Below the pieces are notes generated by a model. That model saw nothing but the letters and a program-made list of their open reading frames with translations. It was not told the DNA's origin and did not search any database. This document shows positions 1-60,156 of a stretch of DNA of 60,156 bases, in pieces. Within the stretch, counting starts at the first letter, position 1. Every line of letters starts with the position of its first letter. Source of the DNA: a virus; the IMG/VR virus record IMGVR_UViG_3300009391_000001; one strand, given 5' to 3'. The position numbers and the translations under genes were made by a program.

Positions 1-127
1 CGCAACATTCCGTCATGTATACGATATTCATCGCAGCTTCCGAAAACCTTTATTATGTAAACCTACGTAGTCTCCATAACCGCATACCTACGCAGTTTAC
101 CGCCTTTCCGTATACTACCGTTTATAC
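1..127. repeat. Terminal overlap copy 1 (identical to 60030-60156)
   Basis: Base-by-base identity of 1-127 with the last 127 nt of the window. Confidence 0.95.
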
Positions 128-166
128 ATCGAATATACATCGTGATACCTACGCAGTTTACCGCCT
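84..166 (+). repeat. Two 22-bp direct repeats ATACCTACGCAGTTTACCGCCT (84-105 and 145-166)
   Basis: Exact 22/22 match, 61-bp period, inside the terS-terL non-coding spacer. Confidence 0.9.
124..142 (+). repeat. ATACATCG x2 with 11-bp period
   Basis: ATACATCG at 124-131 and 135-142, lying between the two 22-bp repeats. Confidence 0.8.
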
Positions 167-366
167 AATGTTCGTATAGAACGGATGTACTGCGTTGTAT
201 AAAGATGTATTGACGGAGTAGTGCGAATTGTTCCGATAGTAGGTTTAACTCAAAGCGAATAAGCATCGACCTCGGAAATCGGATTTGCCTGTATATCCGT
301 CGACCACACTCGTACTCACTCCGACACCTCTACGCTGTTCCTTCTATATATCGCCTGCAATTACGC

Positions 367-756
367 CTATTCGGAGCTGTCCGTCTTTCTCATACGTTCT
401 ATCTGCGCCTTCATCTCGTCCAAATCAACGCTATCACCCTTCGTATTAACCTCGACTTTATCCGTAAGCATTCCGAGGGATTGGAGGTATGTACGGAATA
501 ATGCCGCATTGCCATCGACTATTACGTGTTGCGGTATACTTGCGAACATGTCCGGTAAATGCTCGACTGCATTCCGTAGTACCTGTGTTTTCATTTCTTC
601 GTTAAAAGCGTCTAATTTGCGCCATTCGTGTATCGTTGATTCCGCGATTCCTACGTATTCTGCGACTTGCTTATACGTCATTCCTCCGCGTTGTGGTAAC
701 GCTAATACTGCGATTGCTGCGTATTGCTTATCGTTGAGTTTCCGTTTTCTTGACAT
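367..756 (-). CDS. Small HTH protein, possible terminase small subunit
   Basis: 129 aa. HTH segment MTYKQVAEYVGIAESTIHEWRK. GGAGGTG SD 5 nt before the ATG. The next gene downstream across the junction is terL. Confidence 0.45.
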   Translation of the reverse strand: MSRKRKLNDKQYAAIAVLALPQRGGMTYKQVAEYVGIAESTIHEWRKLDAFNEEMKTQVLRNAVEHLPDMFASIPQHVIVDGNAALFRTYLQSLGMLTDKVEVNTKGDSVDLDEMKAQIERMRKTDSSE

Positions 757-829
757 CGTATCACCTCCGTTTATATTGCGTGTATCTCCGTAGTAATAGC
801 GCCTAATAACCGTTTATTACGTTATCCGC

Positions 830-845
830 GAATTGTTAACAATTC
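830..845. promoter_or_regulatory. Perfect 16-bp palindrome GAATTGTTAACAATTC (operator-like)
   Basis: Self-complementary over all 16 nt, about 75-90 nt upstream of the 756 start codon. Confidence 0.5.
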
Positions 846-993
846 CTAAAAGATACCTCCGGCTGAAGCCGTCGGACGCTATCATTTATTACTGGACGCC
901 TAATCTTTTAAACAAGCGCTATAGTAATTGACGATAGATTCTTCCGAAGCGCTTTAGCGCAAGGTATGTTTCGGTCTTATCTCTTTATCTCGT

Positions 994-1145
994 TGTCCGG
1001 CGATTGTCCTTTCCGGTAACAAAGACTAAGAAGTAATTTCACCGTCAAAACGGCTGTAACCGTTGGTACGACTGGCTTTAAGGCACTTTTCGACTGTCCG
1101 GTAAATGTCCGCTTTTTATGCCGTTTTGTCCGGTAAATGTCCGCT
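994..1145. repeat. Three pairs of TGTCC(G/T) half-sites, each pair spaced 11 bp
   Basis: Half-sites start at 994/1005, 1095/1106 and 1127/1138. The last two pairs lie in a 19-bp direct repeat TGTCCGGTAAATGTCCGCT (1095-1113, 1127-1145). Confidence 0.85.
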
Positions 1146-1162
1146 CTGTTCTCATCGCGTTC

Positions 1163-1969
1163 TCAATTAGCGTTAAACATCGCCTGTAAAGTCGCATCTG
1201 GTGCGCTATCTTGACGGTAGAAAACGCTAGGATTGAACGTATATCTATCTGGTTCGTTACCGAGTTTAATCCGCGCAATCACGTATTCGCCGTCGAATTT
1301 CATTAGCGGTAATCTACGCCTTAACGTCCGCACATCCACGCCGATTGCATCCGCCAGTTCTCGCTGCGTAAACCATCGAATATTCTTCGGGTCACGTTCG
1401 AAAGGATCGGCGCACAAGGCGTTAGTCGACATATGAACAAACGGTAACATTCGGTATATTAATCCAATGTCATTCGCCTTGACTTCGCGATACACACGCC
1501 TAACCTTCGCCGTATACGTCTTGATTACGTATTGATTGTCGATAGCGCCTTTAAAGTGATAGCGCTCGTTTATGACGTATTTATCGCCATCTTTCGTAAT
1601 GATTCCGTTATCAATGCACGCCGTTAGGAAGTCGTTAAACGTAGAACGCTTCGTTCCGGTCAATTGCAATACGTGTTGCATATCTACAGGCTTCATTGGC
1701 GACTTATCCGGATTAACGATAACTCCGTCGTCCCATCCGATGTAACACTGTAGAAGCGTTAAGTACCCGCATTGAGGCGTTGTCAGCACGTTATATACTT
1801 CGTGTAAATGGCGCATATTCGCGTTGGTAAAGCCGATTGAACGTCCACTACGGGATTCCTTCGCCTTCATTTCGGCATAACCGCGATTACGTTCTTGCGT
1901 TGATTGTAGCTCCTTTATTTCGCCTGTTTCTCGGTTAATCATCGCCCATGAATTACTCAACCGCCTCAC
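1163..1969 (-). CDS. Hypothetical protein (possible winged-helix DNA-binding regions)
   Basis: 268-aa ORF that overlaps the upstream MTase stop. The start is ambiguous (GTG 1969, TTG, or ATG 1942). Confidence 0.6.
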   Translation of the reverse strand: MRRLSNSWAMINRETGEIKELQSTQERNRGYAEMKAKESRSGRSIGFTNANMRHLHEVYNVLTTPQCGYLTLLQCYIGWDDGVIVNPDKSPMKPVDMQHVLQLTGTKRSTFNDFLTACIDNGIITKDGDKYVINERYHFKGAIDNQYVIKTYTAKVRRVYREVKANDIGLIYRMLPFVHMSTNALCADPFERDPKNIRWFTQRELADAIGVDVRTLRRRLPLMKFDGEYVIARIKLGNEPDRYTFNPSVFYRQDSAPDATLQAMFNAN

Positions 1970-2930
1970 CGCCCTTTAACGCTTGCGCTTCGTCAATTCT
2001 GCGTCGTGCTATTGCTACGTAATCCGCGTCCTGCTCGATAGCTACGAAGTCACGTCCGGCATTGATCGCCGCGACCGCTGTTGATCCACTGCCCGCCGTT
2101 AGGTCGACTACCGTGTCGCCGGCGTTGCTGAACGTCTTAATTAAGTCTTCGAGTAGTAGGACGGGTTTTTGCGTCGGATGGAAACCGTCATAGTCCTTTT
2201 TGTAGCGGAGAATATTCGACTTGTACTTGCCGCCTTCCCAAAGATTGAACGTACTTGATAAGTCGTGTTTGAATTTCTCGTCGACACGTTTAAGAACGCT
2301 GTACTCGGTAAAGCCGTCCATTTCATTTATCTGATACAGATGGATTAATTCGTTGTATGTCTGTTCAGTGCAAAGCGTAAATTGCGAACTCTCTTTGTTT
2401 CCCTCGAGGAAGTGTTGTGATCCTCCGTGACCTAATTCCTTAAAGAACCTACTTCTCGAATAGCTCGTAAAATGCCTGACTTTTAAAGCGTATTCCCGTA
2501 GAGGATGTAATGCCCCCGTGTCGTACGTCTTGCTAAAGACGAGCACGTCCTCGTAATAACTAACTGGTGCCTTCTTTGCTATCAACGCGTTTGCGAAGTG
2601 GTCTTTTTCCCAAATCATGCGATACGAAAACGGTATATTAGCGTTAGCCTCGTTTATAAGTCGCGTCGTATACGGTTCTTGACTGAATAAAACCATTTTA
2701 CCGTTCTTCCGTAGAATCCGATTCGCTATCTCGTAGATTCGTACCGGGTCAATAGCCTCGTCCCACTCCGTTTTATCAATCATGCCGTGGTCTAAGCCGC
2801 TACCCGCGCCAATTCCTTTAACCGTTCCATACGGCAAATCCGTCAGTATTAAATCAACGCTACCACTCGCTATCTTATCGCTTTCTATTAAGCAGTCGCC
2901 TGTCAGTAATGCGTTTTTAATTTCCTTCAT
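1953..2930 (-). CDS. DNA methyltransferase, N6-adenine/N4-cytosine type (beta-class motif order)
   Basis: 325 aa. Motif IV variant LILTDLPYGT near the N-terminus. AdoMet motif VVDLTAGSGSTAVAA near the C-terminus. Confidence 0.75.
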   Translation of the reverse strand: MKEIKNALLTGDCLIESDKIASGSVDLILTDLPYGTVKGIGAGSGLDHGMIDKTEWDEAIDPVRIYEIANRILRKNGKMVLFSQEPYTTRLINEANANIPFSYRMIWEKDHFANALIAKKAPVSYYEDVLVFSKTYDTGALHPLREYALKVRHFTSYSRSRFFKELGHGGSQHFLEGNKESSQFTLCTEQTYNELIHLYQINEMDGFTEYSVLKRVDEKFKHDLSSTFNLWEGGKYKSNILRYKKDYDGFHPTQKPVLLLEDLIKTFSNAGDTVVDLTAGSGSTAVAAINAGRDFVAIEQDADYVAIARRRIDEAQALKGGEAVE

Positions 2931-3095
2931 TCATATCGCTCCCCTTCGATTTTCCCCTAATGTGAAACATTGCGCGGAAGGGCGTAGGGATTCGCCTGTT
3001 CGGTTACGGTAATGAGCCGCTTCCTATCCGCACATAACGACGACCGACGGAGTTGTACCGCCGCTTACGCCTAACATCGTCTTAATACGCAACGC

Positions 3096-3122
3096 AAAAA
3101 GCCCGCCGACATTCCGACGAGC
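3096..3122 (-). terminator. Rho-independent terminator (minus strand)
   Basis: Minus strand reads GCTCGTCGG-AATG-TCGGCGGGC (9-bp stem with G-U pairs) followed by TTTTT. Confidence 0.6.
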
Positions 3123-3369
3123 TTAAGCGGTGCTATTTCGTTACTAGTCTTCCGCAGCTTGCGTTTTTATGTCGGAGCTAAGGCTGTTGGCTTTCGCGTT
3201 GACACGCCCTCACACGCTACTAATCCGACTGCCGGCGCACGTAGTCCGGCTATGTACGCGAGCCTTGCCGTAAGGTGCTACGGAGTATGCTCGCTGTAAA
3301 TTATTGTCGTTTCATTCGTACACATACTAGTACAGACGTTTCGACGTTTTTATAACGTTATATCCGTAA
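3123..3369 (-). ncRNA. Candidate structured RNA or long structured 3' UTR
   Basis: About 245 nt with no ORF, G+C-rich, several nested stems (GCGAGC..GCTCGC enclosing CCGTA..TACGG; GCCGG..CCGGC; GCGT..ACGC). It ends at the terminator. Confidence 0.25.
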
Positions 3370-3756
3370 TTAATAAATCTTCCGCGTTGGCAAGCGATGA
3401 TCTACGCCGTCCGTGCCGATAGTTTCCGGTACTTTCCGCATAGTTAATCCGCGGTAATATTCCTCGTCTTGCCTTTCGCTGCTAATCGGATATTCCGTAT
3501 TCCTTACTTTATACGGCGTAACGTCCGTTAATATGTCGTAAATTATCAGCGAACCTAAACGGCTTAAAGCGCTAGTCGGAGCGTGCCTTCCGACTTCTGC
3601 GTAGTATGCTTCCGTAATGTCTGCTGTCTTATCCACGCGCTGTTGAGCCGTCGTTTCGCCACCTTTAACGAGCGCAAACAGTAAGTCGATGTATTCGTCT
3701 AGCTGCGCTGTAATCACGCTGTAATCGCCTGTAAACGTTGCTGTAATATTCGTCAT
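3370..3756 (-). CDS. Hypothetical protein
   Basis: 128 aa. ATGA overlap with the upstream gene. GGAGGTG SD. Confidence 0.7.
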   Translation of the reverse strand: MTNITATFTGDYSVITAQLDEYIDLLFALVKGGETTAQQRVDKTADITEAYYAEVGRHAPTSALSRLGSLIIYDILTDVTPYKVRNTEYPISSERQDEEYYRGLTMRKVPETIGTDGVDHRLPTRKIY

Positions 3757-4427
3757 GCGGACACCTCCTGTAGTCGTTCGTTTGCGATACGTGCGTAGTC
3801 TTCTTCGATTTCATATCCGATAAACTGGCGGTCATTTCTTAACGCCGATATTGCCGTCGAACCCGTTCCCGCGAAACCGTCGAAAACTACGTCGCCTTTA
3901 TCGCTACTATTACGTATGAATATATCGAGTAAGTCTGTTGGCTTTTCGGTGGGGTGCGTCAACCTAACGCTAGGAATCTTAGCGCAATCTATTACGTCGG
4001 GGATACGCTTCTCACGGAATAGCGTCCGACCTTTGTGACCGAATAACACGAATTCATGCTTCGGTCCATACGCGCCTTTTAAATCCCCGCTTCCGTGATT
4101 GTTCTTATTCCATACGATAAGGTTCTTTAGTTTGAAATAGCGCTCGAATTCCGTCTTAAAGAAGTCGATGTGATGCCACGAACAGAACATGTAAATCGCG
4201 GTATCATCCTTTAATATCCGATGACATTCCGCAATATAATCCGCTATTAATTCGTGTGCGTCAACGTCATTAGTGATGTGTCGGAACTTATCGCTTACTA
4301 CGCGTCGACGACTTTGGTAGTTCATTAAATACGGCGGATCGGTAACGATTAAATCGACGCTACCATCCGCCATACTGCGCATACCTTCTAATGTATCACC
4401 GTTTATAATTTCGTTAATCTTCGTCAT
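3753..4427 (-). CDS. DNA methyltransferase, N6-adenine/N4-cytosine type (DPPY)
   Basis: 224 aa. Motifs DLIVTDPPYLMNY and VFDGFAGTGSTAISA, in beta-class order. Confidence 0.8.
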   Translation of the reverse strand: MTKINEIINGDTLEGMRSMADGSVDLIVTDPPYLMNYQSRRRVVSDKFRHITNDVDAHELIADYIAECHRILKDDTAIYMFCSWHHIDFFKTEFERYFKLKNLIVWNKNNHGSGDLKGAYGPKHEFVLFGHKGRTLFREKRIPDVIDCAKIPSVRLTHPTEKPTDLLDIFIRNSSDKGDVVFDGFAGTGSTAISALRNDRQFIGYEIEEDYARIANERLQEVSA

Positions 4428-4723
4428 TATTCCGCCCCTTTTCCGTGTTCCTTCTCTATTGCCGATATCGCCCGTCCTAAGAGCGCAACTATCGCCGGCT
4501 GACTAACGCCCATCGCCTTACCAGCGTCAACCTGCGTCATTCCCTCGCCGTACACAAGCCGTAGCGCTTCCGCCTGCCTATCGGTGAGCCTAGCGGCTTT
4601 GACCGCCGTAGCGAAGTCTAGGAGCGCTACGATGGCATCTACGTCGCCTACGTATTGGCGTTCGGTTAGCGCGTGGTAGTTTGCGAGGATGGCGCGTGTT
4701 TCCGTCACGCCTTCGGGTTTCAT
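4427..4723 (-). CDS. Small sigma-70 region-4-like HTH protein (possible transcription regulator)
   Basis: 98 aa. LTDRQAEALRLVYGEGMTQVDAGKAMGVSQPAIVALLGRA resembles region 4 / LuxR-type HTH. Confidence 0.5.
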   Translation of the reverse strand: MKPEGVTETRAILANYHALTERQYVGDVDAIVALLDFATAVKAARLTDRQAEALRLVYGEGMTQVDAGKAMGVSQPAIVALLGRAISAIEKEHGKGAE

Positions 4724-5142
4724 AAAGACAACTCCGCATCTACCCGCTGCGCATCCGCTAAGTACTCGTCAATACGCTTACCGAGTCCGGATAACGCGCC
4801 ATACATGCGGAATATCTCGCGACCATCAATCGCCCATACATCGGCATTACCGTCTGCAACCGCATACTGAACCGCGCCTTGCGCTTCCCATCCGTCCGTA
4901 ATCGACTTAAACTTGCGGGAACAGTCGATGTAATACGCTTGCTCGTCCTTCCTGCGTTGTTCTACGCGTGCCTGTGCGTCGATAACGCGTAAGTGCGCCT
5001 TTAGTTGAGCCATACGTCGCTCACGATATTCTGCGCCGTAATCCGCTTCTAGTAAGGCGTAATAACGTCTGACATCCGCTTCTTTCATCGTTTCGACACC
5101 TTCGATATACTGCGCTTGTAAGTTACGCATTTCTTCCGTCAT
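4720..5142 (-). CDS. Hypothetical protein
   Basis: 140 aa. AAAGGGGA SD 7 nt upstream. ATGA overlap with the next gene. Confidence 0.7.
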   Translation of the reverse strand: MTEEMRNLQAQYIEGVETMKEADVRRYYALLEADYGAEYRERRMAQLKAHLRVIDAQARVEQRRKDEQAYYIDCSRKFKSITDGWEAQGAVQYAVADGNADVWAIDGREIFRMYGALSGLGKRIDEYLADAQRVDAELSL

Positions 5143-5239
5143 TTAATCGTCCCCTTTCGCCTATCCCGTCGAACTCTCCGATAATCCGCCTAAACTAGCG
5201 AAGTCCAAGCGAATTCCTTCGCCCTTACGTTTACTTTCG

Positions 5240-5268
5240 TTGCAATCCGTCCATACTTGCGTTATAAT
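5240..5268 (+). promoter_or_regulatory. Sigma-A-type promoter TTGCAA-17 nt-TATAAT (plus strand)
   Basis: -35 at 5240-5245, -10 at 5263-5268, 35 nt upstream of the 5304 ATG. Confidence 0.7.
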
Positions 5269-5303
5269 CTCGTTACAATACGAAATAAGGACGTGTCCAT
5301 CCG

Positions 5304-5708
5304 ATGACTACTAACGTGAAACCAACAACCGCACTTACCGATATCGATCCGCTACTTGACGGATTCGAGTCCGTACCTGCCGACGCAATTCCGTTCATTA
5401 CGCTCGATACGCAGAAACGCTTTTACCTTAACGCTTCACTCCGTAAGCTAATCGGAATCAAGGCGCATGACCGCGTGGCGCTTGCGTACAACTCCGACAC
5501 GCGTAGCCTTGCGGTACTGTCCGGAAGCGCCGCCGAGGTCATCCCGAACACGTCATACTTCGTAGACAACCGCCATTACATGAGTGCGCGTCGATTCTGC
5601 GCCGAGTACCGCTATGATGTCGCGAAGGCTCCGTATACGTTCGTGTTTCAACGTGCGGGTACGGCTGACGGCGTTTATTTGTTTAAGTTGACGAAGCTGT
5701 CGGAATGA
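5304..5708 (+). CDS. AbrB/SpoVT/MazE-like domain protein on the opposite strand (possible regulator)
   Basis: 134 aa. KRFYLNASLRKLIGIKAHDRVALAY resembles a swapped-hairpin AbrB-type DNA-binding motif. It has its own consensus promoter. Confidence 0.45.
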   Translation: MTTNVKPTTALTDIDPLLDGFESVPADAIPFITLDTQKRFYLNASLRKLIGIKAHDRVALAYNSDTRSLAVLSGSAAEVIPNTSYFVDNRHYMSARRFCAEYRYDVAKAPYTFVFQRAGTADGVYLFKLTKLSE

Positions 5709-5734
5709 CTACGTTAAACTTTCGTCAAGATAAC

Positions 5735-5765
5735 GTTTGACTTTCTCAAACTCCGATGCTATGCT
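5735..5765 (+). promoter_or_regulatory. Promoter TTGACT-17 nt-(TGc)TATGCT with overlapping palindromic operator GTTTGActttcTCAAAC
   Basis: Operator 5735-5751, -35 5737-5742, -10 5760-5765. The same operator is found at 24338 and 31511. Confidence 0.6.
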
Positions 5766-5800
5766 ATGAGTATCAAATACAACGACGGAGGTAATGCGGA

Positions 5801-5980
5801 ATGGAAACGACGACAAACATTCATCAAGGGTACTCGGGGGAATTAGATATAACAACGATCTTTGAAGATACATTAATCGCTGAAAGTATAATTTCAACCG
5901 AGGTAAAAGGGTTTTATTACGGAAGACCCGATACCGAAGGCATGGAAAGCTACTACGGTAAACTAAAAGCGACGTTTTAG
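5801..5980 (+). CDS. 59-aa acidic hypothetical protein (below the ORF-track cutoff)
   Basis: GGAGG at 5787-5791 lies 9 nt before the ATG. METTTNIHQGYSGELD...GKLKATF. A hairpin terminator follows directly. Confidence 0.6.
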   Translation: METTTNIHQGYSGELDITTIFEDTLIAESIISTEVKGFYYGRPDTEGMESYYGKLKATF

Positions 5981-5987
5981 ATAGTAA

Positions 5988-6012
5988 AGACGCCACGTTC
6001 GGCGTCTTTTTT
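5988..6012 (+). terminator. Rho-independent terminator between convergent genes
   Basis: AGACGCC-ACGTTC-GGCGTCT followed by TTTTT. Confidence 0.75.
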
Positions 6013-7504
6013 ATTCGCTTAAATACGGTATAATTCGTTCCCCTATCGCTTGAATTACGTTTACCGTAACCGCATTACCGGCTTGCTTGTATCGTTGTGA
6101 ATCCGATAGACCAGCGTCAACTGCCTTCTGATGTGCTTCATCGGAAAATCCTTGCAGACGCCAACATTCTAACGGTGTTAATTTACGGATTCGGTATCTC
6201 GGAATTTGTCCGATAGCTACGCCATGACGGTCTTGCGTATTTATCGTAAATGCCGGTTCGTCGTTCTCTTTGAACCTTCGCCCGTTCTGACGCTTTTCTT
6301 CGCGTTCCGGCGTAAGTACAGGACGGACTTCTTCGATATGTGTACGCCTTCCTTTGTTAATTCCGCTAGGGGCGATTCCTTTTGTATAGTTAGCGTCTAA
6401 GCAATACGAGAGGGCTTCGCCATTTGCGATTACTTGCGGTTCCGCGCGACCAATCATATACGGGTCTTTATATATCCGAGCTGTCACCGTAGAAGCTACG
6501 TCTTGATATAATCTCGGCTTACCTTCGCGCTTAGCTTGACTTACGTCAATTAACGTAGGATTATCGTCGTTCTCACGCCCATCTAACTGCTCAACCAATG
6601 CAGCCGTCTTATCTTCGGATAAGTAATACTTTTCGTCTGCTTCCGTCTCTAACACGTCCCGTAAGCGTGTGACGACTTCGCCTTCTTGGGGAAAATCGAA
6701 GTTAAACGTCTTAATGCCTTCTAACGCTTGGATACGTTCTTTACCTCGCGGAATTATCGTACTCCCATTAATAACCCAAGGTTCTGGCGTTATTAAATCG
6801 TCCCTAACTGCTACGATAAAGATTCTTTCGCGATTCTGTGGGACGCCGAAGTATTTCGAGTTTAATATAGTGAAGTCTACGGTATATCCAATTTCGCACA
6901 GTGTTTCGATCATAACGTTTAACGTCCGACCTTTATCGTGATTAACGAGTCCTTTTACGTTTTCAAGTAGAAGTACTTTCGGTTGTTTCTCCTTCGCAAT
7001 ACGGACGATTTCAAAGAATAACGTACCACGTACATCTTCGAAGCCCTTTCGATTTCCGGCGACACTAAATGCTTGACAAGGAAATCCACCTACTAGTAAA
7101 TCGTGATTAGGGAAGTTCACCTCATCTAATTTTGTAATATCTCCGAACAATCGCTCATCACCGTGTATCGCCGTGTATGACTGTTTTGCAAACTTATCTA
7201 TCTCGGATGCTATTACACAATTTCCGCCTAACTTATCTAAAGCCGTTTCGAATCCGCCAATTCCGCTGAACAATGATACGTAATTAAACTTCGTCAAATT
7301 ATCGCTCCCTTTCGTTACTAATTCAAAAACCTTATAACCGAACGCGTTACAACTTAATTCAGTACCTTCGTCGTCTACGTAAAGGAAAGAGTCGTCATCT
7401 GCCTCGGTAACTTCGTATTCCTTTCCGAAAGTTAAAAACGGATATTTACTTTCGATATATCGTACCTTATCGCCCTTCTTCGGAAACTCCTTTAATCCGC
7501 TCAC
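6011..7504 (-). CDS. DNA (cytosine-5)-methyltransferase with an extra ~65-aa N-terminal beta-rich module
   Basis: 497 aa. Motifs FSGIGGF (I), GGFPCQAFS (IV), ENVKGL (VI), QAGNAV (X). GTGA overlap with the upstream gene. Confidence 0.85.
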   Translation of the reverse strand: MSGLKEFPKKGDKVRYIESKYPFLTFGKEYEVTEADDDSFLYVDDEGTELSCNAFGYKVFELVTKGSDNLTKFNYVSLFSGIGGFETALDKLGGNCVIASEIDKFAKQSYTAIHGDERLFGDITKLDEVNFPNHDLLVGGFPCQAFSVAGNRKGFEDVRGTLFFEIVRIAKEKQPKVLLLENVKGLVNHDKGRTLNVMIETLCEIGYTVDFTILNSKYFGVPQNRERIFIVAVRDDLITPEPWVINGSTIIPRGKERIQALEGIKTFNFDFPQEGEVVTRLRDVLETEADEKYYLSEDKTAALVEQLDGRENDDNPTLIDVSQAKREGKPRLYQDVASTVTARIYKDPYMIGRAEPQVIANGEALSYCLDANYTKGIAPSGINKGRRTHIEEVRPVLTPEREEKRQNGRRFKENDEPAFTINTQDRHGVAIGQIPRYRIRKLTPLECWRLQGFSDEAHQKAVDAGLSDSQRYKQAGNAVTVNVIQAIGERIIPYLSE

Positions 7505-7761
7505 TCAATCGCCCCTTCCGTTACTTCGCCTTTCCCTAACCACGTAAACTCCGCTTCCATCCCCGTATGCTTCACGTAAGCCCTCGCAAGTTCACGCATA
7601 TCCCGCATGTGCAACGCGTCAATTTCGGATTCCGAGCTATTTGCGACGATTAGCGCGAGGATAGTGAACGCCTTGTCCGCAGCCATTCCGCCGGCTATGA
7701 GTTCCGCGAAGGCTTCCGTTCGAGTCATCGGCGATTTCCATTCCCAAATCGGCGTAGTCAT
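7501..7761 (-). CDS. Hypothetical protein
   Basis: 86 aa. ATGA overlap. GGAGG SD. Confidence 0.65.
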   Translation of the reverse strand: MTTPIWEWKSPMTRTEAFAELIAGGMAADKAFTILALIVANSSESEIDALHMRDMRELARAYVKHTGMEAEFTWLGKGEVTEGAIE

Positions 7762-8342
7762 TCGGATGCCTCCGCTTCTAACCGCTTAATCGCAAACTCA
7801 AGGTATTTCGCAGCCTTGCGTAAATCCTCCGTAGGCGTATCGTGTTTATACGGAGCGCGTGCGATGTACTTTATTGCGGTTCCCGCGCAGTGTGCCACGA
7901 AGCCGTCCGCATAGCCTTGCGTGATTTCCTCGATAACTTCGATAGTTTCGAATTTACCGCGCTTGTAATGTGAAGGCGAATTAACGGCGTCACTTGTTCC
8001 CGTCTCGATAGCGTCTAATTCCGTCTGTTTGAGTTCGATAATATCCGCGTGGAAATTCGGAGCAAGCGCCTTCTCAACATCGGAAAGTCTGCGTCCGAGA
8101 TTCGCTAGTAAATCGTGTATGGACGGTGAGGATTCCGTTTCTTCTGATACGATTTCGAAACAATCGAAGTCAAATTCTCCGATGATTGAACGACTTCTAG
8201 GCGCGCCACTATCATCCACGAAAAAAGCCCCGCCGTACTTAACCTCGTCTATTTCGTATTCGTGACCTAACGTAACGTAGTCGTTAAAATACCCGCCTAT
8301 ATACCGTACCTTATCGCCAACCTTCGGAATTTCCGTTAACAT
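7758..8342 (-). CDS. DUF3310-like protein carrying the same N-terminal module as the C5-MTase
   Basis: 194 aa. C-terminal SPSHYKRGKFETIEVIEE...AIKYIARAPYK...DLRKAAKYLE pattern. N-terminal PKVGDKVRYI... Confidence 0.55.
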   Translation of the reverse strand: MLTEIPKVGDKVRYIGGYFNDYVTLGHEYEIDEVKYGGAFFVDDSGAPRSRSIIGEFDFDCFEIVSEETESSPSIHDLLANLGRRLSDVEKALAPNFHADIIELKQTELDAIETGTSDAVNSPSHYKRGKFETIEVIEEITQGYADGFVAHCAGTAIKYIARAPYKHDTPTEDLRKAAKYLEFAIKRLEAEASE

Positions 8343-8372
8343 ATTACCGCTCCCCTTTCGTATATAACGCAG

Positions 8373-9011
8373 TCATCTACCACGTCTTACCACCCGTACC
8401 TCAACCGACTGCCTTCCGAACTCATACGCCTGTGCCTTCGTTTCGTGCGCTACGTCGATAATTGCGCCTTGAATAGCACCGCCGATGTCCTCCGCGATAG
8501 CTTCGAATGAATTACCGTTGCCTAGCGTTACACGCACGATTGAGCCTAGCGGAATGTAACGCGGATCAACCGCAATTACTTTATATCCTCCGCTGTATAT
8601 CGACTTCCTTAAATCAACGCCAGTCTTCGTAATGCCGGAACAACCTTCGCAATAAGCCGTGTATGCCGTAGCCGTATAAGTCTGCGCTTGTCCTACGTAA
8701 TTACTGCTACGACTTACCTCCGCTTGTTCCTTCGCCTTAACCACTTCGTGCGCTTTAGCTTCGCTGATTCTGCGCCGTGTTTCCGCGTTTGCCTTACTCA
8801 GTAATTCCGCTTGCATCTTCGCGAGCCGTTCCGCATGTTTAGCGTCAATCACCGCCAAGCCTTCCGCCGTTACGTTAGGTGGCGTAGGCTCGACGAATGG
8901 CGCCGGCGGTTCCGCTTCCTCGTCGTCTGCGGAGGATTCCGACTGCATGCCGGTGATTGCGTTGAAGTATACGGTAGTTGCGAGAATTAATGCTGCGATT
9001 AGTTTCCGGAT
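8373..9011 (-). CDS. Secreted or membrane-anchored 3D-domain (MltA/YocH-like) cell-wall-binding/lytic protein, proposed AUC start
   Basis: 3D-domain motifs YTAYCEGCSGITKTG...IAVDPRYIPLGS. The frame is open upstream of ATG 8948 and encodes RKLIAALILATTVYF. GGTGG lies 9 nt before ATC 9011. The ATG-only version is 8373-8948. Confidence 0.6.
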   Translation of the reverse strand: MRKLIAALILATTVYFNAITGMQSESSADDEEAEPPAPFVEPTPPNVTAEGLAVIDAKHAERLAKMQAELLSKANAETRRRISEAKAHEVVKAKEQAEVSRSSNYVGQAQTYTATAYTAYCEGCSGITKTGVDLRKSIYSGGYKVIAVDPRYIPLGSIVRVTLGNGNSFEAIAEDIGGAIQGAIIDVAHETKAQAYEFGRQSVEVRVVRRGR

Positions 9012-9012
9012 A

Positions 9013-9837
9013 TTACACCGCCACCTTTCCGCTTAATTTCGGATGCGGGTCGTATCCGCTGATAACGAAGTCTTCGAATGATAGCGCGTCGATGTCGTCC
9101 GTTTGCTTCGTGATTGATAGCGTAGGCAATGCGCGTGGACTGCGCTCTAATTGCGTCTTAATCTGCTCGATGTGGTTTAGGTAAACGTGCGCATCGCCGA
9201 TTGTATGGACGAATTCTCCGACTTGCAATCCGGTAACATGCGCGATCATGTGCGTTAATAGCGAGTAACTAGCGATGTTGAACGGTATTCCGAGGAATAC
9301 GTCGCCGCTACGTTGATACAGTTGACACGACAGCTTTCCGTTAGCTACGTAGAATTGAAACGCGAAGTGGCACGGAGGTAACGCCATGTCATCGAGTTCT
9401 CCGACGTTCCATGCGTTAACTAGTAAGCGACGACTATCCGGATTCTTGCGGATTTCAGCGATTACGTCCGCGATTTGGTCGACGGGATAGGACGGCGATG
9501 CGTATCCGGTACCATCACCCTCGTACGTTCGCCAATTGCGCCATTGAACCGGATATATCGGGCCGAGGTCGTAGTTATCGCGATACCACTCCCGCCAAAT
9601 CTTAACGCCATTATCTTCGAGGTATTGACCGTTCCCCTCCCCGCGCAGGAACCATAGTAATTCGTGTGCGACCGATTTCCATGCGATGCGCTTCGTCGTT
9701 AATAACGGAAAGCCTTCCGCTAAGTCGTAGCGCATCTGATAGCCGAACGTCGATAGCGTACCTGTTCCGGTGCGGTCGCCTTTTTCAACGCCGTTATCGA
9801 GAATGTGCCGACATAAGTCGAGGTATTGTTTCGTCAA
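9013..9837 (-). CDS. thyA: Thymidylate synthase (ThyA family)
   Basis: 274 aa. Motifs [38 protein letters not shown]-terminal KVAV. TTG start with AGGGAG SD. Confidence 0.9.
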
Positions 9838-9855
9838 TTAATCGCTCCCTTTCCG

Positions 9856-10023
9856 TCAATCATTCGTTAATAATCCGAGTATGAACGCGGCGAGTAGTCC
9901 GTACCAGAATATCGCTGTACCGCTTAAATCGCTGTTGAATAACGCGTTAACTGCGTCGATGACATTCGGCGTTAATCCGAAGATATTTACGATGATTACT
10001 CCGAGCAGGTATATCGCAATCAT
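9856..10023 (-). CDS. 55-aa two-TM membrane micro-protein (not in the ORF track)
   Basis: ATGA overlap with the upstream gene. GAGGTGA SD. MIAIYLLGVIIVNIFG...IFWYGLLAAFILGLL. Confidence 0.6.
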   Translation of the reverse strand: MIAIYLLGVIIVNIFGLTPNVIDAVNALFNSDLSGTAIFWYGLLAAFILGLLTND

Positions 10024-10484
10024 TCCGCAGTCACCTCGTAACCGTCTTTATCCGATAAGCCTGCTTGCCTGTCGTGATTCTCCGCGTTCTTTTCGATGTA
10101 CATCCTGTGTATATCGTCCGGCGACAACCCGACTTCGCGCGATAACGATAGTAAGAAGTGCCATACGTCGATCACTTCGCCTTGTAACGCATCCATATCG
10201 ACTTCCTTCGGATTCTTCCACCACTTCCAGTTAACTTCGCGGCGAATCTCGTCAATCTCCGATTCCATGGCGATAGTTAAACCCGTTACCCACTCGTCGA
10301 GTGATTTCGTAATACCGCGTTCAGCGATGATTCGCCCGTCAAGTGCCGCCTGCATATCGAACATTTGAGATAATTTATCGCTTGACGGTTCCGGCGAGGA
10401 TAGCGCAATAGAACTGCGCGTATGCCCCTTAAAGAACCGCTCTAATTCGAGCCTTATATCGTCTGATTCGGTGAATCTCGCCAT
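10020..10484 (-). CDS. All-alpha NTP pyrophosphohydrolase, dimeric-dUTPase/MazG-like
   Basis: 154 aa. Motifs ESEIDEIRREVNWKWWK, GEVIDVWHFLLSL, YIEKNAENHDRQ. Confidence 0.6.
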   Translation of the reverse strand: MARFTESDDIRLELERFFKGHTRSSIALSSPEPSSDKLSQMFDMQAALDGRIIAERGITKSLDEWVTGLTIAMESEIDEIRREVNWKWWKNPKEVDMDALQGEVIDVWHFLLSLSREVGLSPDDIHRMYIEKNAENHDRQAGLSDKDGYEVTAE

Positions 10485-10745
10485 TTAATCGCCCTCCCCT
10501 TCGTCTTCCTCGTAATATTCGATTTCTTCCGTATTGCCGTCCGCAAGGAATCCGATAACTGGCGTGCGTTCTTCGTATTCACCGTCTGCGAGTGCCGGAT
10601 TAATGGCGACTTGTATATCGCAATCACCGTCGCCAAGTCCTGCGATAAACTTGCCGACGTGAACGCCAATTTCTTCGAGTTCTTCCGCAGTTTCTACGTT
10701 TATTCCGAAGGTGTAATTACGGATAGGTCTGTTAGATTCCGTCAC
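10485..10745 (-). CDS. Acidic hypothetical protein (start refined to GTG 10745)
   Basis: GGAGG lies 8 nt before the GTG. The longer track ORF (to 10844) overlaps phoH. Confidence 0.55.
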   Translation of the reverse strand: MTESNRPIRNYTFGINVETAEELEEIGVHVGKFIAGLGDGDCDIQVAINPALADGEYEERTPVIGFLADGNTEEIEYYEEDEGEGD

Positions 10746-10768
10746 GGGTAACGCCTCCCTTTCGTTAG

Positions 10769-11422
10769 TTACCACGTCAAGTCGTCCGCCTTGGTGCTTA
10801 GTCTTCCGCGGAAATTTATCGAAAGTTCGCATACGTGAACCCACGATTCTTCGCGTAGATGTGCGATGTACGGATCAAAGCCCGACTTTGCCGGATTAGG
10901 TAAATCGTTTTGACCCGTATGCCCTTCGATAATCACCGTACAACTATCGTGAATTCTTGTAAGAATCTTCTTCATTTCGCCTTTCGTGAAATTCTGCGAT
11001 TCTGCGATGATTACCGTCGAGTCCTTGATGTTACTTCCGCGAGCGAAGATATGGCTCTTAGGATATACCCACGCGTCACCACGCTTCAACGCGTCCATAT
11101 TCGAAGGGTCGTAGATAACCTTCGCAGGATTTTCGCCGATTTCGAGCAATGCGTCGATTAAAGGTTGCTGATATTCAGCTTCTTTTTCCTGTTGCGTTCC
11201 CGGACGGAATCCCATTTTGCCTTCCGATACTGGCGAAAAGATATAGACGAGAGGCTTTCCGATAACTGCCGCACAAGCGACGGCGAGCGTAGTCTTACCG
11301 CTGCCCGCCCGTGCATTTACGATAGTAACTTGATTATCGAAGATTGAATCGACATACTCGCGTTGCTCACCGGTTAACTTCGGCTCAAATCCGAATAGCA
11401 TGTTGTCTTTAGGTAACGGCAT
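10769..11422 (-). CDS. phoH: PhoH-like ATPase
   Basis: 217 aa. Walker A ARAGSGKTTLAV. Typical PhoH length and layout. Confidence 0.8.
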   Translation of the reverse strand: MPLPKDNMLFGFEPKLTGEQREYVDSIFDNQVTIVNARAGSGKTTLAVACAAVIGKPLVYIFSPVSEGKMGFRPGTQQEKEAEYQQPLIDALLEIGENPAKVIYDPSNMDALKRGDAWVYPKSHIFARGSNIKDSTVIIAESQNFTKGEMKKILTRIHDSCTVIIEGHTGQNDLPNPAKSGFDPYIAHLREESWVHVCELSINFRGRLSTKADDLTW

Positions 11423-11442
11423 TCAATCGTCCCCTTTACGTT

Positions 11443-11610
11443 TTAATTACGTTTGAACATGAGCAGTATCGCATGATGCGTCAGCCATACGAGGATGTAA
11501 AGACCGAACGCTATTAACAGCGGAAGGAATACGAGCCACCAACTCCACGTAATAACTCCGACAAGTTTCAATACTACGAAGATAATCGTTAACACTTCTA
11601 ACACGCCCAT
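11443..11610 (-). CDS. 55-aa two-TM membrane micro-protein (not in the ORF track)
   Basis: AAAGGGGA SD. MGVLEVLTIIFVVLKLVGVITWSWWLVFLPLLIAFGLYILVW. Confidence 0.6.
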   Translation of the reverse strand: MGVLEVLTIIFVVLKLVGVITWSWWLVFLPLLIAFGLYILVWLTHHAILLMFKRN

Positions 11611-11639
11611 TATATCGTCCCCTTTACGTTATAGTTTCG

Positions 11640-13889
11640 TTACCTAACAGGACATACGCCCCCTTCGCAACCGTCCATTCCGTCAAGCGACGAATCTTCG
11701 CCAGTTTCGTATTGTTCGAGAATCGCCGGATCAAACGGTTTGAATTCCGCAACCATTTCGTCGTACTGTTCTTCGGTAATCGCTTCATACGGAGCTAATT
11801 CGTACGTCCCGCCGTCAGCTGCCAAGAACGATACGCCTACGAACTCGTCCCATCCGTCATATACGATTTGCTCAACTTCGCTCCATTCGTCGGGTTTAAC
11901 GGTAATCGTATTCGACGAATTATGTTCGGTGTAATAGCGTTGGAAATTGAAGTACGTATCGAATTGTTCCGATGCGCTAACGTCGTCCTTCGTAACCTTC
12001 GCGCCACTCTTAACGGGAAAGTCGATGACTAGCGTTCTAGCGTTTGCAAGACGTAGTGCTTCCGTTTCGCCTTTCGTACCGACTTCCGCATGTACTTTCC
12101 ACCCGTTATCCATCGCTGCTTTCGCTAACGGATCATTTGCGTTAATGCGTACTCGTCGGATATAGTACGGTGAATGTGAGTAATGCAATCCGCTTGATAC
12201 GCCTCCTGCGACTTGTGAAATCGTTCCTTCCGGCTTGACCGTCGTAACTAGTAACGGCGATGATACTCGCATTTCTTTCGCATACGCATCGGCTTCTCGT
12301 CGAGCGACTTCGCCTAAATGTGCGATTAACGTAGCTTCGTCAGTAGCGTTGTAACCGAGTAGCGCCATTGCGTCCTTAACGCCTGTCATCGAAGTACCTA
12401 GTAATCTATCGCGCTGCTGAACGTCGTTCCAGTGCGGAATCTCTAGCGTTACAAGCGTCATACGTAAGCCTGCTCGCGCTGATTTACGCTGCGCTTCCGT
12501 GAGTGCATCCGTATCGAGTACGTAATTATCGCCTTCTTTACGGACGAATTCTACGAGGTTAACCGTCGTTAAGTTACATACGCCATAACTGTCGAGTAGT
12601 ATCTCGGCGCAAGGGTTTAAGCCCTCCGCGTTAGGACGCCTGCGTTTCGCTTCTTCGAGGTTAACGAATCCCGGCTCGCCTTCCGCTTGCATGATTTCGA
12701 ATACTAGCGATAACTGCTCGCGCGACGGCTTTTCTTCGAAGGCTATCGAGTTGTTCGACATTCTGCGGTGATGTAACGGTCTTGCGTTAGCGTTGCCAGT
12801 CGGTAACGATTCGAGGAATTCCGCTTGCTTATGAAGTCCGGCTTTACGCGTAGCTTCTATAACCTTGCGATGCTGTTCGATATTCCAAATTCCGTTGATT
12901 CCGTATTTCGCAAACATCGACTCATAATCGTCTGCGTCGAATAGGAATATTTCGGCTGTTCTGCGTACACCACCGACAACTACGTTATTTCCGATAAGGT
13001 TTCCGATATCGAGGATATGAACCGGACGTACCTTAACGCGTGTTTCGTCGTATTGTTCTAACGGCACTAGCGTCGAATCGATTTCATTCCGTAATACCTG
13101 CGTGATTCCTTCGAACATTTCCTGTAACGGCTCATGGCCGGATGCAGATCCGCCAAATGTATTAAGGCGAGCGCCGTTCGGACGGATGTAATCGTAGAAT
13201 ATTCCGATAGTTGAAACGTCTTCATATTCGTATTCCGTTAGTAGTCGGAAGTAGATGCGCAGCGATTCGACCCAACCTTCCTTCGAGTCGCCTACGTGGA
13301 TGACCGCTTTACGTCCGCCGTCTTCTGCGTCAATTAGGAATAACTGCGTTTCGTCTTGCTTAACGATCGGATAGCGTTGTACGAACGGCTCGTGTATGAC
13401 TTCGACGTTATTCCGTATTGGACGCATGTTTGCTGCGTATTCCTTCGTAGACTTAAAGCCAACGCCAGTTCCGACGAGTAGTAAGTAGAACAAGTCGCCT
13501 AAATCGTCCCAACTGCGGACACTTACGTAAGAACAGTTAAAGTTCGCAAGCGGGTATTTATCGGCAACTCCGCCGTCAGCCCCGCCGACCCATAACGTTC
13601 TTCCCGATAGGAATTGACGTAGGTTGAACATGCTGTCGAAGAATCCTTCCGCTTCCTTTCGGAACTTCGCGTAATCAACCGCGTATCCGATTTTCTGCAT
13701 ATGCTTAACGCCTAGTCCTACGTTATATTCCGTAGCACGCCTAGCCGTTTCTTTCCACGTTTCACGGCGTCCTTTCTCCGGTAAGAATCGCGAGTATGTC
13801 CGATAATATACGAACTGTCCCAGCGCGTTCATATGCGTTGGAAAGTCCGGGTATTCCTCAATGAATTCATTCGTTAATAGTTCCGTCAC
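11640..13889 (-). CDS. nrdJ: Class II (adenosylcobalamin-dependent) ribonucleotide reductase, monomeric RTPR-like
   Basis: 749 aa. N-terminal YYRTYSRFLPEKGRRETWKET. C-terminal Cys pair CEGGVCPV. GTG start with AGGGAG SD. Confidence 0.8.
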   Translation of the reverse strand: MTELLTNEFIEEYPDFPTHMNALGQFVYYRTYSRFLPEKGRRETWKETARRATEYNVGLGVKHMQKIGYAVDYAKFRKEAEGFFDSMFNLRQFLSGRTLWVGGADGGVADKYPLANFNCSYVSVRSWDDLGDLFYLLLVGTGVGFKSTKEYAANMRPIRNNVEVIHEPFVQRYPIVKQDETQLFLIDAEDGGRKAVIHVGDSKEGWVESLRIYFRLLTEYEYEDVSTIGIFYDYIRPNGARLNTFGGSASGHEPLQEMFEGITQVLRNEIDSTLVPLEQYDETRVKVRPVHILDIGNLIGNNVVVGGVRRTAEIFLFDADDYESMFAKYGINGIWNIEQHRKVIEATRKAGLHKQAEFLESLPTGNANARPLHHRRMSNNSIAFEEKPSREQLSLVFEIMQAEGEPGFVNLEEAKRRRPNAEGLNPCAEILLDSYGVCNLTTVNLVEFVRKEGDNYVLDTDALTEAQRKSARAGLRMTLVTLEIPHWNDVQQRDRLLGTSMTGVKDAMALLGYNATDEATLIAHLGEVARREADAYAKEMRVSSPLLVTTVKPEGTISQVAGGVSSGLHYSHSPYYIRRVRINANDPLAKAAMDNGWKVHAEVGTKGETEALRLANARTLVIDFPVKSGAKVTKDDVSASEQFDTYFNFQRYYTEHNSSNTITVKPDEWSEVEQIVYDGWDEFVGVSFLAADGGTYELAPYEAITEEQYDEMVAEFKPFDPAILEQYETGEDSSLDGMDGCEGGVCPVR

Positions 13890-14060
13890 TCAATCGCTCC
13901 CTTTCGTAGTTAACCGTTCTAATTCCGCTATAGCTTCGTCCATCTCCGTTAGTTCCTCGTTCAATCCCGCCAGTTTCGCAGTCGTGCGGTCGATATCGTA
14001 TTTAATCTCCGCACGACGTTCCTTCGCTGCGTGTACCGCGCGCCTTAATGTGTAAGTCAT
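13890..14060 (-). CDS. 56-aa coiled-coil micro-protein (not in the ORF track)
   Basis: ATGA overlap upstream. Its TGA stop abuts the nrdJ GTG. MTYTLRRAVHAAKERRAEIKYDIDRTTAKLAGLNEELTEMDEAIAELERL. Confidence 0.5.
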   Translation of the reverse strand: MTYTLRRAVHAAKERRAEIKYDIDRTTAKLAGLNEELTEMDEAIAELERLTTKGSD

Positions 14061-14179
14061 CCGCCTAACATCCAGCGATAAACGTAGAACGCGTACGCAA
14101 GCACCGTCGTTGTCAACGCGATTAATATTAGCGCTACGATGGAATAGCCGACGAATTCTCCGAATTTATTTGCGTTCAT
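14057..14179 (-). CDS. 40-aa single-TM micro-protein (start refined)
   Basis: ATGA overlap with the RuvC-like stop. MNANKFGEFVGYSIVALILIALTTTVLAYAFYVY. Confidence 0.5.
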   Translation of the reverse strand: MNANKFGEFVGYSIVALILIALTTTVLAYAFYVYRWMLGG

Positions 14180-14712
14180 TTTATCAGTCCTTCCTCGATT
14201 AATTTCGCCAAGCCTACCGCACATGCGTCCGAACAATCGTCCGTAGCAAACTCGCCTGTATAACCCGTCCAATTCCGTACTGCATCGGCAACTTCGTCCT
14301 TACTCGCAACACCTTTTCCGACTACAATCCGCTTGATTTCCGACTGCGCCATTCCGTGCTTCGTTTTCTTGCGTCCTGCCTTCGTTGTCGATACGTGTTT
14401 ATCGAACGCTAACCCGAATTTGTGCGCCGCATGTTCCGTTCCTGTCCACGCAGCAAACACCGGATAGTTTTGCGCCGATGACATGCCGTGGAAATCTTCT
14501 CGGACTACGTAGTCAAATCCGTTCTTACCTACGTATTCTGCGATAAATAACGTCGCCCACGATTCAACGATGTCAGCACGTAATGCGTACGGCGATTTAG
14601 CGTCCGGTTTGACGTGGGACATAGCGATGATCACCGCTTTACCACGTTTTACTTCGAGAACCGCAACGCCCGGCGAAGTTAAGGACGTGTCAAACGCTAG
14701 AATACGCGTCAT
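14176..14712 (-). CDS. RuvC-like Holliday junction resolvase (start refined to M19)
   Basis: MTRILAFDTSLTSPGVAVLE N-terminus with catalytic Asp. C-terminal DDCSDACAVG. ATGA overlap. Confidence 0.6.
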   Translation of the reverse strand: MTRILAFDTSLTSPGVAVLEVKRGKAVIIAMSHVKPDAKSPYALRADIVESWATLFIAEYVGKNGFDYVVREDFHGMSSAQNYPVFAAWTGTEHAAHKFGLAFDKHVSTTKAGRKKTKHGMAQSEIKRIVVGKGVASKDEVADAVRNWTGYTGEFATDDCSDACAVGLAKLIEEGLIK

Positions 14713-15650
14713 TCGTAAACCGCGTCCGTGTCTTCGAGGATTTCCGTCCAAGACGCATCTACCCACGTCAAGTTATCGTTTCTTCCGCGATTAGGCGCGT
14801 CTACGAGTAACCCGCCGGGGTTATCGGTGCATCCCCCGTCATACCCAACGACTCTATGAACGCCGTTTTTTGCGGTGTAATACGCTCTCCCCCCGCATTT
14901 AACGCGCGTCCCGACAACAGGCTCCGCAGGCTTCGGCGCATCCGTAAACTCCTTCGGAATATCTACGCCGAGCGCTCGTCCTAACGCGATAGCCTTACCG
15001 ATGTCAGCGTTGAACACGTCATCGGGGGCGCATTTAGCGATACCTTTCGAGCGTACTTCGTTCGAACTGAAAACCTTCGCCAACGCTACGACTGTGCGCT
15101 TTTCTGCGTTGACGTGGAATTCCGGCGTTATTAGGTACCTACGGAAAGCCTCATTACCTCCGTATTGGTCGTTTCTGTCGCGCGCTCGACGGGTCAAGTC
15201 CGCCACAAACGCCTGCGCCCGCTTGATTACGTCGGCTCTGCGCTGGTTGGGTGACGCTGGTTCCGGGCTAATCATCGACTCCATAAAGCGTGATTTCGAA
15301 TGTCCTCGAGGGATTCTTACGAATAATCCCGTCGCCTCTGTGAACGTCTTACCGTTAATTAGTATTTCCGTAGGTTCCTGCGCCTTCTTCATCGCAGCCA
15401 CTTCCGCTTCGAGAGCCGCAATCTTCACCTCGGCTTCGGAGAGTCTTGCGTTGTGTTTGCGCGGCTTATATGGTTCGATACTTCCGGGCGTAATATAGCC
15501 GCACGTTGCGCCGTTATAATTTACGGGATAGTGTTGACCGTCGAAGCCACTGATTATCTCCGCTAAATCTCCGATTCTTGCGCTACTCATACAGTCCTCC
15601 GACACTAGTCGTTTGATTCGCACCATTTCGCCCACGTTAAACTTCGTCAT
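14709..15650 (-). CDS. Hypothetical protein with N- and C-terminal SH3-like beta modules
   Basis: 313 aa after start refinement (ATGA overlap). Conserved-looking GIAKCAPDDVFNADIGKAIALGRALG segment. Confidence 0.6.
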   Translation of the reverse strand: MTKFNVGEMVRIKRLVSEDCMSSARIGDLAEIISGFDGQHYPVNYNGATCGYITPGSIEPYKPRKHNARLSEAEVKIAALEAEVAAMKKAQEPTEILINGKTFTEATGLFVRIPRGHSKSRFMESMISPEPASPNQRRADVIKRAQAFVADLTRRARDRNDQYGGNEAFRRYLITPEFHVNAEKRTVVALAKVFSSNEVRSKGIAKCAPDDVFNADIGKAIALGRALGVDIPKEFTDAPKPAEPVVGTRVKCGGRAYYTAKNGVHRVVGYDGGCTDNPGGLLVDAPNRGRNDNLTWVDASWTEILEDTDAVYE

Positions 15651-16651
15651 AATCCCGCTCCCTTTCGTGTTTCCGTAATAAACTCGATAGCCTTCGCATA
15701 ATCGCGTTTCTTGTAATCCGGTAAATTCGAATGTTGCATACGGGAATTCTGCGCTACTAGTACGTCGAATTCTTCCGCTGATAAGTCGAGCGCACACGCT
15801 GATTTAAAATTATTGAAGAGCCATGCGTCTAACTCTAACGCAGGTGGCGTATTCTCGCGGACAGCCCGCGTAACCTGCGCTGCTTTATCGAATACTTCCG
15901 CTTTATCTTCGGCTGTAATCCGTTTACAGAACGCTCTAATGTCCGGAGTTTTAGCGTACTGCTCGTCTGTCATATTCCACGACTGTTTCGCTAGATTTAC
16001 GTAGAGGATAACGTAGTAATCGCAGTCGAACATTTCCGCATAAGCTACGGTTTGGCGAACGTGTGAATCTTCCGCAGTCTTCATCGAGTAATGCGACGTA
16101 CGTGCCGGCGTAGTTTGCTTCGACTTTACCTCGATGCCTACGCGAATCTGTTCACCGTTATCCGTTACATACGACATGATTCCGTCCGGTGCTCCGTATA
16201 GATAGAATGATTCGCCGTCGTGAGTGACGCGTTTATTCGTCTTGGCGAAGTCTTCAAACATCGGAGTGCCGTCTTCATTCCGCAGGAACTTAAAGCGCGG
16301 CGCGTTTCCGGTTAGCTTTTCGTAGTTGCGTTCGATCGCGAGTAATTCGCGCTGTATTAAATCTCCGGAAATCGTTCCGAGTTTTTGCCAGCGTCCGCGA
16401 AACGGCTTATTACGGAATGAATCGCGCTTACCGCCTTTCGCCTTAACGTATAATTCCCGCGGGCAATCGCCCAAACTCGACGGGCTGAAATATGGGCGCT
16501 TCGGCCATACCTTCGGAGGATTCGAGTACCATTTCGCAATCTGCGAGTCTAAATCGTTATCCCACGTTTCGGGTAGCGAGAACCAGTCGTCCAATAGCGC
16601 AATTAAATCGCCTTCTATTTGCGTTGATAAGTCCGTTGTGAAATCCGTCAA
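15647..16651 (-). CDS. PD-(D/E)XK (RecB/Cas4-like) exonuclease
   Basis: SPSSLGDCPRELY, GAPDGI and IGIEVKSKQ motifs. TTG 16651 lies 7 nt after GGGAGGG. Confidence 0.6.
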   Translation of the reverse strand: MTDFTTDLSTQIEGDLIALLDDWFSLPETWDNDLDSQIAKWYSNPPKVWPKRPYFSPSSLGDCPRELYVKAKGGKRDSFRNKPFRGRWQKLGTISGDLIQRELLAIERNYEKLTGNAPRFKFLRNEDGTPMFEDFAKTNKRVTHDGESFYLYGAPDGIMSYVTDNGEQIRVGIEVKSKQTTPARTSHYSMKTAEDSHVRQTVAYAEMFDCDYYVILYVNLAKQSWNMTDEQYAKTPDIRAFCKRITAEDKAEVFDKAAQVTRAVRENTPPALELDAWLFNNFKSACALDLSAEEFDVLVAQNSRMQHSNLPDYKKRDYAKAIEFITETRKGAGL

Positions 16652-16652
16652 A

Positions 16653-17720
16653 TTATCGCCCTCCCTTCGCAATATCCTTGCGGTCTTCCGCGAAGCATGC
16701 GATTTCGGCAGCTACTCGATATCGCCCCTTCACTACCGCGAATGATGTCGACGAGTTTTTCGTGACTTCCAAGATATCACCGTTGGATACACCATTTGCG
16801 CAGCAATCGTTCTTCACACGGATAATGTCGCCTTTTCTCAATTCATTTGGCTTACGTCCCGCCTTCGTAAATAATTCGGTTGCTTCCGCTTGTGCAACGG
16901 CTTTCTCGTATTCCGCCTTTTCTGCGTCAGTTGCGTGGCGCATTTCGGAGTATAGCGTCCAGTTCGATGACGTAGGGCCCCCGATTACTTGGACGCGAGC
17001 GTCGTCGCTGCCCGTTTCAGTAAGTTTACCGATGTCGCCTACGTCATTCTCCGAGTTAATCGAATTCCCCGTAATAACTACGATGTCGCCTACGGATGGT
17101 TTCTTCGGGGGTTCGACCGTATACGCTTCGAGGTCTTGTGCGCGGAAGTAATCGACTTTCTCTCCGATTGTCACGCGGATATTGTACGGATCGTCGCCAT
17201 AATAGCCTACGGAACTCACCGATACACGTCCGACTTCTCCACCGTGAATGCGATTGAATTGACCGCTTGTAAGCGCCTTGACGCGCATTCTGTACGTGAA
17301 AACTGCGGTTAAATCCGGCTGATGCTGTGTTTCTAACGCAGATACACGCTTGTCTAGCGAAGCTACATCACTTTCCACCGCGCTCACTTTATCCGTAACC
17401 ATTTCCGCGAATGGTGCGCTGACTTTCGGCGCGGTTTGCGCGACTTTTCGGTATAACGGATTTACACTACATCCCCGCATATATCCGTCATCGATTCCGG
17501 CATCGTTAGTAAATCGCACTGGATGCGGTATTCCGTAAAAATCCTTATTCCGAATCGTAATTTCGTAATACTCGCCGGTGCTACTATTTAAGAATACGTC
17601 GCCCGTCTGCGCGTCTAGGAAGTCGTTGGCAACCTTCGTATATTCCTCGCCATCATACGCAATCTTCGTGATTTCTCCATTAGTCATGTCGATAGTTTTA
17701 ATGCCTTCTAACCTCGCCAA
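16653..17720 (-). CDS. Hypothetical protein with repeated SH3/KOW-like beta modules
   Basis: 355 aa, TTG start. Repeated GD(I/V)(I/V) motif segments. Confidence 0.6.
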   Translation of the reverse strand: MARLEGIKTIDMTNGEITKIAYDGEEYTKVANDFLDAQTGDVFLNSSTGEYYEITIRNKDFYGIPHPVRFTNDAGIDDGYMRGCSVNPLYRKVAQTAPKVSAPFAEMVTDKVSAVESDVASLDKRVSALETQHQPDLTAVFTYRMRVKALTSGQFNRIHGGEVGRVSVSSVGYYGDDPYNIRVTIGEKVDYFRAQDLEAYTVEPPKKPSVGDIVVITGNSINSENDVGDIGKLTETGSDDARVQVIGGPTSSNWTLYSEMRHATDAEKAEYEKAVAQAEATELFTKAGRKPNELRKGDIIRVKNDCCANGVSNGDILEVTKNSSTSFAVVKGRYRVAAEIACFAEDRKDIAKGGR

Positions 17721-17739
17721 ATTTATCCGCCCCGTTTCG

Positions 17740-19905
17740 TTATAATTTCGGTACTTCTTTTCCGCTTAGGAACTCGTCAAGCGTAATTGAGTCCGACCAT
17801 CTTCGCTGAATCTCGATATCCGTCCCATTATCAACGCCGTCAATTAAGAATGATTGCGTCATAACTTCGTTAAGTATCCGGAAATCTTCCTCCGTAGCTG
17901 TATCCGGCATGAGTACGAGTATTTCGTCGTGTATAGCGCCGAAGTGTTTCCAACCGCGTTGCCTTGCGACTTTATCGAGTTCGACTAGCGTTACCTTTGT
18001 CTGTATCGCCGCGAGTCCTTGAATCCGTGCGTTAGGCCCTTGACGCATCGCTCGATTACGCTTCGGATCATATCGCCTTGTATCGCCTTTAGCTTCGGGT
18101 AATCGGCGTTTACGCTGCTTATCGCCTATCCATACGAATCCGTGCTTATTCGCGAAGGCTTGCGTTTCCTTGATAAACGCGTCAATCTTCCGATATTTAT
18201 TGAAGAAGTTGATTCGGAATTTCTCTGCTTCATCCGGCGTTATTCCTAAACTTTCGGCTATCCCGTACTTACTTGCTCCGTATATCGATTGCAATAAGAC
18301 GACTTTCATTTCTTTACGGACTCGCGTATCGCTACCGTCTGCGTTCTTATAACAGTCTTCGTATGGAATCCCGTAATACTCCGCGCCTAGAACCGCATAC
18401 GGGTCTCTACCTTCGGCGAATGCGTCTATTAATATCCGCTCACCGGATTCACTCGCTATCAACCGGACTTCCTGCGCCTTAAAGTCGGCTCCTACTAGGA
18501 AGTAACCGTCCGGCGCCACGAACATCTTACGAGATTTCGGCGATTGGTTCTGTACGTTTATGAGTCCGTCCCTAGATACGGAACCCTCCGTCTTATCACT
18601 TCCGCTACTGAATCTACCTGTACGTGCGCCATTCTGATATAGCCCCGTATGAACGCGCCCTGTCTTCTCCTTTATTAACGTAGGCAATGCGGTTACATAC
18701 GTAGATAATAGCTTGTTAACTTCGCGATACTCTAGTAAATCCTTTATAATCGGAAACTCCTTTGATAACGGCTTTAACGTTTGATTGGCGTCAGTATTTT
18801 CGATAGTTTTACCGATATGCGACTCAATAGCAGGCTTTAACTGCGCCGGACTATTTATATTGATATCGCCTAATCCTCCGAATATACTTACGCTCAATTC
18901 TTCGGCTTGTTGCGTTAATTCCTTTCCGTATACCTCCGCATAATCCAAGTCGATAACGTATCCTTCTTTTTCCGTATTAACGAGAATATCCGTTATCGCC
19001 ATTTCTACCGTCGTAAAATACTCGTATACTTCCGGCATTTTCTGCATATGCAGCCGTTGGAAGTCGCGAAGCCTCAACGTAACATCGCCGTCCTTTGCTG
19101 CATATGCGACCGCTTCATCTAGCGGAATTTCGTTGAAACCACGATTTCCGAATAGCTCGCCATAAGTCGATGAATCGTCTCTTAGATACTTCGTAACTAA
19201 CGGCTTTAACGCGTATGTCATTTCGTTTTCGTTAAGCAGCTTCATAGCTTCCATCGAGTCCCAAGTTAAGCCGCGCAATGTAACGCCGTCACGGTCGAGC
19301 ATGTGTATATCGAATTTAGCGTTATGGGCGATTTTCCCAATCCGCTCATCTTCGTAAATCGGACGCAATCCCTCCGTCACATATTCATGCGGTAATTGCT
19401 CGCCTTCATCGTGTTTAGTCGGAATGTATGCGTGTATGTCCGCCTTGACTGCGCTGATTACGTGGCCGACGATATGATCCGACCATACGTCCGTACCCGT
19501 AGTTTCAACGTCGAATACGATTTCTTCCTCGCTTTCGAGTAGCTTAATGAACCGTTCGAATGCGGGTTTATCCGTTATTAATTCGTAGTTGTCCGGCATA
19601 TTATTGACCATATCGCGGAGGCGTTCCGCTTGAATCTCGGCATCAAGTACACGCCACATCCGCAAGGCTTCCGCTTTCGAGAATCGTTTATCCGGAGAAT
19701 CTCGTCCGACTTGACCCGCTTCCATTCCGCGCTTGACGGCGTGCAATCGGCGAACGTCCGGCTCCGAATTCTTCATCGCGAATATCCGCGCCCAAGCGTC
19801 CTCAATCGTTTCTATCGACGCCTTCTTCTTCGTAGCTGCCTTCGTAAGCGCGTCGCCGTTAGCGGTAGGATGTCGGATATTTAGCGTTAGTTTAACGTCG
19901 TCCAT
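17740..19905 (-). CDS. Family A DNA polymerase with 3'-5' exonuclease domain
   Basis: 721 aa. Exo motifs FDVETTG, HNAKFDIHML, YAAKDGD. Pol motifs GADFKAQEVRL, KVVLLQSIYG, AIHDEILV. Confidence 0.85.
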   Translation of the reverse strand: MDDVKLTLNIRHPTANGDALTKAATKKKASIETIEDAWARIFAMKNSEPDVRRLHAVKRGMEAGQVGRDSPDKRFSKAEALRMWRVLDAEIQAERLRDMVNNMPDNYELITDKPAFERFIKLLESEEEIVFDVETTGTDVWSDHIVGHVISAVKADIHAYIPTKHDEGEQLPHEYVTEGLRPIYEDERIGKIAHNAKFDIHMLDRDGVTLRGLTWDSMEAMKLLNENEMTYALKPLVTKYLRDDSSTYGELFGNRGFNEIPLDEAVAYAAKDGDVTLRLRDFQRLHMQKMPEVYEYFTTVEMAITDILVNTEKEGYVIDLDYAEVYGKELTQQAEELSVSIFGGLGDININSPAQLKPAIESHIGKTIENTDANQTLKPLSKEFPIIKDLLEYREVNKLLSTYVTALPTLIKEKTGRVHTGLYQNGARTGRFSSGSDKTEGSVSRDGLINVQNQSPKSRKMFVAPDGYFLVGADFKAQEVRLIASESGERILIDAFAEGRDPYAVLGAEYYGIPYEDCYKNADGSDTRVRKEMKVVLLQSIYGASKYGIAESLGITPDEAEKFRINFFNKYRKIDAFIKETQAFANKHGFVWIGDKQRKRRLPEAKGDTRRYDPKRNRAMRQGPNARIQGLAAIQTKVTLVELDKVARQRGWKHFGAIHDEILVLMPDTATEEDFRILNEVMTQSFLIDGVDNGTDIEIQRRWSDSITLDEFLSGKEVPKL

Positions 19906-19911
19906 TTATCG

Positions 19912-20085
19912 CTACACCCCCGTCACATTTAACCGGATATAAAACTCCGTTATTGCCTCGTGATTGTCATCCGCCCAATCGAGGAAACACGGCTCGTCGC
20001 AGAAGTAATGCGCTTTGCGGTCGTCGTAAGCCGCGTCCTCGGGCGTTATAGTAGCGTTGCATTGCGTACATAGTAGCGGGTTCAT
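19912..20085 (-). CDS. 57-aa Cys-rich (zinc-ribbon-like) protein (start refined)
   Basis: ATGA overlap. CTQCN...FCDEPC. Confidence 0.5.
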   Translation of the reverse strand: MNPLLCTQCNATITPEDAAYDDRKAHYFCDEPCFLDWADDNHEAITEFYIRLNVTGV

Positions 20086-20495
20086 AGCGCCGGCCCCGCA
20101 TCGTAAGAATCGATCGTCGTATATAAACGCGTCCACGTAGTTTCTGCGTTATCGATGCTGCTCCAATATTCGCTAATTTCGCGGTTAGGCGTCATGTAGA
20201 CGGCATTATCGTAAACTCCGATGAAATAATCGCAGTCGTCTTCCGTGTAGACAGCGCCGTTATTCTTCTTACCGCGGATAACGAACCAGTCGTTGCCGGA
20301 TTTATTACGTTTGAGAATCGTCTTAATCTGAATCCTGCGTATTGTTCCGTCGCCTTTACGCGTTATTGCGAGGTCAAACGGTTCGGGAACGATTGGCTCC
20401 AAAACCGTATAACCATTCGCTAGTAACGCTGTCTGCGCAATCAGCTCGGAGTGGCGACCGATCGAAGCTGTTGTCTGCGCTTGTCCGCCTATCAT
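20082..20495 (-). CDS. PD-(D/E)XK endonuclease-like protein
   Basis: 137 aa. GRHSELIAQTALLANGYTVLEP..PFDLAI..RRIQIKT (E, D, QxK). Confidence 0.5.
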   Translation of the reverse strand: MIGGQAQTTASIGRHSELIAQTALLANGYTVLEPIVPEPFDLAITRKGDGTIRRIQIKTILKRNKSGNDWFVIRGKKNNGAVYTEDDCDYFIGVYDNAVYMTPNREISEYWSSIDNAETTWTRLYTTIDSYDAGPAL

Positions 20496-21088
20496 ATTGC
20501 GATACCTTTATAGAAGTCAGAGTACGTTCGTATAATGTCGAAGTCGTTATCGTAAACGTCATAAGAACTTTCGACGCCTACCGATACTGTCTGCTGCTGA
20601 ACGTGATGACTTGGAACTACGAATGTTCGCTTAGGCGATTTTTCCGAACCATTTGCGACCATGATGTATATATCGCATGTAGGTTTATTTTTGACGAGAT
20701 TGAACGTGTGGACGCGTGATTCCTTTATAAAATATTCATTCGCCATTTTCACGTCAATCTTAACTGCCCCGTCTATTAGTAAGTCGTAAGGATGTCGTGT
20801 AGTCATATGTTCAACGATATATCCTTTATTTCGAAGTAATTCCGCGACTTCAAATTCCGCTTCTTGTCCGTCGTTCGTGTGACTTTCTTTTAGATCAACA
20901 CCTAGCTTTCCTGCCCATCCGCGATATGTCCCAAACCTGCTTATGCGGCTGTGGAGGTCATTCCTACCAACACTTTTAAGTTCATCCGCAGTAGGCATCC
21001 TCGAAAGACTTAGGGAGTGCATTACTTCCTTTAATCCCTGTTCAACTTTTTCATCCGTCCATTGAGTTCGTTTTAATTTCGAAGTCAT
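20492..21088 (-). CDS. Homing-endonuclease-like protein: HNH-associated-repeat-like N-terminus plus PD-(D/E)XK domain
   Basis: 198 aa. WTDEKVEQGLKEV...PTADELK...FGTYRGWAGKLG, then GQEAEFEVAELLRNKGYIV..PYDLLI..KIDVK. Confidence 0.45.
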   Translation of the reverse strand: MTSKLKRTQWTDEKVEQGLKEVMHSLSLSRMPTADELKSVGRNDLHSRISRFGTYRGWAGKLGVDLKESHTNDGQEAEFEVAELLRNKGYIVEHMTTRHPYDLLIDGAVKIDVKMANEYFIKESRVHTFNLVKNKPTCDIYIMVANGSEKSPKRTFVVPSHHVQQQTVSVGVESSYDVYDNDFDIIRTYSDFYKGIAI

Positions 21089-21112
21089 TACGTTCCCCCT
21101 TTCTTTGCCATC

Positions 21113-21868
21113 TTAAAACGGTAAGTCTGATTCTGCTACTTGCGTATTATCGACGGGATTTCCTTCCGACCCTCCCGCTGCTGGGCGTTCGAGACCGATT
21201 AACGAGATATCGAAGCCAGCCGTAATTAGGTTCGTAATCTGCTCCGCTTCGTCCGCTTCAAACAGTAAGCCTTCGAATAGTTTCATATCGAACGATTCCG
21301 GTGCTTTACCGAGGTTAGCGCGTTGTGCATCCGTCAAGTCTTCTTCCGGGTACATAATCGGCGTAAGGCTTACCGTCGTTGAAGTTCCGCTTCCTTGCTT
21401 CGACAATTCGAACGACATATCGGCTAGTCGCTTTTCATTACGCTTGATAACAGCGTGAATTGCCTGCGCTTGGTTCTTCGATACGTCGACGATAATCGGT
21501 TCTCCCGAAGTTAAGTCGAAGAATCCCATTGCGAACCGTTGACTTGCGCGGTATTTCGACGCCTCTTGTCCGTGATGATCGTTGAACTCCTTCGATAAAT
21601 CCTTGTGATATTTCCACGCCTTATCCCATACGGTGAGATTATCGACTGGATATCCGTTAGCCGATTTCTTTGACGGCTCTTTGGCTACGAAGCTATTGAC
21701 GACTTTAAACACGCCGTAACTAAAGAACGTGATTAAATCCGCCGAGCCTAGTACCTTTACCGCTAATGTAGTTCCCGTCTTGAACGACGTAAATTCCATT
21801 CCGCTACCGCTTTCGTTAGTTGCGTTCAATGCGTTGAGCGCGTCTGCGCCCGATTGATATTGCGTCAC
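21113..21868 (-). CDS. Putative ssDNA-binding protein (start refined to GTG 21868)
   Basis: C-terminal acidic tip ESDLPF typical of SSB tails. AGGGGA SD 7 nt before the GTG. The upstream track extension is Arg-rich and looks non-coding. Confidence 0.45.
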   Translation of the reverse strand: MTQYQSGADALNALNATNESGSGMEFTSFKTGTTLAVKVLGSADLITFFSYGVFKVVNSFVAKEPSKKSANGYPVDNLTVWDKAWKYHKDLSKEFNDHHGQEASKYRASQRFAMGFFDLTSGEPIIVDVSKNQAQAIHAVIKRNEKRLADMSFELSKQGSGTSTTVSLTPIMYPEEDLTDAQRANLGKAPESFDMKLFEGLLFEADEAEQITNLITAGFDISLIGLERPAAGGSEGNPVDNTQVAESDLPF

Positions 21869-22131
21869 ATTACCGTCCCCTTTTAGTTGTTTATTTTCAA
21901 GCGTTGGATTACGGCGAAAGTTGCGCTCGATTCGGTCAGCCCTGTTAGTTTGGTCACGGGGAAAACTTCGTCGTCTTTCGCCTTGAATACGCTGTACATG
22001 CGGATACTTCCGTGAACCGCTTGGTTCGCCTGTTTCCGCGTGCGTCATCACCGCCACGTATTCTCGTTCCGAACGCCCGCAAACGTGCTTACCGTAGTAA
22101 ATCCGTTTGCCGACGTTCAGCCGGCTTTTTA

Positions 22132-22740
22132 TTAAATAGCTGTCGATTCTAATTCGTCAACTGTTCTCGGATTATCGTGACACCTTTGAACGTAATCTTC
22201 GTAATCTTTCGTTGACATATCGTTTAAGTCCGCCAGGTATTCGATTAATTCGTCAAATTTCCGTTGTTCTAATTCTAAAAGGTCACGATTGTCTCTGAAC
22301 CAATCAAATATGTTTCGGTTGCCCTTCGACTCATTTAAATCCGCTCTTAAAGGGATAATATTTTCCTTCTCTGCTCCTACCAATCCTAATGAAACCGGTA
22401 TAACATGATCTATATGAAAGTCCTTACTTCCTGTTAAAACACACCTATTCCCGTGTCGGAGTAATACGCTCAACACTTCCTCCTCGGAGATGGAGGAGAT
22501 TATACCCCTACTTTTATCCCTATTCTTCAATCGCGAGGCAATGCGACTAAACCTCGAACAACTTCTACAAATACTTCTTCTGTTAGCGAACCCTAATATT
22601 TTAGTAGCGTAGTCATCTAATGCCTTCATTTCCGAACATTTAAAGCAACTTTTAGCTATGACCTCGGCAGATTTATTCTTTAAGTACCTAGCCCCACCTT
22701 TATTTAACCCCTCGGTAAAGCCTGCTATATCTGTATTCAC
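22132..22740 (-). CDS. HNH endonuclease
   Basis: 202 aa. HIDHVIPVS...NIIPLRADLNESKGN. A+T-rich relative to its neighbours. Confidence 0.75.
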   Translation of the reverse strand: MNTDIAGFTEGLNKGGARYLKNKSAEVIAKSCFKCSEMKALDDYATKILGFANRRSICRSCSRFSRIASRLKNRDKSRGIISSISEEEVLSVLLRHGNRCVLTGSKDFHIDHVIPVSLGLVGAEKENIIPLRADLNESKGNRNIFDWFRDNRDLLELEQRKFDELIEYLADLNDMSTKDYEDYVQRCHDNPRTVDELESTAI

Positions 22741-23327
22741 ACGCCCACCTCCGTTCCCACAAACTCGCTAACCGTCGATTTCATCGCCCGAAACTGCGCT
22801 TCCAACTCGCCTTTCACGTCGTCCATACGGACAGCTTCCGCATGTAAATCGTCAATCTTGCGCTGTATATGTCCTTGCGTAACAGGCGACCTTGCCCGCG
22901 CCTTATTTAACGTAAGCTGTGCGATGTCAACTCCGATGACTGCGATTTCTTCCGTAATCCTTCGATACTCGCGGACAAATTGACGACGCGCCTTCGATAG
23001 TTCGCGTTTGACCGTCGATTGGAATGCGTTTAGGAATACGTTGTCTGACGAATACGTCTTGGCGACGCTTCCTTCGATTTCCTTCCGTTTCTCCGCGGAT
23101 GGAAGTACGGTAATAATCCGGTCAACTTTCGGGTCTAGCGCGATCATCGAATCATACTCGTCGTTCTGATAAATCCGCTTGCCGTCCGGTTGCTTCATAA
23201 TATAGTGAGCGTCCGCCATAATTTCGTTAGCGAAGTCGATTGCGTTTACCTCCTTGATTCCGTAATATTCGCGGAAACGTTCGATAGCGTGGACAGTCGG
23301 CGTATATTGCGCTGTTTTAGTAGTCAT
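22737..23327 (-). CDS. Hypothetical protein
   Basis: 196 aa, coiled-coil C-terminal half. Confidence 0.65.
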   Translation of the reverse strand: MTTKTAQYTPTVHAIERFREYYGIKEVNAIDFANEIMADAHYIMKQPDGKRIYQNDEYDSMIALDPKVDRIITVLPSAEKRKEIEGSVAKTYSSDNVFLNAFQSTVKRELSKARRQFVREYRRITEEIAVIGVDIAQLTLNKARARSPVTQGHIQRKIDDLHAEAVRMDDVKGELEAQFRAMKSTVSEFVGTEVGV

Positions 23328-23333
23328 CGCCAG

Positions 23334-23510
23334 TCACCCGACCCTTCTAATGCGGATGCTACGTTGTACGTCCGCCATATCTACGTCGGATTCGAATCCA
23401 CCGTTATAGTCGTATTCCGCTTGGTAGCGGTCAAGTAGCGCGTCTTGCGGGATAAAGTCGAGCGTTGTACTTGCGTTTGATTGCGTGAAAAATGCGTCGT
23501 TATAAGTCAT
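23334..23510 (-). CDS. 58-aa hypothetical protein (not in the ORF track)
   Basis: GGAGG lies 8 nt before the ATG. MTYNDAFFTQSNASTTLDF... Confidence 0.5.
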   Translation of the reverse strand: MTYNDAFFTQSNASTTLDFIPQDALLDRYQAEYDYNGGFESDVDMADVQRSIRIRRVG

Positions 23511-23616
23511 GTCGTTTACCTCCGATTAGTTTTTTAGTTATACGTATATATTGCGAATGAATTGCGTATACTGCTATTAGACGGATAAGCACCGCCGTTA
23601 AATACGTAGATGATTG

Positions 23617-23646
23617 TTGCGTTATATGGTATTAGCGTGTTATAAT
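23617..23646 (+). promoter_or_regulatory. Possible plus-strand promoter TTGCGT-18 nt-(TGt)TATAAT, antisense to the sigma-like gene
   Basis: Extended -10 TGTTATAAT at 23638-23646. -35 at 23617-23622. Confidence 0.3.
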
Positions 23647-23655
23647 GAATAACTG

Positions 23656-23677
23656 AAGGCGCAGTTAATTACGCCTT
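23656..23677. terminator. Hairpin AAGGCG-N10-CGCCTT after the sigma-like gene
   Basis: 6-bp G+C stem with T-rich flanks on both strands. Confidence 0.4.
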
Positions 23678-23683
23678 TACAAA

Positions 23684-24226
23684 TTAAATAGCTTGCGCGG
23701 ATAATTCCGTGCGACAAGTTTTACGAAATCGCTTGATGTAGCTTAGATGTCCCGAAGGTTGTCCCGTAAGTACTTCCGCCAAGAAGTGGGAAATTTCGGT
23801 GTCGTCTGTGTAACCATCAGCCCATGCGTTCAGTATCATCTCTTTACGACGATCATTCTGCGCCAACAGATTGATCGTCTCTTTTATTTCTAGTTCAGCC
23901 GATGCGACGTTCGCCAAAACGTCTTCCGGATCGTATTCGATTGCTTGTCCTTCGTCATCTATAGTGGATAAGTCTGCAATGTGTTCCGCGTACTCTCTTC
24001 GGTTCCGCTTTAAAGCATCATTAACTTCTCTGTGTATTAGCTTCAATATATACCGCTTGTGGTTTTTATTGTTTTCATTTAGCGCTAAATACTTTCCTAC
24101 CCGCAAGAAGGCTCTCCGCTCCACGTTTCCAGTGTTTGTCACCTTGTGTGAAATGGTGCTAACGGTGCGATAAATACTTTCCATAACCCAATCATTTTGA
24201 TAACTATGAATTTCGTAAACTCTCAT
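23684..24226 (-). CDS. Sigma-factor-like transcription regulator
   Basis: 180 aa. C-terminal region-4-like NDRRKEMILNAWADGYTDDTEISHFLAEV. A+T-rich. First gene after the operator-controlled promoter. Confidence 0.4.
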   Translation of the reverse strand: MRVYEIHSYQNDWVMESIYRTVSTISHKVTNTGNVERRAFLRVGKYLALNENNKNHKRYILKLIHREVNDALKRNRREYAEHIADLSTIDDEGQAIEYDPEDVLANVASAELEIKETINLLAQNDRRKEMILNAWADGYTDDTEISHFLAEVLTGQPSGHLSYIKRFRKTCRTELSAQAI

Positions 24227-24323
24227 TATCTCTCCTCCTACTATATATACCCCTTAGAATTACTAAGTCGGACCACAAAGATTAAATTCTTTTTAAAATG
24301 TTTGTCCAACTGGTATACTTATT

Positions 24324-24354
24324 ACTATATAGATAGAGTTTGAGAATGTCAAAC
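24324..24354 (-). promoter_or_regulatory. Promoter TTGACA-17 nt-TATAGT (minus strand) with operator GTTTGAgaatgTCAAAC over the -35
   Basis: -35 at 24347-24352, -10 at 24324-24329, operator at 24338-24354. A/T-rich UP-like tract upstream. Confidence 0.7.
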
Positions 24355-24388
24355 CTTTTTTCAGATTATTTTTAAAAGGAGGTTCTAA

Positions 24389-24589
24389 ATGTATAACTAT
24401 CGACCATTACGCAATTATCTCGACACTCACGGATCATCCGTCAAGGCGCTAATGCGCGAAGTCGGATTCTCGACTAACGTAGCCGTGGCACTTAATAACG
24501 ATAAGCCGGTCACAATCGAAGTCCTCGCGAACATCTGTCGCCACCTCAACGTGCCCATTGAACAAGTCGTTAATATCGTACTAGACTAA
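24389..24589 (+). CDS. XRE/Cro-type HTH regulator (opposite strand)
   Basis: 66 aa. VKALMREVGFSTNVAVALNNDKPVTIEVLANICRHLNV. AAGGAGG SD. Followed by a terminator. Confidence 0.7.
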   Translation: MYNYRPLRNYLDTHGSSVKALMREVGFSTNVAVALNNDKPVTIEVLANICRHLNVPIEQVVNIVLD

Positions 24590-24614
24590 GGCGTCGTAAC
24601 CGGCGTCTTTTCTT
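24590..24614 (+). terminator. Rho-independent terminator for the XRE gene
   Basis: GGCGTCG-TAAC-CGGCGTC (with G-U pairs) followed by TTTTCTT. Confidence 0.55.
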
Positions 24615-24647
24615 GTTATCGATGTACGAACGTTTATTCGTTATTCC

Positions 24648-25655
24648 TTATATTACCGTAATGTTACAGAATTGTAAACTACTTTCTCGCAATTCCGACA
24701 CGGAAGATTCTTCCAATCGGCGCAGTCCCTCGATTCCATACGCTTTCAGTACGTCATTCGCGTCTTTGTACCTACCGTAATTTACGCGATAAATATCGAC
24801 ATATCCGCCTAGCCTTCGTAATAATTCAGAATTCAGTCGTTCGCCCGCTGCGTCGTTATCAGCGCCTAATAGTAATCTACGGATGCTACTTCGCTTAATC
24901 GCGTCTATTTGCGCATTACTTATCGAAGCGCCTCCGCAAGCAATCGCCGGTACGCCCGCAGTCGCCCACGATAGCGCATCGATTTCACCCTCGCAGATAA
25001 CCGCTAGTTCCGTTCTCGCTTCGTTAATTACGTTTAATCCGTATACTAGCGATCGGATCGGCGTAGCGTCTTTCTCGTAAAAGAACGCCTTCCCTCGCGT
25101 TGCGCGGTATTTAACGTTCGCCATCCGTCCATCAGCCGTAAACCACGGTATCGCCGTGAATCCCGTATGCGCTTCGTTATAGCCGACGCCGTACAGCCGT
25201 TGTATCTCCGCACTAATACCGCGTCTAGTTAAATACGGACTAACTGCCGACGTAACCGTTTCGGGCGATATTTCAACGTGTTTTATGCGCCTAGTCAAGC
25301 GTATCTCCGGTAAGCGTATATCCTCGGTGTCCGTGTAAAGCCGTCCGTATTCCGCGAGTAGATATTCCGCCGTTTCTTCTTCGCCTTCACCGCGTAAGTA
25401 CGCCAGCAACTTAACGAAGCCTCCCGATTGATATTCGTCGTCTACTGCGCCGGAATCTCCGAACACGCCTGCGTAATCTCCTTCAAGATTAACGAAGAAT
25501 GACGGCGTATTATCGTCGCGAAACGGTGAGGCTGCGATAAGTTTATCCGTCGACCACCGCGCGTTATAGCCCCAATCGTAGACTTCGAGTTCGGCCGTGA
25601 TGTCTACGTCGACTTCGTGGGATTGCGTACTATCTCTTATGCGGATTATCGGCAT
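24648..25655 (-). CDS. DNA primase (TOPRIM domain)
   Basis: 335 aa. Motifs VICEGEIDALS and LGADNDAAGERL. Confidence 0.75.
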   Translation of the reverse strand: MPIIRIRDSTQSHEVDVDITAELEVYDWGYNARWSTDKLIAASPFRDDNTPSFFVNLEGDYAGVFGDSGAVDDEYQSGGFVKLLAYLRGEGEEETAEYLLAEYGRLYTDTEDIRLPEIRLTRRIKHVEISPETVTSAVSPYLTRRGISAEIQRLYGVGYNEAHTGFTAIPWFTADGRMANVKYRATRGKAFFYEKDATPIRSLVYGLNVINEARTELAVICEGEIDALSWATAGVPAIACGGASISNAQIDAIKRSSIRRLLLGADNDAAGERLNSELLRRLGGYVDIYRVNYGRYKDANDVLKAYGIEGLRRLEESSVSELRESSLQFCNITVI

Positions 25656-25658
25656 ACG

Positions 25659-25832
25659 TTATTCCTCCTCGTCGATTTCCATAAGGAAGTCCATTAATTC
25701 CGATACTTCTTCGTAATACATTGATACGCTTCCAGTATCTTCACCTTCAAGATACTGCGTTAATTCAACTACTCCCCCGCTTGCGTTAGCTACTATTTTA
25801 CTATTTTCGTTATCATAAATTACCTTCTTCAT
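25659..25832 (-). CDS. 57-aa acidic hypothetical protein (not in the ORF track)
   Basis: GGAGGA SD. MKKVIYDNENSKIVANASGG...MEIDEEE. Confidence 0.5.
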   Translation of the reverse strand: MKKVIYDNENSKIVANASGGVVELTQYLEGEDTGSVSMYYEEVSELMDFLMEIDEEE

Positions 25833-25847
25833 TCGACATTCCTCCTT

Positions 25848-27185
25848 TTAAAATTCGAAATCTGCGACGGACGCTTCGCCGGTTTCCATTTCGCGGACAA
25901 CGCCGAACTGCGGCATATAAAGGATTTCCGACGTATTCCCTTCGCCACCGTCGCGGCCCTTGAACACTCCGACCATTCCGCGTCCTTGCTTATACGCGCT
26001 ATCTACGCCTATGAGTAGCGCCGCATCTTCGAGTAACGCCTTTGTTTTCTTAACGTCCTTACGCTTCGGTAATTCAAGTTCGCGCTCCCCGTCGTCGTCT
26101 TCCGTCCCGTCCGTCTCTTCCGCTTGTGTAATTGCGATTATCACGGTCGAAGTCCTTCCAGCTAATCTACGTAATTTCATAGACGTATTAGCTGCGTCCC
26201 CGCCGGTAGTCCGTGATGTGTTATTCTCATAGTCGAGGTAATAGAACGGATCAATCACGACGAAATCCGCATCCGTCGAATCAATATCCGCAGTTAACGC
26301 GCGTAAACTTCTATCGCTGAAATCTTCGTCATCGACCGCCCTAACCGTTATATTTCCGGGAAGTCTATCGTTTAACGTATCGACGAAGAATCGGAACGCC
26401 GTTTCAAACTCGTCAGATAACCGTCCTAACCGAACGTCGCTCGAATTGAATCCCGCCGACATATCTACACCGTTTAGATTCGCAGTTGTAACGCCTTCCT
26501 CTCCGGAAATAGATACGTAGATTCGCGTAAGCACCTCGTAAAATCCCATTTCCATGCTCCAGATTAAAACGTTAGCACCAAGCCGTGCCGCTTGTATCGC
26601 TTCTTCGAGAACTATTACGGACTTTCCGCGTCCAGACTTACCGAACACCGTGTATAGATTCGACGATACATACTCGCCAATCGCGCTAAACTTCGATTTC
26701 CATACGCGGAAACTCTCGCCGGCTTTTCTCCGTTCGTACTCCGCCATGAACTTCTCGTTATCGCGCTTAATATCCGTCCCGACCGATTGCCTAACGTTAG
26801 TCTGCGCCTGAATCCCGCTGACCTGCGTTGGTAGCCATTCGTTGATAAAGCGTTCTCCGCCGAGTTCGTTCAGCTTCCTCTCGAAGTCGCCTTTACGGAA
26901 CCAATCGACGACTTTCTGCTGCGCCGTATGGTCTTTAATCTTCGTCGTAAGCCACGTATAGCTATCGGATACTTCCGGCACATATTCGAAGCCTTCGACG
27001 GACGCCGTGACGGTTGCATATGACGGGGCTTTCCCTCCGTTAGCTTCCGCGTATTCTTCGATAAATCGGTAAGTCGCCTTGTCAACGTCGCTGTGCATAT
27101 CGGCGAGCGTGATGTTATGGCGCGTTAATGGCGTAGTGGTTCCGTCTTCTACGACTTTATTTAAGAGTAATTTCGCATACTCGAT
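25848..27185 (-). CDS. DnaB-like replicative helicase, proposed AUC start
   Basis: Walker A GKSGRGKS. The frame upstream of ATG 27098 encodes IEYAKLLLNKVVEDGTTTPLTRHNITLAD with no ATG/GTG/TTG. AAGGAGG lies 8 nt before ATC 27185. The ATG-only version is 25848-27098. Confidence 0.7.
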   Translation of the reverse strand: MEYAKLLLNKVVEDGTTTPLTRHNITLADMHSDVDKATYRFIEEYAEANGGKAPSYATVTASVEGFEYVPEVSDSYTWLTTKIKDHTAQQKVVDWFRKGDFERKLNELGGERFINEWLPTQVSGIQAQTNVRQSVGTDIKRDNEKFMAEYERRKAGESFRVWKSKFSAIGEYVSSNLYTVFGKSGRGKSVIVLEEAIQAARLGANVLIWSMEMGFYEVLTRIYVSISGEEGVTTANLNGVDMSAGFNSSDVRLGRLSDEFETAFRFFVDTLNDRLPGNITVRAVDDEDFSDRSLRALTADIDSTDADFVVIDPFYYLDYENNTSRTTGGDAANTSMKLRRLAGRTSTVIIAITQAEETDGTEDDDGERELELPKRKDVKKTKALLEDAALLIGVDSAYKQGRGMVGVFKGRDGGEGNTSEILYMPQFGVVREMETGEASVADFEF

Positions 27186-27186
27186 G

Positions 27187-27711
27187 TTACTCGCCTCCTT
27201 CCGTTATTACCGTTAATTCCGCTTTAATCTCGCCTAGCCTTTTCGCATATCCGCCGTCCTCATCGCCTATCAGTTCAATCGCAGTATTTACGTTGTTCAT
27301 ATCGTCAAGCAACGCATCGATCCGTTCCTGCTTCGTCGGCTCCTTCGCCTTCTTCGTCACAATCGTTTTAATCGGCTGCATCACGGTTTCCGCCTCCCCT
27401 CCGAATATATTACCGAACACTTCGTCGTACAGTCGCGTTGCTATTTCGTCAACCTCCGGATGTTGATACGTCTTTAGAAATTCCTCCGTCTGCCCTTCGC
27501 GACATACGACAGTTACGTCTTCCTGCGCTCCGAGCGTATATTCTCCGGCGGTTACGCAGGAACAGTCGTAGTATATTTCCTCCGCTTCGATACCGCGTTC
27601 AAACGTAAATTCGTGCGTGTACGAGTCGACGCGGAATAGTCGGTTTGCGTAACCGGCGATGTTTACGAGGTCACCTAATTGCGCGATTGGCGTCATTTTC
27701 GGATTTATCAT
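27187..27711 (-). CDS. Hypothetical protein (SH3-like N-terminal module), start refined to M7
   Basis: AAGGAG lies 8 nt before ATG 27711. Confidence 0.6.
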   Translation of the reverse strand: MINPKMTPIAQLGDLVNIAGYANRLFRVDSYTHEFTFERGIEAEEIYYDCSCVTAGEYTLGAQEDVTVVCREGQTEEFLKTYQHPEVDEIATRLYDEVFGNIFGGEAETVMQPIKTIVTKKAKEPTKQERIDALLDDMNNVNTAIELIGDEDGGYAKRLGEIKAELTVITEGGE

Positions 27712-27715
27712 CGAA

Positions 27716-28450
27716 TCATCTCCTTCCACGTCGTGACGAACCGCTAAAGTGTAGCGTCAAGCATTGATCGCGCATCCTATCGGCGAGCCTTGCGTCAAAT
27801 ACCGATTCCATTTCGTTGATTGCGAGGTTACTCGTATATATCGTAGGTAGCGAATTCGTAGTCCTTGCGTTTATGATTGCGTGGACTAGCGATTTGAACG
27901 ACTCGCTCGCCGACCTTACGCCGACATCATCGCAAACTAGGAAATCCACTGTCATCGCTTTCCGCATAGTCGCGGTAACTTTCGCTAATCCCGCTTCGTC
28001 GTTCGTCATCGACGCGAGGTTATAGTCCGTCTGCATCTCGTTTATGTCAAGGAATAACGCCGGACGTTGTGCCGGTTGTAATCCGCGTTTTAATGAGCCG
28101 ATGTAATGCGCCGCTAAATACTCGTTGAGCAAACTCGCAGCACTCGTCGTCTTACCAGTTCCCGGCGATTCGCTCCAAAGATACAGCGATTTGATTCGGT
28201 CGGCATCCGCGTCAAACATGCGCTCAAACGTCGCCACATATTGCGCTAACTGTCCGTAAATCTTCGCTTGTCCTTCGCGTGCCGGCGAATTGGTTAACGT
28301 ATAATAGCGGTAATCTTTTGGGACGCCCGCCGCTCCGATTCTTCCGCCTTCACCGTTCAAACCTTCCATAGCGATGCGGTGCTGGCACGTATGATTACAG
28401 TCGGCGCAACCGTTTTTCCGCTTATCTGCGAGGATACATTTCTGCGTCAA
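27716..28450 (-). CDS. DnaC/DnaI-like AAA+ helicase loader
   Basis: 244 aa. Walker A SPGTGKTT, Walker B FLVCDDVG, N-terminal Cys cluster. TTGA overlap. Confidence 0.7.
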   Translation of the reverse strand: MTQKCILADKRKNGCADCNHTCQHRIAMEGLNGEGGRIGAAGVPKDYRYYTLTNSPAREGQAKIYGQLAQYVATFERMFDADADRIKSLYLWSESPGTGKTTSAASLLNEYLAAHYIGSLKRGLQPAQRPALFLDINEMQTDYNLASMTNDEAGLAKVTATMRKAMTVDFLVCDDVGVRSASESFKSLVHAIINARTTNSLPTIYTSNLAINEMESVFDARLADRMRDQCLTLHFSGSSRRGRR

Positions 28451-28953
28451 GTTATCGCCTCCATTCCGTTGTAGATGCGTTCTCGTACGTTTGTTAAATC
28501 TGCGTCACAGCATTTCGTCATATAATTCCGTGGGTAATGAAGGACGCGTTTCCTACTCGTTAATATCGTATCTCCGCAACCTGCGCAGTTATATTCGACG
28601 AACACGCCTACGGAGTTTGTTCCCGACGCTGATACGCCCAATCGCTTTATCTCTGCTTCAAATATCGGATGTCCGTCATCGTACGGTTCGCCGCGGTGGC
28701 ATAGCGCGTAATGCACACATTCGTGATATAACGTATCGACGATGACCTCCGGCGCTCCGTGGTCAAGTAGGAATCCCGCGAGCTGTATTTCGATAGGCTC
28801 GTTGTTATGTGTCGAATTGAATCGTCCCATTACGCGCCGTAATCGATTATTCCGTTCAATCGGTATATCTAGCGTTATCCCGAAGTTATCGCGTAAGAAT
28901 TCCGTAGCTAACTGCGTCAATTCCGATATAGTCATCGGCTTATCCTTCGTCAT
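28447..28953 (-). CDS. SprT-like zinc metalloprotease domain protein
   Basis: HECVHYALCH (HExxH) plus C-terminal CxxC pairs. ATGA overlap defines the start. Confidence 0.6.
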   Translation of the reverse strand: MTKDKPMTISELTQLATEFLRDNFGITLDIPIERNNRLRRVMGRFNSTHNNEPIEIQLAGFLLDHGAPEVIVDTLYHECVHYALCHRGEPYDDGHPIFEAEIKRLGVSASGTNSVGVFVEYNCAGCGDTILTSRKRVLHYPRNYMTKCCDADLTNVRERIYNGMEAIT

Positions 28954-29369
28954 AACCATTCGCTCACCTCGTCCCAATCGTTATTATCCGATTCTTCTAC
29001 GGCTTCCTCACGTCGCGCCTTCGCGATGGATTCCGCTTGTATCCGTTGCCAGTCCGTTTTCCGATAACTCCACATAAAACCGAAGCTTGTCCCCGGATAT
29101 TGCGCAGTCGGACGGTAGCCCGCAAATGTTACGTCTATGAACGCTTTTACGTCCGCGTTGCTTGCCGTCCGTGGCCTCGGATTCGTCCGCGATTGTGTAC
29201 CGATTAATCCGCCGAGTATGCCTTGTTCCGTACGCCATCCGCGCATTGGAGCGTAGTCGATTCCGAATAGTTCCGCGTGCTTGTCCGTTAGGTAGGCGCA
29301 GAAAGTAGCGACGTTCCACGATTCTATCGGACGATTCCGCCAGTCCTTCGCAGGCGCTAATTTCGTCAT
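28950..29369 (-). CDS. Hypothetical protein (replication module)
   Basis: 139 aa. TAATG overlap upstream. Confidence 0.65.
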   Translation of the reverse strand: MTKLAPAKDWRNRPIESWNVATFCAYLTDKHAELFGIDYAPMRGWRTEQGILGGLIGTQSRTNPRPRTASNADVKAFIDVTFAGYRPTAQYPGTSFGFMWSYRKTDWQRIQAESIAKARREEAVEESDNNDWDEVSEWL

Positions 29370-29686
29370 TATTTCGCCACCTCCGTATTCAGCAGTCCGT
29401 CAACATGCCGTCTAAACTCCGCAATATCATAGCGTATCTCTTTAAGAGTCGTAGCGTCGCCCGTCCGTATGCTATATTCGAGTAGTCCGGATAAAGCCTT
29501 CGGTAGCGACGAGTAGTATTTTCCGATGCTCTGCCATTCGTATCGGATAGCTGCGTCGTGTTTCTCCGGATCGTACGCCGGTGCTTTCGTCGGGTCGATA
29601 GCGTTGAGTACCTCGATTTGTATGTTATCCGCGTCTAGTAGTAAGCGGTGATTTGCGTCGATTTCGATATGCTTGCGTTTAGTCAT
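29369..29686 (-). CDS. Hypothetical protein
   Basis: 105 aa. ATGA overlap. Confidence 0.65.
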   Translation of the reverse strand: MTKRKHIEIDANHRLLLDADNIQIEVLNAIDPTKAPAYDPEKHDAAIRYEWQSIGKYYSSLPKALSGLLEYSIRTGDATTLKEIRYDIAEFRRHVDGLLNTEVAK

Positions 29687-29916
29687 TCCGTATCGCCTCC
29701 GTTTATTTGTTGCGTTTCTACGTTCACCAAATCGATTTCGATTCCGAGTAAATCCAGTATGTCGCGGATGCCTTCCGCCTTGCCTTCGCTAAATGACGTG
29801 TACCTACGTTCGTATTCGTGCTTACCGTCGCGATTTACTGCGGCAGCCCTCCGTTGTTGATAGAACATATAGCGGATTTTATGCGCCGTTCTGTCGGTTA
29901 CTTTTGGTTGCGTCAT
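29683..29916 (-). CDS. Hypothetical protein
   Basis: 77 aa. AAAGGACGG SD. Confidence 0.6.
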   Translation of the reverse strand: MTQPKVTDRTAHKIRYMFYQQRRAAAVNRDGKHEYERRYTSFSEGKAEGIRDILDLLGIEIDLVNVETQQINGGDTE

Positions 29917-29940
29917 GTTATCGCCGTCCTTTCGTTTGAT

Positions 29941-30519
29941 TTATTTGTCCGCAATCATCTGCATACATATTACGGCTACCTCCGTCTGTTTCCCCTTTTT
30001 GAATATCGTATTAATATACGAAGGGTCTTTTTTCCAGCCGTCTATCCCGTCAGACGCTTTCAGTCTTACTTGTCCTATCTTATATAAACAGATTCCCGTA
30101 ACTTCTTGGAATTTAATATATACCTCCGTATATCCTTTACGCCGCCCGCCGGGATGCGTCATAGCCGCTCGATGTATTAATTCTCTAATCTCGGAACCAG
30201 CCATCTTATTAGCGCGCTCTATCGCTGACGGAAGTAGTTTAGTAACTTGACCATAGAATTTAGTGTGTTTGATTTCGTCGGTTGTATTCTTGCTTGCAAT
30301 AACTTCGTCTTGAATTTTATCCATCTTTCGCCCGATAACTCCTAGCTCGTCCTTTATCGCCACTATTACAGCGCTCTGTCTTTCCATGAACGCGCTTTGC
30401 TGCTTAACTATCGTAACCAACGTTTCATTCTCGGTTAATACCGTCCCTACCATTGTCAATAATTCTTCTACGTTTTCTACTACTTGTCCACCGTTTCTCA
30501 CTAAGTTAAATACGCCCAT
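29941..30519 (-). CDS. Hypothetical protein (possibly ORF6C-type regulatory domain)
   Basis: 192 aa, A+T-rich, coiled-coil N-terminal half. Confidence 0.5.
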   Translation of the reverse strand: MGVFNLVRNGGQVVENVEELLTMVGTVLTENETLVTIVKQQSAFMERQSAVIVAIKDELGVIGRKMDKIQDEVIASKNTTDEIKHTKFYGQVTKLLPSAIERANKMAGSEIRELIHRAAMTHPGGRRKGYTEVYIKFQEVTGICLYKIGQVRLKASDGIDGWKKDPSYINTIFKKGKQTEVAVICMQMIADK

Positions 30520-30534
30520 TTATACCGCCCCTTT

Positions 30535-31446
30535 TTAGTTTATTTCACTGTATTCAGCGTCCAACACTTGACTAGCGTTTCCTTGCTTCGTGTAACCAAA
30601 AGACTCTGCCATAGCCTTTAATGCGCCTATTGCTTCGTCGTATTGCTGCTTACTTTCTTCGTCGAGATTATCTATAACCGGCTTATACTCGTTCATATAC
30701 GTGTACCGCTTTGCGAATTCCCTAACGCCTTGACTAAGCGACATTACTGCAACGATCATGTCCTGTCTGTGCGTCGCCGTTATATGTTCGTCGTAATTCT
30801 CTATATCTCCGAATTTATCGTTATACGCTTCTAGTCTCTGTTTAATAGAATCGTAATCATGTGGAGTATTTTCAACTTCAACTTCTACGTACTCGGTTCT
30901 GATTTCGATGGTGGGTTCCCGACCTTCGACTTCTTCTAGCCGTTGTGTTGCGATTTCTTCACTTCGTTCCGCTTGCTTGGCGCGTGCTTCTGACTGTTCG
31001 CGCTCTTTACGTTCGGCATCCCGTTCTTCCTGCGTCTTCTTTAATTCCGCCTTGACTTCGCGCAATTCCCGTACCGTCATTTCGTCTACTGTCTTTTCTG
31101 CGCCTGTTGACGGGATTGTGTGCGTTTCGGTGCGGGATTGTTCCGGCATGGTTGCTATTTCGTATAAAGCTCGTAATCCTAAATGTCCGAACGTGCGGAC
31201 ATCTTCACCGTTGAAATCGACGTACACTTTAATGAACTCCGACGCCCTCCGCCTATCCATGCCAATAGATTCGAGCCAAGGCGTGTATTCTCCGTATTTC
31301 AAATCGTCCCTCACATGCTTCAACCGCCTACCTATTTCGAATATCGCTTCGCCTGCTACGCGTTGATATGCGTTGATTTCCGCCGTGATTACGTTTATGT
31401 CCGTTGATAGTTCGTGTGAACCACCGCCTTTAATTTCGTTTGTCAT
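30535..31446 (-). CDS. DUF3102-like protein
   Basis: 303 aa. N-terminal AGEAIFEIGRRLKHVRDDLKYGEYTPWLESIGMDRRRASEFI pattern. First gene after the promoter at 31497-31527. Confidence 0.55.
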   Translation of the reverse strand: MTNEIKGGGSHELSTDINVITAEINAYQRVAGEAIFEIGRRLKHVRDDLKYGEYTPWLESIGMDRRRASEFIKVYVDFNGEDVRTFGHLGLRALYEIATMPEQSRTETHTIPSTGAEKTVDEMTVRELREVKAELKKTQEERDAERKEREQSEARAKQAERSEEIATQRLEEVEGREPTIEIRTEYVEVEVENTPHDYDSIKQRLEAYNDKFGDIENYDEHITATHRQDMIVAVMSLSQGVREFAKRYTYMNEYKPVIDNLDEESKQQYDEAIGALKAMAESFGYTKQGNASQVLDAEYSEIN

Positions 31447-31496
31447 TACGCTTGTCCTCCTTCGTTTTTCCGTATGCTATTCGCTGTACACTTATT

Positions 31497-31527
31497 ACTA
31501 TAGTTTAGTAGTTTGATAATGTCAAAC
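31497..31527 (-). promoter_or_regulatory. Promoter TTGACA-17 nt-TATAGT (minus strand) with operator GTTTGAtaatgTCAAAC
   Basis: -35 at 31520-31525, -10 at 31497-31502, operator at 31511-31527. About 58 nt resemble 24317-24374. Confidence 0.7.
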
Positions 31528-31545
31528 CTTTATTCTGAATTATTT

Positions 31546-31734
31546 TTATTCCGTTTGATATCCGCGTGCTAATGCTTCCGTTATTTGTTCGTTCGTCATC
31601 GTTAGTAATGCGCCGAGAGTTTCGTAGTGTTCTGCGAATAACTGTAACGCGTCGAATTGATCCGGCGTTACTATAGGAAGTATGCGTTTTAACTCCGCAG
31701 CCTTCTCGCTTAAATTCGCCATGTTCGGATTCAC
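31546..31734 (-). CDS. Hypothetical 58-62-aa protein
   Basis: Starts at GTG 31734, or at ATG 31722 with a GAGGTG SD. Confidence 0.5.
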   Translation of the reverse strand: MNPNMANLSEKAAELKRILPIVTPDQFDALQLFAEHYETLGALLTMTNEQITEALARGYQTE

Positions 31735-32253
31735 CTCGCTTGTCCGCCCCGTAAGGACGTTTATTTCGGTAAATCTGCGCTAAACACGAACAATAGATTT
31801 CCGTTTAGACTTTCGGACTACACGTTATTTGACCGTTTTATAATCGGCTTCCTTCTATTAAAGAGTGCGTCCGAGATTACTAGTTTCAATCCGGCGATAT
31901 TCCGTTAATTTACCGAAAATACCGGCTTGTCCGTTTACCCGTGAAATTCGTTCATTCTGACCGTTCTAGCGTCGAGTGGGGTGTTTATACCCGAAACGTC
32001 TTAGAAGCGATTTTAGCACGGTAAAACGATGGGAAAATCATAGCGTCTGTTATATTCGGTCGGTTGCCGATGTGAAAATCGAGATTTCGGCGGGGAGCCT
32101 TTTATTTTAATTTTCGAGGGGTATCACTACCCAAAACCGCCGCACTAGTTATACCGCCCAATACCGTCGTTAACGCCATTTAGGTACTGGCGATAGATAC
32201 TTAAACGCTTGTAAAGGTTGTTATTAACGCTATCCCGGAGGCTTTAGCCGACG

Positions 32254-32393
32254 GTATGTTTTAATTACTTAAGGTCTTAAAGCTTTAAGTACTAAGTTCT
32301 TAAGACCTTAAAACATACGCCGAAAAGGGTTTCGGCGGGTAAGGCTCTTAAAGCCCTTAAGTTATTTAAGTACTTAACGCGCGTGCGTGCGCA
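32254..32393. repeat. CTTAAG-type iteron cluster with a large imperfect inverted repeat and a 17-nt alternating purine-pyrimidine tract
   Basis: At least 9 CTTAAG/CTTAAAG/TTTAAG copies in 32268-32378. 14-nt palindrome at 32276-32289. IR arms 32254-32280 / 32300-32318. ACGCGCGTGCGTGCGCA at 32377-32393. Confidence 0.8.
32318..32337 (-). terminator. Hairpin CGCCGAAA-N4-TTTCGGCG with T-rich tail on the minus strand
   Basis: 8-bp perfect stem. The minus strand continues TATGTTTTAAGG. Confidence 0.4.
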
Positions 32394-32582
32394 GGAAAGG
32401 TTAAACGCACCCTCCGAATCCACTTTCGCGATGATCGCCGTTTTCTAGTTTCGGAAATTCCGTCCATTTTCGCCGATTCCGCGATTACCGAAACACGAAT
32501 AATGAACCGTTAGACCTATGCAATGGCGCACGCCCTAGACGGACACATACGATATACCCGAACATTCCCCGCAATATCCCGC

Positions 32583-32708
32583 CTATCGTTCGTTTTTATC
32601 CGAACCAACTCCGCCCACCCTTCCGGATTCCCACCACATGGCTACGAAAAGAACCGTAACTATAATTCCGATGTAGCTTCCGATTAACAGCTTGCCGAAT
32701 TCCGTCAT
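32583..32708 (-). CDS. 41-aa single-TM micro-protein (not in the ORF track)
   Basis: GGAGGTG lies 7 nt before the ATG. MTEFGKLLIGSYIGIIVTVLFVAMWW. Preceded by a terminator and a conserved 62-nt block. Confidence 0.55.
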   Translation of the reverse strand: MTEFGKLLIGSYIGIIVTVLFVAMWWESGRVGGVGSDKNER

Positions 32709-32799
32709 ATGCGTTCACCTCCGTTTATCTGGCGTCCTATTATTAATACCCCGTAGATTCGTAAATTCGGACCATCAATCGTAATTTCTTTTTAAACGC

Positions 32800-32830
32800 A
32801 AAAAAGCCCCACGCCAATTAAGCGCAGAGC
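32800..32830 (-). terminator. Rho-independent terminator after the 182-aa membrane protein gene
   Basis: Minus strand GCTCTGCGC-TTAATTG-GCGTGGGGC followed by TTTTTT. Confidence 0.6.
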
Positions 32831-32855
32831 CTCCGTTTACCTATCCAGTATTAAC

Positions 32856-33404
32856 CTACCGTTTTATCTTCCATCCGCCGAACATCTTCTGCGTAGCCAC
32901 TACGTCATTATTCGTAGCACTGACGATATCGACCATAACGTCGTCCTTCGCATCAATCGACTCTTCAACTACGCCGCTAATCGTAACCGCGAAACTTTCC
33001 TTCTCGCTTTCGGAGGACGCTGCCCAAGTCGCTTCGTCGACGTATACGCGAATCTTGAAGTGATTAACGTTGAATTTCGCGTCTGTGCTGACGATGATGC
33101 CCTCGGTATCCTCCGCCCAAGTTGCGGTCTTTTCTTCGTAACCTGCGATTGCTCTATCGCGTTGATCGTTTACGAGTTGTTCATCGCGTTCGGCCTTTTC
33201 GGATTCCACTTTCTTACCGTCAGCTTTCGCAGTCTTATCGGATACACGCTTTTCTTCTGCCGCAACTTCTTCCGCGACACGCGCCTCTTTAGTTTCGTCT
33301 GATTCGAAGATAACTCCGATAAATCCTATCGCTAGAAATACAGTTATCACAATAACCCACCAACGCTTGTAAAACGGTTTCTTCGCCTTCTTAACCTTCG
33401 CCAT
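32856..33404 (-). CDS. Membrane-anchored protein next to the integrase (possible lysogeny/exclusion function), start refined to M9
   Basis: AAGGGAG SD before ATG 33404. N-terminal TM WWVIVITVFLAIGFIGVIF, then a charged linker and a beta-rich domain. Confidence 0.55.
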   Translation of the reverse strand: MAKVKKAKKPFYKRWWVIVITVFLAIGFIGVIFESDETKEARVAEEVAAEEKRVSDKTAKADGKKVESEKAERDEQLVNDQRDRAIAGYEEKTATWAEDTEGIIVSTDAKFNVNHFKIRVYVDEATWAASSESEKESFAVTISGVVEESIDAKDDVMVDIVSATNNDVVATQKMFGGWKIKR

Positions 33405-33468
33405 ATTAATCCACTCCCTTATCGTCATATTTACGCAAGTATACCGAATAATGGAAATAGACGCAAGG

Positions 33469-34440
33469 CTAATATTCCACGCCGTCTTCGATCGCAGCGT
33501 CTAAATCCGTTGAATAAATCGCGACGTATTTCCGTAATTCGTTAATATCGCTATGCCCCATTAACCGTTGCAGCGTAAATACGTCTGTTCCCGCCTGTAT
33601 CTTAAACTTCGCGAATGTCCGTCGGAATACATGCGGACTACACTGAACCGCGTCAATTACTCCGCAATTCCGTCCATGCCGTCGTATCTGGTACTGTATC
33701 GACCCTACCGCAAGCCTATCGTCAGTCGCCGTTATGAAAAGAGCATCGGTACTATCGGAAACACCGCGGACGCGAAGATACGCCGTCAATATCGCCTGTA
33801 ATCGACCTGTTAGCGGTATGCGACGCCCATAGCGATTCTTCGCACGTTGTACGTTAATCGACTTATCCGCGAATAGTACGTCGCCAACGTCTAACGCGTG
33901 TAACTCGGATACGCGAATCCCCGTATCGGCAAGCGTCCGCATAACCGCTAAATCGCGCAGTCCCTCAAACGTCGTAATATTCGGCGCACCTAAAATCCGG
34001 CGTAACTGCGCCTTGCTAAACGTTGGCCCGACTTCGTGACGTTCTTTTAGTACTTCGACTTCATTAGCGGGATTCGTCGTAATCATCCGTTTGCCTACGC
34101 AGAAGTTACCGAATATTTTAGCGGTGCGTACCCGTAAATTGATCGTAGACCTCGCGAGTCCTTGGCGAATAGAGTCCGTTTTAAAGGATTGAAAGTCGTC
34201 TACCGATATATTTTTAATGTTCGATAAATCTACGTCTATATCGACTAGGTGGCGCTGTAACTGAAGCAACTCCTTGCGATAAGACTTCGTAGTTTCATCC
34301 GACAAGCCTTTTGCAATTCCGTTGTTTATAAACGCATCTACGGCATCGCTAAACGAAATGACCCGCGCTACTTCTGCACGCCCAGCCGCTCTATTAACTT
34401 CCTCGATAACCGACGGGCTAACCGTCCTTTTCCGTGCCAT
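33469..34440 (-). CDS. int: Tyrosine integrase/recombinase
   Basis: 323 aa. Motifs TGIRVSEL, SPHVFRRTFA, LMGHSDINELRKYV (R..HxxR..Y). Confidence 0.85.
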   Translation of the reverse strand: MARKRTVSPSVIEEVNRAAGRAEVARVISFSDAVDAFINNGIAKGLSDETTKSYRKELLQLQRHLVDIDVDLSNIKNISVDDFQSFKTDSIRQGLARSTINLRVRTAKIFGNFCVGKRMITTNPANEVEVLKERHEVGPTFSKAQLRRILGAPNITTFEGLRDLAVMRTLADTGIRVSELHALDVGDVLFADKSINVQRAKNRYGRRIPLTGRLQAILTAYLRVRGVSDSTDALFITATDDRLAVGSIQYQIRRHGRNCGVIDAVQCSPHVFRRTFAKFKIQAGTDVFTLQRLMGHSDINELRKYVAIYSTDLDAAIEDGVEY

Positions 34441-34503
34441 AATAAAAACCTCCGCCTATCTACGATGTTATACGTAAATCGAACGGAGGAACCTTCGCCA
34501 TAT

Positions 34504-34567
34504 AACGTTACCCTCGTAGTATTCTTGCGTGGTTAATTAAGCCTTAAAATACTACGAGGGTTAACGT
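34504..34567. repeat. Inverted repeat with a 13-bp perfect core CCCTCGTAGTATT / AATACTACGAGGG
   Basis: Arms 34504-34523 and 34548-34567 (one indel), 24-nt spacer, directly upstream of int. Confidence 0.8.
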
Positions 34568-34621
34568 GTAAGCTACGATGTGCAACCGCCTATAAACGCC
34601 TACACTACGCGGATAACATTA

Positions 34622-34686
34622 CGCCCTCGGCGGGAGTCGAACCCACATCGCAAGCTTCGGAGGCTTGCGTGTTATCCATTACACTA
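34622..34686 (-). other. tRNA-Arg(CCG)-like 3' fragment (D-arm to acceptor 3' strand); probable attP core
   Basis: Minus strand: D-arm GTGT-AATGGATA-ACAC, anticodon arm CAAGC-CTCCGAA-GCTTG, T-arm GTGGG-TTCGACT-CCCGC. No matching 5' acceptor strand. Confidence 0.6.
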
Positions 34687-34823
34687 CTACGATTGTCAAG
34701 CGGTCATAAACGTAGTAGTGGCGTAGGGTTAGGCGGGTAAGCTGCGTTGTGCCTACGTGGTACTCCGTTCTTTTACGTAGATGTAGCGTAGCATAGCGGA
34801 CAAGCGTCGTCAAGTTTCGAGTA

Positions 34824-35036
34824 CTACCGCATGAGAAATCGCAGTAGTAGCGTACCCATCGGAAGCTTCTTATACGAATCTGCGTAGCTTGTTAGAAACT
34901 CCGTTCTCTCCGTGTTATCTGCGCTGTCTACTCCGTCGTAATTTGAAATTAGCGACTCCACCTTCGCAACTTCCTTCGCCCGAAACTTCTCAAGTTTCTC
35001 GATCATGTCGACGCTTAGATTAATCGTAACTTGCAT
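34824..35036 (-). CDS. 70-aa protein with RHH-like N-terminus (regulator or excision factor candidate)
   Basis: MQVTINLSVDMIEKLEKF. GGAGGAG SD. Last gene before attP. Confidence 0.4.
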   Translation of the reverse strand: MQVTINLSVDMIEKLEKFRAKEVAKVESLISNYDGVDSADNTERTEFLTSYADSYKKLPMGTLLLRFLMR

Positions 35037-35067
35037 CCGTTCTCCTCCTCGATTTTATTATCGTTAT

Positions 35068-37620
35068 TTATAACGCTTCTTGTAATTCCGCCCAACTCCG
35101 TCCATACAGTTGCGCGTGTCTTTTCGTATAAAACGAATTATCATATCGCAACTCAAACGGTATCGGCGGTAACATTCGGACTAAAAACGCGTGTATCGGT
35201 TCTTTCGTGTTGAGTATCGCTATCGCGTGAAACTTCGGCGTCTGTAGCGCATCTTCAACGGTAAACGTCGGGACCAGTCGTTCCTTCGCGAGTTCGAACG
35301 TTTTCTTATATTCCGACGCGAATAGGAACTGATTAACGCCGCCTCCGATTAGATTCTTCTGTAGGTAATCCGGTAATTTATCCCAGTGGTGAAACGCGAA
35401 TATCGAGCCTAGCCGTTCCTTCCGCCCTTCCGTCGCGATCCGTCCCATTAACTCCGCAAGTCCTTTCGACTCTACTTGTTCCGGTTCGTTAAATACGATG
35501 AAGCATCCGTGTTTCTCCTTATCTTCTTCGGACATCAAGAACCGCGTCATAAGCACTTTTAGCGTTACCCAATGCGCTAACGTGTTGCTGGCGTTCCCTA
35601 ATTTCCGTTTAGGCATCCGGACGATAATCACCTTGCCTTCGCGCATCCACTTTTCGAAGTTTAATTCAGGTAACGGCGGTTGCGCGAATATATCATGTAA
35701 CGTATCGTCGCCGAAGAACATGTTCAAGCGGCTTAATATTGCGTCGCATTTGTTGCCGAGTTCTTCGTTCGTTCCCCAGCGGATCAAGTCGTTCGCTAAC
35801 CGCAGATTACCGTCCTTCATTAAACGTTCAATCGTATCTGCGCGGAATTCCTCTTCCTCGATAATCCGCTTGATATTATAGAGTGAACCGCCGGACGCCT
35901 TCGACGCTTCCGTTAAATAACGTTGTGACCGCGCTAATCCTTCGAGTTGCATAAAGTCGATCATTTCCGTGGCGAACCGCGAACCTCCTTTACGTCCTAA
36001 CTTTTCGATAACCTCCGTTAAGTCCATCGGAATGATAAAGTCCTCATTTGCGAGGTCTAAGTCGATTATCTTATCCGGAGGTAGTAAGTCGCGGATGCCG
36101 TCCGCCATTCCTTTGTGACCCGGCTGGCATATCCAATCCGGAATAACGAAGGATATTCCGTGCTTCATTGCGCCTTCATAGACGAAGTTTTGAATCGCGT
36201 TATCCTTTCCGCTGCCTTGCTTGCCGATGAACGTGTATCCGGAATAGAAGTTATCCTTCTCGTTCGCCGGTAATCCGACGAGGAATTCCTTGTCTTTCAC
36301 TTCCGCGTGACCGATAAGTAGGTTCCGCTTATTACGTAGCGCACTCGGAATAACCGTTTCAACGCGCGTCTTCGCATCCATTTCGTCGGCGTATTTAAGC
36401 TGTAAATCGCGTATTGGCATTTGTAACGCAAGCTTACTCATTTCGTCCGTCGATACGAGGTTTACATCTGCGTCATACTTCGTTTTAGACGATAGCTTCA
36501 ACGTGTTCAGTTCGTCGATTACGTGCGCACCGGTTTTACGTCCGTTTAATTCGTTATTCTCTGCGATGTCGTTAAGCGAGATTGCTAACGTTTCGCATAG
36601 CGTTTCCCGCGTTAGTCTATCGGAGGAATGACCGGCGACTCGGATGCGCGATTTGAATACCGGAAGATTAATCTTTTCGAGACTAGCACCACTTAATTTC
36701 GTCGCGCTAATTTCGTCTTCCAACGTATACCCCTTTTCGATAACCTTCGTTTTCGTTACGTCCTTATCCGACTTGAAAAACGAGTTCGATATAGCTTCGA
36801 TCGTATCCGTTAATAAGCTATTTACTTCGTTGATAAATCCGGCGAGTCCCGTCTTAATTATCGGTAACGCCTTCTTCGGACTGAAATTCGTACGCTGCGG
36901 AACTTTACCCTTCGATAACTTTTCACGCGCCCAAGACGCGTTCTTAATCCACTTCTGCCGGCTTTCGACTTCGTTGCAAATTGATAGACGTGCGATGTCG
37001 CCGTCGTGCTGTAGTTCTTCTACCGTCGTTAAAATCGAGGACATAGGCGTCTTCTTATCGTTTGAGTGCGTGTTTAGCGAGAATATATCGTGTCGGAGGT
37101 ATTTCATATCTTGTATAACGGTATCATTTTCGGGGACGTGTATGTGGTCGATAGTAGTTTCTTTGAGCGTGACGTTCATCTTGTTTTCGAGTCTGCGTTT
37201 GAGTTTGACGGCTTGATATTCGGAAGTAGATACATAGAATTCAATCTTGCGCTCGCCGTTGACTTGCCGGAATATCACGTCGAACCACAAGTAATCCTTT
37301 TCGCGATAATGTAGTTTGAGTTTATTCCGTTCTAATCGGCTGCCTAAGTTATTGTACATTTCGTACATCTTATGAATTGAACGCCATAACCGCTTATTAT
37401 TACCTGCTACGGTCGCGTGCGGAATTATGCGATACGTTATCATACGGTTTTCTTCATATTCGAAGTAGTCTTCGAGTTTTACCGTAACGATTTTAGGAGT
37501 CCGTTTATACCACGGCTTTTTAAGAATAGTTGGCTCGGATTCGGGCGCGCATATAATAGAAGGAAGTAATTCGTTTCGTAATGAAGGTAACATCGGTTCT
37601 CTTATCGCGATTTCATACAA
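35068..37620 (-). CDS. 850-aa protein with a C-terminal FtsK/HerA/VirB4-like P-loop layout and deviant Walker motifs
   Basis: TTG start after GGAGGA. Motifs GKQGSGKD, CFIVFNEPE, GRKERLGSIFAFHHW. The N-terminal ~460 aa is unassigned. Confidence 0.5.
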   Translation of the reverse strand: MYEIAIREPMLPSLRNELLPSIICAPESEPTILKKPWYKRTPKIVTVKLEDYFEYEENRMITYRIIPHATVAGNNKRLWRSIHKMYEMYNNLGSRLERNKLKLHYREKDYLWFDVIFRQVNGERKIEFYVSTSEYQAVKLKRRLENKMNVTLKETTIDHIHVPENDTVIQDMKYLRHDIFSLNTHSNDKKTPMSSILTTVEELQHDGDIARLSICNEVESRQKWIKNASWAREKLSKGKVPQRTNFSPKKALPIIKTGLAGFINEVNSLLTDTIEAISNSFFKSDKDVTKTKVIEKGYTLEDEISATKLSGASLEKINLPVFKSRIRVAGHSSDRLTRETLCETLAISLNDIAENNELNGRKTGAHVIDELNTLKLSSKTKYDADVNLVSTDEMSKLALQMPIRDLQLKYADEMDAKTRVETVIPSALRNKRNLLIGHAEVKDKEFLVGLPANEKDNFYSGYTFIGKQGSGKDNAIQNFVYEGAMKHGISFVIPDWICQPGHKGMADGIRDLLPPDKIIDLDLANEDFIIPMDLTEVIEKLGRKGGSRFATEMIDFMQLEGLARSQRYLTEASKASGGSLYNIKRIIEEEEFRADTIERLMKDGNLRLANDLIRWGTNEELGNKCDAILSRLNMFFGDDTLHDIFAQPPLPELNFEKWMREGKVIIVRMPKRKLGNASNTLAHWVTLKVLMTRFLMSEEDKEKHGCFIVFNEPEQVESKGLAELMGRIATEGRKERLGSIFAFHHWDKLPDYLQKNLIGGGVNQFLFASEYKKTFELAKERLVPTFTVEDALQTPKFHAIAILNTKEPIHAFLVRMLPPIPFELRYDNSFYTKRHAQLYGRSWAELQEAL

Positions 37621-37636
37621 CGTAATCCTCCTTCGT

Positions 37637-37933
37637 TTATTTAGTCGCTAATATACAAACCGTTAAAATTAAGCCAGCAACCATAACGGATAACGGTTTC
37701 AACATACCGCCCCTACTCACTAAAGGCGATATCATAACGAAGGCTCCCGTTGCAAATACGCCATATCCGGCTATATCGGGCAACGCACCGACGAACCAAG
37801 TCCACACGTCGCTACCGACTTCTCTAAACCATCCGCCAATTGATTCCGCGACAGGCTTCGTAACCATTTCGTTGCCCTTTTCGTACATACGCTGTTCAAG
37901 TTGCTCCGTCTTCCAGTTTATCCAATCCCACAT
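37637..37933 (-). CDS. 98-aa two-TM membrane protein
   Basis: AGGGAG SD. GYGVFATGAFVMISPLV and PLSVMVAGLILTVCILA. Confidence 0.6.
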   Translation of the reverse strand: MWDWINWKTEQLEQRMYEKGNEMVTKPVAESIGGWFREVGSDVWTWFVGALPDIAGYGVFATGAFVMISPLVSRGGMLKPLSVMVAGLILTVCILATK

Positions 37934-37946
37934 ATTCGTACTCCCT

Positions 37947-38300
37947 TCAAATTGTTTTTAAGAAATCCCGAATATCCAACGCGTGTCTTGCGAGTACAAA
38001 TCCGCAAGCAACCGATATGAGTAATTCTATAGCCTTTGTCCGATGACCGAGCATCCACGCGACACCTGTAAATACGATGATACAAGCCGCTGCGTAATCT
38101 AATCCGGTCATTAACGACTGCCATATGCGGTTAAACGTATCCGCCGCGCCGTCGTTAGCAAACGCAATAGTCGGAAACGTAGCCGCGAATGTGCCGACCA
38201 TAGCCGGATAGAGCTTCTTAAACCGTTTACTATCCGGCTTATCAACTGTGTACATCTTGCCGTCGATTTCGATGACATCCAACACTTCGATTTTCGCCAA
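37947..38300 (-). CDS. 117-aa membrane protein (signal-like segment plus two TM helices)
   Basis: TTG start after AAGGAGGA. AMVGTFAATFPTIAFA, then AAACIIVFTGVAWMLG and LLISVACGFVLA. Confidence 0.6.
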   Translation of the reverse strand: MAKIEVLDVIEIDGKMYTVDKPDSKRFKKLYPAMVGTFAATFPTIAFANDGAADTFNRIWQSLMTGLDYAAACIIVFTGVAWMLGHRTKAIELLISVACGFVLARHALDIRDFLKTI

Positions 38301-38374
38301 TTAATTATCCTCCTTACGTTTATTTACGTTGATCCGTGGCATACTAACAGGACAGAACGAAAGGGAGTGACGAT

Positions 38375-38443
38375 ATGCACATTGTAATCGGACTAATAGT
38401 TGGCGCAGGATTAGGAATCCTTTCTAATTTAATCGGGGGTTAA
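38375..38443 (+). CDS. 22-aa hydrophobic peptide on the opposite strand (type I toxin-like candidate)
   Basis: AAGGGAG lies 7 nt before the ATG. MHIVIGLIVGAGLGILSNLIGG. Its 3' end overlaps the stop of the convergent 99-aa gene. Confidence 0.3.
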   Translation: MHIVIGLIVGAGLGILSNLIGG

Positions 38444-38739
38444 TGAAACAACTTCGGGCCGGATGTATTTCCGGTCTTTTTCGATTGACGCTGTTTTAAC
38501 TCCGTAAGACGTTCAGCCGCAGTTTTCGGAAGGCTCTCCGAAGAACGTTCGGTATACGACGGAATAGTTGTCGTTGGTATTTCCGGTAAACCATTTCCTT
38601 TTGCTGCGATGTCTGCGAGGATTAACTTTTTTACATATCCCGAAAAGTTACGGCGAGCGACGTGTTTTAGTATTTTCTTATCGGTTTCCTTACTGCGATT
38701 AAAAGCGACCGGTTTGGAAAAACGATTAGGTACTGCCAT
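38440..38739 (-). CDS. 99-aa ribbon-helix-helix (Arc/MetJ-like) protein, start refined to M15
   Basis: GGAGG lies 10 nt before ATG 38739. VAFNRSKETDKKILKHVARRNFSGYVKKLILADI. TTG 38781 would lie about 5 nt from the predicted TSS. Confidence 0.5.
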   Translation of the reverse strand: MAVPNRFSKPVAFNRSKETDKKILKHVARRNFSGYVKKLILADIAAKGNGLPEIPTTTIPSYTERSSESLPKTAAERLTELKQRQSKKTGNTSGPKLFH

Positions 38740-38792
38740 TAGGCGTTTGCCTCCTTTTTGGTTATAGCGTATTGTATGCAACGATGTTAGCG

Positions 38793-38822
38793 ATGATACC
38801 GATTTTATGTAATTAATCGCAA
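38793..38822 (-). promoter_or_regulatory. Sigma-A-type promoter TTGCGA-18 nt-TATCAT for the cassette
   Basis: -35 at 38817-38822, -10 at 38793-38798, located after two terminators. Confidence 0.55.
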
Positions 38823-38840
38823 ATAGCGATATTATGGGCG

Positions 38841-38872
38841 AAATAAAATCCGAAAGGGAAACGCCCTCCGGA
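38841..38872 (-). terminator. Second terminator after the lysis genes
   Basis: Minus strand TCCGGAGGG-CGTTT-CCCTTTCGGA followed by TTTTATTT. Confidence 0.5.
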
Positions 38873-38935
38873 CTAGTCGTAAAGCTAATAGCGCTTGCTG
38901 CTATCTAGCTTATGCGTAACGTATGCAAAAGATGA

Positions 38936-38987
38936 CAACAAAAAAGGCGACTGCCCAACGGAATTCAATCCGCCAAACAGTCGCCTT
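38936..38987 (-). terminator. Strong rho-independent terminator after the endolysin
   Basis: Perfect 10-bp stem AAGGCGACTG/CAGTCGCCTT followed by a T-run. Confidence 0.8.
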
Positions 38988-38992
38988 ATCTA

Positions 38993-39892
38993 TTACACTC
39001 GTTGAATCCGTACATCCTTCGCCTTACCTCGTAAAGCCTTCGCTACCGCGTCCGTTACATTCGCAACTACGCCGTACGCTCCGACTTGCTTACCGTCTAC
39101 AATGACGCGATATACGTCGCCATCTGCCTTCGGTGCGGGCGCAGGCTTTGCGGGAGGCTTCGGCTTAGGTTTCGCCATTTCCGCCAATACCTCCGCTAGT
39201 TTTCGCTGTGACGCAGGCCCGAAGATGCCGTCCGCTGTAAGTCCGTATTTGCGTTGGAACGCCTTGACCGCCGTTTCCGTCCCGCGACCGAATGAGCCGT
39301 CGACTGCGAGTTTGTATCCGACTTTATTCAAGTCCGCCTGTAACGCCGTAACTAGTACGCCAGTATCGCCGTAACGTAAATCGTACGGTGCTTTCGGATT
39401 AGCCACTTTAACAACGCCTCCTTTTACTTCCGCTATGAATTGCGCCCAGTTAACGCCTTTCGAACCGTTGCGCAGATTCGTCGGGCAATTCTTCCCGCTC
39501 CATCGGTTATGCTGAACGACGTTAGTGAGCGGGATATTCTCCTCCGCCATAATCTTACGGACAAGCGCCGCAGCGTTATCGACTGCCTTACGGAAATCTC
39601 CGTCGCTATTAACGCAGATTTCTATTCCGATAGAATTCAAGTTACCGCTGCCCCTGCCGTCACCCGCGTGGAAACATTGCGCTGTATGCGGAAATGATTG
39701 TATCGCCTGCTTATCGTCGACTTGCCAGTGCCACGACGCCGAGAATCCGTTAGTCTGTAAATTAGCGTGTGCTTGCGCATTTGCACCCTTCGCCGTATTC
39801 GCCGTTTCGTGTATCGTAATATACTTGCGACCGTTTGTACCGCCATAAGTTCTCGCTGTGCTTGCGACGAGTTGTCGTTTAATCGCGACCAT
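38993..39892 (-). CDS. Endolysin: N-acetylmuramoyl-L-alanine amidase (Amidase_2/PGRP) plus PG_binding_1
   Basis: 299 aa. ITIHETAN..., NSIGIEIC, HNRWSGKNCP. YGDTGVLVTALQADLNKVGY...AVKAFQRKYGLTADGIFG. Confidence 0.85.
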   Translation of the reverse strand: MVAIKRQLVASTARTYGGTNGRKYITIHETANTAKGANAQAHANLQTNGFSASWHWQVDDKQAIQSFPHTAQCFHAGDGRGSGNLNSIGIEICVNSDGDFRKAVDNAAALVRKIMAEENIPLTNVVQHNRWSGKNCPTNLRNGSKGVNWAQFIAEVKGGVVKVANPKAPYDLRYGDTGVLVTALQADLNKVGYKLAVDGSFGRGTETAVKAFQRKYGLTADGIFGPASQRKLAEVLAEMAKPKPKPPAKPAPAPKADGDVYRVIVDGKQVGAYGVVANVTDAVAKALRGKAKDVRIQRV

Positions 39893-40173
39893 TATACGTC
39901 ATCCTTTCGTGGCTTATCGTAAGTCAACGCTTGTTTCGAATCCGATAAACCGGAAACAGTCGGATCGGGGATTGCGTTATATACCGATACAACTATTGTG
40001 AAGAATACATACGGATTTAATACCGCGTCGATTATTACGTCCCATAATGCGCCCCACGTCGTCAAGTCCGCGCCGGTTATTCCGAAGTAGGCTCCGATTG
40101 GAACCGCGATTGCGAGAAACACTTGCGCCCAAAACTGCGTATTCTTAGCGCGTACCTTCCAGTTAATTTTCAT
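39892..40173 (-). CDS. Holin (LL-H / phi-LC3-like)
   Basis: 93 aa, two or three TM helices, TAATG coupling to the endolysin. Confidence 0.7.
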   Translation of the reverse strand: MKINWKVRAKNTQFWAQVFLAIAVPIGAYFGITGADLTTWGALWDVIIDAVLNPYVFFTIVVSVYNAIPDPTVSGLSDSKQALTYDKPRKDDV

Positions 40174-40186
40174 AAATTACCGCTCC

Positions 40187-40540
40187 CTATCGTATTATTT
40201 GATTAACGCTTTCGATACCGAAGTAGAATAGTAGCGCTGCGATGACAAGCGCTGATACAACCTTCCACCAAAAGTTTTTATGTCGGGTTAATTCCGCTTC
40301 CCTGTCGCCGTCCATTTTATCGCGAATGTAACGTGTATCGCTTTTAATTTCGCCGAGCGTTTCTTTTAACATCGATATCTCTTGATCCTGTAGTTTATCC
40401 GACATTTGTAAATCGCGGATATCGTCCTTCATTCCGAGTTGATTCGTATTCAACCGGTTGAGGACGCCTTTCATATCGGTAATATCTTGATTGACGCGTT
40501 CCCGCCATATATCCATAGCTTCGTCAGTCCCTTCGCCCAT
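40187..40540 (-). CDS. xhlA: XhlA-like lysis-associated membrane protein (start refined to M13)
   Basis: Coiled coil plus C-terminal TM FWWKVVSALVIAALLFYFG. AGGGGG SD before ATG 40540. Confidence 0.6.
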   Translation of the reverse strand: MGEGTDEAMDIWRERVNQDITDMKGVLNRLNTNQLGMKDDIRDLQMSDKLQDQEISMLKETLGEIKSDTRYIRDKMDGDREAELTRHKNFWWKVVSALVIAALLFYFGIESVNQIIR

Positions 40541-40663
40541 TTCGTACCCCCTAGATGTTGCGGTATTTGTGCGCACCGCCTATACTATAAATACGCCGTC
40601 TGCGAGTACCCTGCGTATGACGGCGAGGGGAGGCGTGAACTCCCCGTTTATTTTTACGGACGC

Positions 40664-40689
40664 AAAAAGAACGCCGTGTGAGGGCGCTC
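40664..40689 (-). terminator. Rho-independent terminator after the Wzy-like gene
   Basis: Minus strand GAGCGCC-CTCACAC-GGCGTTC followed by TTTTT. Confidence 0.65.
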
Positions 40690-40741
40690 TCAATTCCGTT
40701 ATCTTGAATTCAAGTAATCAACATAATGTTCCAAAGATACA

Positions 40742-42055
40742 TTACCAAGTAATTCTGTATCTTTTTCTTTTTCTTACTTGTTCAGCGTTATCTTTTGATT
40801 CGTTTGATTCAGAATGTGGATTAGCAATTTCCCTTCTATATTCAAAATTCTGCCTCTGTATCATGCCAACAATGAAACAAAATATATTAAAATAAGTGAA
40901 CCAACCTTGTATAACAGGTTCTACCATAAAAGTAATAATAAACGCTGTAAATAACGCAATTACTATACCCTTTAACACTACAGGGTGATTGTATCTACGA
41001 AACGTAATTATCGAGCCAATAGAAATTAACGTAAATAAAACTAAGACAGCAAAAGGGAAAAAACCGCCTTCAAATGCAACATCAAGCCATAAGTTATGTG
41101 CATAATTTAACGGAATTAAAGTTTCCTTCCCTCCCATCGGATTTTCAAATAAACCATTAAAGGTCAGTTTCCAAGCAAGTACTCTCGAATCTGAACCGAT
41201 GTCTGTCGATTGCAACCTAGCATAAAGTAAGGTGTTTTCCCAGGCAAATCTGAGCCCAAACATATTTTGATCGAAAAGGTATTTAAATATTAACAGAAAG
41301 AACGCGGTTGAAAAAATACCCGCAACTTTCTTTAAACTAGCTTTTCTAACAAATAACGTAGTTACCAAAAATGATAATACGATTATCGCGAAACCAGACC
41401 GATTTCCTAATTGCAGTACACAATAGGTTGCCGCTACAAAACTGAGTAAAGCCATTATTCTAATAGTATTATTATGCTTATCCTTATTATCCTTCAAGAA
41501 CACTAAAGGGAGCATAGCTAACCCAAAAGATAATAACGTATTTATTCCTGTTGCTGTGATAAAACTATCGTCCCAAAAATTCATTACCAGCCTCTGACCC
41601 CCGAATGTCTTAATTGCAGAAGTCATATCACCATAAGTGAGTACAGTATTCAACAAACTTAAATAGCCGAATAAAGTAAAGGACACGATAACCAAGATTA
41701 AATACTGATACATCTTTTTGTATTTACCGTTAGTTACGATATACCCCATCACATATAACGTAAAAGGATATATTAGGTACAATAAGATGGTGCCATTTGT
41801 ACTGAATTTGTAATAATACTGAACTAAGGCATAGATGATGCTGAAAACCATAAGTGTTGCAAGAGTTATTGTAAATCTAGTGTTGTATTTAAACCTAATC
41901 AAATAAATACACATTACCGGGAAAATAAGTAGAGGAATGTAAACCCCCACATTTAAAAAATTAATACAATATAACACCAAAATAAGCATAAATACCAGGT
42001 CTTTGTAGCTGATTGCCCGTAGATTGTCTCTCTTTGTTAATATATCCAAGTTCAC
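40742..42055 (-). CDS. Polytopic O-antigen ligase/polymerase-like (Wzy_C) membrane protein
   Basis: 437 aa, roughly 10-11 TM helices. NYAHNLWLDVAFEGG fits the HNxxLxxxxExG motif. Strongly A+T-rich. The start may be TTG 42049. Confidence 0.65.
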   Translation of the reverse strand: MNLDILTKRDNLRAISYKDLVFMLILVLYCINFLNVGVYIPLLIFPVMCIYLIRFKYNTRFTITLATLMVFSIIYALVQYYYKFSTNGTILLYLIYPFTLYVMGYIVTNGKYKKMYQYLILVIVSFTLFGYLSLLNTVLTYGDMTSAIKTFGGQRLVMNFWDDSFITATGINTLLSFGLAMLPLVFLKDNKDKHNNTIRIMALLSFVAATYCVLQLGNRSGFAIIVLSFLVTTLFVRKASLKKVAGIFSTAFFLLIFKYLFDQNMFGLRFAWENTLLYARLQSTDIGSDSRVLAWKLTFNGLFENPMGGKETLIPLNYAHNLWLDVAFEGGFFPFAVLVLFTLISIGSIITFRRYNHPVVLKGIVIALFTAFIITFMVEPVIQGWFTYFNIFCFIVGMIQRQNFEYRREIANPHSESNESKDNAEQVRKRKRYRITW

Positions 42056-42159
42056 GTCCTCATTTCCGCATAACTTTGTCTACTAAACTCTAGTCTACCA
42101 AAGCGCAAATGAGTTTGGTAATTTTTTCATTAAATAGTTCTTCCTACAAGCGTATTACT

Positions 42160-44670
42160 TCACCCTAAATTCTTTAAGAAATAATAAATCGGCTTAGACA
42201 TCTCATCATACCCCGCATCATTTGGATGTACCGCATCGCTGATATGCGATTCCGTGTTTAATTGTGCATGTATTGGTACAAGGTATAAATTTTCTAACTC
42301 TCTATTGTCATACTTAGCAATGAATTGTCGCAACCACTCGTGATAAACTGCTTTATATCTCCAACGTGTCTGACCCGCGCCATACGCAGAACCAAATGCG
42401 GTCTGTGTTGCGTTTGGTGGTATCGTTACCATCAAGGCGATTCTGATTGTTGAACTAAACGCTTTAATGCTCGCTATGATAGTTTCAAAGTGAGCCAATA
42501 TCGAAGGTACTCCCGCTTTTGCTTCTTCCACAGTTGCGTAATTGAAAATGTCATTAATACCTAAATGTATAAACACATAATCTAGGCTTGAATACCCTTG
42601 TTGGTTCATGTAATACGCAAAATCAAACTTGGAAGTTGTGGGATTCCAAAAAGCGTTTGTTGTCCCTGCCAATGAAGCGGACTTTGTATAAACAGCACCA
42701 CTCCAACCACTTCTCCCTTCGTGTAGATTAGGAGTCGTCCCTCTTGTTCCAAATAACTGTACATTCATCGAGTCCCCCACAAAAGAATCCAACAACGCTT
42801 GCGTATACTTTCCAGCATTTGTCGTGCTATCTCCGATGAATAATACATTTTTAGTACCCGAACCATTTGTAGTGGATACTGTTTTCAACGTAACCCCCTT
42901 CGATGCAACTCTTTTCTGCCCGTCATAAGCTTCGATTGTTATAGGTAACTCTCCCGGTGTCCCCGACAACGACCCGACCCGTTTATCATAATGAATTCCT
43001 CTAGCGCTTATCACATCAATGTTATATTCACTTGCTTCGTGAATAATATTGTCGAAGTATATATTTAATGGTTTGCCTTCTACCGCATAAATTTTATTTG
43101 GTAAGTCAATCAGTAGGTTTTCTTTGCCTTCTTCATCTACGGGCTTTGAAGATAAATATTTGGACGGTATTACGGGCTGATAAGGTGCATATGTGGAAGG
43201 TAAAGTATCACCTTTCACCAACATCTGAGTGTCTAAGTTCGTTAATAGTACCGACACCCTTAGATATTTAGCGTTTTCTGGCGCTGTAATAATCGGTGTC
43301 ATTTGTGGCGCTGCCGGATTAGCGATGTAAATTTTGTTCGCATCATACCATGAAAAATGTTGGTTGATATTATTTCTAATATATCTACCGGAACCAATAA
43401 CTTCTATAAAGTCACTATACGTGAACCCCGCACTAGCCAAAAGAGAGCCATTTAAATACGATACATATTGTCCGGCTGTCGTTTTAGTTTTATCAAACAA
43501 GTTAACTGATTCCAAGAAACCCAATTCGTTAGCATTGATCACAAAGTTTTCAAACGCTGATTTATCCAACCCTTTGATTAAATCCTTCTGGATTTGCCAT
43601 TGAAAAGGAATATAATATGATGGTGCTACTTCATTCTTGACTACAGTTAATGTGTTATTACGTGTAGCAAGTAAGTGAATCCTCATATAATATGCCCCAG
43701 ACGGAACTGATAACGTCGTGACGTTTACTCCCGTAACAGCACTAATAAATGAATAGTCAACAGTGTAAAATGCATAACCACCTATCGGTAAAGATGTGTT
43801 TATCGTATCCCCGTGATTAACCTTTATATAATCCGATGTACGCCATGTTTCATCTGCTCTAACAGTCCCGTCAGCAGTTAATAAATAACCACTTTCAGCA
43901 CTGTCTTTATCGTATATATTTCTTGAGTCCACAAAGGAGGCTTTTCTTTCCGTGATTATATCATCAGCAAGCGTTTGAAGTATAGGAGCATTACCATTTA
44001 TTTGTTGCTTCAATGTATCAGAAACGTCTGATTCACCAATTAGAACTGACTTTTTTCGAACTTCTGCGTCATTCGCCTTTTCCGCCAACTGTTGATTAAC
44101 TTTATCGAGTCTAGCGTTAAGATTGACCTCTCCTCCGCGCGCTTGCACGACCTCCGGATTATTACTTCCAGCTTCCGCAATCACCGCGTCAAACTGATCG
44201 CGTACTCCTTCCGCAACTACCTCGGCGTGTTCCGCTTTATCGACCGCTACGACTACCTTCGCGTCCATATCGTCGAATTGTCGCTGAAACTGCTCGACGG
44301 TAATCGTATTTACGTCGGTATATCCGAGGTTATCGAGCGACGGCGTTATTTTCAAACGTAAGAAGTCGTCCGCGGGGAACTTCTGCGTCTTGCCGCCGAC
44401 TGTAGACGTGAATTCTACGCGCATCCTGTCGCCGTACCCTACGTCTTCCGTTACGGTAATTCCGATGCGTCCTTCGCCGAGTATCTGCGCCGTTCCTTCG
44501 TGGACGACTCCGCCTGCTCGTTGCGCGATTTTATACGTAACCGCTGAACCCGTTAAATCTACGAGATTTCCCTCGCCGTCGAACAGGTTAAATTCGAGTG
44601 TGAAGTCGTGTCCTTGCTTAATGATGTTACCGCCTTTAATTAGCGTCACCTTCGTTATAGGTTTGTGCAT
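42160..44670 (-). CDS. Baseplate/receptor-binding protein: BppU-like N-terminus, C-terminal SGNH/GDSL esterase
   Basis: 836 aa. SGNH blocks VLFIGDSTT, IHLGINDIF, DAVHPND. Composition switches to A+T-rich below about 44100. Confidence 0.7.
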   Translation of the reverse strand: MHKPITKVTLIKGGNIIKQGHDFTLEFNLFDGEGNLVDLTGSAVTYKIAQRAGGVVHEGTAQILGEGRIGITVTEDVGYGDRMRVEFTSTVGGKTQKFPADDFLRLKITPSLDNLGYTDVNTITVEQFQRQFDDMDAKVVVAVDKAEHAEVVAEGVRDQFDAVIAEAGSNNPEVVQARGGEVNLNARLDKVNQQLAEKANDAEVRKKSVLIGESDVSDTLKQQINGNAPILQTLADDIITERKASFVDSRNIYDKDSAESGYLLTADGTVRADETWRTSDYIKVNHGDTINTSLPIGGYAFYTVDYSFISAVTGVNVTTLSVPSGAYYMRIHLLATRNNTLTVVKNEVAPSYYIPFQWQIQKDLIKGLDKSAFENFVINANELGFLESVNLFDKTKTTAGQYVSYLNGSLLASAGFTYSDFIEVIGSGRYIRNNINQHFSWYDANKIYIANPAAPQMTPIITAPENAKYLRVSVLLTNLDTQMLVKGDTLPSTYAPYQPVIPSKYLSSKPVDEEGKENLLIDLPNKIYAVEGKPLNIYFDNIIHEASEYNIDVISARGIHYDKRVGSLSGTPGELPITIEAYDGQKRVASKGVTLKTVSTTNGSGTKNVLFIGDSTTNAGKYTQALLDSFVGDSMNVQLFGTRGTTPNLHEGRSGWSGAVYTKSASLAGTTNAFWNPTTSKFDFAYYMNQQGYSSLDYVFIHLGINDIFNYATVEEAKAGVPSILAHFETIIASIKAFSSTIRIALMVTIPPNATQTAFGSAYGAGQTRWRYKAVYHEWLRQFIAKYDNRELENLYLVPIHAQLNTESHISDAVHPNDAGYDEMSKPIYYFLKNLG

Positions 44671-44693
44671 TTTATACGTCCACCCTTCCCGGA

Positions 44694-44885
44694 TTAATCC
44701 GTATCAATTTCGACCGCTCCCGCGTCCGTTTGTTCCCTCGTTTTCATCAGTTCAATCTGCGAATGAGCGAGGTCTAAGTCGAGCATAAGACCCGCTATTC
44801 TACGGCTTTGCTTTTCTACCGTCATCTTTAATACGGCTTCTAACTCCGTATCTTGTTGCGATTGCGCTCCGTCTATTTCCGTCAT
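44694..44885 (-). CDS. Hypothetical 63-aa protein
   Basis: ATGA overlap with Tal. Confidence 0.55.
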   Translation of the reverse strand: MTEIDGAQSQQDTELEAVLKMTVEKQSRRIAGLMLDLDLAHSQIELMKTREQTDAGAVEIDTD

Positions 44886-47185
44886 TTCATCGCTCCTTCT
44901 AATGCGTCTATTTTCTCGATAGCTTGCTTTAATCCTCGGAATAAGAATCCGACAAGTCCGTAAATACCGAATCCATCGCCACGCTCCGAATACGTTTCGT
45001 AAGGCATTTCGTCGAGCATTAATCCGAGTTGCTTCTTCGTATGAGAACCTTCGTTTACGCGGTTGTATAAATAGGCGTCTGCGTTACGGATAATGTCGAG
45101 TACGTCGATATCATATACGTCAATATTTCGTTTATTTTCGCGTACCGACGTATCTGTAATAAACTCCCGCGCGCGAACCGGACGGTATGTTGTTTCCGTC
45201 CCACGTACCGTGACTTTTACTTCGCCGCCGCCCGCAGGACGTATGAAGAAATCAACGCCATCCCCCGTACCTTTATCGATAAAGTCACCATAGTATCCTA
45301 GCCCTCTGTATGCGACGTACGTAGACGTGCCGCTATTGTTTACAGCTCTAACTTCACCTGTTGCGTTTGGGCGCAAGAATAGATTGTCGGAAGCGCCCGA
45401 AAGATTATTAACGTCATACGTATTTGCCTTAACGCTTTCAACACGGATTGGCTGATAGATGTCCGTCGTGCCGTTTAACGTAACGCGTAATTCCCCCGCG
45501 CTTAACGGTCTGGCGTATAAATTAACCGCACTTGCTCCGGTGCCTGTGTTTATGTTCCAAAAGTTTCCGTAAAATCCGGATGCTCTTAATGGAAGGTAAC
45601 GATAACTTCCGATTAAACCGTCGCCCGGAATATCGTCATATTCGACAACCCGTGCTTCACCGCTCCTTGACGCTAGATATACATTAGTTTGCGACGTTCC
45701 AAACGCTGAACTTGTTACTAATGTCGAATCCGCTTGGAATCGAATATCCCCGCCGGCATTCCGTCCATAAAATCCGCTAGGCGACATTTCGACGTACCTT
45801 CCGTTAGATTGCAGTAAATGGATATTTCCGCCAGTAATCGTCATTTCGTCAGCGCCGGAAATCGAACGGAATGTACTTCCGTAAATCTCGACACCTTCGA
45901 TGACGATTCCGCGAAGTGTCCCCGCAGTAATAACGTCTGCAACGATACCGTCGCCTGTTACCGCAGTCCTAAACGAATTCCCGCCGTCGTTAGATATTCC
46001 GATACCTGCCGATGTAAATACCGTCAGCTTATTAGGATTGTTCGGATCGCGCCCGATAATCCCGTTGTTAAACTCCAATTCCGTCTGTGCCGACTGTAGC
46101 GCTAATGTCGCCGCTCTTACTGCTTCGTCTAACGCACTGAACGGTAATTCCGTACGCCCTTCGATTAAGTCGTTAATGCGTCCTATTGCCGATGTTAGAT
46201 TCGATTGATGTCGCTTAGTTAACGAATCCGAGCCTAGCGTTAATTTCAAGTCGATAACGTTACCGCGCCAATCCTTGACGACCGTAATATCGCTAACGCG
46301 CACTTCTACGTCTAATCCGATACGCTCGTCGATAAGGAATACGCGGTCGCCTAATTCCGGCTGCGCTAACGCGTAGCCTTGTCGCCTTAAATCGTGTATG
46401 TCCGCAGATACGCTAATCTTTAAAGATTCGTTGACTAACGTCTTCAATGCGTTGTCCATCGTCGTTTCGTCCGTAACACGTCCGTCGTAAATCGGAGGCG
46501 CGTGACGTATTCCGACGATGTCCGCAATAGGTGACGTGTATTCACGGGTTAAAGCCGCGTTTTCTTCGTCGCCTTCTTCGTAATCGCCGAAACCTTTAGC
46601 GTACGTCCATAACGCAGTAGCATCGATTTCCTCGATGATATTAGACGCGTTAAGTCGATAACGGTATTGAAACGATGTGTCGCGTCCTATTTGCGATTCA
46701 AGGTAAACGATCTTTCCGCTTATGCGGAATTCCGCTTTATATCGCTCTAACGCACGTTTGAACGTCGCCAATTTAGTGTCGCCTTTACCGAAGCCTTGCC
46801 ATTGAACCGCTGTAAACGCGTCGACGATAACGAAGTTAAAGCCGGTATCCGCGAAGATTAACGTAAAGGCGTCGTGCGCCGTCATATGCGTATTGTATTC
46901 TTCGTAAATCCGATCATTGTCGAATACGTCGAAGAATAACGGGACTGCGATAACACTTGCGATTAATTTATCGCCTTCGCCCGCCTTCTTTACGTAGACG
47001 ACTTTATACTCAACGCCGTCATCGTCGATAACGTTCCACATTTCCGTTAAGTTGTCGATAAATAATTCATTAACCTTCGACGGCTCTATGGTAAACGCTA
47101 TTGACTGATTGCCGTTTCTTTCGCCTTGCCACTCCGTCGTGGCTTCGAGTAGGTATTCGTTGCCGACTAAATCTCGTACATACAT
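44882..47185 (-). CDS. Tail-associated protein (Tal / prophage-tail endopeptidase-type minor structural protein)
   Basis: 767 aa, located directly after Dit. GGAGGTG SD. Confidence 0.6.
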   Translation of the reverse strand: MYVRDLVGNEYLLEATTEWQGERNGNQSIAFTIEPSKVNELFIDNLTEMWNVIDDDGVEYKVVYVKKAGEGDKLIASVIAVPLFFDVFDNDRIYEEYNTHMTAHDAFTLIFADTGFNFVIVDAFTAVQWQGFGKGDTKLATFKRALERYKAEFRISGKIVYLESQIGRDTSFQYRYRLNASNIIEEIDATALWTYAKGFGDYEEGDEENAALTREYTSPIADIVGIRHAPPIYDGRVTDETTMDNALKTLVNESLKISVSADIHDLRRQGYALAQPELGDRVFLIDERIGLDVEVRVSDITVVKDWRGNVIDLKLTLGSDSLTKRHQSNLTSAIGRINDLIEGRTELPFSALDEAVRAATLALQSAQTELEFNNGIIGRDPNNPNKLTVFTSAGIGISNDGGNSFRTAVTGDGIVADVITAGTLRGIVIEGVEIYGSTFRSISGADEMTITGGNIHLLQSNGRYVEMSPSGFYGRNAGGDIRFQADSTLVTSSAFGTSQTNVYLASRSGEARVVEYDDIPGDGLIGSYRYLPLRASGFYGNFWNINTGTGASAVNLYARPLSAGELRVTLNGTTDIYQPIRVESVKANTYDVNNLSGASDNLFLRPNATGEVRAVNNSGTSTYVAYRGLGYYGDFIDKGTGDGVDFFIRPAGGGEVKVTVRGTETTYRPVRAREFITDTSVRENKRNIDVYDIDVLDIIRNADAYLYNRVNEGSHTKKQLGLMLDEMPYETYSERGDGFGIYGLVGFLFRGLKQAIEKIDALEGAMK

Positions 47186-47197
47186 CCGCGCACCTCC

Positions 47198-47980
47198 TTA
47201 CAGATAATAATGCGGATATTCAAACTTTATTTTTGCGTCAAATGTTCCGACGATTTCGAAATCGTTCCATCCGGGTGACAACGTAATTACGCCTTTATCC
47301 GTCTTCCGTATAATATCCAGCCCATTGGACGTAATTCGTGCGCCGTCGATTACGATGTCTTGCGTCGCTATATTGTCGTTGATTCGGATTGAAGAACCAT
47401 TCGTAATGTTCCGCATTTCGAAATGTCCAATGTTACGCGTCGAGTCGCTAATCGTAATCTTTAACTGTTGCTCAAACGGATGAATCTCGACGTTGCCTTC
47501 GTTCACAAGGCGAAATTCCGGTAGGGTAAATGTCTGCGATATTACGTCCGATTCCCCGAAAGGAAGTTCCGTAGTTTCGAAGACTAATTCGCCGAATCCG
47601 TATTTAAACGATTGTTCGATCGCGAAGTCGTTCACTAACCGGACTTTATACTTACGGTCATTTACCGTCACGTTATCGCCTGTCTGATAAACGTCGCGCC
47701 GCATTTCTCGGATATAAAACGATTGCAGTCCGCCGATTATTCCGAATAGCGTGTCGCGCTTCGTCGCATAATCGAGCATATCATCGGACTTATAATAAAA
47801 AGGAACGCTAATCGTACGCGTTCCGTAAGTCGCTCCGTAGTCTATCGTTCCGTGACGCCCGTCCGACGTGCCATAGCGCGGGATTATAGGAATTGACGAT
47901 ACTACGAAATCCCGCGCCGTTACACCGTAATCAGCGAGCGTAAACGATTGTCCGTCCGTTCTTTCTATCATAACGTCCAT
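47198..47980 (-). CDS. Distal tail protein (Dit)
   Basis: 260 aa, located immediately after the tape measure (TAATG coupling). Confidence 0.6.
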   Translation of the reverse strand: MDVMIERTDGQSFTLADYGVTARDFVVSSIPIIPRYGTSDGRHGTIDYGATYGTRTISVPFYYKSDDMLDYATKRDTLFGIIGGLQSFYIREMRRDVYQTGDNVTVNDRKYKVRLVNDFAIEQSFKYGFGELVFETTELPFGESDVISQTFTLPEFRLVNEGNVEIHPFEQQLKITISDSTRNIGHFEMRNITNGSSIRINDNIATQDIVIDGARITSNGLDIIRKTDKGVITLSPGWNDFEIVGTFDAKIKFEYPHYYL

Positions 47981-50310
47981 TAATCGAAATACCTCCTTAC
48001 CGTCGCGTCTACCGCATTGCCGTCATTAACGTGCGGTCTAACGATGCCCCCGACTTTCTGTCCGTCCATTTCGACGACTAGATTCGTCAACTTACGCTCT
48101 AACGACGCTATTGCGCCGACTAACATCGAGTCGCGCTGATTGACGTTTACCTCGCCGGATAACGCTGCGGACAGACTGCGGTAATCTGCGTTAGGCGTTG
48201 CGTAGGATAAATCCGGCTTGATAGTCGCAGATTCCGATAAGGCTTGCGCCGACTTCGTTACTGCGCCATTCATTCCGTCGATACCTATTGCGAGACCTTC
48301 GCCGAGATTGACTCCGTAGCCCTTGAATAGACGGGATGGCGAGTTGATTCCGAAGAAGCTAGTTACCGTGTTTTTAATGTTAGTCGCGATATTCTTAACG
48401 GCTTTACCGGCTGCGCCAACCATCGAGCTAATGCCTTTGATAAGTCCTTTGATGATGTCCTTACCAATCTGCTTTAAATCAATCTCTTTAAAAAATTTGA
48501 CGATATTATTCATGATTTTAATAGCAGTCGCTTTAATAGAGTCCCAAGCGCCTTCCCAATCTCCTTTTATCAAATACATTACTGCATCGATTATTCCGAG
48601 GATGACATCCATCGTTTGACGTATCACTGTCTTAATAATCCCCCAAGCGACCTTGATGATACCGGTAATGATCGGCCAAACGATTTGGAATATCCCTTTG
48701 ATATAGCCCATAATCAACTTAATAACTTCCCATATATTCTTGAATGTCCCGCTAACAACCGCCATAATCGCCTCGCCGTGATTATCCCAAACCGCCTTAA
48801 TCTTTCCGAGGATTTCCTTGATAAAACTCCAAACCTCGGTTATTACTGTCTTAACGATTCCCTTAATAAATTCGAGCGCTTCCGTAAAGCCTTCCTTAAT
48901 CTGTTCCCACACTTCGAGGACTCCATCGCGGAACCATTCCACGTTGTTATACGCCCATACAAAAGCAGCTACGAGTATCGCAATAACCGCAACAACGCCG
49001 GATATAATAGCGATTGTTTTCAAGAGAACTAACGACGTAGTTCCGAAAACAGTTGCAATTGCCGCGAAGCCTGTGAGTATCGACGGTATGAATCCGATTA
49101 ATAATAGTATCGGGCCGATGATTAACGCTAGAGCTGCGACCACTGCTAATATTACCGCTATTGTAGATTTAGTTCCTTCGCTTAATCCGTTAAACTTATC
49201 GGCTAACGATTGGACAAACCCCGCCATACTCTTAACTAGCGGGAGCAACGCAGTTCCGATGGAGATTGCGATTTCTTCGAAGGCTGACGAAAGATTCTCC
49301 ATCGCGCCTTGCAAGTTATCCTTCATCGTATTACGCATTTCTAAGAGCGCTCCGTCGGAATCCTCGACTTTACCTTTTAATTCTCCGTACTCGTTTCCAA
49401 GTCCTTCGATCATTGCGTTAAATGTTTTACCGTGGTTAAGTCCGGCTAACTGCGTCTGATAATGCGCTTTTTCTGCGTCAGTCATTTTCGATAGTTTACC
49501 GCGTACTTCCGTTAATACCGTTTCCATCCCGCGGAAATTACCTTCGGAGTCGAACGCTGAAACTCCTATTTCCTTCATCGCCTTTGCAGCGGGCCCTGTT
49601 GAAGCCGTCATTCTCGTCATAATTGCGTTGATTGCCGTCCCTGCTTCGCTCGCTTTAAATCCTCGGTTTGCTAATACGCCTAAGAATGCTGTCGATTCCT
49701 CTAAAGGAACGTTAAATCTATCGAATGTACCTCCGGCAATAACGAACGCTTCCATAAGCGCGTCGATGTCCGTGTTTGAGTTAGCCGCTGTTGTAGCGAC
49801 TTTATCGAGATATCCGTCGAGGTCTTGTACTTCAAGTCCGAGTCCAGCCATACTATCCGTTACAAGATCGGAAGCCCTTCCGAGGTCTAATGCGCCTGCT
49901 TCCGCTAAGTGAAGAATCGGGCCAATTCCGCCCATCATCTGTTGCGTATTCCACCCCGCGAGCGCCATATACTCAAGTGCTTCGGCTGATTCGGTAGCAC
50001 TGAACGACGTGCTTGCGCCCCAATCTCGCGCCGACTGCGTTAAGTCGTCTAATTCCTTACCAGTAGTCCCGCTTATCGCCGCTACCTTAGACATTCCGCC
50101 TTCAAAGTCCGCTGCCTTTTTAACGGCGTAACCAAGACCGGCGGAAATCGCTAAGCCCGCTCCTGTAACTACTTTGCCCGTCGACTTAAACGCATCAAAC
50201 GTTTCTTTATTCGCCGATGTAAAGTCAGTTAACGACTTATTCGCGTCTTTCATTTTCCGACTAAAATCGGTAATGTCCGCTCCTACGCGGATTAATATGC
50301 TATCGCTCAA
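47980..50310 (-). CDS. Tape measure protein
   Basis: 776 aa. Long helical/hydrophobic central part with W/I/K-rich repeats. Located after the chaperones. Confidence 0.85.
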   Translation of the reverse strand: MSDSILIRVGADITDFSRKMKDANKSLTDFTSANKETFDAFKSTGKVVTGAGLAISAGLGYAVKKAADFEGGMSKVAAISGTTGKELDDLTQSARDWGASTSFSATESAEALEYMALAGWNTQQMMGGIGPILHLAEAGALDLGRASDLVTDSMAGLGLEVQDLDGYLDKVATTAANSNTDIDALMEAFVIAGGTFDRFNVPLEESTAFLGVLANRGFKASEAGTAINAIMTRMTASTGPAAKAMKEIGVSAFDSEGNFRGMETVLTEVRGKLSKMTDAEKAHYQTQLAGLNHGKTFNAMIEGLGNEYGELKGKVEDSDGALLEMRNTMKDNLQGAMENLSSAFEEIAISIGTALLPLVKSMAGFVQSLADKFNGLSEGTKSTIAVILAVVAALALIIGPILLLIGFIPSILTGFAAIATVFGTTSLVLLKTIAIISGVVAVIAILVAAFVWAYNNVEWFRDGVLEVWEQIKEGFTEALEFIKGIVKTVITEVWSFIKEILGKIKAVWDNHGEAIMAVVSGTFKNIWEVIKLIMGYIKGIFQIVWPIITGIIKVAWGIIKTVIRQTMDVILGIIDAVMYLIKGDWEGAWDSIKATAIKIMNNIVKFFKEIDLKQIGKDIIKGLIKGISSMVGAAGKAVKNIATNIKNTVTSFFGINSPSRLFKGYGVNLGEGLAIGIDGMNGAVTKSAQALSESATIKPDLSYATPNADYRSLSAALSGEVNVNQRDSMLVGAIASLERKLTNLVVEMDGQKVGGIVRPHVNDGNAVDATVRRYFD

Positions 50311-50335
50311 TTAATGCGTCACTCCTTTCCGACGC

Positions 50336-50746
50336 CTATTCCTTCGGTAAATTCGTAAGTTGCGCAAGCCATTCGTTCGTGCGAGCGGTCTTTTCCTTCA
50401 TGTCCGCCAAATCCGCCGTCTTAGTTTCGGACTCGCTACGACGCTTAAATAAGTCGCTCGCCTTTAGTCGCTTAGCGTGATACGCTTGTCGCATCATCAT
50501 CGCTTCGTTCGCCATACGCTCATATTCGTCAGCTTGACGTTCCCCCTGCGCCCGCAATTCAATCGTAAACTCGCGCGGTGTTAACGATAATGTCTCACTT
50601 GCGGATAATCCGAGGTATCGCCTACCGTCAAATATCGCCTTCTCGACTTCGCATAAATCCGAATTTACTTCAGAATTTCGTCTAGCGCCGCTCTTGCTTT
50701 CTTGTCCTTCGATAGCAACTTCGTTACTACCGCTTTGTAGAAAAAA
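50336..50746 (-). CDS. Tail assembly chaperone, -1 frame extension (T part of a G-T fusion)
   Basis: The -1 frame is open from the slippery site 50740-50746 down to stop 50336. There is no independent SD/start context. Confidence 0.55.
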   Translation of the reverse strand, partial: FFLQSGSNEVAIEGQESKSGARRNSEVNSDLCEVEKAIFDGRRYLGLSASETLSLTPREFTIELRAQGERQADEYERMANEAMMMRQAYHAKRLKASDLFKRRSESETKTADLADMKEKTARTNEWLAQLTNLPKE

Positions 50747-51030
50747 CTATCGGTAACTACCTCGTTCGACAGGCGTAATATACCTTGGAAATCGAGTTCT
50801 TCCGTTGCCATAGCTTCGGATATAGCGTCTTCAATTACGTCTATCGCGAAGTTTTCCTTCGTATGCAATAACGCCGCTTGTACGATATGCGGAAATGTAT
50901 CCAAATCGCCTTGTATCGCTTTTCCGATTAATTCGTATGAGCCACCTTCGTATAGTCCGTTCAGACGCTTAACGCCCGCCCATTCCAGACGCAATTCGTA
51001 TTCTTTTCCGTTAACTTTAAATGTCGCCAT
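50665..51030 (-). CDS. Tail assembly chaperone (G-like)
   Basis: 121 aa, located between the major tail and tape measure genes. Confidence 0.65.
   Translation of the reverse strand: MATFKVNGKEYELRLEWAGVKRLNGLYEGGSYELIGKAIQGDLDTFPHIVQAALLHTKENFAIDVIEDAISEAMATEELDFQGILRLSNEVVTDSFFYKAVVTKLLSKDKKARAALDEILK
50740..50746 (-). other. Candidate -1 slippery heptamer T TTT TTC
   Basis: Zero-frame agT TTT TTC. Both frames are open across the site. Confidence 0.5.
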
Positions 51031-51095
51031 ATATCGTTAATCCCCTTTTTACCGCCGGTAGGCGTAGTTGTACGGGTAGCGCCCGTCATTCGTAA

Positions 51096-51119
51096 GTAAA
51101 AGCGGACAATTAAGTCCGC
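51096..51119 (-). terminator. Hairpin/terminator (attenuator) after the major tail gene
   Basis: Minus strand GCGGAC-TTAATT-GTCCGC followed by TTTTAC. Confidence 0.55.
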
Positions 51120-51124
51120 CGTTG

Positions 51125-51568
51125 TCAATCTATCGTCGTTGCGCCTTCCGGTACTTCTACGAGCGTTTCCACCGACGTATTGCCGATTAGTTTCGCGTCA
51201 AACGAATATGTCGCCGATTCGTCATCCGGATACTCTACGTCAAAAGACGATAGCATGTATTTTCCGACTTTCGCTTCGAGCGTATTAATATTGATTTCGA
51301 GGATTTCCGCGAACGTTGCGTCGTCAATATGTTTTTCGAGTTGCGTAAGGGCCGGATCATCGTCGGACATAAGTCCTTCGAATGAAATCGTTTCTTCTTT
51401 CTTCCCGTAATCTGTCCCATCGATATCCTTCGTAGATATTTCCAGTTCTTCGCGAGTCTTCGAACGTCCTCCGCTTGTTTGATACAAAACGCGTAGCGTC
51501 TGTTCTGCGGATAGTTCGTCTTCAAAACGTACCGCGAATACTACCTGTTGCCCTTTTATAATAGCCAT
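51125..51568 (-). CDS. Major tail protein
   Basis: 147 aa. Assigned by position before the chaperones. Strong GAGGGGGA SD and a downstream attenuator. Confidence 0.6.
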   Translation of the reverse strand: MAIIKGQQVVFAVRFEDELSAEQTLRVLYQTSGGRSKTREELEISTKDIDGTDYGKKEETISFEGLMSDDDPALTQLEKHIDDATFAEILEININTLEAKVGKYMLSSFDVEYPDDESATYSFDAKLIGNTSVETLVEVPEGATTID

Positions 51569-51585
51569 CCGTTAATTCCCCCTCG

Positions 51586-52017
51586 TTATTTTCCGTATTG
51601 ATTTACGTCGATTTCTACGTCGAAATAAACCCTATGATACCGCGATAAATCTTCGATGTTATCCGCATTAAACGGTACTTCCGCCGTTACATCGCACATA
51701 AAAAAGCCGTCCACTACTGCGGGCGACTTCTCGTAATTTACATACGGTATTTTGTCGTAAAGTAATATCCGACTTATTGCGGTTTGATGCCGTGAACGCG
51801 TAGAGCCAGAACTCGCGAACAATCCGATTTGAAACCGGAATGTCGTCTGTATTGCTTCGCGCTGTTTCGCTAATATCTCGTTGTTATTCTGCATTTGCTC
51901 GATGGTGATAAACGGATTCTCCGCCGGTAGTTTCATACCGCTTTGATGCCATACGACGGGCAATCCGGTAGCTGTCCGCAAATGCGTTATTAATGAAGCG
52001 TGTAAACTGTATTGCAT
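51586..52017 (-). CDS. Tail completion / head-tail joining protein
   Basis: 143 aa, assigned by position. Confidence 0.45.
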   Translation of the reverse strand: MQYSLHASLITHLRTATGLPVVWHQSGMKLPAENPFITIEQMQNNNEILAKQREAIQTTFRFQIGLFASSGSTRSRHQTAISRILLYDKIPYVNYEKSPAVVDGFFMCDVTAEVPFNADNIEDLSRYHRVYFDVEIDVNQYGK

Positions 52018-52021
52018 CGCG

Positions 52022-52378
52022 TCACTCCTTCGTTATTTCCCGTAATATTGCTTCGCGGTATGGCGTCCGGTTATTCCAAACGGCTTTCCGGATAAAGCCT
52101 TTCTTCGTCTTATGCTCGTATTCTTGTCGACGGGCGTATTCGAGTGTGCTTCCGAAAGTCCATACGCCTTTTAATCCGTTATCGCGTTCCGGACTTGCCG
52201 TAATTGAATTCTTAAGGTAGGCATCCAATACCGGAGCCGCTTCCGCCGCTTCGTTCGCCATCTTCCGCGTGTACGTTTCCGTAACCTTGTCGACGGTTTC
52301 AAGCGTCTTATGTCCGGCAAACTCGCGGAACTTCTTTTCGAGCGCATCTCCGCCAAGTATCTTTATATCGAGTTTCAT
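52022..52378 (-). CDS. HK97 gp10-like tail-component protein
   Basis: 118 aa. N-terminal MKLDIKILGGDALEKKFREF pattern. Position supports the call. Confidence 0.5.
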   Translation of the reverse strand: MKLDIKILGGDALEKKFREFAGHKTLETVDKVTETYTRKMANEAAEAAPVLDAYLKNSITASPERDNGLKGVWTFGSTLEYARRQEYEHKTKKGFIRKAVWNNRTPYREAILREITKE

Positions 52379-52767
52379 ACGGTTCGCCTCGCAATCATTT
52401 CGTATCGATTACGCTCGCCGATACCTTTTTTATCAATCGCGATTATCACGTAGGTAACACCGTCATGTCGTACGTATTCGATTAACTCCGCAATGTCCGC
52501 GATTAAGTCGATTTCAACCGATATCTGAATATCGCCCTTCTCGTAGATAATCCCGTTATCTGTGTAACGATCACTTCCGCCTTGTGCCGATGATACTTCG
52601 GTAACTACGGATAAGACGTTGCGCTCAACGATCACTTCGTCCGTTAGCTCGCCGGATATATCGTCGTATACGCCGGTCTTGTAACTGACCGTAATATTGC
52701 GTTGTCTTCCCCGTTTAATTTCGCTACTTGCTTCGCGCATGTACGCGATATCTGCATCCGTTAACAT
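52375..52767 (-). CDS. Head closure / head-tail adaptor protein
   Basis: 130 aa, assigned by position. Confidence 0.45.
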   Translation of the reverse strand: MLTDADIAYMREASSEIKRGRQRNITVSYKTGVYDDISGELTDEVIVERNVLSVVTEVSSAQGGSDRYTDNGIIYEKGDIQISVEIDLIADIAELIEYVRHDGVTYVIIAIDKKGIGERNRYEMIARRTV

Positions 52768-52770
52768 GCG

Positions 52771-53595
52771 TTATAACCACCTTTCGTCGAGGACGTAGGT
52801 AATGTACGATGTACAGTTCGGATGTGGTGAATAAATCTCGTCGTCAGACGGTTTATAAACTCCCGCACCCTTTCCGTATTTATCCGCGTTTGCTAATTCG
52901 TAGCATCGGTGAGCATCGTGATTTCGATGTCCGGGACGGTCGTTAATCCGTACCCACTGAACGACTTCCGATTCCCTTGCGCTAAACGCCGTAGCTGTCC
53001 GGTAAGCCGTCGAGCCTTCGGTTTGCGCGAGTCTACGAATCTTCCACGTTTCGTTATCGTGAACACGGCGAATCTTCGGTATCATCGTCGACACGCCTTC
53101 GCCTCGTAGAATAGACGAGCGGATAACGGACGATAGTTCGTCGCGCATCTCTCCGCTCAAATCCCACACGCGGTCGGATAGCACAAGACCGTCGCTTCCG
53201 AATCGCTTCGTTACATAGCGGAAGACATTCCGGTTTACCTTGTCGAACGAAGAAACGCCGATGCCGACACTTCCGATAGTTGATACGATTCCTGCGTTAA
53301 CCCTGCGCGTAGTCCATTCGCTAGTATTCGTTATGATTTCGTCGAAGGCTAGTACGCCGTGTTCCCGTAATAATCGTTCTATATCGTCCATATCACGCAT
53401 AAGCCGCCCGATTCGCTGTCGCTTGATAACGCCATCACTTCCGGCATATTCCGTTAGTAAGTCCGATAACTCTACGCGTACCCTTCCGATTTCCCGTATA
53501 GCGAACGCCTGCTGTTTTTTATTGAGTGCGTTGTAGTCCGTGGATAATCGTTTGAATATGCGGTCAAGTTCCGCTTGTGATTTAACCGCCGTCAT
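52771..53595 (-). CDS. Minor head protein (SPP1 gp7 / Mu F-like)
   Basis: 274 aa. C-terminal SPHPNCTSY fits the hPNCxC-type motif. Confidence 0.6.
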   Translation of the reverse strand: MTAVKSQAELDRIFKRLSTDYNALNKKQQAFAIREIGRVRVELSDLLTEYAGSDGVIKRQRIGRLMRDMDDIERLLREHGVLAFDEIITNTSEWTTRRVNAGIVSTIGSVGIGVSSFDKVNRNVFRYVTKRFGSDGLVLSDRVWDLSGEMRDELSSVIRSSILRGEGVSTMIPKIRRVHDNETWKIRRLAQTEGSTAYRTATAFSARESEVVQWVRINDRPGHRNHDAHRCYELANADKYGKGAGVYKPSDDEIYSPHPNCTSYITYVLDERWL

Positions 53596-53972
53596 AACCG
53601 ATCACGTCGTGGCATTACGGCAAACGACGATTTAAACACCAAGTCCTGAACGTCTAACTCCGCTTGGTACTCATCGCGGAATAACTTCGCAAGTTCGCGG
53701 TATTCCTTCGATATCATCGTCTTGTCGACCGATTCTTCGCCGTCCGTAAATTTAAAGTATGACGCCGCGTTGATAGCGACGAGTGTCGCCAGTTCCGCAG
53801 ACGCATACGATAGTAGCTTGTTATAATCCGTCAGAGGTACGTCGACGCTCGTTTGATATCCGAACATGCCAAACGTATCCTCCAAGGTATCCGTCACTGC
53901 GTCGATAGGCAACGCTGTAACTGCGTCAAATCTTCGTATCAAGCGCTGTGACATCTGCTCAAAAGTCGCCAT
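53592..53972 (-). CDS. Head-tail connector (gp6-like)
   Basis: 126 aa, assigned by position after the capsid genes. Confidence 0.45.
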   Translation of the reverse strand: MATFEQMSQRLIRRFDAVTALPIDAVTDTLEDTFGMFGYQTSVDVPLTDYNKLLSYASAELATLVAINAASYFKFTDGEESVDKTMISKEYRELAKLFRDEYQAELDVQDLVFKSSFAVMPRRDRL

Positions 53973-53989
53973 ATACGCACCTCCTTCGG

Positions 53990-54214
53990 TTATTTATCTT
54001 TTGACGCTGGCTTCCGTTTCTTAGGCGCAGGCTTGGCAGCTTTCGGCGCTGACTCCGATTTAGTAGCCGGCTTCGCCTTCGCTTTAGGTTCGGGAAGTAT
54101 TTCGACGTAGCCGAGTCCTTCGTAATACTCCGCCTCGTCTTTCGATAGTTCGATTGTTGAGCCGATGGGACGTCCGTCAAACGTCGCCCCGACCGTCTTA
54201 ACTTTTACCGTCAA
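53990..54214 (-). CDS. 74-aa protein with a Lys/Ala/Pro-rich tail
   Basis: TTG start, located directly after the capsid gene. Confidence 0.5.
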   Translation of the reverse strand: MTVKVKTVGATFDGRPIGSTIELSKDEAEYYEGLGYVEILPEPKAKAKPATKSESAPKAAKPAPKKRKPASKDK

Positions 54215-54215
54215 C

Positions 54216-55229
54216 TTATTCAGCCGCTACGTCAGCGTGGAAGATTAAGTCCGGATTTTCGATAACCGGTACGCCTGCCGCTGCAACGCGGATAACCGAT
54301 TGGATAGGCTCGAACAGGTCGTACGCGCGAAGGTCGATTCCCGGCTTATAGTCGTTCTCAACCGTTGGCCCGAATAGATATTGACCCGCTCCACGTGATG
54401 CGAATACTACGCGATACTTCGGTAAGAATTCGATAACTTCGTCGTTACCCGTATAGATGTCTTTTACCGTAATAGAACGTTGAGCCTGTACTTTAACGTT
54501 AGGCAAGCCGTAACCCGCTAGTACGTCGTTTACTTCGTTAACAGATACGCGAGTAAATACACCGCTGTTACCGCGCGCTTCCGTGATGATTTCTTCGTTC
54601 GTTTGTAGTAACGAAAGTGCTTCGCGTGACATAATGATAGCGTCCGCTGATTTACCGTTCTTCGTCACATACGCGTCGTTCCATGCGATTAAATCCGATA
54701 GAGGTTTCGCAGTAGCCGCAGTCCAAGCGTTTGCTCCGGACTTAACGTCAGGTGCGTCAATACCGAAACTTACGTTAATTTTAACGCCGTTCTTGTTGTA
54801 CGCGAATGTACCTTTTAGTAGCGCCTCAAGTTTAGATACGTCTACGCGCTTGTTAAGTGCGTTTACTAGGTCAGCCGCTTTAACCGTTAACTGATCGACC
54901 ATAGCCGACTTTTCTGCGTCCGAGCGTGCTTGGTTAAGCGCAAGTAGTTCTTCTTCCGTCGCGATATATTTAAGTCCGAGCTTTGCAACTTCGCCCATTT
55001 TATGAGCTACTGCGTCACGGTCAATTACAGGTGGTTCAGCACCGTATCCGATATATGCTGCGATGTGATTCGACTTCTTAACGATGTCGTATGCGAACGT
55101 AGAACTAAACGTCTGTCCGTTCGGTAAAAATTCGTCCGCCAGTGATGGCGCCGTGTCACCTTCGATAAGTGTTACTAATCCGCGTAAAGCGGGTTCTTGC
55201 ATCTCTAATAGATGGGAAATTCCAGCCAT
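54216..55229 (-). CDS. Major capsid protein (lambda gpE-like)
   Basis: 337 aa. Preceded by decoration and scaffold genes. GGAGGAG SD. Confidence 0.7.
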   Translation of the reverse strand: MAGISHLLEMQEPALRGLVTLIEGDTAPSLADEFLPNGQTFSSTFAYDIVKKSNHIAAYIGYGAEPPVIDRDAVAHKMGEVAKLGLKYIATEEELLALNQARSDAEKSAMVDQLTVKAADLVNALNKRVDVSKLEALLKGTFAYNKNGVKINVSFGIDAPDVKSGANAWTAATAKPLSDLIAWNDAYVTKNGKSADAIIMSREALSLLQTNEEIITEARGNSGVFTRVSVNEVNDVLAGYGLPNVKVQAQRSITVKDIYTGNDEVIEFLPKYRVVFASRGAGQYLFGPTVENDYKPGIDLRAYDLFEPIQSVIRVAAAGVPVIENPDLIFHADVAAE

Positions 55230-55283
55230 AATAAAAACTCCTCCTAATATTATCCGTTATATTTTTGTTAGTATTGCGTTATT

Positions 55284-55655
55284 TTAGATATGCGTTACAT
55301 AGCGAATTTGTGGATTAGCCGCTTTAAATTCTGCTGTTGGTGCGTCTGCTAATTTAGCTTCGTAAACACTCCCGCGAACAATCAGTTCTCCCGCGATAAG
55401 ATCGTTCTCACCGTCGTTATTGAAATCGACGTTAAGAATTCCGTAGTTATCGAAACCTTCAACAGCGCTGAATGGCTCGTACTTCCCGCTCGTCGTATTA
55501 CGTGCGATTAGCTTTCCTACGTCGTGATAACCTGTCGCGAACGCAGTAGAGTCTAGCGTTGCGCCTCCCTCGATAAATTGAAGATGTTCAGACGCGAGAA
55601 TGTTCTTTCCGCCTGTGAAACCTGTTTCTGAAAATTTCGGTGTGTATAAAGGCAT
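55284..55655 (-). CDS. Head decoration protein (gpD-like)
   Basis: 123 aa, located between the scaffold and gpE-type capsid genes. Confidence 0.45.
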   Translation of the reverse strand: MPLYTPKFSETGFTGGKNILASEHLQFIEGGATLDSTAFATGYHDVGKLIARNTTSGKYEPFSAVEGFDNYGILNVDFNNDGENDLIAGELIVRGSVYEAKLADAPTAEFKAANPQIRYVTHI

Positions 55656-55685
55656 GATATTTTTTCCTCCTAGTTTTGTTTTCCG

Positions 55686-56279
55686 TTATGATAAACGGTG
55701 TTTAATTCGTTCGTACATCGCCTTACCAATTTCCGTACCGTCCTTCTGTTCCGGTTGTTTCCGCGCGCCTCCGCCTGTTGCCGGATCAACGTAAGCCGGT
55801 GTCGGTGGTGCTACCGCTTTAAATCGTTCAACTGACGCCATAACTTCATCGTCATCGTCGCCCGTAATAAACGGCATTACATCCGCTAACTTGTCCGCGG
55901 GATAACCCGCTTCAATAAGTAGCGCCTGTTTCTTCGTTGCTAATTCGCTTGCCTTCGCCTGTAATTCGATTTCCGCAATGCGTGCCTGCGATTGTTCGTA
56001 GAGCGTTTTAAACTCCGAATCTTCTTCGAGTTTCTTACGTTCCGCTTCGTCTTTCGCGTCTTGAATCGCCTTGTCCGCCCTAGCCTTCTCGCGCGCTAAA
56101 CGCTCGCCTACAATGCGGTCGATGTCCGCTTGCGTATACTTCGGTTCTGCCGGTGGGTCGACTGGCGGGTCTAACGGTGGCGTTGGTGGGTCAGCCGGTG
56201 GTTCCGCGAAATGCTGTAAGTCTAAGCGTAGTAATTTCGGTGTTTCAAGGCGCAATGCCTCCGGTGTTTCTAGTTTCAT
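55686..56279 (-). CDS. Scaffolding protein (DUF4355-like), start refined to M21
   Basis: GGGAGGA SD before ATG 56279. N-terminal LDLQHFAE motif, Pro-rich then coiled coil. Confidence 0.55.
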   Translation of the reverse strand: MKLETPEALRLETPKLLRLDLQHFAEPPADPPTPPLDPPVDPPAEPKYTQADIDRIVGERLAREKARADKAIQDAKDEAERKKLEEDSEFKTLYEQSQARIAEIELQAKASELATKKQALLIEAGYPADKLADVMPFITGDDDDEVMASVERFKAVAPPTPAYVDPATGGGARKQPEQKDGTEIGKAMYERIKHRLS

Positions 56280-56374
56280 ATCGTATTCCTCCCGTGTTTT
56301 AACGCCGTCGCGTATTTGTCCGAGGCAGTTTATCGACATGTTCGTATCGGTCTAGGCTTGCGCCGGTATTACGT

Positions 56375-57898
56375 TTATTCTTCGCCGCCGTACGGGTCGC
56401 TACGTTGCTGCGCCCTACTGCGTTCGTTTTCGATTTCCTGTCGTTTAATCGCCGTGTTCTCGACGCCCGCCCGTGCTAATGCGCCCGCTTGCGATTCAAT
56501 GCCTGCGTCCATTTCTAACGTTAATAGTTCGACGAGTTCCGCTCGATTATCCGGTAATGGTAACGCAAATTTGATTTCGTGTTCGTAGTTATCGCCGATA
56601 AGCGTTAACACTGACTTGTCGTATCCGAATGTTCTTTCGCTTGTCCGCGCCTGTAAATAGCGGATGGACTTTTCGTGTAATTCGTATAACCGCGGTTCCC
56701 ACGATAGCCAGTGTTCTTCCGTTTCTTGGATGACATCGTGAAACATAACGTGTAATGCGTCCGCGTTAAGTCCGCCGAAATTAAGTTCGCTAATCGACAT
56801 CTGCGGTATCGACGTGATTTCGTGTAAAGCGCCTTTCACGCGGTCATACTGCGACTTGAACGCTTCGTTCCAGCGGAATCCGCCTTCTACCTTCTTAACG
56901 TCCGGCGTAAGGTCGCCTGTACCGGTGATCCCGATAACTGCGCCAGGTGCAATCTCCATCTTCTCCGCCGCGCCTTCCGGCCCGTTAATAATCGCGGTAA
57001 TCCCGAACATTTCGAATTTAAGCGAATCAATCGCATCCTCGTTCATCGCGTTTAATACGTCCGTCTGCGAACGCATATCGTCGATTTCCGAGTTAACCGC
57101 CGGTTCGCCCGCGAGTTCTTCAATCGGAAATAATACGACGGGGATAAAGTCGAGTCCCATTGGAGCAAGCTCCGTGATTGTGCGCACGAGTTCGAGTTCA
57201 TCGTTATAGACGCCTTCCGACAACCAACATACGCCGTCAATTAGTTCGTACGTTTGCTTGCGGTAGTATAGCGCACCGTCTTCCTCGAATTCCTTAACGA
57301 AGTGACACGCGATTAAATCCTCGAAATCATCTTCGGAATATATCGGAAATGTTTCGGTATCCGGAACCCATATCCAACGCAACTTTCCGGTGACCGGATT
57401 ATACATAATCTTCGCGGCTACTCGTCCGGCAATCAGTCGGTCACGCGACGCCTGTAATAACCGTTCACGCATACGGTTCTCGCGCCATAGTCGATATATC
57501 AACGCTTCAAACGCTTCGGCACGTTCGAACTCCGTTTGTTGCTCCGCCGATGGCTCGTAATCCGGCTTTGATGCTTCCGCGGGATTGTCGATTGATTTCG
57601 CGATTACGTCGATTCCGTGCTTACCGCCCATTTGCCAGCGAGCCTTCCGCTTGATAAACGCCTTGAAGTAGTTCGTCGCATATCGCGTAGGATCGTAGTC
57701 GAGTCCGGCGGGGCGCTGTAGTTCCTCCGCCTTAACGAGTTCGTCCGATGCGCCTTTGTGCTGATAGCCGGCGTAATACAGATAATTCGCGTGTTGCTTT
57801 TGTAAGCGCTGATGCTCCGCTTCGCCTAACGCTTGTTGAAACGGTGTATAAATTAAATCGTTGAGATTCTCCGGCGTTAATATGTTAAAATCCGCCAA
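56375..57898 (-). CDS. Portal protein
   Basis: 507 aa, directly after terL. TTG start after GGAGG. Confidence 0.7.
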   Translation of the reverse strand: MADFNILTPENLNDLIYTPFQQALGEAEHQRLQKQHANYLYYAGYQHKGASDELVKAEELQRPAGLDYDPTRYATNYFKAFIKRKARWQMGGKHGIDVIAKSIDNPAEASKPDYEPSAEQQTEFERAEAFEALIYRLWRENRMRERLLQASRDRLIAGRVAAKIMYNPVTGKLRWIWVPDTETFPIYSEDDFEDLIACHFVKEFEEDGALYYRKQTYELIDGVCWLSEGVYNDELELVRTITELAPMGLDFIPVVLFPIEELAGEPAVNSEIDDMRSQTDVLNAMNEDAIDSLKFEMFGITAIINGPEGAAEKMEIAPGAVIGITGTGDLTPDVKKVEGGFRWNEAFKSQYDRVKGALHEITSIPQMSISELNFGGLNADALHVMFHDVIQETEEHWLSWEPRLYELHEKSIRYLQARTSERTFGYDKSVLTLIGDNYEHEIKFALPLPDNRAELVELLTLEMDAGIESQAGALARAGVENTAIKRQEIENERSRAQQRSDPYGGEE

Positions 57899-57899
57899 G

Positions 57900-59705
57900 T
57901 TAACGCCTCCTTCCGTAGTGTTGTTGTCCGCCCGTGTTCCAGCGGTCGTTGCGTCGTACTGTCGTTACAGATACGTTTGTATCGGCGAGTGCTGAAATCG
58001 CCATTTCTAACGCGTCAATTAAATCGTCATGGTCGCCCGTACCGTAGCGTTCGAACTGTTCGAGTAAATGCGAATGTTTCCGATCAAACTGAATCGTACC
58101 GTTTTCAATCGCCGGTAATAACGCTTCTATACGTAATTCCTTACGGCTACGTTGATATATTTTCTTGACGCGTGTTTCTGCAGGATAGCCGACTTTCTTT
58201 AGCGCCTTCTTTAATTCGTCGACGAAGAACTCCTGTGCCGCGACGCTTTCCGCGCCGATTATTGTCGGTTGGTTACGTAAGACGTTCTTCACGTTTTCCC
58301 CGATAAATACGTCGGGCTTTACACGTTGTCCGTACATATCCGCGACGTAAATCGTTCCCGTTTTCTTATCGCGAGCAACTGTAGCAATTGCGGAAAAGTC
58401 ACCACGTTGCTTTCCGAGGGCCATATCGACACCGTTTGCAACTTCGTAAATGTCGCTTAATACGTCGATGTTTCCGTTGTGATACGTAAACGTTTCGGGA
58501 ACAAATACTTGCGATTCTTCGTCTATTGGGTTATTCATATATTCCGTATTAAAGGCAAGGGACCCATCATCCCACTTAACTTTCATTAACTTTAATAGCG
58601 ACTGCACTTCCGGCCATACTACGCGAGAACCATCGAGCATTTCCGCCTCATGTGCGTAATAGAATTCCTCTGCATCAATTTTCCTGTTTTCGTTTTCACG
58701 TTCGATATATATCGTTCGGCATTGTTCCCATAAGTCCATTCGTAAGGGTTCGGATATGATTGCACGGTATATTTTAGTTTTGAAATCCGACCGGTTATAC
58801 AGAATGTTCATTAGCAATGAGTCTAGGTGAACGGTTGTTCCGACGACTACAAACGCCGTCCTTTTACCTTTCGGGTCGCCTAGCGGAATCACAGTTTGAC
58901 TAAACCAGTTCTTTAATTTCTTCCGCTGTTCTGGCGTACTCGCATTTCCCCCCGCTCGAGCGTCTTCAAGGTCATCGCAGATTATTAAATCCGGTCGAGA
59001 ACCGTTCCAGTTACGTCCTCGAAGCGCTTGTCCCGTAGATACTGCTTGTACGAGCGTTAACATCCGCTTGCCTTCGTTTCCGTCCGGGTGCCATGCAATA
59101 AACGCCTCGCTATTATCGAGAACGTTCGATTGATCCTTCGGTGATAATAGCGGGCCAAAGTCCTCGCGTAGTTTACGATTTCCTTTAAGTTGATTTCGTA
59201 TCCACTCCATATTCGCCTTCGCTACGTCCGGCGTTTCCGAAATGATAATTACGTATTTACGCTTTCGGTAGCAAACTTCACTAATCGGGAAATCTTTCGT
59301 AAACCACGTTGATTTTGCGTGCGACCTCGGTGCTGCGAGTGCGACTCTGGCGTTTGTATTTACCGTCGAAACGTCGTCAATTACTTCGGTCATTTCACGG
59401 TGAAATTCCGGTGCATCTTCCTTCGTTAAAACATCGAAATCTTCCCAGTTTCCGCTATTACCGGGATTGCGTAACTCCGAGAAGTATTCAAGCGCGAATT
59501 CGTAACTATCGCCGTCACACCGGTCAATCCGTTCTAACCGTTCCAATTCCGTCCGTTTCTCGAAATAATCTTCGAGGATTCCTGCGTTCGCTAAATCGTC
59601 TACATCCGGATACTCTGCGTCGAGGACGGCGATGTAATCCGTATAGACTTCGATCATTTCCTTCCGCTCGTTTGCGCCGAGCCATCGGTTATTTACCCAT
59701 GCGAT
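57900..59705 (-). CDS. terL: Terminase large subunit, possibly AUC-initiated
   Basis: ATPase N-domain and nuclease C-domain (GDHDDLIDALEMA). AAAGGAGG lies 9 nt before ATC 59705. ATG 59657 has only GGAAGGAA abutting it. The ATG-only version is 57900-59657. Confidence 0.75.
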   Translation of the reverse strand: MAWVNNRWLGANERKEMIEVYTDYIAVLDAEYPDVDDLANAGILEDYFEKRTELERLERIDRCDGDSYEFALEYFSELRNPGNSGNWEDFDVLTKEDAPEFHREMTEVIDDVSTVNTNARVALAAPRSHAKSTWFTKDFPISEVCYRKRKYVIIISETPDVAKANMEWIRNQLKGNRKLREDFGPLLSPKDQSNVLDNSEAFIAWHPDGNEGKRMLTLVQAVSTGQALRGRNWNGSRPDLIICDDLEDARAGGNASTPEQRKKLKNWFSQTVIPLGDPKGKRTAFVVVGTTVHLDSLLMNILYNRSDFKTKIYRAIISEPLRMDLWEQCRTIYIERENENRKIDAEEFYYAHEAEMLDGSRVVWPEVQSLLKLMKVKWDDGSLAFNTEYMNNPIDEESQVFVPETFTYHNGNIDVLSDIYEVANGVDMALGKQRGDFSAIATVARDKKTGTIYVADMYGQRVKPDVFIGENVKNVLRNQPTIIGAESVAAQEFFVDELKKALKKVGYPAETRVKKIYQRSRKELRIEALLPAIENGTIQFDRKHSHLLEQFERYGTGDHDDLIDALEMAISALADTNVSVTTVRRNDRWNTGGQQHYGRRR

Positions 59706-60029
59706 ATTACATCGCCTCCTTTACGCTTATTTGTACCGCTCATTTGCGCCATGATATCGCCATGCTTACGTCGCTCCTAGCCGTTTGATGAGCGTTTATA
59801 CCCCGAAGAGGTTAGGACGCTTGTTTAGACGGTTATAATGCGGTAGAATGACGTAGTTGCTTCGGATATGCCCCGAATGTAATCCGCGATAGCCAAAGTG
59901 ATTATTTTATTCCGCGATTTTATCGGAGGGCAAAACGATATTTTAGTATTCGCGTGTTTGAACCGCCTGTAATTGTCTGTCAATTCTGACAACCCCGGGG
60001 GTCTATTTGCGCCCACTCTACGCACTATT

Positions 60030-60156
60030 CGCAACATTCCGTCATGTATACGATATTCATCGCAGCTTCCGAAAACCTTTATTATGTAAACCTACGTAGT
60101 CTCCATAACCGCATACCTACGCAGTTTACCGCCTTTCCGTATACTACCGTTTATAC
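60030..60156. repeat. Terminal overlap copy 2 (identical to 1-127)
   Basis: Same as above. The window simply runs past the circular junction. Confidence 0.95.

Follow-up and report, generated by a model that had tools for sequence, protein, structure and literature searches.

The 3D-domain gene of this phage is very probably translated from an AUC codon (9011-9009) rather than from its annotated ATG, judging from comparisons with its relatives. (We will refer to the whole stretch of viral DNA that we analyzed, 60,156 nucleotides, as the window.) The ATC is orthologous to canonical start codons and, by the same comparisons, the extension that it adds to the protein is under purifying selection. 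This comparative support for the ATC start is strong, but it is not proof.

The junction of thyA and the 3D-domain gene

The thyA gene ends with GTG GCG GTG TAA (the TAA is at 9015-9013), and a single base (T at 9012) separates this stop codon from the ATC. The reading frame of the 3D-domain gene is open from 9032, after a stop codon at 9035-9033. Between that upstream stop and the annotated ATG at 8948, with which the ATC is in frame, there are no ATG, GTG, or TTG codons in the frame. For the duplex of the Shine-Dalgarno sequence (SD) with the 3' end of the 16S, the energy is between -11.8 and -12.5 kcal/mol and varies with how much upstream sequence is scored. For ATG 8948, the energy is +1.9 kcal/mol, so this codon lacks an SD. 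An earlier reading, from the sequence alone, had described the annotated ATG as lacking an SD, the frame upstream of it as open and free of ATG, GTG, or TTG, and the ATC as lying 9 nt 3' of an SD and 1 nt past the thyA stop. We rechecked these statements against the sequence and they are correct. The features are listed in Table 1.

Table 1. Coordinates of the thyA/3D junction, of the other proposed ATC starts, and of the negative control.
Feature	Positions	Strand	Details
thyA, thymidylate synthase, complete	9013..9837	-	Pfam PF00303 (Thymidylat_synt), E=1.7e-119, profile positions 1-266 of 266
Shine-Dalgarno AAAGGTGG of 3D-domain gene	9021..9028	-	Inside the last thyA codons; 9 nt to ATC
ATC, proposed initiation codon of 3D-domain protein	9009..9011	-	Sole near-cognate codon at SD distance
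Codons 2-21 (RKLIAALILATTVYFNAITG), positively charged N-terminus and hydrophobic segment, putative signal peptide or anchor	8949..9008	-	Conserved in ~28 homologs
ATG (Met22), gene callers' start, most likely an internal methionine	8946..8948	-	SD energy +1.9 kcal/mol; database copy P0001 (191 aa) starts here
3D domain, residues 144-207	8391..8582	-	Pfam PF06725, 51.2 bits (cut-off 23.8)
Full 3D-domain CDS as redefined, 212 aa + stop	8373..9011	-	
Proposed ATC start of DnaB-like helicase (CDS 25848-27185, 445 aa)	27183..27185	-	SD AAGGAGG at 27200-27194, -15.7 kcal/mol
Proposed ATC start of large terminase (CDS 57900-59705, 601 aa)	59703..59705	-	SD AAAGGAGG at 59722-59715
Negative control: strong SD and in-frame ATC within a gene, not a start	23238..23240	-	29 upstream residues conserved in L216 homolog

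The layout of this junction resembles the programmed +1 frameshift of prfB, where an in-frame stop codon is preceded, at a distance of a few bases, by an SD-like element and followed by an ORF in the +1 frame. Similarly, the 3D ORF is shifted by +1 from thyA, and the SD-like GGTGG is just 5' of the thyA stop, so a ThyA-3D fusion could conceivably be made by frameshifting at that stop. Unlike prfB, however, the window has no slippery codon (GUG-UAA-U gives tRNA-Val no +1 re-pairing), and the upstream protein, ThyA, is complete and aligns to the last position of its Pfam profile. Relatives also differ in how the two frames are related: the 3D gene is in frame with the upstream gene in L198 and has an offset of +1 in L200 and in the window, and that upstream gene may be thyA, thyX, or something else. 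Also, the first-codon position of the 3D ORF aligns with real ATG starts. We give frameshifting a practically negligible probability.

Homologs of the 3D-domain protein

The N-termini of homologs of 202-226 amino acids all read M-R-(R/K)-L-... and continue into a hydrophobic segment, and they are collinear with I-R-K-L-IAALILATTVYF from the window. This alignment had been proposed as a check in the sequence-only reading, and it favors a start at ATC 9011: 28 of the 30 aligned homologs carry the same N-terminal arginine/lysine-plus-hydrophobic segment. The two that do not (P0013 and P0023) were truncated by gene callers, and their DNA encodes the segment behind a CTG codon. As for the annotated start, the position of Met22 is not conserved and is occupied by K, R, or S in the homologs.

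At the DNA level, "taaT ATC CGG AAA CTA" in the window can be aligned, one codon at a time, with "taaT ATG CGC AAA CTA" in L200 and with "aata ATG CGG AGG CTA" in L036. Across the homologous loci, the ATC of the window aligns with ATG (L036, L196, and L200), ATT (L197), or CTG (L198/199 and L201/202); further homologous genes start with ATG (L203 and L116) or GTG (L043). Each of these aligned starts is preceded by a strong SD, and the second codon encodes arginine throughout, save for a lysine in L116.

Given this conservation, it is very unlikely that the annotated ATG is the true start, with the 21 upstream codons left untranslated and a 191-residue cytoplasmic 3D protein as the product. ATG 8948 is a canonical codon and was chosen by gene callers (P0001), but the absence of an SD sets it apart from nearly every other gene in the window, the codons upstream of it encode the family's conserved hydrophobic N-terminal segment, and its own methionine is not conserved. 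Also, a domain that acts on peptidoglycan requires export.

The window's 3D gene has no close relative at the DNA level (the best homolog is 62% identical in amino acid sequence), so the evidence for purifying selection on its 21-codon extension is protein-level conservation, not dN/dS. When we searched a phage collection at the DNA level with the thyA-3D region, we found only distant matches to thyA and no close genome. Scanning viral contigs with the single 3D protein gave one partial match, and most matches from an alignment-based scan were limited to the 3D domain. We obtained the informative loci by looking up contigs with exact proteins.

ATC sites at the helicase and large-terminase genes

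The architecture of the 3D gene had been said to recur at 27183 and 59703. The combination of an SD with an ATC start at these two sites was confirmed by aligning orthologs, but an adjacent stop codon is not required.

The helicase start lies in the context AAGGAGG-cgagTAAc-ATC, in frame with an ATG at 27098. Relatives at 95% and 92% identity have MEYAKLLLNK... where the window has IEYAKLLLNK... In four comparisons across codons 2-30 of the helicase extension, the ratios of synonymous to non-synonymous codon differences were 11:1, 9:2, 9:2, and 8:5. Among 120 helicase clusters, 18 are truncated to 416 amino acids, at the same internal methionine. We inspected three of these truncated clusters: two have an SD and ATC (L205 and L206) and the other has TTG (L207).

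The terminase start lies in the context AAAGGAGG-cgATGTAAt-ATC, in frame with an ATG at 59657. Across the aligned start codons from 29 distinct relatives plus the window, we counted 16 ATC, 6 ATG, 5 TTG, 1 ATA, and 1 GTG. A strong SD precedes each of these starts, and the N-terminus is conserved as (I/M/L/V)AWVDGRWL. The 16 distinct loci with ATC are spread over deep branches of the tree and are interleaved with ATG, TTG, and GTG.

We rejected two other ideas about these sites. A hairpin at the start codon is not a general feature, as it is predicted only at the terminase ATC sites and not at the 3D or helicase genes. A ribosome that initiates at the out-of-frame ATG beside the terminase ATC and then shifts by +1 would need a re-pairing that is impossible.

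The relatives also bear on how ribosomes reach the AUC. If termination-reinitiation were the main route, then ribosomes that terminate thyA would re-start 1 nt further on, at the AUC; the SD would only tether them, and the non-canonical codon would be tolerated because ribosomes are delivered locally. (The protein would be the same, and only the source of the ribosomes would differ from our main reading.) In support of this, each of the three ATCs in the window comes 1 nt after a stop codon, and most 3D homologs, with canonical and non-canonical starts alike, have a stop 0-3 nt before the start (L197, L198, L200, L036, L196, and phage 268TH007). But adjacent stops are common anyway in a tightly packed genome, and relatives of both the terminase (GGAGGCGATCTTT-ATC) and the helicase (GGAGGCGAGCACA-ATC) keep the SD and the ATC without an adjacent stop. 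Furthermore, the window's terminase ATC is preceded merely by a two-codon ORF (ATG-TAA), whose ATG is 2 nt from the SD, which is too close for it to serve as a start. Reinitiation as the main route is a real possibility, but we consider it unlikely, and we prefer SD-directed initiation at the AUC.

Window-wide scan

When we scanned the whole window, exactly three long ORFs lacked a canonical start led by an SD but had a strong SD and an upstream in-frame near-cognate codon: the 3D gene, the helicase, and the large terminase. In about 57 kb of coding sequence, the only other strong SD with an in-frame ATC is at 23240. We considered this site as a fourth ATC start, but an alignment of homologs ruled it out, as the N-terminus is conserved upstream of it. 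Because this ATC is internal to a gene with a conserved N-terminus, we used it as the background rate. The three SD-plus-ATC sites exceed what is expected by chance.

An SD precedes nearly all of the other genes in the window. The spacing between the SD and the start is mostly 6-9 nt for the canonical genes, with a peak at 7-8 nt, and is 8-9 nt for the ATC sites.

We also considered a special tRNA for AUC, encoded by the phage, and rejected it. ARAGORN found no complete tRNA genes in the window. The sole Rfam tRNA match in the window is a tRNA-Arg(CCG)-like fragment that lacks an acceptor stem and adjoins the integrase; it is probably a remnant of the attachment site, and it has no bearing on the decoding of AUC.

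Cultured phages and gene annotation

ATC sites of this kind are also present in cultured phages of Bacillus subtilis with genomes in GenBank: 268TH007 has an SD and ATC at its terminase, portal, and 3D genes, and phi18-2 has them at its terminase gene. The near-cognate starts are thus open to direct test in a model Gram-positive host. Some phages of the clade are temperate, arbitrium-carrying phages of B. subtilis.

One could ask if the ATC is a sequencing or assembly error, with the true codon being ATG and a C called for a G. A change of one base would restore a canonical start, and the closest homolog does read TAAT ATG here. But this genome has three ATC sites, many independent assemblies and three phage genomes from GenBank share an ATC at the orthologous positions, and ATT, ATA, and CTG are also found at those positions. 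An error at the 3D start is extremely unlikely.

Standard gene callers accept only ATG, GTG, or TTG as start codons, so they truncate or extend genes with near-cognate starts, including the 3D, helicase, and terminase genes of the window. For instance, the GenBank calls for 268TH007 are 105 codons short for the terminase and 64 codons short for the portal, and the call for the phi18-2 terminase has 25 extra codons. In the case of the 3D protein, the incorrect call removes the predicted export signal and alters the predicted location of the protein.

Proposed mechanism

We propose that the strong SD AAAGGTGG, 9 nt upstream, positions the 30S subunit at the AUC (9011-9009), and that initiator fMet-tRNA pairs with the AUC as a near-cognate codon, with a mismatch at the third position. 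The product would be a protein of 212 residues, fMet-R-K-L-IAALILATTVYFNAITG-M22..., whose N-terminus would act as a signal peptide or membrane anchor. This would carry the YuiC-type 3D (lytic-transglycosylase-like) domain through the membrane and out to the cell wall. With the thyA stop 1 nt upstream, ribosomes that finish thyA probably re-start at the AUC as well, but this coupling would not be essential.

In this phage, the genes for the helicase and the large terminase appear to use the same device, as does the portal gene of related phages of Bacillus and Sporosarcina. Over evolution, ATC, ATT, ATA, and CTG seem to interchange with ATG, GTG, and TTG.

AUC is a poor initiator in reporter experiments in E. 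coli, and the yield of protein may be low. The likely purpose of these starts would be to keep enzyme levels low despite a strong SD, and they might also tie enzyme synthesis to the activity of IF3. The phage has three ATC starts among ~85 genes, far beyond the usual bacterial frequency, and these starts have been retained across deep divergence while alternating with ATT, ATA, and CTG. This frequency and persistence suggest that weak or conditional initiation is favored by selection for enzymes that are needed in small amounts.

A bolder conjecture, which we consider doubtful, treats the near-cognate starts (AUC, AUU, AUA, and CUG) of the 3D, helicase, portal, and terminase genes as one translational regulon that is deliberate and shared across the clade. 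In such a regulon, the synthesis of enzymes for replication, packaging, and wall remodelling would depend on how strictly the host discriminates among start codons (through the IF3-to-ribosome ratio, the growth state, or the stage of infection), or the phages would produce a factor of their own that loosens this discrimination. The small predicted hairpin at the terminase, in which the AUC pairs with the SD spacer, and the strictly co-varying out-of-frame AUG at +6, would be parts of the switch.

Known near-cognate starts

In E. coli, the expression of infC and pcnB, which have AUU starts, is sensitive to IF3. As we propose for the phage genes, these near-cognate starts have a third-position mismatch and use the initiator tRNA and an SD; expression of the E. 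coli genes is low. The AUU starts of infC (IF3) and pcnB have regulatory uses (cited in PMC2830850). Unlike the phage genes, infC is in an autoregulatory loop for the factor that discriminates among start codons; for a terminase, a helicase, or a wall hydrolase, we see no comparable logic.

An ATC start was shown by N-terminal proteomics for dnaA of Deinococcus deserti (Baudet et al. 2010, PMC2830850), and dnaA also starts with ATC in D. radiodurans and D. geothermalis (PMC2830850). As in the phages, the ATC of the Deinococcus dnaA is located where homologs have their N-terminus, earlier annotations of the gene were truncated or extended, and the ATC is kept among relatives; a regulatory purpose was proposed (PMC2830850). 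Unlike the phage case, which is predicted from sequence, dnaA is a cellular gene, with one ATC case per genome, that was proven by N-terminal mass spectrometry. The phage has three ATC genes among roughly 85, and across its clade, ATC interchanges with ATT, ATA, and CTG and four gene families are involved. We searched the literature for ATC starts in these or other phages and found no report, only the precedent from Deinococcus. ATC initiation is of a known but rare kind; what is new here is its density, its recurrence, and its systematic misannotation in one phage clade.

The 3D-domain protein

Three aspartates of the 3D domain (D149, D175, and D186) are invariant across an alignment of 31 sequences, and residues 109-211 match structures of YuiC from B. 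subtilis (4wjt, 4wlk, and 4wli; E=1.1e-6). At the N-terminus, the maximum Kyte-Doolittle hydropathy is 1.94, over IAALILATTVYFNAI. There is one candidate cleavage site, and its -3 residue is bulky.

The protein is similar to YuiC and other members of the 3D family (YocH and YabE; PF06725) in that it has a C-terminal 3D domain with all three conserved aspartates, a sequence that directly resembles those of the solved YuiC structures, and a hydrophobic N-terminal segment for predicted export. It differs from them in being encoded by a phage, in having a charged linker that is rich in Ala, Glu, and Lys, and in the location of its gene, which lies within a conserved module of dUTPase, thymidylate synthase, 3D, and DUF3310 genes. 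The sequence-only reading had considered it unusual to find a 3D wall protein among nucleotide-metabolism genes. This view did not hold up: the neighborhood with thyA or thyX and dUTPase is a conserved module across the whole phage group.

A probable ATC start of the 3D-domain gene

Every gene in the window is encoded on the minus strand. The 3' end of thyA reads ...GGA AAG GTG GCG GTG TAA (TAA at 9015-9013), and one base past this stop is an ATC that opens a frame for a 212-residue 3D-domain (PF06725) protein. This frame is open from 9032, runs from the ATC for 21 codons without ATG, GTG or TTG before the annotated ATG at 8948, and stops at 8373. The Shine-Dalgarno sequence (SD) upstream of the ATC has a predicted pairing energy with the 3' end of 16S rRNA of between -11.8 and -12.5 kcal/mol, varying with the upstream stretch used for scoring. 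At ATG 8948 the energy is +1.9 kcal/mol, so this codon lacks an SD. On each of these points (the open upstream codons, the position of the ATC relative to the thyA stop and the SD, and the unsupported ATG), we agree with the sequence-only reading.

Features of the window that are discussed in the text
Feature	Position	Strand	Description
thyA	9837..9013	-	Pfam thymidylate-synthase profile matched end to end
SD of 3D gene	9028-9021	-	AAAGGTGG, 9 nt upstream of ATC
ATC of 3D gene	9011-9009	-	
Hydrophobic ORF	9856-10023	-	55 aa, very hydrophobic, good SD; between dUTPase gene and thyA
Helicase start	27185	-	AAGGAGG-cgagTAAc-ATC, in frame with ATG 27098
Large terminase start	59705	-	AAAGGAGG-cgATGTAAt-ATC, in frame with ATG 59657
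Region of hairpin at terminase ATC	59695-59722	-	predicted
Portal start	57898	-	TTG
Chance SD-like site	23238-23255	-	AAGGAGGT, 7 nt, in-frame ATC; within gene 22737..23327
Tyrosine integrase gene	33469-34440		
tRNA-Arg(CCG)-like fragment	34629-34687	-	only Rfam tRNA match; no ARAGORN call

A protein search with the ATC-initiated translation as the query found many homologues of 202-226 amino acids (100% query coverage). In 28 of 30 aligned homologues, the N-terminus is M-R-(R/K)-L-..., and the ~16-18 residues after it are hydrophobic. This segment is collinear with I-R-K-L-IAALILATTVYFNAITG from the window, as expected if the ATC-led translation proposed from the sequence is correct, and Met22 of the window protein is not conserved. 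Residues 1-21 are charged, then hydrophobic (hydropathy 1.94). The 3D domain matches residues 144-207, three aspartates are invariant in the alignment, and the closest solved relatives are the YuiC structures from B. subtilis.

We fetched the start-region DNA of homologous genes and compared it codon by codon. Because the homologues' starts align there, the ATC holds the start-codon position of the 3D family.

Aligned starts of 3D genes from the window and from relatives (L-numbers are loci)
Locus	Upstream	Start and following codons
Window	ggaaaggtggcggtgTAAt	ATC CGG AAA CTA ATC GCA
L036	gagggaggccgTAAata	ATG CGG AGG CTA ATC GTC
L196	gaaggaggtcgTAAata	ATG CGG AGG CTC
L200 (closest, 62% identity)	ggctccgatTAAt	ATG CGC AAA CTA
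L197	gaaaggggcggatTAAt	ATT CGC AGA CTC
L198/199 (Sporosarcina sp. ACRSL prophage, thyA upstream)	ggaaaggtggcggtcTAA	CTG CGG GAT
L201/202	taaaggaggcgatTAAc	CTG CGC TAC
L203, L116		ATG
L043		GTG

Another near-cognate codon occupies this position in three more lineages, and each has the kind of error in its public gene call that one would expect: protein record P0012 reaches too far upstream, and P0013 and P0023 are cut short, without the hydrophobic N-terminal segment that is encoded in their DNA. The apparent CTG starts lie 8 nt past a strong SD in both L198/L199 (JAKRNT010000009.1) and L201/L202, which are metagenomic phages; in L198, the CTG immediately abuts the thyA stop codon.

The gene order around the 3D gene is class II ribonucleotide reductase, PhoH, dUTPase, the hydrophobic ORF, ThyA, 3D protein, DUF3310 and C5 methylase. 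The sequence-only reading considered a wall protein in a nucleotide-metabolism cluster to be unusual. The arrangement is not peculiar to this genome: relatives share the core order (dUTPase, ThyA or ThyX, 3D protein, DUF3310 or DUF1599), which indicates that the location is a conserved trait of this phage group. The hydrophobic ORF would be a second membrane protein in the cluster, besides the 3D protein. The equivalent module of Sporosarcina phage Lietuvens has an annotated "PQ loop repeat protein".

Two other probable ATC starts in the window

In nearly all genes of the window, a strong SD lies 6-9 nt ahead of a canonical start. Scanning all long ORFs, we found exactly three with no SD-led canonical start and with a strong SD followed 8-9 nt on by an in-frame near-cognate codon close to the open frame's 5' end. 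The three, all with ATC, are the 3D gene, a DnaB-like helicase and the large terminase; the latter two had been proposed to share the architecture of the 3D gene, and both the sequence and the alignments of relatives bear this out. Of the orphan SD-like sites that the coding strand contains, just one more is followed at start distance by an in-frame ATC (23240). We rejected it as a start because the 29 residues upstream are conserved in a relative. This chance match puts the background at ~1 site in 19,000 codons, and the 5' extensions of the three genes total ~84 codons.

In many genes of the window, the SD continues into GCGAT or ACGAT, as GG(A/G)G(C/A)GAT with the start codon ~3 bases on (e.g., gene starts 9837, 13889, 10484, 7504 and 5142). 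This spacer lengthens the complementarity to the 16S 3' end (GAUCACCUCC) and often contains the stop of the upstream gene.

Helicase relatives with 95% and 92% identity begin with MEYAKLLLNKVVEDGTTTPLTRHNITLADMHSD, where the window has IEYAKLLLNKVVEDGTTTPLTRHNITLADMHSD. Of 120 helicase clusters, 64 have the ATC-led length (445 amino acids) and 18 have 416 amino acids, cut at the internal Met of the window's call. We inspected three of the 416-aa calls: two (L205 and L206) have AAGGAGG, 8 nt and ATC, and one has TTG. Across codons 2-30, synonymous differences outnumber non-synonymous ones between the window and each of four relatives (11:1, 9:2, 9:2 and 8:5), which indicates that these codons are translated.

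We aligned terminase starts from the window and 29 distinct relatives. At the start position, the codon is ATC in 16 (one of which is ambiguous, with an ATG preceding it at a contig end), ATA in 1, ATG in 6, TTG in 5 and GTG in 1. All of the starts are 7-9 nt behind AAAGGAGG-like SDs and are directly followed by the conserved peptide AWV(D/N)GRWL. Lineages with ATC fall on scattered deep branches of a neighbour-joining tree, interleaved with canonical ones. The canonical start is GTG in phage Lietuvens and ATG in Paenibacillus larvae phages.

The second codon is GCA in 16/17 distinct ATC terminase loci versus 0/12 canonical-start loci (Fisher p = 2.5e-7, treating loci as independent of phylogeny). 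With GCA, an out-of-frame ATG arises at +6; in most loci it opens a mere 2-3 codon ORF. Also, AUC plus GC is predicted to pair with the SD spacer GCGAU in a small hairpin (-5.1 to -5.8 kcal/mol). Loci noted for these terminase features are the window, L004, L013, L024 and L209. Relatives with ATG or TTG lack the hairpin, as do the 3D and helicase sites.

Cultured phages

Three cultured B. subtilis phages (268TH007, 268TH002 and phi18-2) have terminases with 67% identity to the window's. In 268TH007 and phi18-2, the two that we inspected at the DNA level, the start is AAAGGAGGCGATCTTT-ATC-GCA-TGG; GenBank calls the gene 105 codons short in 268TH007 and 25 codons too long in phi18-2. Running the ORF scan on 268TH007 flagged three genes: terminase, portal (cgaaaggaggcgttttag-ATC, annotated 64 codons short) and 3D (gaggaggtgTAAgc-ATC, immediately past the thyX stop). 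GenBank annotates this 3D gene as a "lytic transglycosylase" and starts it at an upstream TTG overlapping thyX. The ATC starts missed by GenBank in these cultured phages are at 1753 and 3524 in ON210834.1 (L220), 1207 in L217 and 301 in OR208547.1 (L210).

An SD and ATC also begin the portal genes of L004 (4772), L008 (4768) and L024 (4787); L030 and L020 have ATG at the aligned position. The ATC-led portals IVIVDRNFINP and ITIDRNFINE align with the ATG-led MQVDRNLMNP.

The same ATC across independent assemblies and records excludes a sequencing error that hides a canonical start, a concern raised in the sequence-only reading.

How ATC might be used

Near-cognate starts are a known kind of start, since ATC is a listed initiator in genetic code table 11 and since individual examples have been demonstrated. 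ATC was proven to be the start of dnaA in Deinococcus, and ATT starts are established for infC and pcnB (PMC2830850). In the literature that we searched, no report describes ATC starts for phages or for the genomes at hand. What is new is their density (three among ~85 genes), their recurrence in four gene families and persistence over deep divergence, the interchange of ATC, ATT, ATA and CTG at orthologous starts, and the systematic mis-annotation of near-cognate starts.

The simplest reading is that initiation would be ordinary and SD-directed, with fMet-tRNA accepting AUC. Re-initiation by terminating ribosomes probably contributes, because in most relatives of the 3D gene the start comes 0-3 nt after a stop codon, and because 1 nt separates the stop from the ATC at each of the three sites in the window. 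Judging from the sequences, however, re-initiation cannot be required: only an ATG-TAA mini-ORF, with its ATG 2 nt from the SD, precedes the window's terminase ATC, and no stop codon adjoins the ATC in terminase and helicase relatives that have one. A +1 frameshift that would yield a ThyA-3D fusion is excluded, as ThyA is complete, GUG-UAA-U is not slippery, and relatives differ both in the upstream gene (thyA, thyX or other) and in the frame relation.

Given SD-directed initiation at AUC, the weak codon could plausibly serve to reduce expression, possibly in an IF3-dependent way, because the affected proteins (terminase, portal, helicase and the predicted wall hydrolase) either act as catalysts or are required in small numbers, and because SD strength is equal in ATC and canonical orthologues.

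A special tRNA for AUC is excluded, as the window has no complete tRNA gene. The tRNA-like fragment comprises the D arm through the T arm, has the anticodon loop CUCCGAA (Arg-CCG) and lacks the acceptor stem. Because it adjoins the tyrosine integrase gene, lying just upstream, it probably represents an attachment site that duplicates a segment of a tRNA-Arg gene of the host.

What the first reader, a model, noticed from the sequence alone, without database searches (positions are those of the whole stretch)
34824..38822. Self-contained cassette between lysis genes and attP: RHH protein, two small membrane proteins, 850-aa deviant P-loop protein, second RHH-like protein
Seen in the sequence: the late operon ends at two successive hairpin-plus-T-run terminators just after the endolysin (38936-38987, 38841-38872). 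Next on the minus strand comes a sigma-A-type promoter TTGCGA-18 nt-TATCAT (38793-38822). Five co-oriented genes follow and stop about 380 bp before the integrase, at the attP region. They are: (1) a 99-aa protein with an Arc/MetJ-like N-terminus (VAFNRSKETDKKILKHVARRNFSGYVKKLILADI); (2) a 117-aa protein with a signal-like hydrophobic segment and two TM helices; (3) a 98-aa two-TM protein; (4) an 850-aa soluble protein; (5) a 70-aa RHH-like protein. The C-terminal half of the 850-aa protein has a P-loop NTPase layout, but its motifs are deviant: Walker A is GKQGSGKD (Asp where Ser/Thr is expected), the Walker-B-like motif is CFIVFNEPE, and GRKERLGSIFAFHHW follows. The segment is visibly more A+T-rich than the flanking late genes. 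Inference: the order small TM, small TM, ~800-aa ATPase matches VirB2/VirB3/VirB4 (ConC/ConD/ConE-type) cores of type IV secretion and FtsK/HerA-type translocation modules, yet no other conjugation gene is present. A cassette with its own promoter between lysis and attP sits in the classical moron/defence-cargo slot of prophages. I cannot place the N-terminal ~460 aa of the large protein in any family. This is a candidate prophage-expressed membrane-associated system for exclusion/defence or DNA translocation.
Basis: partly seen in the sequence, partly recalled or inferred. Interest (0 to 1): 0.85.

Follow-up and report, generated by a model that had tools for sequence, protein, structure and literature searches.

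The report
Phage VirB2/VirB4-like membrane module (SPP1 gp31-32 type)
This is a new copy of a gene module already described in Bacillus phage SPP1: a pilin-like protein, a small membrane anchor and a VirB4-like ATPase of unknown role; it is not prophage cargo, and it also holds a conserved, unannotated 22-codon gene on the opposite strand.

Summary
The unit is different from what was proposed. Four of the five genes are homologues, in the same order, of SPP1 genes 31/31.1/31.2/32. That module occurs in virulent and temperate Bacillus phages, phage-plasmids and clostridial plasmids. Godinho et al. 2018 already proposed it to be a membrane translocon. The fifth gene (70 aa) has no homologue in any related locus.

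New here:
- The unplaced N-terminal half of the 850-aa protein matches only the N-terminal domain of TrwK/VirB4, so the whole protein is VirB4-like by fold. No sequence or profile method links it to VirB4.
- The deviant motifs are a strictly coupled swap: Walker A S/T→D together with Walker B D→N.
- Gene 2 is VirB2/TrbC-like.
- Gene 3 is not VirB3-like. Half of its homologues carry an M23 peptidoglycan peptidase.
- A divergent 17-23-codon hydrophobic GxxxG micro-ORF lies between genes 1 and 2 in 33 of 40 loci.

The moron/defence reading, the A+T-richness and the RHH call for gene 5 are not supported. Biological function remains unknown.

The parts
38944..38987 (-). Terminator-like hairpin plus T-run just downstream of the endolysin (end of the late/lysis unit)
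   Evidence: 19 pairs, 9 GC pairs, tail TTTTGTTGTC
38847..38874 (-). Second terminator-like hairpin
   Evidence: 11 pairs, tail TTATTTCGCC
38793..38822 (-). Sigma-A-like promoter candidate TTGCGA-18-TATCAT upstream of gene 1 (weak; not above chance)
   Evidence: 9 of 12 positions match; the region holds 5 such sites against 6.7 +/- 2.8 in shuffles
38440..38739 (-). Gene 1, 99 aa, homologue of SPP1 gp31. The N-terminal ~45 aa are very conserved (NRFSKPVAFN...D..ILKHV.RRNFSGYVKKLILADI). Putative small DNA-binding protein; the RHH fold is not verified.
   Evidence: 51% identity to gp31; invariant K9 F13 N14 D20 N31 F32 S33 G34 K37; no Pfam or PDB hit; two phage records annotate 'Arc/Mnt/CopG' under the same hit
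38456..38485 (+). Intrinsic-terminator-like hairpin plus T-run on the plus strand, downstream of the micro-ORF and embedded in the 3' coding end of gene 1
   Evidence: (an equivalent site in 14 of 22 non-redundant loci against 0.057 in shuffles)
38375..38443 (+). Unannotated micro-ORF, 22 aa, MHIVIGLIVGAGLGILSNLIGG. It is a single hydrophobic helix with GxxxG and a conserved Asn. Its SD is AAAGGGAGTGA. It is divergent from gene 2, convergent with gene 1, and overlaps the gene 1 stop codon by 3 nt.
   Evidence: 33 of 40 loci; third-position bias; synonymous share highest in this frame; expected 0.046 per search window
38341..38346 (-). Conserved TAGTAT(g)nCC box in the divergent region between the micro-ORF and gene 2. 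It lies 25-40 nt (mostly 28-32) from the micro-ORF ATG and about 40 nt upstream of gene 2. Candidate shared -10 or operator.
   Evidence: 21 of 22 loci, consensus line; also present in clostridial pRSJ21_3
37947..38300 (-). Gene 2, 117 aa, homologue of SPP1 gp31.1. VirB2/TrbC-pilin-like: a ~30-aa leader, a signal-like segment ending in AFA (residues 46-48), then ~69 aa with two hydrophobic helices joined by a GHRTKA loop.
   Evidence: TrbC E 1.2e-5, 25.8 bits against a cut-off of 27.9; 10 of 23 members hit TrbC and nothing else
37637..37933 (-). Gene 3, 98 aa, homologue of SPP1 gp31.2. An acidic N-terminal tail is followed by a C-terminal two-helix membrane hairpin (LPDI.GYG ... RGGMLKP loop). 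This short form has no M23 domain.
   Evidence: 14 of 27 homologues carry an N-terminal Peptidase_M23; not PrgI/VirB3-like
36241..37491 (-). Gene 4 N-terminal domain (residues 44-460), VirB4-NTD-like fold
   Evidence: pLDDT 76.8, pTM 0.74; all 14 hits with E<=1e-3 are TrwK/VirB4 chains; the next hit has E 0.017
35068..37620 (-). Gene 4, 850 aa, homologue of SPP1 gp32 (phrog_5156). Two-domain VirB4-like ATPase.
   Evidence: E 1.4e-252; pLDDT 81.5, pTM 0.70; TrwK/VirB4 first, then HerA, TdpA, TrwB; 1109 cluster representatives
36202..36225 (-). Walker A GKQGSGKD (residues 466-473), with Asp in place of Ser/Thr
   Evidence: (G466 G469 G471 K472 D473 invariant)
35479..35505 (-). Walker B CFIVFNEPE (residues 706-714), with Asn in place of Asp. 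This change is strictly coupled to the Walker A Asp.
   Evidence: (98 representatives S/T+D, 25 D+N, no true mixed state)
35383..35427 (-). GRKERLGSIFAFHHW (residues 732-746): a conserved Arg-Lys ... His motif after Walker B
   Evidence: (R733 K734 E735 ... F743 H744 H745 W746 invariant)
34824..35036 (-). Gene 5, 70 aa, good SD (GAGGAGG). Not part of the conserved module: lineage-specific ORF of unknown function, with no support for RHH.
   Evidence: (no homologue in 53 loci)
34629..34687 (-). Partial tRNA (anticodon-arm region reads Arg-CCG by eye), consistent with an attP core next to the integrase
   Evidence: Rfam tRNA 45.5 bits, model positions 7-64 of 71; no complete tRNA
33469..34440 (-). 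Tyrosine integrase (context only; not part of the module)
   Evidence: Phage_integrase 4.4e-26

Best explanation
The locus is this phage's copy of the SPP1 gp31/gp31.1/gp31.2/gp32 accessory module. The module is portable among phages and phage-plasmids of Bacillales and Clostridia, and its fold and gene content point to a stripped-down relative of a type IV secretion system.

Shown here:
- Gene 4 is a two-domain ATPase whose N- and C-terminal domains both match TrwK/VirB4 by fold.
- Its nucleotide site carries a coupled substitution that is conserved in a whole subclade: Walker A Ser/Thr to Asp, together with Walker B Asp to Asn.
- Gene 2 has the build of a VirB2/TrbC prepilin.
- Gene 3 is a membrane hairpin that in half of the relatives carries an M23 peptidoglycan endopeptidase.
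- Gene 1 is a highly conserved small protein encoded just upstream.
- A 17-23-codon hydrophobic GxxxG micro-ORF, with its own SD, a conserved -10-like box and a terminator, is transcribed divergently from gene 2.

Inferred mechanism:
- After signal-peptide cleavage the pilin-like protein sits in the membrane.
- The ATPase docks on the cytoplasmic face, through gene 3, gene 2 or both. As VirB4 does in conjugative systems, it uses ATP to extract and polymerise pilin subunits or to energise a small conduit across the envelope.
- Where present, the M23 domain opens the wall locally.
- Gene 1 and the micro-ORF region probably control the gene 2-4 unit.

The module is an early, non-essential accessory function, as shown for SPP1, and not a lysogeny-specific moron. 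Its biological pay-off is unknown. Candidates are superinfection exclusion, export of a phage product, or cell-to-cell contact.

I put identity at about 0.9 and the stated mechanism at about 0.35.
For: Homology and synteny with SPP1, GBK2 and PBC1:
- blastp gives 51, 42, 34 and 58% identity for the four genes.
- The order is conserved in about 40 of 47 viral loci and in annotated phages.
- phrog_5156 matches the 850-aa protein at E 1.4e-252.
- The literature describes gp32 as having a TrwB/VirB4/FtsK-like C-terminus, genes 31.2 and 32 as non-essential, and the genes as part of the early PE5 unit. It proposes a translocon (PMC6316719).

Fold:
- The full-length model has pLDDT 81.5. Its nine best PDB matches are TrwK/VirB4 chains over about 900 aligned columns (E 3e-13 to 4e-11). 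HerA, TdpA and TrwB follow and match the C-terminal half only.
- For the N-terminal domain alone, all 14 hits with E<=1e-3 are TrwK/VirB4.

Motifs: the Walker A/B swap is perfectly coupled across about 127 family representatives.

Gene 2: TrbC/VirB2 is the only Pfam family hit, in 10 of 23 members. Precomputed PF04956 marks and the NCBI name 'TrbC/VirB2 family protein' for the pCLK neighbour agree.

Gene 3: 14 of 27 homologues carry Peptidase_M23, best E 2.8e-27.

Micro-ORF:
- It is present in 33 of 40 loci, against 0.046 expected per search window.
- There are 29 different nucleotide versions. Differences at codon positions 1/2/3 number 3368/2756/5069. The synonymous share is 0.32 in its frame against 0.04-0.27 in the other five frames.
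- A conserved TAGTAT box lies nearby, and 14 of 22 loci have a terminator on its strand.

The family is large and under constraint: 1109 representatives of 50%-identity clusters at E<=1e-3.
Against: - No sequence-level link to VirB4 was found. Pfam and NCBIfam give no hit. phmmer and a family profile find nothing in the PDB. hhalign of the family profile against PrgJ is insignificant.
- Foldseek TM-scores are modest (0.28-0.38) with large rmsd, so the VirB4 assignment rests on 3Di E-values and on the exclusivity of the hits.
- The gene 2 TrbC score is below Pfam's gathering cut-off (25.8 against 27.9).
- No VirB6, VirB8, VirD4 or relaxase gene accompanies the module in any locus examined. As far as I recall, known Gram-positive T4SSs do not use VirB2 pilins.
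- Gene 3 in this window lacks the M23 domain. Export of a large N-terminal domain without a signal peptide is itself an inference.
- SPP1 grows without genes 31.2 and 32, so no phenotype anchors any mechanism.
- Expression of the micro-ORF is untested. SPP1 transcription has been reported only from the other strand.
Confidence: 0.6

Rival explanations
1. Prophage-expressed moron for defence or superinfection exclusion. The cassette would be cargo in the lysis-attP slot, transcribed from its own promoter in lysogens, and its membrane proteins plus ATPase would block incoming phage or plasmid DNA.
For: - It sits between the lysis genes and attP/integrase.
- Two terminators lie upstream, followed by a promoter-like site.
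- It encodes membrane proteins.
- The module is portable and its neighbours differ between phages.
- Genes 31.2 and 32 are non-essential in SPP1.
- An exclusion role is compatible with early expression in virulent phages too.
Against: - The same four genes in the same order occur in virulent SPP1 in an early unit, and the ATPase also occurs in Herelleviridae and in phage G.
- The position after lysis and before replication genes is shared with SPP1, so it reflects shared synteny and not insertion.
- There is no PADLOC hit.
- GC content is within 1 SD of the genome.
- The promoter match is no better than chance.
- A clearer moron exists elsewhere in the window: a low-GC Wzy-like gene.
Confidence: 0.15
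2. A DNA pump. The ATPase would act like FtsK, HerA or VirD4 on double- or single-stranded DNA, for example helping genome entry, moving phage or host DNA across the membrane, or resolving DNA. The small TM proteins would form its pore.
For: - The C-terminal domain also matches HerA, TdpA and TrwB/VirD4 with E 1e-10 to 1e-7.
- One phage record annotates it as 'DNA helicase or translocase'.
- Godinho et al. list TrwB and FtsK among the HHpred hits.
Against: - The best matches and the whole N-terminal domain are VirB4-specific.
- There is no relaxase, oriT-type partner or coupling protein in any locus.
- Genome entry precedes expression of the module, and SPP1 does not need genes 31.2 and 32.
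- The consistent partner is a pilin-like protein, which points to VirB4-type pilin handling.
Confidence: 0.12
3. An envelope-remodelling or lysis-accessory unit. The small membrane proteins and the M23 peptidase of relatives would modify the membrane and wall to tune lysis or progeny release, with the ATPase as a regulator.
For: - In this phage and in SPP1 the module is adjacent to the holin and endolysin.
- M23 peptidoglycan peptidase is fused to gene 3 homologues.
- In SPP1 the module shares the PE5 unit with lysis genes 25 and 26.
Against: - In other phages the module is far from lysis genes: next to the DNA polymerase in PBC1, a cI-like repressor in 0105phi7-2, a sigma factor in SP-10 and the terminase in pRSJ21_3.
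- The window's gene 3 has no peptidase domain.
- No holin or spanin family hit was found.
Confidence: 0.08

Closest known systems
Bacillus phage SPP1 genes 31, 31.1, 31.2 and 32 (and Geobacillus phage GBK2 genes 29-32), as described by Godinho et al. 2018, Viruses 10:705 (PMC6316719)
   Same: - All four proteins are homologous (51, 42, 34 and 58% identity) and in the same order.
- The module has the same place between lysis and replication genes.
- The layout is the same: two TM proteins followed by an ATPase of about 840 aa.
- The same divergent micro-ORF lies in the 31/31.1 gap.
   Different: - This phage has an integrase and attP directly downstream and an extra 70-aa ORF.
- Here the module is preceded by two terminators, whereas in SPP1 it is embedded in the PE5 early unit.
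- The SPP1 papers did not place the N-terminal domain and did not note the Walker swap, the M23 fusions or the micro-ORF.
VirB4 ATPases of type IV secretion systems (TrwK of R388, PDB 7O42/7O43/8RTD; PrgJ of pCF10)
   Same: - Two-domain fold, with both domains matching.
- Length of about 800-850 aa.
- Walker A at about residue 465, as in PrgJ.
- The gene lies directly after small membrane-protein genes that include a VirB2-like one.
   Different: - No detectable sequence similarity.
- Walker A Asp and Walker B Asn in this subclade.
- His where, from memory, VirB4/TraG proteins have the Gln of the RK...TQ motif.
- No VirB3, VirB6, VirB8, VirD4 or relaxase partners.
- Encoded by phages, including virulent ones.
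VirB2/TrbC pilins (Pfam PF04956)
   Same: - Long leader, a signal-like segment ending in Ala-x-Ala, and a mature part of about 69 aa with two hydrophobic helices joined by a basic loop.
- TrbC is the only Pfam family hit across the family.
- The gene lies upstream of the VirB4-like gene, directly adjacent in pCLK and separated by gene 3 here.
   Different: - The scores are sub-threshold.
- The host is Gram-positive, with no outer membrane and no known VirB2-type pilus.
- Processing and polymerisation are untested.
Cell-wall hydrolases of Gram-positive T4SSs (PrgK of pCF10, CwlT of ICEBs1, TraG of pIP501), a functional analogy recalled from the literature
   Same: In 14 of 27 relatives the gene next to the ATPase encodes a membrane-anchored peptidoglycan hydrolase. 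PrgK likewise follows PrgJ in pCF10.
   Different: - The domain is M23 (LytM-type), not lysozyme, CHAP or NlpC-P60.
- It precedes the ATPase gene instead of following it.
- The window's own gene 3 lacks the domain altogether.
HerA / FtsK / VirD4 (TrwB) hexameric translocases
   Same: RecA-like C-terminal ATPase domain (TM-score on the target up to 0.62 for TrwB).
   Different: The N-terminal 460 aa do not match them, and there are no DNA-processing partners.
Type I toxin-antitoxin toxins of Bacillus prophages (TxpA, BsrG, BsrE, BsrH, YonT), considered for the micro-ORF from memory
   Same: A tiny hydrophobic single-helix peptide with a strong SD and its own terminator, on the strand opposite to its neighbours, in a phage genome.
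   Different: - It is shorter (17-23 aa, against about 28-59 aa).
- No known antitoxin RNA family is detected (Rfam scan).
- It is always tied to the VirB2-like gene through a divergent control region, which suggests a module component or regulator and not a free-standing addiction cassette.

Membership tests
SPP1 gp31-gp32 module (PHROGs 17574 / 5422 / 20592 / 5156) | All four proteins are homologous to the SPP1 and GBK2 proteins | tested here: met
   PHROG E-values are 7.9e-27, 1.8e-13, 1.3e-16 and 1.4e-252. blastp to SPP1 gives 2e-24, 3e-24, 1e-16 and 0.
SPP1 gp31-gp32 module (PHROGs 17574 / 5422 / 20592 / 5156) | Conserved gene order: small soluble protein, TM protein, TM protein, ATPase | tested here: met
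   The order is the same in SPP1, GBK2, PBC1, 000TH010 and 0105phi7-2, and in about 40 of 47 IMG/VR loci.
VirB4 ATPase family | Two-domain architecture: a VirB4-specific N-terminal domain plus a RecA-like C-terminal ATPase domain | tested here: met
   The full model's top hits are TrwK over about 900 aligned columns. With the N-terminal domain alone, the only significant hits are 14 TrwK chains (E 7.6e-6 to 9.7e-4) and the next hit has E 0.017.
VirB4 ATPase family | Sequence membership (Pfam CagE_TrbE_VirB / AAA_10 / DUF87, NCBIfam VirB4 models, or profile similarity to a canonical VirB4) | tested here: not met
   Pfam and NCBIfam give no hit for the protein or for 10 distant relatives. The PDB sequence and profile searches are empty. 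hhalign against PrgJ gives probability 0.4%.
VirB4 ATPase family | Canonical Walker A GxxGxGK[ST] and Walker B hhhhDE | tested here: not met
   The motifs here are GKQGSGKD and FIVFNE. The wider family does have the canonical pair (98 of about 127 representatives), and this subclade has the coupled D/N pair (25 representatives).
VirB4 ATPase family | Works within a T4SS that also has VirB3, VirB6, VirB8, VirD4 and a relaxase | tested here: not met
   No such genes are adjacent in the window or in any related locus. Neighbours vary from phage to phage. pCF10 was used for contrast.
VirB4 ATPase family | Hexameric, membrane-associated, ATP-dependent pilin dislocase or secretion motor | not testable with these tools
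   This needs biochemistry, localisation and cryo-EM.
VirB2/TrbC pilin (PF04956) | Pfam score at or above the gathering threshold | tested here: not met
   The window protein scores 25.8 bits against 27.9 (E 1.2e-5). Ten of 23 relatives hit at E<=0.01, best 1.3e-6, and no other family is hit.
VirB2/TrbC pilin (PF04956) | Prepilin build: long leader, signal-peptidase site, and two hydrophobic helices separated by a charged loop | tested here: met
   Alignment A3 shows a ~30-aa leader, a hydrophobic segment ending in AFA/ALAA, then two helices around GHRTKA.
VirB2/TrbC pilin (PF04956) | Processed and polymerised into a pilus or conduit | not testable with these tools
VirB3 (PF05101; PrgI family) | Sequence or profile similarity, and the VirB3 topology (TM hairpin followed by a cytoplasmic tail that binds VirB4) | tested here: not met
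   None of 27 members hits a VirB3 model in Pfam. hhalign against PrgI gives probability 0.3%. Gene 3 has its hairpin at the extreme C-terminus with no tail, whereas PrgI has a ~45-aa C-terminal tail.
Known anti-phage defence systems (PADLOC-DB v2) | Any protein of the cassette matches a defence-system model | tested here: not met
   There are no hits at E<=0.1 for any of the five proteins.
Prophage moron (horizontally added cargo unit) | Restricted to temperate elements, compositionally distinct, and absent from related genomes at that position | tested here: not met
   The module is present in virulent phages. GC is 45.5% against 47.1% for the window. Its position is syntenic with SPP1.
Ribbon-helix-helix (Arc/MetJ/CopG) proteins | Detectable RHH domain in gene 1 and gene 5 | tested here: inconclusive
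   Gene 1 has no Pfam, PDB or profile hit. Only the sequence pattern and two depositors' annotations suggest RHH. Gene 5 has no hit and no homologues.
Type I toxin-antitoxin (for the micro-ORF) | Small hydrophobic toxin ORF plus an overlapping antisense RNA of a known family | tested here: inconclusive
   The peptide's features fit. No Rfam antitoxin family lies in 34300-39000 at E<=1, and there is no Pfam hit. Toxicity and RNAs are untested.

The most novel reading that the evidence does not exclude
A two- or three-protein set (VirB2-like pilin, membrane anchor with or without M23 hydrolase, VirB4-like ATPase) works on its own in phage-infected Gram-positive cells as a minimal T4SS-derived pilus or secretion machine, without VirB6, VirB8 or VirD4. 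It runs on a rewired catalytic site (Walker A Asp with Walker B Asn). It is controlled by, or includes, a divergently transcribed GxxxG micropeptide encoded on the strand of SPP1-like genomes that has been regarded as untranscribed.
Probability: 0.3. Interest if true: 0.8.

Novelty: new member of a known kind. Interest (0 to 1): 0.5.

Why it matters
The module is widespread. The ATPase family has 1109 representatives of 50%-identity clusters, in siphoviruses, Herelleviridae, megaphage G, phage-plasmids and clostridial plasmids. It is not covered by Pfam or NCBIfam and has no known function, even in SPP1, one of the best-studied Gram-positive phages.

Three results sharpen a hypothesis that has stood since 2018 and give clean handles for SPP1 genetics:
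- the whole ATPase is VirB4-like by fold;
- its partner is pilin-like;
- relatives add a wall hydrolase.

The coupled Walker A/B swap is a natural experiment on how P-loop NTPases hold Mg2+. I have not checked the literature for a precedent.

If it is expressed, the conserved micro-ORF would be an unannotated gene in SPP1-type genomes, and the first on their 'silent' strand.

For the scan itself, the lesson is that a position next to attP and a local promoter and terminator do not make a moron.

Tried and rejected
- megablast of the region against phage records found nothing. The relationship is visible only at protein level.
- Pfam, NCBIfam and PADLOC on the five proteins gave only a weak TrbC hit for gene 2.
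- PDB sequence searches with the 850-aa protein and with the family profile were empty.
- Pfam on 10 distant family members, to bridge to VirB4/DUF87/AAA_10, gave only P-loop noise.
- hhalign of the family profile against PrgJ, and of the gene 3 profile against PrgI, was insignificant. The targets were single sequences, so sensitivity was low.
- The gene 1 profile against the PDB gave only a non-significant La-motif segment (E about 1). I rejected it as chance.
- A generic sigma-A promoter scan upstream of the micro-ORF was no better than shuffles (7.6 against 7.7). I therefore report the conserved TAGTAT box only as a conserved element and not as a proven promoter.
- Literature searches for functional work on gp32, VirB4-like phage proteins or phage pilins found nothing beyond Godinho 2018.
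- Considered and rejected:
  - a packaging ATPase, because the window carries its own head and tail genes and SPP1 genes 31.2 and 32 are dispensable;
  - a decayed conjugation remnant, because the motifs are invariant and the family is large;
  - a nested integrative element, because integrase and attP belong to the whole phage, whose replication genes lie beyond them.
- In SP-10 and pCLK the candidate micro-ORFs lie 343 and 174 nt from the pilin-like gene, with other small ORFs between them. I do not count them as support.

Full report
**What is in the sequence**

The window is a complete metagenomic phage contig. The identical protein is recorded on a 60,156-bp JGI contig, and the two ends share a 127-bp direct repeat. 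All large genes lie on the minus strand, in this order:
- head and tail genes, from about 60 kb down to 44 kb;
- a low-GC island with a GDSL-domain tail protein and a Wzy-like membrane protein (44.7-40.7 kb);
- holin (39892-40173) and amidase endolysin (38993-39892);
- the finding;
- an attP-like gap and a tyrosine integrase (33469-34440);
- replication and nucleotide-metabolism genes (DnaB-like helicase, primase, DNA polymerase, RNR, ThyA, methyltransferases).

The two terminator-like hairpins after the endolysin are real. The quoted motifs of the 850-aa protein lie at residues 466-473, 706-714 and 732-746. The 383-bp gap before the integrase holds a partial tRNA (Rfam 45.5 bits, model positions 7-64 of 71), as expected for an attP core.

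Three descriptive claims are weak:
- The promoter TTGCGA-18-TATCAT matches 9 of 12 positions, in a region where such matches are no more frequent than in shuffles.
- The segment has 45.5% GC against 47.1% for the window, which is the 15th percentile of 4-kb windows. It is not compositionally distinct.
- Nothing supports an RHH fold for the 70-aa protein.

**What it is homologous to**

The DNA has no near match among phage records. At protein level the picture is different.
- The 850-aa protein matches phrog_5156 at E 1.4e-252.
- tblastn finds it in 96 phage records. Identity is 58-61% in Geobacillus phage GBK2, B. cereus-group siphoviruses (PBC1, Carmen17, Wes44 and others) and the B. subtilis SPP1 group, where it is SPP1 gene 32. 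Identity is 24-30% in Herelleviridae (SP-10, Goe26, Shanette and others).
- Foldseek against viral models adds phage JL, phage Slash and megaphage G.
- B. cereus-group phage-plasmids and C. botulinum plasmids carry it too.

In SPP1 the preceding genes 31, 31.1 and 31.2 are homologues of genes 1, 2 and 3 here, at 51, 42 and 34% identity. The same holds for GBK2 and PBC1. I fetched 47 IMG/VR loci and searched their ORFs with HMMs of each gene. The order gene 1, gene 2, gene 3, ATPase is kept in about 40 of them. The 70-aa gene 5 has no homologue in any locus. The conserved unit therefore has four genes, not five.

Its neighbours differ widely:
- lysis genes in SPP1 and in this window;
- the DNA polymerase in PBC1;
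- a divergent cI-like repressor and ParA in 0105phi7-2;
- a sigma factor in SP-10;
- the terminase in the clostridial phage-plasmid pRSJ21_3;
- other genes in a 314-kb bacterial contig.

So it is a portable module.

**What the literature already says**

Godinho et al. 2018 (PMC6316719) describe the following for SPP1:
- gp31.1 and gp31.2 are membrane proteins.
- gp32 is a non-essential 836-aa protein whose C-terminus matches TrwB, VirB4 and FtsK in HHpred.
- The synteny with GBK2 is noted.
- The genes belong to the early PE5 transcription unit.
- Inversion SPP1invmir disrupts gene 31.2 and leaves gene 32 without a promoter, and the phage still grows.

The depositors of phage 0105phi7-2 also note an HHpred match of residues 310-847 to TrwK. 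Further searches found no functional study.

**The large protein**

An AlphaFold2 model built on 47 homologues has mean pLDDT 81.5 and pTM 0.70. Against the PDB its nine best matches are TrwK/VirB4 chains of the R388 T4SS (E 3e-13 to 4e-11, about 900 aligned columns). HerA, TdpA and TrwB/VirD4 follow and cover only the C-terminal half.

All 14 hits with E<=1e-3 are TrwK/VirB4 chains, and the next hit has E 0.017 at probability 0.41. TM-scores are modest (0.33-0.38). The exclusivity of the hits is what places this domain, and it separates the protein from VirD4, HerA and FtsK.

At sequence level nothing links it to VirB4:
- Pfam and NCBIfam give no hit for it or for ten distant relatives.
- The PDB searches by sequence and by family profile return nothing.
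- hhalign against PrgJ of pCF10 is insignificant, although Walker A sits at the same position, about residue 465.

A search of 1.84 billion cluster representatives finds 1109 relatives at E<=1e-3 and 146 at E<=1e-30. This is a large family without a curated model.

**The deviant motifs are a coupled swap**

I aligned 127 family members to the family HMM and read the two key positions.
- 98 have Walker A Ser/Thr together with Walker B Asp.
- 25 have Walker A Asp together with Walker B Asn.
- The four apparent exceptions come from an insertion or a misalignment.

The D/N state includes this protein, SPP1 gp32, GBK2, PBC1 and SP-10. The clostridial homologues have the canonical pair. There is no true mixed state. 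In canonical P-loop NTPases the Walker A Ser/Thr ligates Mg2+ and is hydrogen-bonded to the Walker B Asp (established knowledge). Moving the carboxylate to the Walker A position and leaving an amide at Walker B looks like a compensated rearrangement and not decay. The following Glu (E712) and the RK...H motif stay invariant. I infer that the enzyme is active. This is not shown.

**The small proteins**

*Gene 2.* Its family has a ~30-aa hydrophilic leader, a hydrophobic segment ending in Ala-x-Ala (AFA at residues 46-48 here), and about 69 residues with two hydrophobic helices joined by a GHRTKA loop. That is the build of VirB2/TrbC prepilins. TrbC is the only Pfam family hit: 10 of 23 members at E<=0.01, best 1.3e-6, and the window protein at 25.8 bits against a cut-off of 27.9. 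PGAP names the pCLK counterpart, which lies directly upstream of the ATPase homologue, 'TrbC/VirB2 family protein'.

*Gene 3.* It is not VirB3-like.
- No member hits a VirB3 model.
- hhalign against PrgI is null.
- Its two-helix hairpin is at the extreme C-terminus with no cytoplasmic tail, unlike PrgI.
- Fourteen of 27 homologues carry an N-terminal Peptidase_M23 domain (best E 2.8e-27). The window's 98-aa version lacks it.

The short basic loop between the helices (RGGMLKP) and the acidic N-terminus suggest an N-out topology, which would put the M23 domain at the wall. That topology is an inference. A membrane-anchored wall hydrolase next to a VirB4-like gene recalls PrgK, CwlT and TraG of Gram-positive T4SSs (from memory; PrgK is seen).

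*Gene 1.* Its ~45-aa N-terminal domain is extremely conserved. No Pfam or PDB match was found, even with a family profile. RHH remains plausible from the pattern and from two depositors' annotations, but it is unverified.

**A sixth, overlooked gene**

The 139-bp gap between genes 1 and 2 contains a plus-strand ORF at 38375-38443. It encodes MHIVIGLIVGAGLGILSNLIGG and is preceded by AAAGGGAGTGA. The same arrangement exists in SPP1 (MHFFISLLIGYIVGVLV) and in GBK2 (MFIAALIVGYGIGLAVNSLVG), although Godinho et al. report no nucleotide homology between those two genomes.

The evidence that this is a real gene is comparative:
- Of 40 loci that have both genes, 33 carry such an ORF: antisense, 17-23 codons, with an SD, hydrophobic, and with consensus M-H-h-h-I-h-h-h-h-G-(Y/A)-x-I-G-x-L-V-N-x-h-h-G. 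Most of the seven without it have overlapping genes 1 and 2 and therefore no gap.
- The background rate of qualifying ORFs on that strand predicts 0.046 per search window.
- Among 29 distinct nucleotide versions, differences at codon positions 1/2/3 number 3368/2756/5069. The synonymous share of differing triplets is highest in this frame, 0.32 against 0.04-0.27 in the other five.
- A TAGTAT(g)nCC box lies 25-40 nt (mostly 28-32) from its start codon and about 40 nt upstream of gene 2 in 21 of 22 non-redundant loci. It is present again in clostridial pRSJ21_3.
- A hairpin plus T-run follows the ORF on its own strand in 14 of 22 loci, against 0.057 in shuffles. It is embedded in the 3' end of gene 1.

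The ORF is not annotated in the SPP1, 000TH010 or 0105phi7-2 records. Godinho et al. list the 31-31.1 interval as non-coding and report SPP1 transcription from one strand only. No Pfam or Rfam family matches. I regard it as a probable real micro-gene, at about 0.7. It may be a membrane micropeptide of the module or a type I-toxin-like or regulatory element. Expression is untested.

**How it most likely works, and the rivals**

*Shown:* a conserved, portable set made of a pilin-like membrane protein, a membrane anchor with or without a wall hydrolase, and a VirB4-fold ATPase, with a small conserved protein and a divergent micro-ORF at its head. In SPP1 the set is expressed early, and genes 31.2 and 32 are dispensable.

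*Inferred:* the ATPase docks at the membrane. Like VirB4 in conjugative systems, it extracts and polymerises pilin-like subunits or energises a small conduit. The wall is opened by M23 where that domain is present. Gene 1 and the divergent region regulate the unit. The biological benefit is unknown.

The rivals are less well supported, for the reasons given under each:
- a lysogeny-expressed defence or exclusion moron (0.15);
- a DNA pump of the FtsK/HerA/VirD4 kind (0.12);
- a lysis or envelope accessory (0.08).

An exclusion role is still possible within the main model.

**Verdict**

What this analysis adds:
- the placement of the N-terminal domain;
- the coupled Walker swap;
- the M23 fusions;
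- the conserved antisense micro-ORF.

Interest is moderate (0.5). The family is large, uncharacterised and experimentally tractable in SPP1, but the headline idea is not new.

Noticed in passing
window 38375-38443 (+); also L001 3104-3157, L002 2069-2134 and 30 further loci: A conserved, unannotated 17-23-codon hydrophobic GxxxG micro-ORF lies on the strand opposite to every other gene, between the gp31 and gp31.1 homologues. It has its own SD. It is found in 33 of 40 loci, and codon-position statistics favour this frame.
   Followed up: yes
window 38341-38346 (-) and the equivalent position in 21 of 22 loci; L006 about 1859-1864: A TAGTAT(g)nCC box sits at a near-fixed distance between the divergent micro-ORF and gene 2. 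Many loci also have TTTATAC about 18 nt further on, so the pair reads as GTAT...ATAC half-sites. This may be a shared -10 or an operator for the gene 1 protein. A generic promoter scan did not beat shuffles.
   Followed up: partly
window 38456-38485 (+), inside the 3' end of gene 1 (38440-38739, -): The terminator of the micro-ORF is encoded inside the last codons of gene 1. The conserved C-terminal KK...GPKLF tail of gene 1 proteins may therefore be constrained by the antisense hairpin plus T-run and not by protein function.
   Followed up: partly
window 36202-36225 and 35479-35505 (-); about 127 family representatives: Walker A Ser/Thr to Asp and Walker B Asp to Asn occur only together: 25 representatives against 98 canonical, with no true mixed state. 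I do not know of a described precedent and did not search the literature for one.
   Followed up: yes
L009 2892-3602, L014 3305-3970, L032 3251-3964, L012 3051-3788 and ten more loci: Half of the gp31.2-family proteins are 220-255 aa long, with an N-terminal M23 peptidoglycan endopeptidase fused to the conserved C-terminal membrane hairpin. They have no signal peptide, so how the domain reaches the wall is unclear.
   Followed up: partly
window 40742-44670 (-): A low-GC island (36.6% against 47.1%) lies between the tail genes and the holin. It holds a 437-aa multi-TM protein with a sub-threshold Wzy_C/O-antigen-ligase hit (E 2.8e-6) and an 836-aa protein with a C-terminal GDSL/SGNH esterase domain. 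It is a better candidate for acquired cargo or surface modification than the finding itself.
   Followed up: partly
window 1-127 and 60030-60156: The contig ends share an exact 127-bp direct repeat. This suggests a circular assembly, that is, a complete genome of about 60,029 bp.
   Followed up: partly
window 32856-33428 (-): A 190-aa protein with an N-terminal TM segment lies just beyond the integrase. It hits PHROG superinfection-exclusion families (phrog_4980 at 1.3e-8, phrog_8545 at 1.6e-6). It is a more conventional lysogeny-associated exclusion candidate.
   Followed up: no
window 34629-34687 (-): A partial tRNA (model positions 7-64 of 71) lies in the 383-bp gap before the integrase. 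By eye the anticodon loop reads CCG (Arg). It probably marks the attP core and the bacterial target tRNA gene.
   Followed up: partly
L004 1751-2093 and L005 7715-7888: In SP-10 and in C. botulinum pCLK, the region upstream of the pilin-like gene holds additional small hydrophobic ORFs on both strands (for example MYIIGLTLYVGGFIMTTAG... and MREIFKIIFFFIAIYASIKMW...). Small membrane peptides may be a general feature of these modules.
   Followed up: no
L055 817-1537 (phage 0105phi7-2): In this phage-plasmid the gene 1 homologue sits divergent from a lambda cI-like repressor gene, in the position a Cro-type early regulator would occupy. This hints that gene 1 is a transcription regulator.
   Followed up: no
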